The notes beneath the pieces were generated by a model that saw only the letters and a list, made by a program, of their open reading frames with translations, had not been told where the DNA came from and made no database searches. From Klebsiella sp. I138 (lineage in GTDB: Bacteria > Pseudomonadota > Gammaproteobacteria > Enterobacterales > Enterobacteriaceae), in contig NZ_CP180447.1 of the NCBI RefSeq assembly GCF_051131765.1, positions 3,003,893-3,035,892 on the forward strand: a stretch of DNA of 32,000 nt, written 5' to 3'. The number at the start of each line of letters is the position of its first letter. Position 1 is the first letter of the stretch. Below are positions 1-32,000 of the stretch, piece by piece. The position numbers and the translations under genes were made by a program.

Positions 1-1
1 G

Positions 2-529
2 CTGGCATTCCTCGCCGCCAATAATGCCTGGTCGCCGCCGCCGCTGCGCTTTGCCATTCGTGTTCTGGTGGCCTTTTTACGCACCATGCCGGAGCTGGCG
101 TGGGCGGTCATTTTCGTCATGGCTTTCGGCATTGGTGCTATTCCGGGTTTTCTGGCTCTGATGCTGCACACCATTGGTAGCCTGACCAAACTGTTTTATG
201 AAGCGGTGGAAAGTGCGCAGGACAAACCGGTACGCGGACTGTTGGCCTGCGGGGCCTCGCCGATACAGCGTATTCGTTTCGCACTGTGGCCGCAGGTTAA
301 ACCGATTTTCCTCTCCTACGGCTTTATGCGTCTGGAAATTAACTTTCGCTCTTCAACCATTCTGGGTCTGGTGGGCGCCGGCGGGATCGGTCAGGAACTG
401 ATGACCAACATCAAGCTGGATCGTTACGATCAGGTCAGCATCACGCTGCTGCTGATCATCATCGTGGTGTCGCTGCTGGATATGCTGTCCGGCCGCCTGC
501 GACAGTGGGTTCTTGAGGGCAAAAAATGA
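2..529 (+). CDS. phnE: Phosphonate-type ABC transporter permease (PhnE family), 5' end outside window
   Basis: The frame is open from base 2, with no stop before the GTG at 68 used by the ORF track, so the gene is cut by the window edge. It is a polytopic hydrophobic protein with a PhnE-like cytoplasmic loop (EAVESAQDKPVRGLLACGASPIQRIRFALWPQV) and an LGLVGAGGIGQEL motif. Its stop overlaps the next permease start (ATGA at 526-529). Confidence 0.8.
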   Translation: MAFLAANNAWSPPPLRFAIRVLVAFLRTMPELAWAVIFVMAFGIGAIPGFLALMLHTIGSLTKLFYEAVESAQDKPVRGLLACGASPIQRIRFALWPQVKPIFLSYGFMRLEINFRSSTILGLVGAGGIGQELMTNIKLDRYDQVSITLLLIIIVVSLLDMLSGRLRQWVLEGKK

Positions 530-1404
530 GTCAATGGCAAAGCCAACCGGATATCGCCGCCAGTCGTCGGCAGCATCGGCAGCTGTATAAAGCCCAGGGG
601 CGCTATTTGCGCTTCGTCGGGCTGCTGACGCTGGCGAGCTTACTTTATTACGTCTGGTTTTTTATGCAGTTCGGCATCAGCGGCGAACAGCTGACTACCG
701 GCCTACAGCAAATTAGCCGTTATCTGCTGCGGATGTTTGTCTGGCATGACTTTTTCAACTGGCCGTTTGCCTACTATTTCACGCAAATCGGCATCACTCT
801 GGCGATTGTCTTCGTCGGGACAATGACCGCGACGGTCATTGCGCTACTGCTCTCTTTCCTCGCAGCGCGTAACATTATGCGCGGGTTAATTCCCGGATTT
901 ATCGCCCTGCTGGTGCGTCGCCTGTTTGACGTGCTTCGCGGTATTGATATGGCTATCTGGGGGCTGATTTTTGTTCGTGCCGTGGGCCTCGGGCCGCTGG
1001 CCGGGGTGCTGGCCATTATTATGCAGGATACCGGGCTGCTCGGACGGCTGTATGCGGAGGGACATGAAGCGGTTGACCGCTCTCCGGGGCGTGGGCTGAC
1101 CGCCGTCGGCGCTAACGGTTTACAAAAGCACCGCTTTGGTATTTTTACCCAGTCTTTCCCGACGTTTCTGGCGTTGAGCCTGTATCAGATTGAGTCGAAT
1201 ACCCGCTCCGCCGCGGTATTAGGCTTCGTCGGTGCCGGCGGTATCGGTCTGATTTATGCGGAAAATATGCGCCTGTGGAACTGGGACGTGGTGATGTTTA
1301 TTACTCTGCTGCTGGTTGTCGTGGTCATGGCGATGGATACGCTCTCCGCCTGGTTGCGCCGCCGGTATATTGGCGGCAGCGTGGTGCCGCTGTTTAAATC
1401 CTGA
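526..1404 (+). CDS. phnE: Second PhnE-family phosphonate ABC transporter permease
   Basis: 292-aa polytopic membrane protein, paralogous to the upstream gene (same VLGFVGAGGIGL / RSAAVLG block near the C-terminus). It is translationally coupled to that gene. Confidence 0.8.
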   Translation: MSQWQSQPDIAASRRQHRQLYKAQGRYLRFVGLLTLASLLYYVWFFMQFGISGEQLTTGLQQISRYLLRMFVWHDFFNWPFAYYFTQIGITLAIVFVGTMTATVIALLLSFLAARNIMRGLIPGFIALLVRRLFDVLRGIDMAIWGLIFVRAVGLGPLAGVLAIIMQDTGLLGRLYAEGHEAVDRSPGRGLTAVGANGLQKHRFGIFTQSFPTFLALSLYQIESNTRSAAVLGFVGAGGIGLIYAENMRLWNWDVVMFITLLLVVVVMAMDTLSAWLRRRYIGGSVVPLFKS

Positions 1405-1452
1405 TATCGCAGACTTCCCGGAGGCGGCTCAATACGCCGCCTCCGGGGAAAA

Positions 1453-2115
1453 TCACAGCCGCCACGCCAGCACCGGCCACTGGTGCCGGGCATTTGCCGC
1501 CACCAGCTGCGGGCAGGGATTGACCAGCCGGACACGATCGGCATGCAGGCACAGCGGCAGATCGTTAATCGAATCGGTATAGAACGTCACCTCACCGTGA
1601 TGGTGCGGCCAGGCCTGTTGCCACGCCGCCAGCCGCGCCACTTTCCCCTGCTGGTAGCTTGGCGTACCGGCAATCACCCCACTATAGCCGCCGTCTGCCA
1701 TTTCCACATCGATGCCTAAAGCCTGCTCAATTTCCAGCGCCGCGGCTACCGCCTGAACCAACAGGCTCACCGAAGCCGAAATCACCAGAATTTGCTCGCC
1801 CTGCGCGCGCAGGGTTTGCAGGAGATCCCACGCCTGCGGGTAGACACGCGGCATAATATCCTCACGCACGCAGCGGGCCACCAGCGCATCAACTTCCGCC
1901 TGCGGCACACCGATGAGCGGCGCCTGGATTAAGGCAACGTAGTCGGCAATATTCATTTCTCCGCGATCGTAATCGTCCATCAGCATCGCTTCCCGCGCCA
2001 GATATGCCGGGTCGCTTACCCATCCCTCTCTCACCAGAAACCGGCTCCATACCGTGCTGCTGTCGCCCTTAATCAAAGTATTATCCAGATCGAATATCGT
2101 CAGATTGTTGGACAT
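1453..2115 (-). CDS. HAD-IB family hydrolase (phosphoserine-phosphatase-like)
   Basis: N-terminal HAD motif I FDLDNTL. Later motifs ISAS and a C-terminal YTDSINDLPL (motif IV-like DxxND). 220 aa. Confidence 0.75.
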   Translation of the reverse strand: MSNNLTIFDLDNTLIKGDSSTVWSRFLVREGWVSDPAYLAREAMLMDDYDRGEMNIADYVALIQAPLIGVPQAEVDALVARCVREDIMPRVYPQAWDLLQTLRAQGEQILVISASVSLLVQAVAAALEIEQALGIDVEMADGGYSGVIAGTPSYQQGKVARLAAWQQAWPHHHGEVTFYTDSINDLPLCLHADRVRLVNPCPQLVAANARHQWPVLAWRL

Positions 2116-2286
2116 CGTTCATTTTCCCTAATCAGCAAAATTGGCTCGCCAGAGCATGCTTAACGAAGATGACAGGAGGATGACTCGCCTGTGCGCTGAG
2201 CAAAGGGTAGCAAAAAGCGAGGAAAAACGTTCAGATTCGCAGATCGGTGGTGATATGCCGTGAGCCGTGGTGAGATAAATACCGCC

Positions 2287-3117
2287 TCATCGCAATCCCT
2301 GAAGGCTCATCACCAGCAGTACCGCGACCAGCAGCAGCGGATAAACCCGCGCGTGCCAGCGATCCGGCAGACGCCCCAGCCAGCGGGCAGCCAACCGCAG
2401 CCCCAGCCAGCTCCCGGCGACCAGTAGCGCCGTAGCCGATAGCCAGATATGCCCCATAAATCCAGTAGGAAGATGCCCGGGAGACACCCACGCCATCACC
2501 AGCCACGTGCCGCTTGCGCCAGCCGCCAGCGGCAGCGTCAGCAGATTAGCCATCGCCGCCGCTTCCGACATCGTCGCCCCGCGACGGCGCATCAGCGGGA
2601 CGGTCATGACGCTGCCACCGACGCCAAGAAATGAGGCAATCAGGCCAATCACACCGCCGCTCATCAGCTCGCGCGATGCTATCGGAGCGCGACGCTGCAC
2701 GATCGGAGCCATAAAACCCGGGCGCAAATAGCAGTCGAGGATAGTCACCAGCAGATAACCGACGAACAACCCGCGGATCCATCCGCCGTTTACCGAGAGC
2801 GCCAGTAGCGCACCGGCTATCCCCCCGAGGGCAATCCCGGCGAGCATCATCCTCAGAGAATGCCAGCAGAGCGTTCGGGCGCGAAGGTGACGTCGGGTTG
2901 CCAGCAGCGCCGTGCAGAGCATCACCAGCGCGGAAGTGGCGACCGCAATCTGCATCGCCTGCCCGCCGACATCGCTCTGCGCCCCCCAAACCACGGTAAC
3001 CAGCAGAGAGATCAGCGGCACGGTAACGAAGCCACCGCCAAAGCCAAAGAGCCAGGTCGTTACGCCACACGCCACACCGCAGAGAAAAAGCCAGCACATC
3101 ATTCGATTGTCCTCCAT
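2287..3117 (-). CDS. TSUP (TauE/SafE, DUF81) family inner-membrane transporter
   Basis: 276-aa glycine-rich polytopic membrane protein with the duplicated GxGGG signature (FGFGGGFVTVPL and FLGVGGSVMTVPL) typical of TauE/SafE permeases. It is divergent from an AraC regulator. Confidence 0.7.
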   Translation of the reverse strand: MEDNRMMCWLFLCGVACGVTTWLFGFGGGFVTVPLISLLVTVVWGAQSDVGGQAMQIAVATSALVMLCTALLATRRHLRARTLCWHSLRMMLAGIALGGIAGALLALSVNGGWIRGLFVGYLLVTILDCYLRPGFMAPIVQRRAPIASRELMSGGVIGLIASFLGVGGSVMTVPLMRRRGATMSEAAAMANLLTLPLAAGASGTWLVMAWVSPGHLPTGFMGHIWLSATALLVAGSWLGLRLAARWLGRLPDRWHARVYPLLLVAVLLVMSLQGLR

Positions 3118-3205
3118 TCAGAGCAATCACGATATAGAATAGCGATATGGCTGACTTACGATTAAACGCCATCATCTTACGAATTTAAGCCATGGGGGGG
3201 TTATC

Positions 3206-4006
3206 ATGCGCAATATTCCCGTCAACGATGTCGATAACCTCCCGCGCAGAGTGCTGGCGCTGGGTAGCGATTATCCGGCCAACACGCAGCTGGAACGTCA
3301 CTGCCACCGCCGGGCGCAGTTTCTCTATGCCATGAACGGGCTAATGAAGGTGGAAACGGATGACGGCCAGTGGCTGGTCCCGCCCTACAGCGGCGTGTGG
3401 ATCCCGGCCACCCGGCCGCACCGGGTATTGATGCCGGGCGTCAGCACCCACAGCCTGTACATCGAACCGGAGGCGGCACCGCGCACCGGGGAACGCTGTG
3501 AGGTTTTACACGTTTCCCCCCTCCTGCACCAGCTGCTGCTGAGCGCCTGCCAGCTGCCGCTGCTGTATCACGAAACCGGACACGATGCGGCGCTAATCGA
3601 GCTGGTTTTACACGAGCTAAAGGCCGCCCATCCGCTGCCAATGTTTACCCCGCTGCCGCAGAGTGCCCCCCTGGCTGCGCTGTGCAGCGACTTTCTGCAT
3701 CGGCCTGATATTCACAGTACGCCGGAGCAGTGGGCCGAAAGACTCAATAAAAGCGCCCGGACTTTTCACCGCCAGTTTCGCCAGCAGACCGGAATGGCTT
3801 TTCGCGACTGGCGTCAGCAGGCCTGCCTGATGTACGCCCTGACGGCACTGCGGGAAGGAAGAACGATTACCGATGTGGCATTCAGCCTCGGGTATGAATA
3901 TCCAGCGGCCTTCACCGCGATGTTTCGCAAAATGATGGGGTATTCCCCCGCCGTTTTTGCCCGTCAGCTGAGGAATGGTAACGCGGGGAAAAGCCGCACC
4001 AGCTAA
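3206..4006 (+). CDS. AraC/XylS family transcriptional regulator (cupin N-domain plus HTH)
   Basis: C-terminal AraC HTH signature (TITDVAFSLGYEYPAAFTAMFRKMMGYSP) and an N-terminal cupin-like sensor domain. 266 aa. Confidence 0.85.
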   Translation: MRNIPVNDVDNLPRRVLALGSDYPANTQLERHCHRRAQFLYAMNGLMKVETDDGQWLVPPYSGVWIPATRPHRVLMPGVSTHSLYIEPEAAPRTGERCEVLHVSPLLHQLLLSACQLPLLYHETGHDAALIELVLHELKAAHPLPMFTPLPQSAPLAALCSDFLHRPDIHSTPEQWAERLNKSARTFHRQFRQQTGMAFRDWRQQACLMYALTALREGRTITDVAFSLGYEYPAAFTAMFRKMMGYSPAVFARQLRNGNAGKSRTS

Positions 4007-4235
4007 AAATAGGAAGAACCCTATTCCACGGCGCTAAATAGTGTTTTATGTAGAAAAAATTTATAAATAAATGAGATGACTGATTTTATATTCCATCCGC
4101 TATTGCCAATTCAGCGATACTGAAATTGGCATTTTCCGTACGTAATTTTTCGTAAATTTTGCGTTTAATCATTCTGACAAGCTAGTGAATAAGCTATAAA
4201 AGTCGACGGCCGATCCCTAACATGAAAATAATGAT

Positions 4236-4802
4236 ATGAAGCCCAAACTGTCCCATGTCTTATTATTGGTGCCTTTTTTGATCCTGGCAGGATGCTCATC
4301 TTCATCTAAAAAGCCGCCAAAAACCGCCGCTAAGCATCAGTACGCGCCGATCGACAGCGGATCTGACGATCTGATTCCGGTAGTTGCCGCCCTTCACGAT
4401 CAGATGCATACCTGGCACGGCACACCTTATGAATGGGGCGGTACAGAGCAAAGCGGCGTCGACTGTTCCGGCTTCGTCTGGCGAACGCTCAAAGACCGCT
4501 TCAATTTACCGATGGATCGCGTCACGACCGGCGATCTCCTGCATATGGGCATTCGCGTCAGTAAACAGCAGCTTCGTCCGGGGGATCTGGTCTTCTTCCG
4601 TATCCGCGGCGGGATGCACGTCGGTTTCTATGATACTGAGCACAACTTCCTGCACGCCTCCAGCAGCCAGGGCGTCATGCGCTCTTCGCTGGATAACCCG
4701 TACTGGAATTCGGTGTTCTACCAGGCGCGTCGTCTGCCGAAAGAATATAACGCGCAGATCACCATGAATAGCGACCATCAACACCTGGCAAAAAATCATT
4801 AA
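4236..4802 (+). CDS. NlpC/P60 family lipoprotein peptidoglycan endopeptidase
   Basis: Lipoprotein signal with lipobox LLVPFLILAGC. NlpC/P60 catalytic block GTPYEWGGTEQSGVDCSGFVWRTL, followed by GDLVFF and HVGFY. Confidence 0.85.
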   Translation: MKPKLSHVLLLVPFLILAGCSSSSKKPPKTAAKHQYAPIDSGSDDLIPVVAALHDQMHTWHGTPYEWGGTEQSGVDCSGFVWRTLKDRFNLPMDRVTTGDLLHMGIRVSKQQLRPGDLVFFRIRGGMHVGFYDTEHNFLHASSSQGVMRSSLDNPYWNSVFYQARRLPKEYNAQITMNSDHQHLAKNH

Positions 4803-4813
4803 TCGCCGGCAAT

Positions 4814-4847
4814 AAAAAAACCGCAGCAATAGTGCCGCGGTTTTCTT
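4814..4847. terminator. Bidirectional rho-independent terminator between convergent genes
   Basis: Hairpin ccgcagc-aatagt-gccgcgg (4821-4840). It is flanked by an A7 run upstream and TTTT downstream, so it can serve both the + strand lipoprotein gene and phoE on the - strand. Confidence 0.55.
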
Positions 4848-4893
4848 CCGACATATTTGGCCGCCCCAGGAAAACCTCAGGCGGCAAACATCA

Positions 4894-5946
4894 TCAGAAC
4901 TGGTAAGTCATACCCAGAGCAACGATGTCGTCACTGTTGATAGCGAGTTTATTATCGCTGTTCAGCTGGTTGATTTTATAATCAACGAAGGCGTTCATGT
5001 TTTTGTTGAAGTAATAAGTCAGACCCACGTCGATGTAGTTCACCAGGTCTTCGCTACCAACGCCTTCAATATCTTTGCCTTTTGACAGGACATAGCCCAG
5101 GGATGGACGCAGACCGAAGTCAAACTGGTACTGAGCAACGGCTTCAAAGTTCTGCGCTTTATTGGCAAAACCACCGCTGATTGGCGTCATTTTACGGGTT
5201 TCGGAATACATGGTCGCCAGGTAGATATTGTTGGCGTCATATTTCAGACCTGTTGCCCAGGCTTCCGCCTTGGAGCCCTGGCCACGAGCCAGCAGGTTCT
5301 GGTCATTTGTACGGTCAGAGCTGGTGTAGGCCGCGCTGATGGCGAAATCGCTGCCGCCGAAGTCATAGCTTAATGAAGTACCGAAGCCGTCGCCGTTCTG
5401 TTTCTTCGCGTCACGACCTTCGTTTTTACCCTGATACTGCAGGGTCATATCCAGACCATCTACCACGCCGAAGAAATCGGTATTGCGGTAAGTTGCCAGG
5501 CCGCTGGCACGCTTGGTCATAAAGTTATCGGTCTGTGCGGAAGAGTCGCCGCCGAATTCCGGGAACATATCGGTCCAGGCTTCAACGTCATACAGGGCAC
5601 CGAGGTTACGACCGTAATCGAAAGAACCGTAGTTTTTCAATTTCAGACCGGCAAATGCCAGACGGGTCTTCTGGGTGGAGTCGCTTTCCGTTTTGTTACC
5701 GGAGAATTCAGATTCCCAACGACCGTAGCCGGTCAGTTGGTCGTTAATCTGTGTTTCGCCTTTGATACCGAAACGAACATAGGTCTGGTCGCCGTCTTTG
5801 CTGTCATAGTCGCTGATGTAGTGCATCGCTCTGACTTTGCCATACACGTCCAGTTTGTTGCCGTCTTTATTATAAACTTCTGCTGCCTGTGTAGCTGAAG
5901 AAGCGACAAGACCCATCATCATTAATGCCAGTGAGCTCTTTTTCAT
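4894..5946 (-). CDS. phoE: Outer-membrane phosphoporin PhoE
   Basis: 350-aa trimeric-porin sequence. It has a signal peptide ending [18 protein letters not shown], the PEFGGD loop and a C-terminal MTYQF. It is close to E. coli PhoE as I remember it and sits in the conserved position upstream of proBA. Confidence 0.9.
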
Positions 5947-6032
5947 TATTCAGTCCTGGTGATTTATTTATACGCGCTAATCAATTCCGGGCGAAGGCCC
6001 CCGTGAAAACAGGAGGTTTTTTAACGCCCCAA

Positions 6033-6051
6033 TATTAAAAATTTATGACAA
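6033..6051 (-). promoter_or_regulatory. Candidate Pho box (PhoB site) of the phoE promoter
   Basis: The minus-strand reading is TTGTCATAAATTTTTAATA, about 90-105 nt upstream of the phoE ATG. It resembles the CTGTCATA-A/T-rich-CTGTCA consensus. Confidence 0.45.
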
Positions 6052-6088
6052 TGTGGAACTTTTTATAAAAAAGAGTGTTTAGATGTTT

Positions 6089-6107
6089 CTGTCATAAATT
6101 TGTCATC
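6089..6107 (+). promoter_or_regulatory. Second, inverted Pho-box-like element upstream of phoE
   Basis: CTGTCATAAATTTGTCATC on the + strand, opposite in orientation to phoE. An upstream inverted Pho box is known for E. coli phoE. Confidence 0.4.
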
Positions 6108-6236
6108 CGGTTACTCCACAATCGCCGATCTCGCGCAATAAAGTGGCTCGCCCAATACGCCAGGTGTTGGCAAGCGGCCTGAGTCCTGTTACAACATCAG
6201 CTCGATATCGATATTCCTTTTGAACGGCAGAGAATC

Positions 6237-7340
6237 ATGAGTGATAGCCAGACGCTGGTGGTAAAACTGGGCACCAGTGTTTTAACGGGCGGATCCCGTC
6301 GCCTGAACCGCGCCCATATTGTCGAATTAGTGCGTCAGTGCGCACAGCTGCATGCAATGGGCCACCGTATTGTCATTGTGACCTCCGGGGCTATTGCCGC
6401 CGGACGTGAACATCTCGGCTACCCGGAACTGCCCGCGACCATTGCGTCGAAACAGCTTCTGGCGGCGGTAGGACAGAGCCGTCTGATCCAACTGTGGGAA
6501 CAGCTGTTTTCTATTTATGGTATTCACGTAGGCCAGATGCTGCTGACCCGGGCGGATATGGAAGATCGCGAGCGCTTCCTGAACGCCCGCGACACCCTGC
6601 GCGCGCTGCTGGATAACAACATTGTGCCGGTCATTAATGAGAATGACGCCGTGGCGACCGCCGAAATTAAAGTCGGCGATAACGATAATCTCTCTGCGCT
6701 GGCCGCTATTCTTGCCGGCGCCGATAAGCTGCTGCTGCTGACCGACCAGGCAGGCCTGTTCACCGCCGACCCGCGTAATAACCCGCAGGCGGAGCTGATC
6801 AAAGATGTCTACGGCATTGATGACGCCCTGCGCGCCATCGCCGGCGATAGCGTTTCCGGCCTGGGCACTGGCGGCATGGGAACCAAGCTGCAGGCTGCGG
6901 ATGTCGCCTGCCGCGCCGGTATCGACACCATCATTGCTGCCGGCAACCGTCCAGGCGTGATTGCCGATGTGATGGACAGCGTGTCGGTCGGTACGCGCTT
7001 CCACGCGCAGGAATCACCGCTGGAGAACCGCAAACGCTGGATCTTTGGCGCCCCGCCGGCGGGCGAAATTACCGTTGATGCCGGCGCCACGCAGGCGATT
7101 CTGGAAAGAGGTAGCTCCCTGCTGCCAAAAGGCATCAAAACCGTCACCGGCAATTTCTCCCGTGGCGAAGTGATCCGCATCCGCAATAGCGAAGGTCGCG
7201 ATATTGCTCACGGCGTCAGCCGCTATAACAGCGATGCGCTGCGCCTGATTGCCGGCCAGCACTCGCAGCAGATTGATGCGATTCTGGGCTACGAATACGG
7301 CCCGGTTGCCGTCCATCGTGACGATATGATTATCCGTTAA
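6237..7340 (+). CDS. proB: Glutamate 5-kinase
   Basis: 367 aa with an amino-acid kinase fold N-terminus ([26 protein letters not shown]) and a C-terminal PUA domain. Followed 10 nt later by proA. Confidence 0.95.
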
Positions 7341-7350
7341 GGAGCTGAAA

Positions 7351-8604
7351 ATGCTGGAACAAATGGGCATTGCTGCCAAGGCGGCCTCTTACAAACTCGC
7401 ACAACTCTCCAGCCGTGAAAAAAATCAGGTGCTGGAAAAAATCGCGGACTATCTCGAAGCACAGACCGAAGAGATTCTGCGCGCGAACGCCGATGATCTG
7501 GCGGAAGCCCGCGCCAATGGCCTGAGCGAGGCGCTGCTCGACCGTCTGGCGCTTAACCCGGCGCGCTTAAGCGGCATTGCGAACGATGTGCGGCAGGTGT
7601 GTAACCTGGCCGATCCGGTCGGTCAGGTGATCGACGGTGGCCTGCTTGACAGCGGCCTGCGTATCGAACGCCGCCGCGTGCCGCTGGGGGTCGTGGGCGT
7701 CATTTATGAAGCCCGACCTAACGTGACGGTTGATGTCGCGTCCCTGTGCCTGAAAACCGGCAATGCCGCGATTCTGCGCGGCGGGAAAGAGACCTGGCGT
7801 ACTAATGCCGCCACGGTGAAAGTGATTCAGCGAGCGCTGGAGGAGTGCGGGCTACCGGCGGCAACGATCCAGGCGATTGAGAACCCGGATCGCGCGCTGG
7901 TTGGCGAGATGCTGAAGATGGATAAATACATCGATATGCTGATCCCACGCGGCGGCGCCGGGCTGCATAAGCTGTGCCGCGAACAGTCCACGATTCCGGT
8001 GATCACCGGCGGGATTGGCGTGTGCCATATCTATATTGATGATTCAGCCGACATTGCAGAAGCGCTGAAGGTTATCGTCAACGCCAAGGTTCAGCGTCCA
8101 AGCGCCTGTAACTCAGTAGAAACGCTGCTGGTACATCACAATATTACCGAGCTTTTCCTGCCAGCGCTGAGCAAACAGATGGCAGAAAGCGGCGTAGCGC
8201 TGCACGCCGATGACCGGTCGCTGCCGACACTGCAACACGGTCCGGCATCAGTAGAGCCGGTGAAGGCGGAGCAGTACGATGATGAGTATCTGTCGCTGGA
8301 TCTGAATGTCAAAGTGGTCGCCGACCTCGACGAGGCTATTGCGCATATCCGCGCCCACGGCACCCAGCATTCGGATGCCATCCTGACCCGCACGCTGAGC
8401 AACGCCAACCGCTTTATCAACGAAGTGGATTCCTCGGCGGTGTACATTAACGCCTCTACCCGCTTTACCGACGGCGGCCAGTTTGGCCTCGGCGCAGAAG
8501 TTGCGGTCAGTACCCAGAAGCTGCACGCTCGCGGCCCGATGGGGCTGGAAGCGTTAACGACATATAAGTGGATTGGTTTCGGCGACGATACGATTCGTGC
8601 TTAA
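7351..8604 (+). CDS. proA: Gamma-glutamyl phosphate reductase
   Basis: 417-aa aldehyde-dehydrogenase-type protein ([10 protein letters not shown], catalytic [13 protein letters not shown]). Canonical proBA operon. Confidence 0.95.
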
Positions 8605-8719
8605 TGCTGAGCGGGTGATGCAAAAGTAGCCGTTTGATTCATAAGGCCATTGACGCGTCACCCACTTAGTTTTAACCTTTTACCCCGTGATTCACATTCG
8701 TGGGCACGTCCTTTTCAGG

Positions 8720-8795
8720 GCCGATATAGCTCAGTTGGTAGAGCAGCGCATTCGTAATGCGAAGGTCGTAGGTTCGACTCCTATTATCGGCACCA
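8720..8795 (+). tRNA. thrW: tRNA-Thr (anticodon CGU), thrW
   Basis: 76-nt cloverleaf folded by hand: acceptor GCCGATA/TATCGGC, D arm GCTC/GAGC, anticodon stem GCGCA/TGCGA with loop TTCGTAA (anticodon CGT), T arm GTAGG-TTCGACT-CCTAT, and an encoded CCA. It lies directly downstream of proA, as thrW does in E. coli. Confidence 0.95.
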
Positions 8796-8797
8796 TC
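8779..8797 (+). repeat. attL core (within thrW 3' end)
   Basis: TCCTATTATCGGCACCATC, repeated at 20276-20293. Confidence 0.8.
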
Positions 8798-8907
8798 TCA
8801 ACTTCCCCAAACGTCCGTATTCATCCATAAATACCATGATTTATAAAGGTTTTACTGACTTTTAGTCCGTTATTGTCCGTAACCATCCAGTAGAATCCGA
8901 TACTGAA

Positions 8908-8959
8908 TGTGTATAGGATTGTGTATATGTTCCTGTTCGGTCTTGGATTCCTATACACA
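8908..8959. repeat. TGTGTATAG-type repeats (putative Int arm/operator sites) overlapping the int start
   Basis: TGTGTATAGGA (8908-8918) and TGTGTATATG (8920-8929) are direct repeats. TCCTATACACA (8949-8959) is a perfect inverted copy that abuts the int ATG at 8959. The same motif recurs twice next to attR. Confidence 0.5.
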
Positions 8960-10143
8960 TGCCTTTAAACGATATGCAGATTCGCCGCGCTAAGCCTGAA
9001 GCTAAAACCTATACACTCGGAGATGGGCAAGGCTTGTCATTGCTTATAGAGCCTAATGGAAGCAAGAGCTGGCGGTTCCGCTATCGCTATGCCGGTAAGC
9101 CCAAAATGATCTCGCTTGGTGTGTATCCGACGATCACCCTTGCCGATGCTCGTTCTCGTCGCGACGATGCCCGAAAGCTGGTCGCGGAAGGAAAGAACCC
9201 GAGTGAAGTTCGAAAAGAGCAGAAGATCGCTTTGCAAACGGAATCCGAAAGCGCGTTTGAAAAGATAGCCACAGAATGGCATCAGATGAAGTCGACCAAA
9301 TGGTCAGAGGGCTATGCCTCAGACATCATGGAAGCGTTTAAGAACGATATTTTCCCGTATGTGGGGACAAGACCCATCGGTGAAATAAAACCGCTAGAAC
9401 TGCTTAATGTGCTGCGTAAAATTGAAAAACGTGGAGCGTTAGAGAAAATGCGTAAAGTTCGACAGCGTTGTTCAGAAGTTTTTCGCTATGCCATAGCCAC
9501 CGGAAGAGCTGAGTTTAATCCTGCAGCGGATCTCTCTAGCGCCCTCGAAGTACATCAATCCAATCATTTCCCATTCCTGAAAGCTGATGAGATACCTGAT
9601 TTTCTCCGTGCTTTAGACAGTTACACAGGGAGTCGGCTTGTCCAGATTGCTACAAAATTACTGATGATCACGGGTGTAAGAACCATCGAATTACGTGCAG
9701 CATTATGGTCAGAATTTGATCTAGATAACGCAATTTGGGAAATTCCTGCTGAGAGGATGAAAATGCGCAGACCACATCTTGTGCCATTATCGACTCAAGC
9801 GTTAGATTTACTCAATGAACTTAAAATCATGACAGGAAGCTATTGTTATGTCTTTCCGGGGCGGAATGATCCGAACAAACCAATGAGTGAAGCAAGCATA
9901 AATCAGGTCATTAAGCGCATAGGCTACGGTGGTCAACTTACTGGTCATGGATTCAGGCATATGATGTCTACATTGTTGCATGAGCAGGGCTTTGATTCAT
10001 CTTGGATCGAAATTCAATTAGCACATGTTGATAAAAATAGTATCCGTGGAACTTACAACCATGCTCAGTATTTAGAAAAACGAAGGGGTATGCTTCAGTG
10101 GTACTCATCTATTTTAACGGAGTACAGCAATGTATATAAATAG
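8959..10143 (+). CDS. int: P4-family tyrosine integrase
   Basis: 394 aa. N-terminal arm-binding domain typical of P4-type integrases (RRAKPEAKTYTLGDGQGLSLLIEPNGSKSWRFRYRYAGKPKMISLGVYP). C-terminal catalytic residues lie in HGFRHM and LAH..........Y context. Adjacent to the tRNA att site. Confidence 0.92.
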   Translation: MPLNDMQIRRAKPEAKTYTLGDGQGLSLLIEPNGSKSWRFRYRYAGKPKMISLGVYPTITLADARSRRDDARKLVAEGKNPSEVRKEQKIALQTESESAFEKIATEWHQMKSTKWSEGYASDIMEAFKNDIFPYVGTRPIGEIKPLELLNVLRKIEKRGALEKMRKVRQRCSEVFRYAIATGRAEFNPAADLSSALEVHQSNHFPFLKADEIPDFLRALDSYTGSRLVQIATKLLMITGVRTIELRAALWSEFDLDNAIWEIPAERMKMRRPHLVPLSTQALDLLNELKIMTGSYCYVFPGRNDPNKPMSEASINQVIKRIGYGGQLTGHGFRHMMSTLLHEQGFDSSWIEIQLAHVDKNSIRGTYNHAQYLEKRRGMLQWYSSILTEYSNVYK

Positions 10144-11833
10144 TGTATATCTGAAAGGTTTTCGAAACTATTCTGATAGTTTTATAAAATTCAACCACTC
10201 AACTTTGATAATTGGAAGCAATGACGTTGGGAAAACCAACCTTTTGTATTCACTGAGAATTTTATTAGATAAAAGTTTCTCGGATTTAGATATCGAGCCA
10301 AAAAATAGTGATTTTCACATTGATGGAAAAGGCAACCAATGTGATGAATTAGAAATAATCATCAATTTTCGAGAAATAAAAGAAGATGCTGTACTTTCTA
10401 AGTTAGGAGGATACGTAAGTGATGACTCCGAAACATTTATTAAATACAAAGCGAGTAGAAATACTCTAGACTACAAATTATACATCGGTCATAAAGAAAC
10501 TGATATGGACGAGATTAATGGTAGGTTTTATCTAAAATATCTTAACCTACGTTACGTCAATTCTCAAAGAGATCTTGCTAGATATATATCATCAGAAAAA
10601 AAGCATTTGTTAAGACTTGCTCAAGAAATGAGGGATCATGAACAGGTGATAAAAGACGAGGAAACTTTAAATTCATTAAGTGATTTATTGGTTAATGTAA
10701 ACGATAAAGTTAAAGAGATAAGTTATGTTTCATCGGCGACAAAAGAATTAAATGATGAATTAAAAAAACTATCTTATAACAATGAAAAAATTTCTGTTAT
10801 GCTCGACTCTGGAGCAATCGGCATCGACCAATTCATTGAGAAGTTAGAATTAAGTTCAAATACAAATGGTAAAAAAGTAATGCTTGGTGGAGATGGATTC
10901 AACAATCAAATATTACTTGCATTATGGAAAGCTAAAAGTGTACGTGAGCATGACACTGAGAACGAAGTTGTAATATATTGCGTTGAAGAGCCTGAGTCAC
11001 ATCTTTATCCACATCAACAAAGAAAACTATCTGAGTATCTAATTAATAAATTACCCGGACAATCTCTTGTTACAACCCATTCACCACAGATTGCCGTTAA
11101 TTACTCACCTGATTCAATAATTAAAATATGTTCATCCGATGGTGAGTCTTACGCTGCAAGTGAGGGATGTTCTGATTGCATAAGTGATGCATGGAATGGA
11201 ATGGGATACAGGATAAGCATATTACCCGCAGAAGCTTTTTTTGCAGATGTGGTTTTTTTAGTTGAAGGCCCATCTGAAATGTTATTCTATCAAGCTCTTG
11301 CTAAAGAATGTGATATTGATTTGGACTTTTATAACATAAGTATTTTATCAGTTGACGGAGTCCAATTTGAAGTTTATAGAAAAATTCTTGATTCATTTGA
11401 AATAAAATGGGTTGCACGGACGGATAATGATGTATCTAAAGTACCTAGAAAAGAAGAATGGCAATATGCAGGATTAAACAGAGCTTTAGCCCTCTGCAAA
11501 TATGAACCATTAAAAAATGAATTAACAGAAATAACACAAAAACAGAAATTAGAGAAGCATGCCATTTATAAAGATATTCTCAAACAGAACAATATATATG
11601 TTTCAATTGATGACCTTGAGGGCGATATTAGTATTGAACTGAGAGAGCAGCTTAAAGAATATGTAGGGACAGATGATGCAGAAAAGGCAGCTGATTATCT
11701 AAGAGGTAAGAAAGCCACACGAATGCAAGACTTTTTAAAGGAATATTCAAACTCACTCAGCTCAATATATTTCGGGAAATTAATACTACCTCTTTTAACA
11801 TCAGTATCACTCGCAAAGGAGGGTAAGCAATGA
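10130..11833 (+). CDS. gajA: GajA: OLD-family ABC-ATPase / TOPRIM nuclease of a Gabija defence system
   Basis: 567 aa. Walker A GSNDVGKTNLLYSLRILLDK, Walker B/D-loop VVIYCVEEPESHL, H-loop TTHSP, then TOPRIM glutamate FLVEGPSEMLF and the DxD motif RTDND. The motif string matches Bacillus cereus GajA as I remember it (GMNDIGKTNFLYALRFLLDK, IYLIEEPE, STHSP, LIEGPSEK, KTDND). GGAG Shine-Dalgarno 7 nt upstream. The start overlaps the int 3' end by 14 nt. Confidence 0.88.
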   Translation: MYINSVYLKGFRNYSDSFIKFNHSTLIIGSNDVGKTNLLYSLRILLDKSFSDLDIEPKNSDFHIDGKGNQCDELEIIINFREIKEDAVLSKLGGYVSDDSETFIKYKASRNTLDYKLYIGHKETDMDEINGRFYLKYLNLRYVNSQRDLARYISSEKKHLLRLAQEMRDHEQVIKDEETLNSLSDLLVNVNDKVKEISYVSSATKELNDELKKLSYNNEKISVMLDSGAIGIDQFIEKLELSSNTNGKKVMLGGDGFNNQILLALWKAKSVREHDTENEVVIYCVEEPESHLYPHQQRKLSEYLINKLPGQSLVTTHSPQIAVNYSPDSIIKICSSDGESYAASEGCSDCISDAWNGMGYRISILPAEAFFADVVFLVEGPSEMLFYQALAKECDIDLDFYNISILSVDGVQFEVYRKILDSFEIKWVARTDNDVSKVPRKEEWQYAGLNRALALCKYEPLKNELTEITQKQKLEKHAIYKDILKQNNIYVSIDDLEGDISIELREQLKEYVGTDDAEKAADYLRGKKATRMQDFLKEYSNSLSSIYFGKLILPLLTSVSLAKEGKQ

Positions 11834-13452
11834 TTAATTACACAAAAGAACAAAGTATAGCAATAGAGTATCCATCGAGTATGGTATTAACAGCCTGTCC
11901 CGGAAGCGGTAAGACAGCCGTAATTGTTTCTAAAATAGTAAACGATTTAGCTCTTTGCAACGACTATCAAGGTGTTATTGCTATTTCTTATACAAACAAG
12001 GCTAGTGATGAACTGAAAAAAAGATGTTTAAAAGTAATTTCAGAACCAAAGTCAAGCTTCTTTGGCACGATTGATAAATTTTATCTAACTGAGATAATCT
12101 ATCAATATATCAAGCATATTTGGGGGTATACCGATAAAATAAAAATCATAAAATTCAATGAGCTAGATGAGGCAACCAAAGATAAACTCTCTTGTTTTTC
12201 AAATACTGAGGATGTATGTAAAAAAATTGACACATATGACTTCAAAGAAGTTCGTGATTTATACATCAAGGGTTATATAGTTTTAGAATTCATCCCTTTA
12301 ATTTCTTTTTACGTTTTAATAAACTCTTTATCCTGTCGTAGATATCTGGCAAAAAGATATAAATCCATATATATTGATGAATATCAAGATGCTGGATTTA
12401 TTCAACACCTAATTTTCTTATCCCTATTTAAACTCGGAATTAAAGCTGTTGCTGTTGGGGACGTTGACCAATCTATATACGCTTATGCAGGAAAAAGCTC
12501 AAGATACTTGTCATCATTGTTAGATGAAAAAAGTGGCTTTAAACCATTCGAAATAACAATAAACCATCGTTCTCACCCTTCAATCATTAACTATGCATCT
12601 CGATTAATAAATGAAAACTCTTCTTTGTTAACAAGCGATACTATACATGTATATAGAACTACAATTAATGGTTCCCAGGAAGATATTGTCAAATGGATTG
12701 ACTCTAATATTGGTAGTGTCAAATCCACTTTTGGAATAAAAAAAGAAAGTGAAATTGCCATTCTGGCCGCGACAAATAGCTCAGTTTCGTTAGTGTCTGG
12801 AATAATAAAGACAAAATCTAGAGCTTACCTTGATGATGATCTTTCCATAATAGGCGGGGAAACATCCCTCTTATTAAAAGAACTATTGCGATTTCGTTTT
12901 AATCAAATGGCAACCGCACAAGAGATCATTGATAGTTTAAGAGATAAAGTTTTTGAGAAAAACTTACTGAGAGAAATGAGGTGTGTGATTAAGGATGTAA
13001 GAAAGGCCAGTGAACCTCAACTGATCCCCACATTACGCAAAGCAGTGAAATTATTAATTACTAGTGACATCTCCTCTCAGCATATTGATGCAATTAACTC
13101 AGTCATTCAAAACAAAATGATGCTTAATAATTACTTACCTGTTAGTGAAAATGAGTTGCAGATAATGACCTTGCATAAAGCAAAAGGTCTTGAATTTGAT
13201 TTTGTTTTTCATCTAGATCTTTATGATTGGATATTACCTCGGCGCGAATATATAAAAAATTGCTTTGATGAGGTTTTCTCTCACTATGACCAATGTCTTA
13301 ATCTTCATTATGTTGGAGTTACTCGAGCAAAAAAAGCCATTGTATTAATAAACTCCACGGAAAGATTTAATTTCCAGCATGATTTAAAAAGAGCAAAACC
13401 CTCTCAGTTTCTCTCATTAAACGGACTTGAAGGACTCTATAAAAACATTTAA
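11830..13452 (+). CDS. gajB: GajB: UvrD/PcrA-like SF1 helicase of a Gabija defence system
   Basis: 540 aa. SF1 motifs are CPGSGKT (I), ISYTNKA (Ia), YIDEYQD (II), GDVDQSIY (III), INHRS (IV), LHKAKGLEFDFV (V) and HYVGVTRAKK (VI). ATGA overlap with gajA. Same very AT-rich composition as gajA. Confidence 0.88.
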   Translation: MINYTKEQSIAIEYPSSMVLTACPGSGKTAVIVSKIVNDLALCNDYQGVIAISYTNKASDELKKRCLKVISEPKSSFFGTIDKFYLTEIIYQYIKHIWGYTDKIKIIKFNELDEATKDKLSCFSNTEDVCKKIDTYDFKEVRDLYIKGYIVLEFIPLISFYVLINSLSCRRYLAKRYKSIYIDEYQDAGFIQHLIFLSLFKLGIKAVAVGDVDQSIYAYAGKSSRYLSSLLDEKSGFKPFEITINHRSHPSIINYASRLINENSSLLTSDTIHVYRTTINGSQEDIVKWIDSNIGSVKSTFGIKKESEIAILAATNSSVSLVSGIIKTKSRAYLDDDLSIIGGETSLLLKELLRFRFNQMATAQEIIDSLRDKVFEKNLLREMRCVIKDVRKASEPQLIPTLRKAVKLLITSDISSQHIDAINSVIQNKMMLNNYLPVSENELQIMTLHKAKGLEFDFVFHLDLYDWILPRREYIKNCFDEVFSHYDQCLNLHYVGVTRAKKAIVLINSTERFNFQHDLKRAKPSQFLSLNGLEGLYKNI

Positions 13453-13783
13453 TTGCACGGTATTCCCCCCCCTGCCTCTTGTAACATTCGAATCAGGGGG
13501 TTAACTTAAATCTAAAATAGAATTAATACATGTGATTAGTCAGCTGATAACTTTGAGGTTTCTCTTTCCTCTAAAACCGGTCTCTTTTTGAAACAGAAAT
13601 TAAGGGTTTCCGTAATCTCGGGCAGCATCTACTTCTACTTGACCTAACCGCCTCAAAAGCTCACCACGCCCCCGAACAGCACCGCACCACCCACCGACAC
13701 TCCCGTGAACCCGCGCAGCGCAGCGACGCGCTCAGGCCGCCAAATTAAATATCATTAAATAAATACTTTACCGCTGGCGCGCA

Positions 13784-13802
13784 GTGCTTTCCCCGCCTCG
13801 CC
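13784..13802. other. P2/P4 cos cohesive-end sequence
   Basis: GTGCTTTCCCCGCCTCGCC is the exact reverse complement of the 19-nt P2/P4 cohesive end GGCGAGGCGGGGAAAGCAC as I recall it. It lies about 175 bp beyond the psu stop, as in P4. Confidence 0.8.
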
Positions 13803-13975
13803 TGCCCGCTTCGTGGGTCGGTTTTCATGCAGGTGCGTGGGCAGGCCCTGGCCGCGCCGGGACAGGGCTGCGAAGGGAGTGACGGGACGGGAAAACGCAT
13901 GCAAAGCCATGCACCCTGTGGATGCATGGCTTAATTCGGGAAAAATAGCGGTATTTTCGGGGATTTTTGCGGAGG

Positions 13976-14542
13976 CTACCTGCCGGCCAGTTCCGTGCGC
14001 CGGCGGGCATAAATCAGGCTCTGTGCGGGGGTGTATTTTTCCTGATTATCCACCCGCGAAGCCGCGTCAGGCCTGAATCCGATGGCCGTTAAAATATCGC
14101 TGTCTTCTACGGCATAATTAATTTCTTCACCGGTACTCAGCCACACGGACAGGGCTTCCCTCAGGTAATGCGCCGAACGGTCGAGCGCATGGACGGTCAG
14201 GAGTGCGGGCTGCTGACTGAGACCCATCAGCTCCGGGGCAAGCGTGGCGGCCAGTTCAGCACCGTGCGCCTGCATAAAGTCATTCAGCCGGTTGCGGATA
14301 CTGATGCGCTGCACCGCTTCATGGGAGCGGATATAGCGCCCGGCGGCCTGATTAATTTCCCATTTTTTGACATCCATAATGTCGCGCAGTTCCTGCATAA
14401 TTGCCGGGATACGTTCATCCCCGGCCAGCACCTGCTTGCGGTATTCCTGCTCTGTGGCCGCCAGCTCGGCTTTACGGTTCAGCCAGGCGGTTTTGTTATT
14501 CTGACAGGCCTCAAAGGCCTGCTGTAGCGTAATGGTGGTCAT
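13976..14542 (-). CDS. psu: Psu, polarity suppression / capsid decoration protein (Rho antagonist)
   Basis: 188 aa, collinear with P4 Psu: LQQAFEACQNNKTAWLNRKAELAA, NQAAGRYIRSHEAVQRISIRNRLNDFMQ, INYAVEDSDILTAIGFRPD. Confidence 0.92.
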   Translation of the reverse strand: MTTITLQQAFEACQNNKTAWLNRKAELAATEQEYRKQVLAGDERIPAIMQELRDIMDVKKWEINQAAGRYIRSHEAVQRISIRNRLNDFMQAHGAELAATLAPELMGLSQQPALLTVHALDRSAHYLREALSVWLSTGEEINYAVEDSDILTAIGFRPDAASRVDNQEKYTPAQSLIYARRRTELAGR

Positions 14543-14559
14543 GGTCAGTTCTCCCCTGA

Positions 14560-14805
14560 TTAATGACGGTATGGCGAGCTGTAGCAGCCCTGCACTTTAC
14601 GGGGTGCCGGAGGCGTGACCGGCTCCGCGACAGGCGGCGTTTTCTCCGCCGGGGGCCGGATAACCTCGTCGATGGCTTCAGTGGTGCGGAACGTCGCCGA
14701 GCACTCAATATTGGTGCACTGGTGGTAGCGCTGTTTGACGTTCTCCGACAGGTAGCGGGAGGTACGGGTATGCGCTGACTTTTTGCAGAACGGACAGTGC
14801 ATCAT
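14560..14805 (-). CDS. delta: Delta, Ogr/Delta-family zinc-finger late-gene activator (single-domain form)
   Basis: 81 aa. CPFC...(21)...CTNIEC four-cysteine motif of Ogr/Delta. Its ATG overlaps the sid stop (ATGA). Confidence 0.9.
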   Translation of the reverse strand: MMHCPFCKKSAHTRTSRYLSENVKQRYHQCTNIECSATFRTTEAIDEVIRPPAEKTPPVAEPVTPPAPRKVQGCYSSPYRH

Positions 14806-15539
14806 GGCAGCAGCCCCCGCGCTTTCAGGTCAGCCTCGCGCTGACGGATTTTCTCCTGCCAGACTTTACGCTCGCCGGGCGTGCTGGCGGCGTCGTGGTC
14901 CATGTGCGGAAGCGCGACGGCCGGGAAGCCGGTCAGGGAGAGCACCGGCTCATCCGCTGGCGTGACGGAGAAGGCGCTCACTTTCCCGGTCAGGAAGGTG
15001 ACCACCTGCTGCATGACCTCCTTCTCCGGCTCGATGTAGCCCTGATGGCCGGTGGTGTTGGCCAGCGGATTTTCCATCACCTCTGCTTTCAGCACCATCG
15101 CCCGGACCAGTGGCCCGAGGGTGTCATTCAGCGCGCGGTTAAGCTCTTCCTCAGCGTATTTACTCAGCACAGCATGATGCGCCTGGCGGAATGCACGCGC
15201 GGTGCTGTTGCAGGTGGCTTTCAACTGGTCACGCTCAAAGGCCAGCACTTCGGTCAGATTGTCACATTCCTGCGCCAGCTCCCGGCGGGCCACGTGTTCG
15301 ATATGTCCGCTTTTCAGCTCATCGGTCAGCATGGCACCCCCGGCACGGAAAGCGGCGCGCCAGTTGCGGGTATCGCTCCCGTTGTCCTGCTCCAGCTCCG
15401 CTTTCTGCTCCTCCGCGCGGCTGATGGCCGTCAGGGTGTCCTCCATCCGGCGGGCCTGTTCAAGATGGGCCGCTCTGGCCTCGGCCAGTCGCTCCAGCGC
15501 CGGTTTCAGGTAATCAGGGATAAAGGTGGTGTCGGTCAT
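14802..15539 (-). CDS. sid: Sid, external scaffold / capsid size determination protein
   Basis: Collinear with P4 Sid (IPDYLKPALERLAEARAAHLE, NPLANTTGHQGYIEPEK, KARGLL). I place the start at the ATG at 15539 (MTDTTF, GAGGAAA Shine-Dalgarno 7-8 nt upstream), giving 245 aa. The track start at 15605 would run through the Delta-type activator site. Confidence 0.88.
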   Translation of the reverse strand: MTDTTFIPDYLKPALERLAEARAAHLEQARRMEDTLTAISRAEEQKAELEQDNGSDTRNWRAAFRAGGAMLTDELKSGHIEHVARRELAQECDNLTEVLAFERDQLKATCNSTARAFRQAHHAVLSKYAEEELNRALNDTLGPLVRAMVLKAEVMENPLANTTGHQGYIEPEKEVMQQVVTFLTGKVSAFSVTPADEPVLSLTGFPAVALPHMDHDAASTPGERKVWQEKIRQREADLKARGLLP

Positions 15540-15611
15540 GGCAGGTTTCCTCGTGGTTTCAACATGAGGTGATTCTGCCGGGGCACACACAACAAGGCGA
15601 TTCATTGCAGT

Positions 15612-15629
15612 TGTGGCAGTTCTGGCACA
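15612..15629. promoter_or_regulatory. TGT-N12-ACA dyad, Ogr/Delta activator site of the sid late promoter
   Basis: TGTGGCAGTTCTGGCACA lies 73-90 nt upstream of the sid ATG on the - strand. P2/P4 late promoters carry TGT-N12-ACA centred near -55. Confidence 0.55.
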
Positions 15630-15707
15630 AACAGGACGTCAAAACCCGGCTTGCCAGAGAAAGGTCTCAGGAAAAGCATACTCACCGTTTGTTTTTTTAC
15701 TGTTAAC

Positions 15708-15811
15708 TATTCACCACTATTCACCATAAGAAATAATATAAGTAATACAGTAACATAAAGGGTGAACAGTTGAGGGGTTGACTGTTCACCGTCTGTTCAC
15801 CACTGTTCACC
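15708..15811. repeat. ori-like cluster of alpha-protein type I iterons (TGTTCACC)
   Basis: Six copies: TATTCACC x2 (15708, 15718), inverted GGTGAACA (15761), and TGTTCACC x3 (15783, 15794, 15804). The cluster is about 4.1 kb from the crr-like repeats, matching the P4 ori/crr arrangement. Confidence 0.7.
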
Positions 15812-16098
15812 CTGACTGTTTATTAACCGCTGACTGCTTTTGAGTTTTTAGAATTATTTGGAATAATAAATTAATTTAAAATTCCTATTTGTAATTAACG
15901 CCTTTGCCAACAATGGCCAATAACGGTCAATAATGGCCAATATAGGCCAGCACCTTTTTTTGATTAAAAATTAGCCTGCTGTGTGGTGGGCCACTACAAA
16001 ATGACTTGTTGCCCTCGGGGAAAATATTCACAAAATAGAGAGCTACCCGAGGCCGGACGGACACGACCGGCACTGTATGGACTTTATGAGGTAGCCCG

Positions 16099-16365
16099 AT
16101 GCACACCGCTTTTTCTTCCCCGTCTTCTGCCCCTGCCGCGCCGCTGATGCCGGTCTCTGATACCGTTCCGGAGCGCTTTATCCGCCTGCCCGAAGTGATG
16201 CATCTGTGCGGGCTGTCCCGCTCCACGATTTACGACCTCATCAGCCGGGAGGCTTTCCCGAAACAAATCTCGCTCGGCGGAAAAAACGTGGCGTGGGCGC
16301 AGTCGGAAATCACCGCATGGATGGCGGCTCGCATTGCCGAACGCAACCGGGGCTATGACGCATGA
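16099..16365 (+). CDS. vis: Vis/AlpA-family excisionase-regulator (P4 orf88 equivalent)
   Basis: 88 aa, the same length as P4 Vis. AlpA-type [52 protein letters not shown]. Divergent from sid. Confidence 0.85.
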
Positions 16366-16400
16366 TGATGCCCGTTCCGCAAAAAGCCCCTTTTTCTGGC

Positions 16401-16430
16401 TTGCTTCCCTTCGTCGTTTCCAGGTATAGT
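16401..16430 (+). promoter_or_regulatory. Candidate early promoter (PLE-like)
   Basis: TTGCTT, an 18-nt spacer, then TATAGT. It sits just upstream of the seqA-like element, the terminator and the CI-like RNA. Confidence 0.4.
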
Positions 16431-16492
16431 TTTGCCGCTGTCGCAAAATCGGCAGCCGGAATTGGCGTTCCGCAATACTCAATGGCGACACC

Positions 16493-16516
16493 AGACGCGC
16501 CACGCGTCTTTTTTTA
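16493..16516 (+). terminator. Rho-independent terminator inside the immunity leader
   Basis: AGACGCG-cca-CGCGTCT hairpin followed by a T7 run. It lies inside the 185-aa track ORF, which argues against that ORF. Confidence 0.65.
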
Positions 16517-16588
16517 CGTCGTTGCTCAGGCACACCTATTTTCCGGGCTGTGGTGTTTACGCACACACCGCAGCTCCAGCAAGATAAT

Positions 16589-16668
16589 GGTGGTCCGGGC
16601 GGGGCAGCCTTCGGGCTGGCCGGTACCCATTGAGGCCGGTTACGCCAACCCCGTTCGGGCTACCACCA
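16589..16668 (+). ncRNA. cI: P4 CI-like immunity RNA (tRNA-like, RNase P-processed class)
   Basis: Hand fold. The closing stem GGUGGU (16589-94) pairs with ACCACC (16662-67), followed by A, giving an RCCA-like 3' end. An extended stem joins CCGGGCGGGG and CCCCGUUCGGG. Inside is a perfect CAGCC-UUCG-GGCUG tetraloop hairpin and a second hairpin GCCGG...CCGGU. An exposed CCGGUUACGCCAACC (16636-50, seqB-like) is complementary to AATTGGCGTT elements at 16460-72 and 16673-87. The boundaries are approximate. Confidence 0.5.
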
Positions 16669-16724
16669 GTGAAATTGGCGTTTCCGGTGGTAGCAGTAAC
16701 CGCTACTCAATGGAGGCTGCCATC

Positions 16725-16919
16725 ATGGCTACTATCCTCACCCCGTCACACCCGCAGTTTGTCTTTGTGTTTGCCGCCGTCCGTCGTGCCGACCGTCAGC
16801 CCCGTATCTGTATGCTCCGCGCCGTCGCCGGGGATGAACACGCCGCACGTCTTTCCCTCGTCCGCGATTACATCCTCTCGTTTGCCGGTCGTCTGCCGGT
16901 AGCGGAGGTGCGCGCATGA
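16725..16919 (+). CDS. Small early-operon protein, possibly Icd-like cell-division inhibitor family
   Basis: 64-aa ORF starting [24 protein letters not shown], with a GGAGG Shine-Dalgarno 8 nt upstream. The C-terminal LSFAGRLPV motif resembles proteins annotated as Icd-like in P4-type prophages (from memory). ATGA coupling to the next gene. This is the only credible part of track ORF 16362-16919. Confidence 0.5.
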
Positions 16920-17143
16920 AACAGCCCGCCATCACCGTCAAAGACCTCGAATGCCTGGAGCACCTGCGTAACGTCGGCCAGTTCGTCGGCGAGCTGATGC
17001 AGGTGCAGGACTGTACTTCCCTGCGTCGTGACCCGACCCAGCAGTTACAGCTCACCTCCGTGATTTACCTCATGACCGCCCAGCTCGACGGCGTGGTCGA
17101 ACGCTGTAATCACCGCTGGTTCACCGGGGAGGGCAACGTATGA
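16916..17143 (+). CDS. Hypothetical early-operon protein (75 aa)
   Basis: Translationally coupled on both sides (ATGA overlaps at 16916 and 17140). It occupies the position held by epsilon/orf151 in P4. I do not recognise the sequence. Confidence 0.55.
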
Positions 17144-17460
17144 AAACGCCATTACCGCCCGTATTGCGCGCTGCCCTGTATCGCCGCGCCGTGGCCTGTG
17201 CCTGGCTGACCCTGTGCGAACGTCAGCACCGCTATCCCCACCTCACCCTCGACGCGCTGGAAAGCGCCATCGCCGCCGAGCTGGAGGGCTTCTACCTGCG
17301 CCAACACGGCGAGGAAAAAGGCCGTCTGATTGCCTGTGCGCTTCTGGAAGATTTGATGCAGGCCGGGCCGCTGAAAGCCGCCCCGTCGCTGTCCTTCCTC
17401 GGACTCGCCGTGATGGATGAGCTCTGTGCCCGCCATATCACATCGCCTGTACTGCACTGA
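17140..17460 (+). CDS. Hypothetical early-operon protein (106 aa)
   Basis: Coupled to the upstream ORF and ends 14 nt before alpha. Codon usage is like the rest of the satellite. No recognisable motif. Confidence 0.55.
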
Positions 17461-17474
17461 GGGAGACAATCACC

Positions 17475-19808
17475 ATGAAAATGAACGTAACGGACACGGT
17501 AAAACAGGCGTGCGGCCACTGGCCGCGCATTCTCCCGGCGCTGGGAATGAAAGTGATAAAAAACCGCCATCAGGCCTGCCCGGTGTGTGGCGGCGCTGAC
17601 CGGTTCCGCTTTGACGATAAAGAGGGGCGTGGCACATGGTTCTGTAACCAGTGCGGCGCCGGTGACGGCCTGAAACTGGTTGAGAAGGTGTTCGGCGTGT
17701 CGGCATCCGAGGCGGCCGGGAAGGTGAACGCCGTCACCGGCAACCTGCCACCGGTGGCCCCGGAGGCGACAGCAGCCGCAGACGCCGGAACGGAGGCCGA
17801 CCGCAAAGCAGCGGCCGCGCTGGCCGTCAGACTGCTGGAGAAAACCCGCCCGGCCACCGGCAACGCCTACCTGACCCGCAAGGGCTTTGCCGGTCGTGAG
17901 TGTCTGACGCTGACAGCTTCCCACAAAACCGGCGGCGTGGCCTACCGTGACGGTGATGTGGTGGTGCCGCTGTATGACGAGTCCGGCGCGCTGGTTAACC
18001 TCCAGTTTATTAATGCTGAGGGGCTCAAGCGCACCCTGAAGGGCGGGCAGGTCAAAGGCGCATGCCATCTCATCGACGGACAGAAACAGGCCGGAAAACG
18101 TCTGTGGATAGCGGAGGGCTATGCAACAGCCCTTACCGTGCATCACCTGACCGGAGAAACAGTCATGGTGGCGCTGTCGTCCGTGAACCTTCTTTCTCTG
18201 GCGAGCCTGGCCCGCAGCAAGCACCCGGCCTGTCAGATTATCCTCGCCGCCGACCGTGACCTTAACGGCGACGGCCAGAACAAAGCCACCGCAGCCGCTC
18301 AGGCCTGTGAGGGCGTTGTCGCCCTGCCGCCGGTGTTCGGTGACTGGAATGATGCGGTGATGCTGAAGGGGGAAGACGCCACACGGAAAGCCATTTGTGC
18401 CGCCATCCGGCCAGCAACACAAAGCCCCTTTGATACCATGAGCGAGGCGGAATTTACCGCCATGAGCGCCAGCGACAAGGCCTGGCGGGTACATGAGCAT
18501 TACGGCGAAGCGCTGGCGGTGGATGCGAACGGCCAGCTCCTGTCCCGTTATGAAGCAGGGATATGGAAAGTCATTCAGCCGTCCAATTTCGAACGCGACG
18601 TAGCAGGGCTTTTCCAGCGCCTGCGCGCCCCGTTCTCGTCGGGGAGAATCACCTCAGTGGTGGAGACGCTGAAGCTGATTATTCCTCAGCAGGCCGCACC
18701 GGCACGCCGTCTGATTGGTTTTCGCAACGGGGTACTCGATACCCAGAGCGGCCTGTTCAGCCCGCACAGCAAATCGCACTGGCTGCGCACGCTGTGCGAC
18801 GTGGATTTTACTCCGCCGGTAGAAGGGGAAACGCTGGAAACCCATGCGCCTAACTTCTGGCGCTGGCTCGATCGGGCGGCCAGTGGCAACCCGACAAAAC
18901 GCGACGTGATTCTGGCCGCGCTGTTTATGGTGCTGGCGAACCGCTACGACTGGCAGCTCTTTCTCGAAGTGACCGGCCCCGGTGGCAGCGGGAAAAGTAT
19001 TCTGGCCGAAATCGCCACGATGCTGGCCGGAGAGGATAACGCCACATCGGCGAATATCGACACGCTGGAAGACCCGCGTAAGCGTGCCTCCCTGATTGGC
19101 TTCTCGCTGATACGTCTGCCTGACCAGGAGAAATGGAGTGGTGACGGTGCGGGGCTCAAGGCCATCACCGGCGGCGATGCGGTGTCGGTCGACCCGAAAT
19201 ACCAGAACCCGTACTCAACGCATATCCCGGCGGTGATTCTGGCCGTGAACAATAACCCGATGCGCTTCACCGACCGCAGCGGCGGCGTGTCACGTCGCCG
19301 GGTGATTATCCACTTCCCGGAGCAGATAGCCCCGGAGGAGCGCGACCCGCAGCTCAGGGATAAAATCGCCCGCGAGCTGGCCGTCATCGTGCGCCAGCTG
19401 ATGCAGCAGTTCAGTGACCCGATGAGTGCCCGTTCGCTGCTCCAGTCGCAGCAGAACTCCGATGAGGCGCTCAGTATTAAACGCGACGCTGACCCGACCT
19501 TTGATTTTTGCGGCTATCTGGAGGCGCTGCCGCAGACCAATGGGATGTTTATGGGGAATGCCAGTATCATCCCGCGTAATTACCGTAAATATCTCTATCA
19601 CGCGTATCTGGCCTATATGGAGGCCAACGGGTACAGGAATGTGCTCAGCCTGAAAATGTTCGGGCTGGGACTGCCCATGATGCTGAAAGAGTACGGGATG
19701 AATTATGAGAAGCGGCACACAAAGCAGGGGATCCAGACCAACCTGTCGCTGAAAGAAGAAAGCTACGGCGACTGGCTGCCGAAGTGCGACGAACCCACCG
19801 CGACTTAA
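17475..19808 (+). CDS. alpha: Alpha: P4-type primase-helicase-origin binding replication protein
   Basis: 777 aa, the same length as P4 alpha. N-terminal zinc motif CPVCGGADRFRFDDKEGRGTWFCNQC, TOPRIM-type primase (IAEGYATALT, ILAADRD), SF3 helicase Walker A GPGGSGKS, and a C-terminal DNA-binding region. GGGAGA Shine-Dalgarno. Confidence 0.93.
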   Translation: MKMNVTDTVKQACGHWPRILPALGMKVIKNRHQACPVCGGADRFRFDDKEGRGTWFCNQCGAGDGLKLVEKVFGVSASEAAGKVNAVTGNLPPVAPEATAAADAGTEADRKAAAALAVRLLEKTRPATGNAYLTRKGFAGRECLTLTASHKTGGVAYRDGDVVVPLYDESGALVNLQFINAEGLKRTLKGGQVKGACHLIDGQKQAGKRLWIAEGYATALTVHHLTGETVMVALSSVNLLSLASLARSKHPACQIILAADRDLNGDGQNKATAAAQACEGVVALPPVFGDWNDAVMLKGEDATRKAICAAIRPATQSPFDTMSEAEFTAMSASDKAWRVHEHYGEALAVDANGQLLSRYEAGIWKVIQPSNFERDVAGLFQRLRAPFSSGRITSVVETLKLIIPQQAAPARRLIGFRNGVLDTQSGLFSPHSKSHWLRTLCDVDFTPPVEGETLETHAPNFWRWLDRAASGNPTKRDVILAALFMVLANRYDWQLFLEVTGPGGSGKSILAEIATMLAGEDNATSANIDTLEDPRKRASLIGFSLIRLPDQEKWSGDGAGLKAITGGDAVSVDPKYQNPYSTHIPAVILAVNNNPMRFTDRSGGVSRRRVIIHFPEQIAPEERDPQLRDKIARELAVIVRQLMQQFSDPMSARSLLQSQQNSDEALSIKRDADPTFDFCGYLEALPQTNGMFMGNASIIPRNYRKYLYHAYLAYMEANGYRNVLSLKMFGLGLPMMLKEYGMNYEKRHTKQGIQTNLSLKEESYGDWLPKCDEPTAT

Positions 19809-19817
19809 CCTGTCTCA

Positions 19818-19841
19818 GACCGGCAACCGCCGGTCTTTTTG
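19818..19841 (+). terminator. Rho-independent terminator after alpha
   Basis: GACCGGC-aacc-GCCGGTC hairpin followed by TTTTT, 10 nt after the alpha stop. Confidence 0.75.
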
Positions 19842-19860
19842 TATCTGCCCCTCCCTCAAG

Positions 19861-20160
19861 GGTGAACAATCCACTGTTCACCCTTCACCGTATATTCACC
19901 CTGTATCACTATGAAAGTATTAATAAAAAACCAAAGGTGAACAGTGTGAACAGTTAAACCCAAAAAAACTTTTTACCCCCCCCTCTCATCACCATCGTAT
20001 TGCGATGATGATCGCCGGAAACAGGTCAAAAACGCGCTGAGGTGAAGAGTTGACTGTTCACTCTTCACCAACTGATAACCACCTATCATTATGATATTAA
20101 AAAGAAAAATAATGAGGTGAACAGTGTGAACAGTTAAATGCAAAAAAACTTTTTCTTACT
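19861..20160. repeat. crr-like cis replication region: two ~120-bp direct repeats with 180-bp period
   Basis: Copy 1 starts at 19861 and copy 2 at 20041. Both run GGTGAA...ACTGTTCAC..CTTCACC...TATCA.TATGA...AGGTGAACAGTGTGAACAGTTAAA..CAAAAAAACTTTTT. Each carries several TGTTCACC/GGTGAACA iterons. P4 crr is two 120-bp repeats separated by 60 bp. Confidence 0.75.
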
Positions 20161-20195
20161 GAGAATTGAGCTCAAAAAAAGAACGCCATCGACGA

Positions 20196-20216
20196 TGTGT
20201 ATAGGGATGTGTATAG
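20196..20216 (+). repeat. TGTGTATAG repeats (putative Int arm sites) on the attR side
   Basis: TGTGTATAGGG followed by ATGTGTATAG. This is the same motif as at 8908-8959 next to attL. Confidence 0.5.
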
Positions 20217-20275
20217 TTTTATTTATCGAACTTAAATTTTACTTATATATCAACATCTTGATTTAATTTGTTGAT

Positions 20276-20293
20276 TCCTATTATCGCACCATC
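20276..20293 (+). repeat. attR core
   Basis: TCCTATTATCGCACCATC equals the attL core minus one G (GG becomes G). Confidence 0.75.
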
Positions 20294-20408
20294 AGACCCG
20301 CTTTCCTGCCTGATGTATGGCATCTGACATTCCAGGGTTCCCGTTTCCTTTCTTCTGCTTTCATCTGGCGCAACGAGTGTCAGTAAGCGGATTTCAGTCG
20401 TCTGCCAT

Positions 20409-21470
20409 TTACCTGTATTCAAGCTGATAGATAATGCTGCTATCCGCCCGTCCGGGGGTCACGTGGGTCTCTGTCTGGATATAGCGGGCAAATATCGGAA
20501 TGGTCATAGAAGCCATACCGTCCGTCGGAAAGTCTCCGCTAAGCTCGGCGCTCAGGCGAATAAAAGACGACTCATTCTGCGCGGTCGCCAGCTGGATACC
20601 AATCCCACTGGCACTTTCTGTCCCTGAGCTATCGATACTGATAATCCCCTGTGTATCATCAAGCGTGCCAAAAACAGGTTGCAAAGAGAGAGCCCAGATA
20701 TTGGTTTTTACGGGTGCAATACCATAGTAAGTCCGACTTTCAGATCTGCCACGGCTGCCGTAAAACGTCGGACAATTAATCAACCTGATACTTGCATCCT
20801 CCCAGGCTGTCGTTGCGCCAATCCGGGTAAACGTCCCGCTGATGAGATGGTTGCCCATCTGGACAACCTTGTCCGGTGTCTGAATCTGGCAGGTAGGTAC
20901 GGTGACCGTAATTTGCCCATTCAACCGATACCTGAGGAACTCGTGCATGTCGCCGCTCTGGCCACCGGAAAACACGGCAGCGGGTAAGTTAGCCCCGAGA
21001 ATGGCACCGGGCTGAACTGCCCCCGTTTTTATTAACACAAACTCTATTGTTAGCGGGCTATCCTTCAGGAGCATCTCTGAATAGACCCCTGGCGTGTACT
21101 GATAAGGAAATCCTTTGCTCGCCAGGTAGACTACGCTGACGCCCGGCAGATTGGTTTCATACATGCGCCCCCCATAAGGACTTGCCCCGGAGGACTCGGG
21201 ATACGACGCATCCGCATAAGCAAAACTCCAGTAAAAGTTCTCCGACGCGCTGCAGACAATCCCCGCATTACCGACATCAGCCGGGCTCGCAACCCGGATG
21301 CGATAGATTTCGCTACCAACGGGCATATCCGGAGGGACCGAAATAATGAGATTGCCCAACGAGGCCGCTTTTTCCTCAATCTCCGCGAGGGCGCTATGAC
21401 ACCCCGTTGCCAGGACGCTTGTTGACCAGAAACCGAGTAGCAACACCATCAGTAAGCGTAAAATAGCCAT
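20409..21470 (-). CDS. Fimbrial tip adhesin / minor subunit (two-domain)
   Basis: 353 aa with a signal peptide. The C-terminal pilin domain ends in a typical beta-strand YQLEYR. It is the last gene of the chaperone-usher operon and is longer than a structural pilin, consistent with an N-terminal receptor-binding domain. Confidence 0.7.
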   Translation of the reverse strand: MAILRLLMVLLLGFWSTSVLATGCHSALAEIEEKAASLGNLIISVPPDMPVGSEIYRIRVASPADVGNAGIVCSASENFYWSFAYADASYPESSGASPYGGRMYETNLPGVSVVYLASKGFPYQYTPGVYSEMLLKDSPLTIEFVLIKTGAVQPGAILGANLPAAVFSGGQSGDMHEFLRYRLNGQITVTVPTCQIQTPDKVVQMGNHLISGTFTRIGATTAWEDASIRLINCPTFYGSRGRSESRTYYGIAPVKTNIWALSLQPVFGTLDDTQGIISIDSSGTESASGIGIQLATAQNESSFIRLSAELSGDFPTDGMASMTIPIFARYIQTETHVTPGRADSSIIYQLEYR

Positions 21471-21479
21471 AATTCATCC

Positions 21480-23981
21480 TTAATTTGGCCCTGGACGGCA
21501 AATTGCCGTCAACGTGGTGAGATCCGGGCTCTTGTCCGGTACCCGATAATCAGCATGACAACGTTGATTCGCCTCGCCTCCCCAGCGAACGACAAGCGAC
21601 CCCGACGCTGAGCCCAGCCGGACAAACGCTCGCTTTCCTTGCCCGACCACGCCCACAATATTTTGCTCTTCATCCAGAACATCCGCGCCAAACGGGATGT
21701 CATCATTATCTTCTAATTGCATCATTACCGGTCGCCCCTGGGTTGTGTTGAAACGCAGTTTCACCACGGCACCGTTGTACGGAACCACCTTTTGGCTTGT
21801 ATCATCCAGCGCAATATCATCTGACAATCCTTTAGGGTCGATACTGATTTCATTTATCTGGTAGGCATTCAGGTAAGGCACAATGGCATACCCTGCACCA
21901 TCTACCCGAACGCCCGGATAGCCGCTAACGGCTGCACCATCAGCCCCTTTCGCCTCCACCAACGCCTGGGTGCCGCCACTGTACGGCGTCAGGGTAATAC
22001 CCCCGCCGTGAACAATAGCGGCCCCGTTCATACCAACCGAGTAGTTATGGTAGTGCTTACCCGTACCTGCCGATGCCTGTAGGGTCGTGCTCGTCGTACG
22101 TAGCGAAGTACTTGCTGATGCGGCAGGCGTGCCACCGTTATTCGAATGAGAGCCGGACAGGTTATAGCTGAGCGAGCTATTCTCGAGCGCGGAACCGCTC
22201 AGATTCACCTGCTCGCGTAGCACGCCTCCCGGCTCATGGTTCAGATTGACCGACATCTGTCGGAACAAGCCGTCATTACCCAGAGGAATACTCAGGCTAA
22301 GCGTATAGCGGTTCTCAAAATCATTGTTGCCATTTCGGGTACGGCTGGCACTGATGCCATAGCTCAATTTACCGAAACTGTTGTTGTAGCCAACCTGATA
22401 CTGCCGGTCGCTGTGCGCCGAGTTCCAGTAATTTTGCTGCCAGGCATTAAGGTAAAAACTTCCCCATCCCTCAGGAAGGCTCTGATTCGCGGTGATCCCA
22501 AGACGGCTTTTCGGCCGCTGGATAGCGTAAAAATCATCACCATGGCGCTGTTGTTCCCGAATCTGCATGGCCGTGATGTAGTCAATATAACGATCAGTCG
22601 AAAAACGGTATGCCGCCAGGCCTATCTGGCTATTGGTTTGCTTAATATGCTGGCTAAACTTCAGCTGATAGCTCTGCCCATTCATCACTTTACGGCCATC
22701 CAACGGCTGCTCCAGCCTGGCGTTGGCATGAGTCAAATCCAGAGAGAACGCACCGATAGCCGTCCCTAAAGCAGTACCAATTTGCCCACTTTGGTAATCC
22801 TCATTTCCCTGAAAGCCCACATAGCCCGTCAAAAAGTTGTTCATGCCCCGCTGCCACGTCAGTTCGCCCAGAACCGGTTCGTCACTGACCCAGCCCTTTC
22901 TCAGCTTCCCCAGCGTCACGCTGTAGTTACTCATCCCCGGGCGGAGTAGATTACTGGTTGGCGCAAATGGGATAGTCTGGTGCTGAGAAGTGCCATCGGC
23001 TTCAAGGACGATGACTTCCAGCTCCCCACCGTAGCCGGTGGGGTAAAGATCGTTAATCTCAAACTCCCCCGGTGGGACGGTCGTTTCATACAACAAACGA
23101 TCTTGCTGTTTGACCTGCACCCTGGCGTTGGTACGCGCGTTACCGCGAATCAGCGGCGCATAGCCACGCTGTGAGCTGGGCCGCATTAGTTCTTCATTAG
23201 ACAGACGTAGACCGCGAAATGACAGGGTATCAAACAGATCTCCGGGCGTGCCGGTATCCCCTAAAGTTAAACGGCCCTGTAAACCAGGGATATCACGCTG
23301 CACGTAGGTTTCAAGTGTCTGGTAGCCACTGCCAGTATCATTACTCCAGTTCCAGCTACCGTTGTGACGAAGCAACCATCCGGCCAGATTCAGGCCACTG
23401 GAAAGCCCGGCCCAGGCACTATCCATATTTTTTCCACGGCTCTGCGAGCGATAGTAATTGGTGTTATAGCTCAGCAACCCGGCAGTAATCCCGCGATCCC
23501 ACTGCTCAGGATTAACATACCCACGAGGGTTTCGTTGCAGGTACACACCCGGAATAGCAATATCGAGCTGTTCCCCAGGTTCAAATGCAAGCGAAGCCTG
23601 AGGGACTATTTGCTTGATTGGTAAACACGCATCGCTCTGGCTGTTACGGAGAAGATCGCGGGCGGCGGGATCCTGTTTTTCCAGATCGAATCCCAACTGG
23701 TTAAGGGAATGTGCGCTCAAACAGAGTTGCCCATCCATCTCCGGGGCAGGGCTGTTTACTACCGTGACATCATGGACTCCCTGAGACTCGCCATTGACCA
23801 GAACGTTGACCCGGTAAACGCCTGGAGCCGCCAGCCCGCGCTCATAGCGCGTAATATCAATTTTCTTCTGACTTCCTGGACTCATAAAAGCGCTATTAAA
23901 CTCCACCTCTTCTGCGCAAAGCGGGCCTGTAAGCAGGGCAATTGCCGCAGCAATGGGTCTCAGTGCCAGCCTGTCCGACAT
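21480..23981 (-). CDS. Fimbrial outer-membrane usher
   Basis: 833 aa. N-terminal EFNSAFM... motif, and a size and beta-rich composition typical of the FimD/PapC family. Confidence 0.9.
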   Translation of the reverse strand: MSDRLALRPIAAAIALLTGPLCAEEVEFNSAFMSPGSQKKIDITRYERGLAAPGVYRVNVLVNGESQGVHDVTVVNSPAPEMDGQLCLSAHSLNQLGFDLEKQDPAARDLLRNSQSDACLPIKQIVPQASLAFEPGEQLDIAIPGVYLQRNPRGYVNPEQWDRGITAGLLSYNTNYYRSQSRGKNMDSAWAGLSSGLNLAGWLLRHNGSWNWSNDTGSGYQTLETYVQRDIPGLQGRLTLGDTGTPGDLFDTLSFRGLRLSNEELMRPSSQRGYAPLIRGNARTNARVQVKQQDRLLYETTVPPGEFEINDLYPTGYGGELEVIVLEADGTSQHQTIPFAPTSNLLRPGMSNYSVTLGKLRKGWVSDEPVLGELTWQRGMNNFLTGYVGFQGNEDYQSGQIGTALGTAIGAFSLDLTHANARLEQPLDGRKVMNGQSYQLKFSQHIKQTNSQIGLAAYRFSTDRYIDYITAMQIREQQRHGDDFYAIQRPKSRLGITANQSLPEGWGSFYLNAWQQNYWNSAHSDRQYQVGYNNSFGKLSYGISASRTRNGNNDFENRYTLSLSIPLGNDGLFRQMSVNLNHEPGGVLREQVNLSGSALENSSLSYNLSGSHSNNGGTPAASASTSLRTTSTTLQASAGTGKHYHNYSVGMNGAAIVHGGGITLTPYSGGTQALVEAKGADGAAVSGYPGVRVDGAGYAIVPYLNAYQINEISIDPKGLSDDIALDDTSQKVVPYNGAVVKLRFNTTQGRPVMMQLEDNDDIPFGADVLDEEQNIVGVVGQGKRAFVRLGSASGSLVVRWGGEANQRCHADYRVPDKSPDLTTLTAICRPGPN

Positions 23982-24041
23982 GAAAATGCTCCCTTTCTTC
24001 AGTCATATCCCGCCCGGCAGAGACCAGACGACTTCCGTCTT

Positions 24042-24746
24042 TTACTTCTCAGTAGGCTTGATAACCTTCATCGCGCCATAGTCATTGATGATGACCGGAT
24101 AGAACTGTCTGGCGGATTTGCTGAGCGTGAAAGTACGGACGTCCCCAGGCTTGACTATTCCGCCCTCACCTATCGGGATTTCACCCTTTTCATCTTCAGT
24201 AAATAACGCCACGTTTATATGAAAAGGTGTCGGATTTGTGGCCGATATGTTGTTTCCTGAACGGGTCCAGACAACTTTGCCTGGCGCATCTGTCGGCTTA
24301 CCTGCAAGACCCGCTGGCCGGAAAAAAAGCTTCAGACGCGAACGGAATGCCATATGCAACATATTCTGGCCCTCTGCATTTTTGACCTTCGGCGGGACTT
24401 CAAGCACATTCAGAAAAAAGAGTGATTCTTTATCCTGTGGTAATTTCTCACCGGTGTAGCGAATACGTAGTACCTGGCCACGCCCGGCATTGACCCGGTT
24501 CACAGGCGGGGTAATAAAAAACGGGGCTTTTGCATTCTCAGGGGTAGAATTACGATCCCCGCTGTCAATCCACGACTGAACTAATACCGGCGAAGTGCCG
24601 TTATTATTCATTTTTACCGTAACTTCCTTATCCGTCGCCGGGTAAATAACGCGAGTGCCGGTAATAACCACGGTACTATTTGCCGGTAAAGAGATGCTGG
24701 CCATCAATATGATTGCCAGCCCCGGGAGTAAATTCCTTTTCATCAT
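24042..24746 (-). CDS. Periplasmic fimbrial chaperone (PapD/FimC family)
   Basis: 234 aa with a signal peptide, then VVITGTRVIYPATDKEVTVKMNNNGTSPVLVQSWID, the hallmark N-terminal chaperone block. Confidence 0.9.
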   Translation of the reverse strand: MMKRNLLPGLAIILMASISLPANSTVVITGTRVIYPATDKEVTVKMNNNGTSPVLVQSWIDSGDRNSTPENAKAPFFITPPVNRVNAGRGQVLRIRYTGEKLPQDKESLFFLNVLEVPPKVKNAEGQNMLHMAFRSRLKLFFRPAGLAGKPTDAPGKVVWTRSGNNISATNPTPFHINVALFTEDEKGEIPIGEGGIVKPGDVRTFTLSKSARQFYPVIINDYGAMKVIKPTEK

Positions 24747-24807
24747 AAGTTACCATCCTGAACGGCAGCATCAATGCTGCCGTATTTCACGTCACCGGGT
24801 CAGATAA

Positions 24808-25362
24808 TTACTCGTAATCAATACTGAAGTTAACCTGGCTTTGAACAAGCCCTGCTGATGCTGACCCTAAAGAGTAATACCGAACGGTATACGGCATCTC
24901 CGCTTGTTCAGACGCAATACTGTGACGAGTGGACTTCCCTTTCTGGTTGCTGAACCCTACGTTAATTGGCGACTGATTTTCAGCATCCAGCAACTGAAGC
25001 TGGACATTTTTAGCACCATCATCACTGAGGTCGGTATTAATAAGATTAAAGGTCTTATTATCGACAGTGGAGCCAGCTTCAAAAAATGCAGCCGCCGTAG
25101 AGGATCCACTTACTCCCTCACAATTTGTCAAAACGATTTTAAACAGAGTATCACCTGCAGTGGCGCCTTCGCCAAGAAGTGCAGAAGCAGTAACCGTCGG
25201 CAGAGTAACGGTTGCCGGGGAAGGTTTACCGTCAACGGTAATATCGCAAGTGTTCGCTGTTAATGCGCCCTCGAAATTAATAGTACCATCAGCAGCCAGA
25301 GCTGATGAAGCCATTAAGGTAGTGGTGACCGCAGCAGAAATTATAGCAAGTTTCAGTTTCAT
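24808..25362 (-). CDS. Major fimbrial subunit (type 1/FimA-like pilin)
   Basis: I place the start at the ATG at 25362 (MKLKLAIISAAV..ALA/ADG signal, GGAG Shine-Dalgarno 9 nt upstream) rather than the track start at 25437. It has the GTINFEGALTANTCDI N-terminal cysteine block and a C-terminal VNFSIDYE. Confidence 0.85.
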   Translation of the reverse strand: MKLKLAIISAAVTTTLMASSALAADGTINFEGALTANTCDITVDGKPSPATVTLPTVTASALLGEGATAGDTLFKIVLTNCEGVSGSSTAAAFFEAGSTVDNKTFNLINTDLSDDGAKNVQLQLLDAENQSPINVGFSNQKGKSTRHSIASEQAEMPYTVRYYSLGSASAGLVQSQVNFSIDYE

Positions 25363-25537
25363 ACAATAATACTCCATTTTATTGATAATATTTACCTGAG
25401 ATACTTTCGCAGGCGAACGACTACCACTTATCAACATGACATCATTTAGCAGTAGATAGATTTAGAACGACTCATCAATAGCTTTAATTTTTTGTAGGTT
25501 AATAAAAGTTCAAATATGTTATCCGGGCAGTAAATTA

Positions 25538-26113
25538 CTATGCACTTAACATTATTTCAAAGCCATTCAAACTGATGCAACCATAAATCAGGACCGCTTT
25601 ATTTTTAAGTTTATAAATACCCATTCTATGTATTGCTTTAGTTTTGTGGCTGTATACTTTCTTCTCTGTCACCTGCAAATTGTGCGCAATTTGTGAAACG
25701 CTGACGCCATTCGCCAGATTATCCATAACCAGGCGTTCTGACGGTGTCAGCTTCTCGGTGATACTGAGAAGTGAATTATTTTTCACCGCCCGATGAACTG
25801 CAGCAATCATCATTGAGATGGGAATACGTCGTGAAACAATCCCATGGTGTCCGGTTAAATATTCATATCCGCAAGCGTTATTAATAAACAGACAAATTTT
25901 AATCTCTCTACCGGCCAGGCTTTGAAATATACGCCGGGCCAGCCCCATAAAGTCGACGGCCAACAAAAGTATGTCACCACGTTCAAGAACATCGAACTGC
26001 TGTTGCCAAGCCTCCGAAGCAAAAGGTAAGACAACGACCTCCTCACCAGCGTTGTTAAAAACTGACTTCACACCTAACGAGAAATAATCCTCATCTGACA
26101 TGATATAAATCAT
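25538..26113 (-). CDS. LuxR/FixJ-type HTH regulator with degenerate receiver-like N-domain (fimbrial regulator candidate)
   Basis: C-terminal LuxR HTH LTPSERLVMDNLANGVSVSQIAHNLQVTEKKVYSHKTKAIHRMGI. It lies directly upstream of the fimbrial operon on the same strand. Confidence 0.75.
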   Translation of the reverse strand: MIYIMSDEDYFSLGVKSVFNNAGEEVVVLPFASEAWQQQFDVLERGDILLLAVDFMGLARRIFQSLAGREIKICLFINNACGYEYLTGHHGIVSRRIPISMMIAAVHRAVKNNSLLSITEKLTPSERLVMDNLANGVSVSQIAHNLQVTEKKVYSHKTKAIHRMGIYKLKNKAVLIYGCISLNGFEIMLSA

Positions 26114-26414
26114 TCACTGCCTCCCTGTCTGGTCCTGACTATAAGCTTTCGGAACGTGATAACCCCCGCCACACACTCTTCAACCCTGCTTAGGATTTTT
26201 CCCAAATCCATGTTGTGAATTATGTTTCACTAAATACAAAATCAAAATAATAAACTTATATTATTGAATTATTTATTGAATAATATAAAAAATAATGAAT
26301 ATTAAGCAATTATACAGGATTTTATCCTGCTGAGATGTGATTTTGAAGTCGACAATCCCGGCATCAGCCGTGACATTCACTGACTAATATTGTGGATAAA
26401 GAAACTTGATGCGC

Positions 26415-26908
26415 TTACTGAGAGGTGCAAACCAGGAAGGGTGAGCTGACCGAACTGATGAGACTGGTCTTTGGGTTAATCATGCGTATCCGAATTCTCA
26501 GTTTTTCAGAACCATGGCTTATCATGTTGACCAGGCTCAAAAACTCTTTGTCGCCAGAGGTATCAGCCGGAGCCGGAACAATTTGGTAGTCATCAAGAAT
26601 AAAATCTTGCCCTTCAGAGGAGTGAACAGATTGATAATTAAAGAAAATAAATCTATCCAACGTTGCAGCGCCGCCAGCTGACTGTGACTCACCGTCCATA
26701 CGGATATGCCCTCTTCCGTCGGATTCCAGAGACAGATAAAACTTCCCCCGCAAAATGGGCGGAGAAGTATTGTCCTGGAATATCTCTAAGTTGCCAGAAC
26801 AGTGATAACTATCATTTTTCTGATGAAAAAAATGCCAGACAAAAAAACACTAGCGATTGCAAAGACCATCGTAGAAAACCAAAGAAATGAGATCTCTTTA
26901 CGTATCAT
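26415..26908 (-). pseudogene. ToxS-like periplasmic partner gene, interrupted by a 1-nt frameshift in a homopolymer region
   Basis: An ATG at 26908 with a GGAGG Shine-Dalgarno opens a 40-codon ORF encoding a signal-anchor (MIRKEISFLWFSTMVFAIASVFLSGIFFIRK...), which stops at 26786. The 112-aa track ORF (26415-26753, TTG start) continues in the -1 frame, which is open back to 26849. The frames overlap across the T7, T7 and A5 runs at 26815-26847. The fused product of about 155 aa has ToxS-like architecture and a similar C-terminal region (DDYQIVPAP...SLISSVSSPFLV versus the DNYLLVTP...ILFTSLSHGSTVLF that I recall for Vibrio ToxS). Confidence 0.5.

Positions 26909-32000: not shown

What the first reader, a model, noticed from the sequence alone, without database searches (positions are those of the whole stretch)
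10130..13452. Gabija (GajA/GajB) anti-phage cassette carried as cargo in the int-cos hotspot of a P4-like satellite
The two overlapping genes have every diagnostic motif of the Gabija pair. gajA encodes an ABC-ATPase plus TOPRIM OLD-type nuclease, and gajB encodes an SF1 UvrD-like helicase.

They occupy exactly the position where P4 carries its non-essential gop-beta-cII region, between int and cos/psu. This is the known variable defence hotspot of P4-like satellites.

The cassette is far more AT-rich by eye than the psu-to-alpha backbone, and int itself drifts toward AT-richness at its 3' end. gajA starts 14 nt inside int, so its expression may be tied to int transcription.

Gabija is an already described system, so this is a well-supported accessory system rather than a novel one. 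The context matters: a mobilisable satellite delivers it, which may affect infection by phages other than the helper.
Basis: partly seen in the sequence, partly recalled or inferred. Interest (0 to 1): 0.65.

Follow-up and report, generated by a model that had tools for sequence, protein, structure and literature searches.

The report
Gabija defence cassette in P4-like satellite
The two genes are an intact Gabija (GajA nuclease and GajB helicase) anti-phage pair carried as cargo in the known variable defence slot of a P4-like phage satellite; this is a correct call, but of a system and a context that are already published.

Summary
The observation and the interpretation both hold. ORFs 10130-11833 (567 aa) and 11830-13452 (540 aa) overlap by 4 nt. 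They match PADLOC GajA and GajB models end to end (E 8e-253 and 4.5e-219). All experimentally defined GajA residues and all SF1 helicase motifs are retained. The genes are under strong purifying selection.

They lie in an 11.5-kb P4-like satellite inserted at tRNA-Thr(CGT) next to proBA. Every backbone part was found: attL/attR, int, an exact 19-nt P2/P4 cos core, psu, delta, sid, CI/C4 RNA, alpha and crr repeats.

The cassette is about 33% GC against about 59% for the backbone. It fills the int-cos slot where P4 carries gop-beta-cII. A sister satellite with a 90%-identical backbone carries an AAA-ATPase/HNH pair there instead. All seven relatives with GajA at least 60% identical sit in the same slot.

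The 14-nt int/gajA overlap is real. It arises because the int stop codon present in the E. coli relative is absent here. Coupling of gajAB expression to int transcription is plausible but untested.

The psu-int hotspot (Rousset 2022) and Gabija enrichment in it (Nat Commun 2025) are published, so this is a known, ordinary case of low interest.

The parts
8720..8797 (+). tRNA-Thr(CGT), the thrW-type integration site. Its 3' end holds the attL core TCCTATTATCGGCACCATC at 8779-8797.
   Evidence: ARAGORN, Rfam tRNA and the sequence itself. Homology with the same satellite in another genome begins at 8761.
8959..10143 (+). P4-type tyrosine integrase (394 aa). Its last roughly 80 codons belong to the exchanged module.
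   Evidence: Pfam Arm-DNA-bind_3, Phage_int_M and Phage_integrase. PHROG integrase. Identity to the sister satellite with other cargo is 88-99% up to about 9897, 71-76% over 9898-10097, and random after 10098.
10130..11833 (+). gajA: ABC-type ATPase plus TOPRIM, a class 2 OLD nuclease (567 aa).
   Evidence: PADLOC GajA PDLC00066, E 8e-253, full length. Pfam AAA_15 and OLD-like_TOPRIM. Best PDB match is B. cereus GajA 8jq9, E 1.8e-32. K35, H317, E379, D432, D434, D495 and K528 align with BcGajA K35, H320, E379, D432, D434, D511 and K541.
11830..13452 (+). gajB: SF1 UvrD-like helicase (540 aa). Its start overlaps the gajA stop codon (ATGA).
   Evidence: PADLOC GajB PDLC00123, E 4.5e-219, full length. 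Pfam UvrD-helicase and UvrD_C. Best PDB match is B. cereus GajB 8jqb, E 1.5e-28. All SF1 motifs are present.
13453..13634 (.). AT-rich spacer after gajB. It contains no ORF of at least 50 aa and no significant RNA structure. Probably a cargo tail or a remnant.
   Evidence: It has no counterpart in E. coli L001 or Buttiauxella L005, where the gajB stop abuts cos. It is poorly conserved against L007. Fold z-score is -0.55.
13635..13802 (-). Conserved cos-proximal backbone, with the 19-nt P2/P4 cohesive-end core GGCGAGGCGGGGAAAGCAC at 13784-13802.
   Evidence: Exact match, with 0.01 expected by chance. Backbone homology with L002 resumes at 13635. The region is conserved in L002 and L007.
13976..14542 (-). 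psu (polarity suppression / capsid decoration), 188 aa.
   Evidence: PHROG 6366, E 1.8e-84. Pfam Psu on the same gene in L003.
14560..14805 (-). delta (Ogr/Delta zinc-finger late-gene activator), 81 aa.
   Evidence: PHROG 603. Pfam Ogr_Delta in L003.
14802..15605 (-). sid (capsid size determination), 267 aa.
   Evidence: PHROG 6165, E 1.3e-88, which is the family that contains P4 sid.
16099..16365 (+). AlpA / ORF88-like excisionase-regulator, 88 aa.
   Evidence: PHROG 2790 and 66. P4 ORF88 carries the same annotation.
16437..16670 (+). P4 immunity region RNAs: isrK (16437-16514) and the C4/CI antisense RNA (16583-16670).
   Evidence: Rfam RF01394 at 72.8 bits and RF01695 at 81.3 bits, both above their gathering scores.
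17140..17460 (+). ORF106 / DUF5375 homologue.
   Evidence: PHROG 5991, E 7.9e-54. DNA homology to P4 ORF106.
17475..19808 (+). alpha primase-helicase, 777 aa.
   Evidence: PHROG 2249, E 1.3e-231. 80.7% nucleotide identity to the P4 alpha-crr region.
19861..20154 (+). crr: two direct repeats of about 114 nt that carry TGTTCACC-type octamers.
   Evidence: Repeat family D1. Matches the annotated 120-bp crr direct repeats of P4. Sequence.
20276..20293 (+). attR core TCCTATTATCG-CACCATC. It lacks one base present in attL. One att copy to the next spans about 11.5 kb.
   Evidence: Sequence. Homology with satellites in E. coli and in GCA_044977185.1 ends at 20292.

Best explanation
The two genes 10130-13452 are a functional type of Gabija system. 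GajA is an ABC-ATPase plus TOPRIM class 2 OLD nuclease. GajB is an SF1 UvrD-like helicase.

The pair is the only cargo in the int-cos variable hotspot of an 11.5-kb P4-like satellite. The satellite is integrated at tRNA-Thr(CGT) downstream of proBA in an enterobacterial chromosome.

The following steps are inferred from work on B. cereus and P. aeruginosa Gabija and are not shown here:
- The proteins assemble into a GajA4:GajB4 complex.
- The GajA TOPRIM site (E379, D432/D434, D495, K528) nicks or cleaves invading phage DNA.
- The ATPase domain acts as a nucleotide sensor that keeps the nuclease off at normal NTP levels.
- GajB acts on DNA ends and hydrolyses (d)ATP/(d)GTP, which reinforces activation.

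The lysogen is thereby protected from phages. The satellite, and indirectly its P2-like helper, would gain from this in competition with other phages.

gajB is translationally coupled to gajA. Only about 25 nt of cargo-specific sequence precede the gajA ATG, and they lie inside int. gajAB is therefore most likely transcribed from within or upstream of int. This step is also inferred.
For: - ORFs and overlaps.
- PADLOC gives full-length GajA (8e-253) and GajB (4.5e-219) hits, with other systems more than 180 orders of magnitude weaker.
- Pfam architecture is AAA_15 + OLD-like_TOPRIM and UvrD-helicase + UvrD_C.
- The closest solved structures are B. cereus GajA and GajB.
- Residues shown by mutagenesis or structure to matter in BcGajA (PMC8136825, PMC10781630) are conserved, and all helicase motifs are present.
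- Purifying selection: pN 0.08-0.17 against pS 0.63-0.75. Gene lengths are identical in the three lineages compared (the window, E. coli and Buttiauxella).
- Satellite parts: tRNA, exact cos, backbone genes, C4 RNA, P4 DNA homology and crr, att repeats.
- Hotspot behaviour: E. coli 63-2 has a 90%-identical backbone with AAA-ATPase + HNH in the slot. All 7 loci with GajA at least 60% identical have int-gajAB-cos.
- Mobility: the same satellite, 96.7% nt identical, occurs in another genome beside other integrated elements.
- Literature: the psu-int hotspot (PMC9122126) and Gabija enrichment there (PMC11718236).
Against: - Nothing was tested experimentally for this variant. It is only 28.5% identical to the characterised B. 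cereus GajA, so DNA specificity, nucleotide sensing and the abortive or non-abortive outcome could differ.
- The 'invariant' TOPRIM glycine (Bc G409) aligns with D409. A glycine follows at position 410.
- No promoter-like site stands out upstream of gajA. The scan found fewer sites than in shuffled sequence, so the transcription route is unknown.
- The published Gabija mechanisms are not fully reconciled with each other: NTP-depletion sensing versus targeting of RecBCD-free DNA ends.
Confidence: 0.9

Rival explanations
1. The pair belongs to a different OLD-ATPase/helicase system (PARIS, P2 Old class 1, Septu, retron- or DRT-associated helicase), or it serves the satellite's own replication or helper interference rather than defence.
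For: GajA also matches AriA (2e-26), and GajB also matches the DRT-associated RTasHel (8e-35), in PADLOC. OLD-family ATPase/TOPRIM proteins form one large superfamily (PMC9122126).
Against: The Gabija models win by more than 180 orders of magnitude and align end to end. There is no DUF4435/AriB, reverse transcriptase or HNH partner. The two ORFs fill the slot, with no further ORF of at least 50 aa between gajB and cos. The cassette is dispensable for the satellite, because a sister element with a 90%-identical backbone carries unrelated cargo there. The P4 replication functions (alpha, crr) are present separately.
Confidence: 0.03
2. The cassette is an inactive, decaying remnant carried passively by a domesticated satellite.
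For: In Buttiauxella the surrounding satellite is decayed: the psu fragment matches only 66 of 188 aa and there is no delta, sid or alpha. attR differs from attL by a 1-nt deletion. No clear promoter was found.
Against: Both ORFs are intact and full length against their profiles. The catalytic residues are conserved. pN is far below pS and there are no indels between the three lineages compared (the window, E. coli and Buttiauxella). All satellite backbone genes in the window are intact. A 96.7%-identical copy exists in another genome in a different neighbourhood.
Confidence: 0.05
3. Rival on expression only: gajAB is driven by its own promoter embedded in the 3' coding part of int, not by read-through from the int promoter. 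Defence expression would then be independent of integrase regulation.
For: The last roughly 80 codons of int travel with the cassette and are AT-rich, so they could hold a promoter. Rousset et al. obtained activity from hotspot systems cloned with 'native promoters'.
Against: The scan finds no promoter-like site between 9450 and 10130 on the + strand. The int/gajA junction is tight (1-nt spacing or an overlap) in every Gabija carrier examined, which is typical of operon organisation.
Confidence: 0.35

Closest known systems
Gabija of Bacillus cereus VD045 (GajA/GajB; PDB 8jq9, 8sm3, 8j4t, 8u7i)
   Same: The two-gene layout and the domain architecture are the same. K35, H320, E379, D432, D434, D511 and K541 of BcGajA all have conserved equivalents, and all SF1 motifs are present.
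   Different: Only about 28.5% identity over the aligned GajA residues. GajB is 540 aa against about 494 aa. The host is a Gram-negative enterobacterium. The cassette is carried on a phage satellite. DNA recognition specificity is unknown.
Gabija cassettes in E. coli P4-like satellites at thrW (e.g. strain KCJ3K291, WP_021546002.1 / WP_097418185.1)
   Same: Gene order is identical: proBA - tRNA-Thr - int - gajA (1704 nt) - gajB (1623 nt) - cos - psu - delta - sid ... alpha. Int is about 91% identical.
   Different: GajA is 85% and GajB 72% identical. In E. coli int stops 1 nt before gajA, whereas here that stop codon is absent and the genes overlap by 14 nt. In E. coli the gajB stop abuts cos, whereas here about 330 nt intervene. 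The backbone here is closer (90% nt) to a Klebsiella-type element.
gop-beta-cII of reference satellite P4 (NC_001609)
   Same: It occupies the same slot, between cos and int, and is non-essential cargo with anti-phage activity (PMC9122126).
   Different: The proteins and the mechanism are unrelated.
P2 Old (class 1 OLD nuclease) and PARIS (AriA/AriB)
   Same: Both combine ABC-ATPase and TOPRIM chemistry. Both are carried in the cos-proximal hotspots of P2 and P4 elements.
   Different: Old is a single protein with no helicase partner. PARIS splits the ATPase and TOPRIM onto two proteins and has no helicase. PADLOC AriA scores 2e-26 here against 8e-253 for GajA.

Membership tests
Gabija (GajA/GajB) | GajA has an N-terminal ABC-type ATPase with a Walker A lysine and a C-terminal OLD-type TOPRIM with the catalytic Glu and DxD. 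| tested here: met
   Pfam AAA_15 (1.7e-29) and OLD-like_TOPRIM (1.5e-18). K35, E379 and D432/D434 are conserved, as are D495 and K528, the equivalents of Bc D511 and K541.
Gabija (GajA/GajB) | Profile membership of GajA: the DefenseFinder/PADLOC-type HMM hit is the best hit and is full length. | tested here: met
   PDLC00066, E 8e-253, residues 1-564 against profile 1-565 of 567. The next non-Gabija model, AriA, scores 2e-26.
Gabija (GajA/GajB) | GajB is an SF1A UvrD/PcrA/Rep-like helicase with Walker A and a DEXQD box. | tested here: met
   PDLC00123, E 4.5e-219, full length. Pfam UvrD-helicase and UvrD_C. ACPGSGKT, DEYQD, GDVDQSIY, NHRS, TLHKAKGLEF and YVGVTRA are present.
Gabija (GajA/GajB) | The two genes are adjacent and co-oriented, as one operon. 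| tested here: met
   4-nt ATGA overlap, with an AAGGAGG Shine-Dalgarno 7 nt before the gajB ATG.
Gabija (GajA/GajB) | A GajA4:GajB4 supramolecular complex forms. | not testable with these tools
   Known for B. cereus (PMC10781630, PMC10822852).
Gabija (GajA/GajB) | Anti-phage protection requires both genes, and the nuclease is regulated by nucleotides. | not testable with these tools
   This needs plaque assays and in-vitro nuclease assays. Only conservation of H317 (equivalent to Bc H320, which is implicated in ATP inhibition) was seen.
Class 2 OLD nucleases | An OLD-family ATPase/TOPRIM gene is paired with an adjacent UvrD/PcrA/Rep-like helicase gene. | tested here: met
   (PDB hit 6nk8, a class 2 OLD family nuclease). 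The definition is quoted in PMC10781630.
P4-like phage satellite | The core gene set is present: int, psu, delta, sid, alpha, an AlpA-like regulator and the CI RNA immunity region. | tested here: met
   PHROGs and Pfam. Rfam C4 and isrK. 72-81% nucleotide identity to P4 sid-delta and alpha-crr.
P4-like phage satellite | A P2-type cos packaging site lies between psu and the cargo. | tested here: met
   Exact 19-nt GGCGAGGCGGGGAAAGCAC at 13784-13802, with 0.01 expected by chance.
P4-like phage satellite | Integration at a tRNA gene with flanking att repeats, and a P4-like size. | tested here: met
   tRNA-Thr(CGT). 19-nt and 18-nt att cores at 8779-8797 and 20276-20293, giving about 11.5 kb against 11,624 bp for P4. 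Inter-genome homology ends at 8761 and 20292.
P4-like phage satellite | Mobilisation by a P2-like helper phage. | not testable with these tools
   Only indirect evidence: a 96.7%-identical copy in another genome, and the cos region is 77-79% identical to Klebsiella phage records of about 34-35 kb.
P4 psu-int defence hotspot (Rousset et al. 2022) | A variable cargo lies between conserved int and cos/psu and differs between otherwise homologous satellites. | tested here: met
   Window against L002: homology runs 6166-10104, then resumes at 13635. L002 carries AAA ATPase + HNH in between. P4 carries gop-beta-cII there.
PARIS (AriA/AriB) | A separate ABC ATPase (AriA) and a DUF4435/TOPRIM protein (AriB), with no helicase. 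| tested here: not met
   ATPase and TOPRIM are fused in one protein, and the partner is a UvrD-like helicase.

The most novel reading that the evidence does not exclude
This satellite-borne Gabija lineage may be adapted to life next to cos. It travels with the 3' end of int and is always found in the int-cos slot. Its GajB diverges fast (45-72% identity across the distinct carriers, the near-identical copies L003/L004 aside) while Int stays at 89-92%. A recent model holds that Gabija attacks linear DNA ends not protected by RecBCD and blocks genome circularisation. The satellite and its P2-like helper both enter cells as cos-ended linear DNA. This lineage might therefore have evolved int-coupled expression, or a specificity that spares P2/P4-type cohesive ends. 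That would be a built-in form of helper and self tolerance.
Probability: 0.1. Interest if true: 0.5.

Novelty: already known. Interest (0 to 1): 0.15.

Why it matters
It matters mainly as a clean annotation. It shows that the first-stage reader can recognise a defence system and its mobile context from raw sequence.

Biologically it adds one more documented case of a mobilisable satellite spreading Gabija among Enterobacteria.

Two small details are useful to people studying hotspot turnover. The cargo-exchange boundary lies inside the last roughly 80 codons of int. The cassette has no room for a promoter of its own between int and gajA.

None of this changes current understanding.

Tried and rejected
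- Direct-repeat search with a 12-nt seed did not find the att repeats, because attR has a 1-nt deletion. I found them by reading both ends.
- The promoter and terminator scan of 8600-14100 gave no more sites than shuffled sequence, and none between 9450 and 10130. The driving promoter is therefore not identified.
- NCBIfam has no Gabija-specific model. It returned only sub-threshold RecF, UvrD and Rep hits.
- The single-protein scan of genome contigs returned only one locus, Buttiauxella. The single-protein scan of viral contigs returned none. A 3-sequence alignment query was needed to recover 14 loci.
- The 13453-13634 spacer was tested for conservation and RNA structure. It is poorly conserved and has a fold z-score of -0.55, so I rejected it as a functional element.
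- Plasmid-borne relatives reach at most 59% identity (Pantoea, Erwinia). No E. coli plasmid is among the top listed hits, so the plasmid Gabija that co-localises with tmn in E. coli is probably a different subtype; it was not compared directly.
- The host species was not determined. The flanks phoE-proBA-thrW and a chaperone-usher fimbrial operon indicate an enterobacterium with about 57-60% GC.
- Searches failed for technical reasons and were repeated.
Full report
**Observation**

They overlap by 4 nt (ATGA). Each has a Shine-Dalgarno sequence 7 nt upstream of its start codon.

The integrase ORF 8959-10143 overlaps the first gene by 14 nt, as stated.

The compositional contrast is real and sharp. 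GC is 0.30-0.36 across 10001-13500, against 0.53-0.66 over most of 13501-19500. The steps fall at about 10000 and about 13600. int declines from 0.54 to 0.42 GC towards its 3' end.

**What the genes are**

- PADLOC gives GajA (PDLC00066, E 8e-253, residues 1-564 on profile positions 1-565 of 567).
- PADLOC gives GajB (PDLC00123, E 4.5e-219, residues 1-540 on profile positions 2-539 of 540).
- The best models of any other system are far weaker: AriA at 2e-26 and the DRT-associated helicase at 8e-35.
- Pfam shows AAA_15 + OLD-like_TOPRIM for the first protein and UvrD-helicase + UvrD_C for the second.
- NCBIfam has no specific model and gave only sub-threshold hits.
- The closest solved structures are B. 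cereus GajA (8jq9, E 1.8e-32) and GajB (8jqb, E 1.5e-28).

I mapped the residues defined by mutagenesis and structure in B. cereus (K35, H320, E379, D511 and K541 in PMC8136825; E379, G409 and D432/D434 in PMC10781630) onto the window protein. K35, H317, E379, D432, D434, D495 and K528 are all conserved. The 'invariant' glycine aligns with D409, and a glycine follows at position 410.

GajB has the P-loop (ACPGSGKT, K28), Ia (YTNKA), DEYQD, GDVDQSIY, NHRS, TLHKAKGLEF and YVGVTRA.

Identity to B. cereus GajA is only 28.5% over the aligned residues. This is a distant subtype of the family, but PADLOC already models it end to end.

**Are the genes alive?**

I compared the window with E. coli KCJ3K291 (L001) and Buttiauxella brennerae (L005).
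- Both genes have identical lengths (1704 and 1623 nt) in all three, with no indels.
- pN is 0.08-0.17 against pS 0.63-0.75, which is strong purifying selection with saturated synonymous sites.
- An identical GajA and a 99.8%-identical GajB occur in GCA_044977185.1 and in a Logan assembly.

**Context**

The element is a P4-like satellite, and every expected part is present.
- tRNA-Thr(CGT) lies at 8720-8795, downstream of phoE-proB-proA.
- The attL core lies at 8779-8797. A copy lacking one base (attR) lies at 20276-20293. One att copy to the next spans about 11.5 kb, against 11,624 bp for P4.
- int is present.
- There is an exact 19-nt P2/P4 cohesive-end core at 13784-13802, with 0.01 expected by chance.
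- psu, delta and sid lie on the minus strand. An AlpA/ORF88-like gene, ORF106/DUF5375 and the 777-aa alpha primase lie on the plus strand.
- The CI/C4 antisense RNA and isrK are found at 16437-16670.
- Two crr-type direct repeats lie at 19861-20154.
- The alpha-crr segment is 80.7% identical at DNA level to reference P4, and the sid-delta segment is 72% identical.
- Homology with satellites in other genomes stops at 8761 and 20292, which matches the att boundaries.

**The slot**

In reference P4 the order is cos - gop - beta - cII - int - attP.

E. coli 63-2 gives direct evidence of hotspot behaviour. Its satellite backbone is 90% identical to the window's, but it carries an AAA-family ATPase plus an HNH endonuclease in the slot. 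Homology to that element is 88-99% through int up to about 9897. It drops to 71-76% over 9898-10097, is random after 10098, and resumes at 13635. The exchanged module therefore includes roughly the last 80 codons of int.

I collected 19 loci carrying relatives. All seven with GajA at least 60% identical have int immediately upstream and cos immediately downstream. They are L001 (E. coli), L003 and L004 (the two identical copies), L005 (Buttiauxella) and L007, L008 and L009 (three IMG/VR contigs). Six of them also have a detectable psu match; the 4.3-kb contig L004 ends at cos. Relatives at or below 52% identity lie in other contexts.

Int stays 89-92% identical across the distinct carriers. 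Leaving aside the two near-identical copies (L003, L004), GajA ranges from 62 to 87% and GajB from 45 to 72%.

In E. coli, 56 of 5,426 complete genomes give a blastn match to the cassette, 15 of them over at least 80% of its length. All matches are chromosomal.

**Expression**

In E. coli the int stop codon lies 1 nt before the gajA ATG. In the window that stop codon is absent and int runs 5 codons further, which produces the 14-nt overlap.

In all carriers the junction is too tight to hold a promoter. The promoter scan finds nothing on the + strand between 9450 and 10130, and overall finds fewer sites than in shuffled sequence.

Co-transcription with int, or a promoter buried in the int coding sequence, are the two options. 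I favour the first but cannot test it. gajAB is convergent with psu, so the idea that Psu anti-termination extends the psu operon into the cargo (PMC11718236) does not apply in the sense orientation here.

**Mechanism (inferred from the family)**

The published picture has several parts.
- A GajA4:GajB4 complex forms.
- The TOPRIM domain nicks or cleaves DNA.
- NTPs inhibit the nuclease through the ATPase domain, and this inhibition is relieved during phage replication (PMC8136825).
- GajB senses DNA ends and hydrolyses (d)ATP/(d)GTP (bioRxiv 10.1101/2023.05.02.539174).
- A newer model holds that Gabija targets linear DNA ends not occupied by RecBCD and blocks circularisation (PMC12407980).

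Which of these applies to this subtype is unknown.

**Comparison with what is known**

The psu-int hotspot of P4-like satellites was defined by Rousset et al. 2022 (PMC9122126). A later survey of psu neighbourhoods states that these loci are enriched in Gabija (PMC11718236). An E. coli Gabija from ECOR49 has been shown to restrict lambda 10^5-fold. Plasmid relatives of the window's GajA reach at most 59% identity and no E. coli plasmid is among the top listed hits, so that plasmid-associated Gabija is probably a different subtype.

The system, the carrier and their combination are thus all already described. The exact proteins are already in public assemblies.

**Verdict**

Novelty is 'already known' and interest is low.

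The only mildly new details are these:
- The cargo boundary lies inside int.
- There is no promoter space between int and gajA.
- GajB diverges fast relative to Int within the satellite-borne clade.
- A non-conserved spacer of about 180 nt (13453-13634) follows gajB. It shows no structure signal.

Noticed in passing
L005 (Buttiauxella brennerae NZ_LXER01000011.1) 8618-19229: int-gajAB-cos is retained (about 79% nt identity to the window), but psu is reduced to a 66-aa fragment and delta, sid and alpha are missing. Immediately downstream, on the minus strand, are a 799-aa adenosine-deaminase-domain protein and a 936-aa AAA_16 ATPase. That pair looks like RADAR (RdrB/RdrA). This would be a decayed satellite fused into a defence island.
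   Followed up: partly
L003 (GCA_044977185.1 contig DBBTMK010000003.1) 1-20746: The same satellite (96.7% nt over 11.5 kb) sits between another integrase-bearing phage-like element (Phage_cap_E, second integrase) on the left and the start of a second P4-like int (83% identical) on the right. This is a tandem array of elements at the same att site.
   Followed up: partly
window 13453-13634: An AT-rich spacer of about 180 nt lies between the gajB stop and the conserved cos-proximal region. It is absent from the E. coli and Buttiauxella Gabija satellites, where gajB abuts cos. It is not conserved in L007 and has no significant fold. It may be a relic of an earlier cargo exchange.
   Followed up: yes
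window 8909-8927 and 20199-20218: The near-identical motifs GTGTATAGGATTGTGTATA and GTGTATAGGGATGTGTATAG lie about 110-130 nt inside attL and about 60-75 nt inside attR. They are probably integrase arm-type binding repeats, like the attP arm repeats annotated in P4.
   Followed up: no
window 16362-16919: The 185-aa ORF that PHROGs calls a transcriptional repressor, and RefSeq calls Icd-like, overlaps the Rfam isrK (16437-16514) and C4/CI RNA (16583-16670) matches. Part of this 'ORF' is probably the P4 immunity RNA region rather than coding sequence.
   Followed up: partly
window 14560-14805: delta here is a single 81-aa Ogr/Delta zinc-finger unit, whereas P4 delta is 166 aa. P4's epsilon and ORF151 have no counterparts of those sizes among the ORFs called between sid and alpha. 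With the larger 3.3-kb cargo, the element still totals about 11.5 kb, which would fit a packaging-size constraint.
   Followed up: no
window 20409-25437 (minus strand): A chaperone-usher fimbrial operon (FimA-like subunit, PapD chaperone, 833-aa usher, 353-aa adhesin-like subunit) starts right after attR. A LuxR/GerE-type regulator lies upstream at 25538-26113.
   Followed up: partly
window 25000-31000, especially 29532-30860 (+): A second low-GC block (0.32-0.46) contains a 442-aa protein with a Clostridium P-47 domain (E 1.9e-13), a family linked to toxin-associated OrfX/P47 proteins. It may be another horizontally acquired island.
   Followed up: no
L002 (E. coli 63-2) 4026-5919: A sister satellite carries an AAA-family ATPase (1248 nt) overlapping an HNH endonuclease (654 nt) in the same int-cos slot. 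This is a Septu-like pair, not checked with PADLOC.
   Followed up: no
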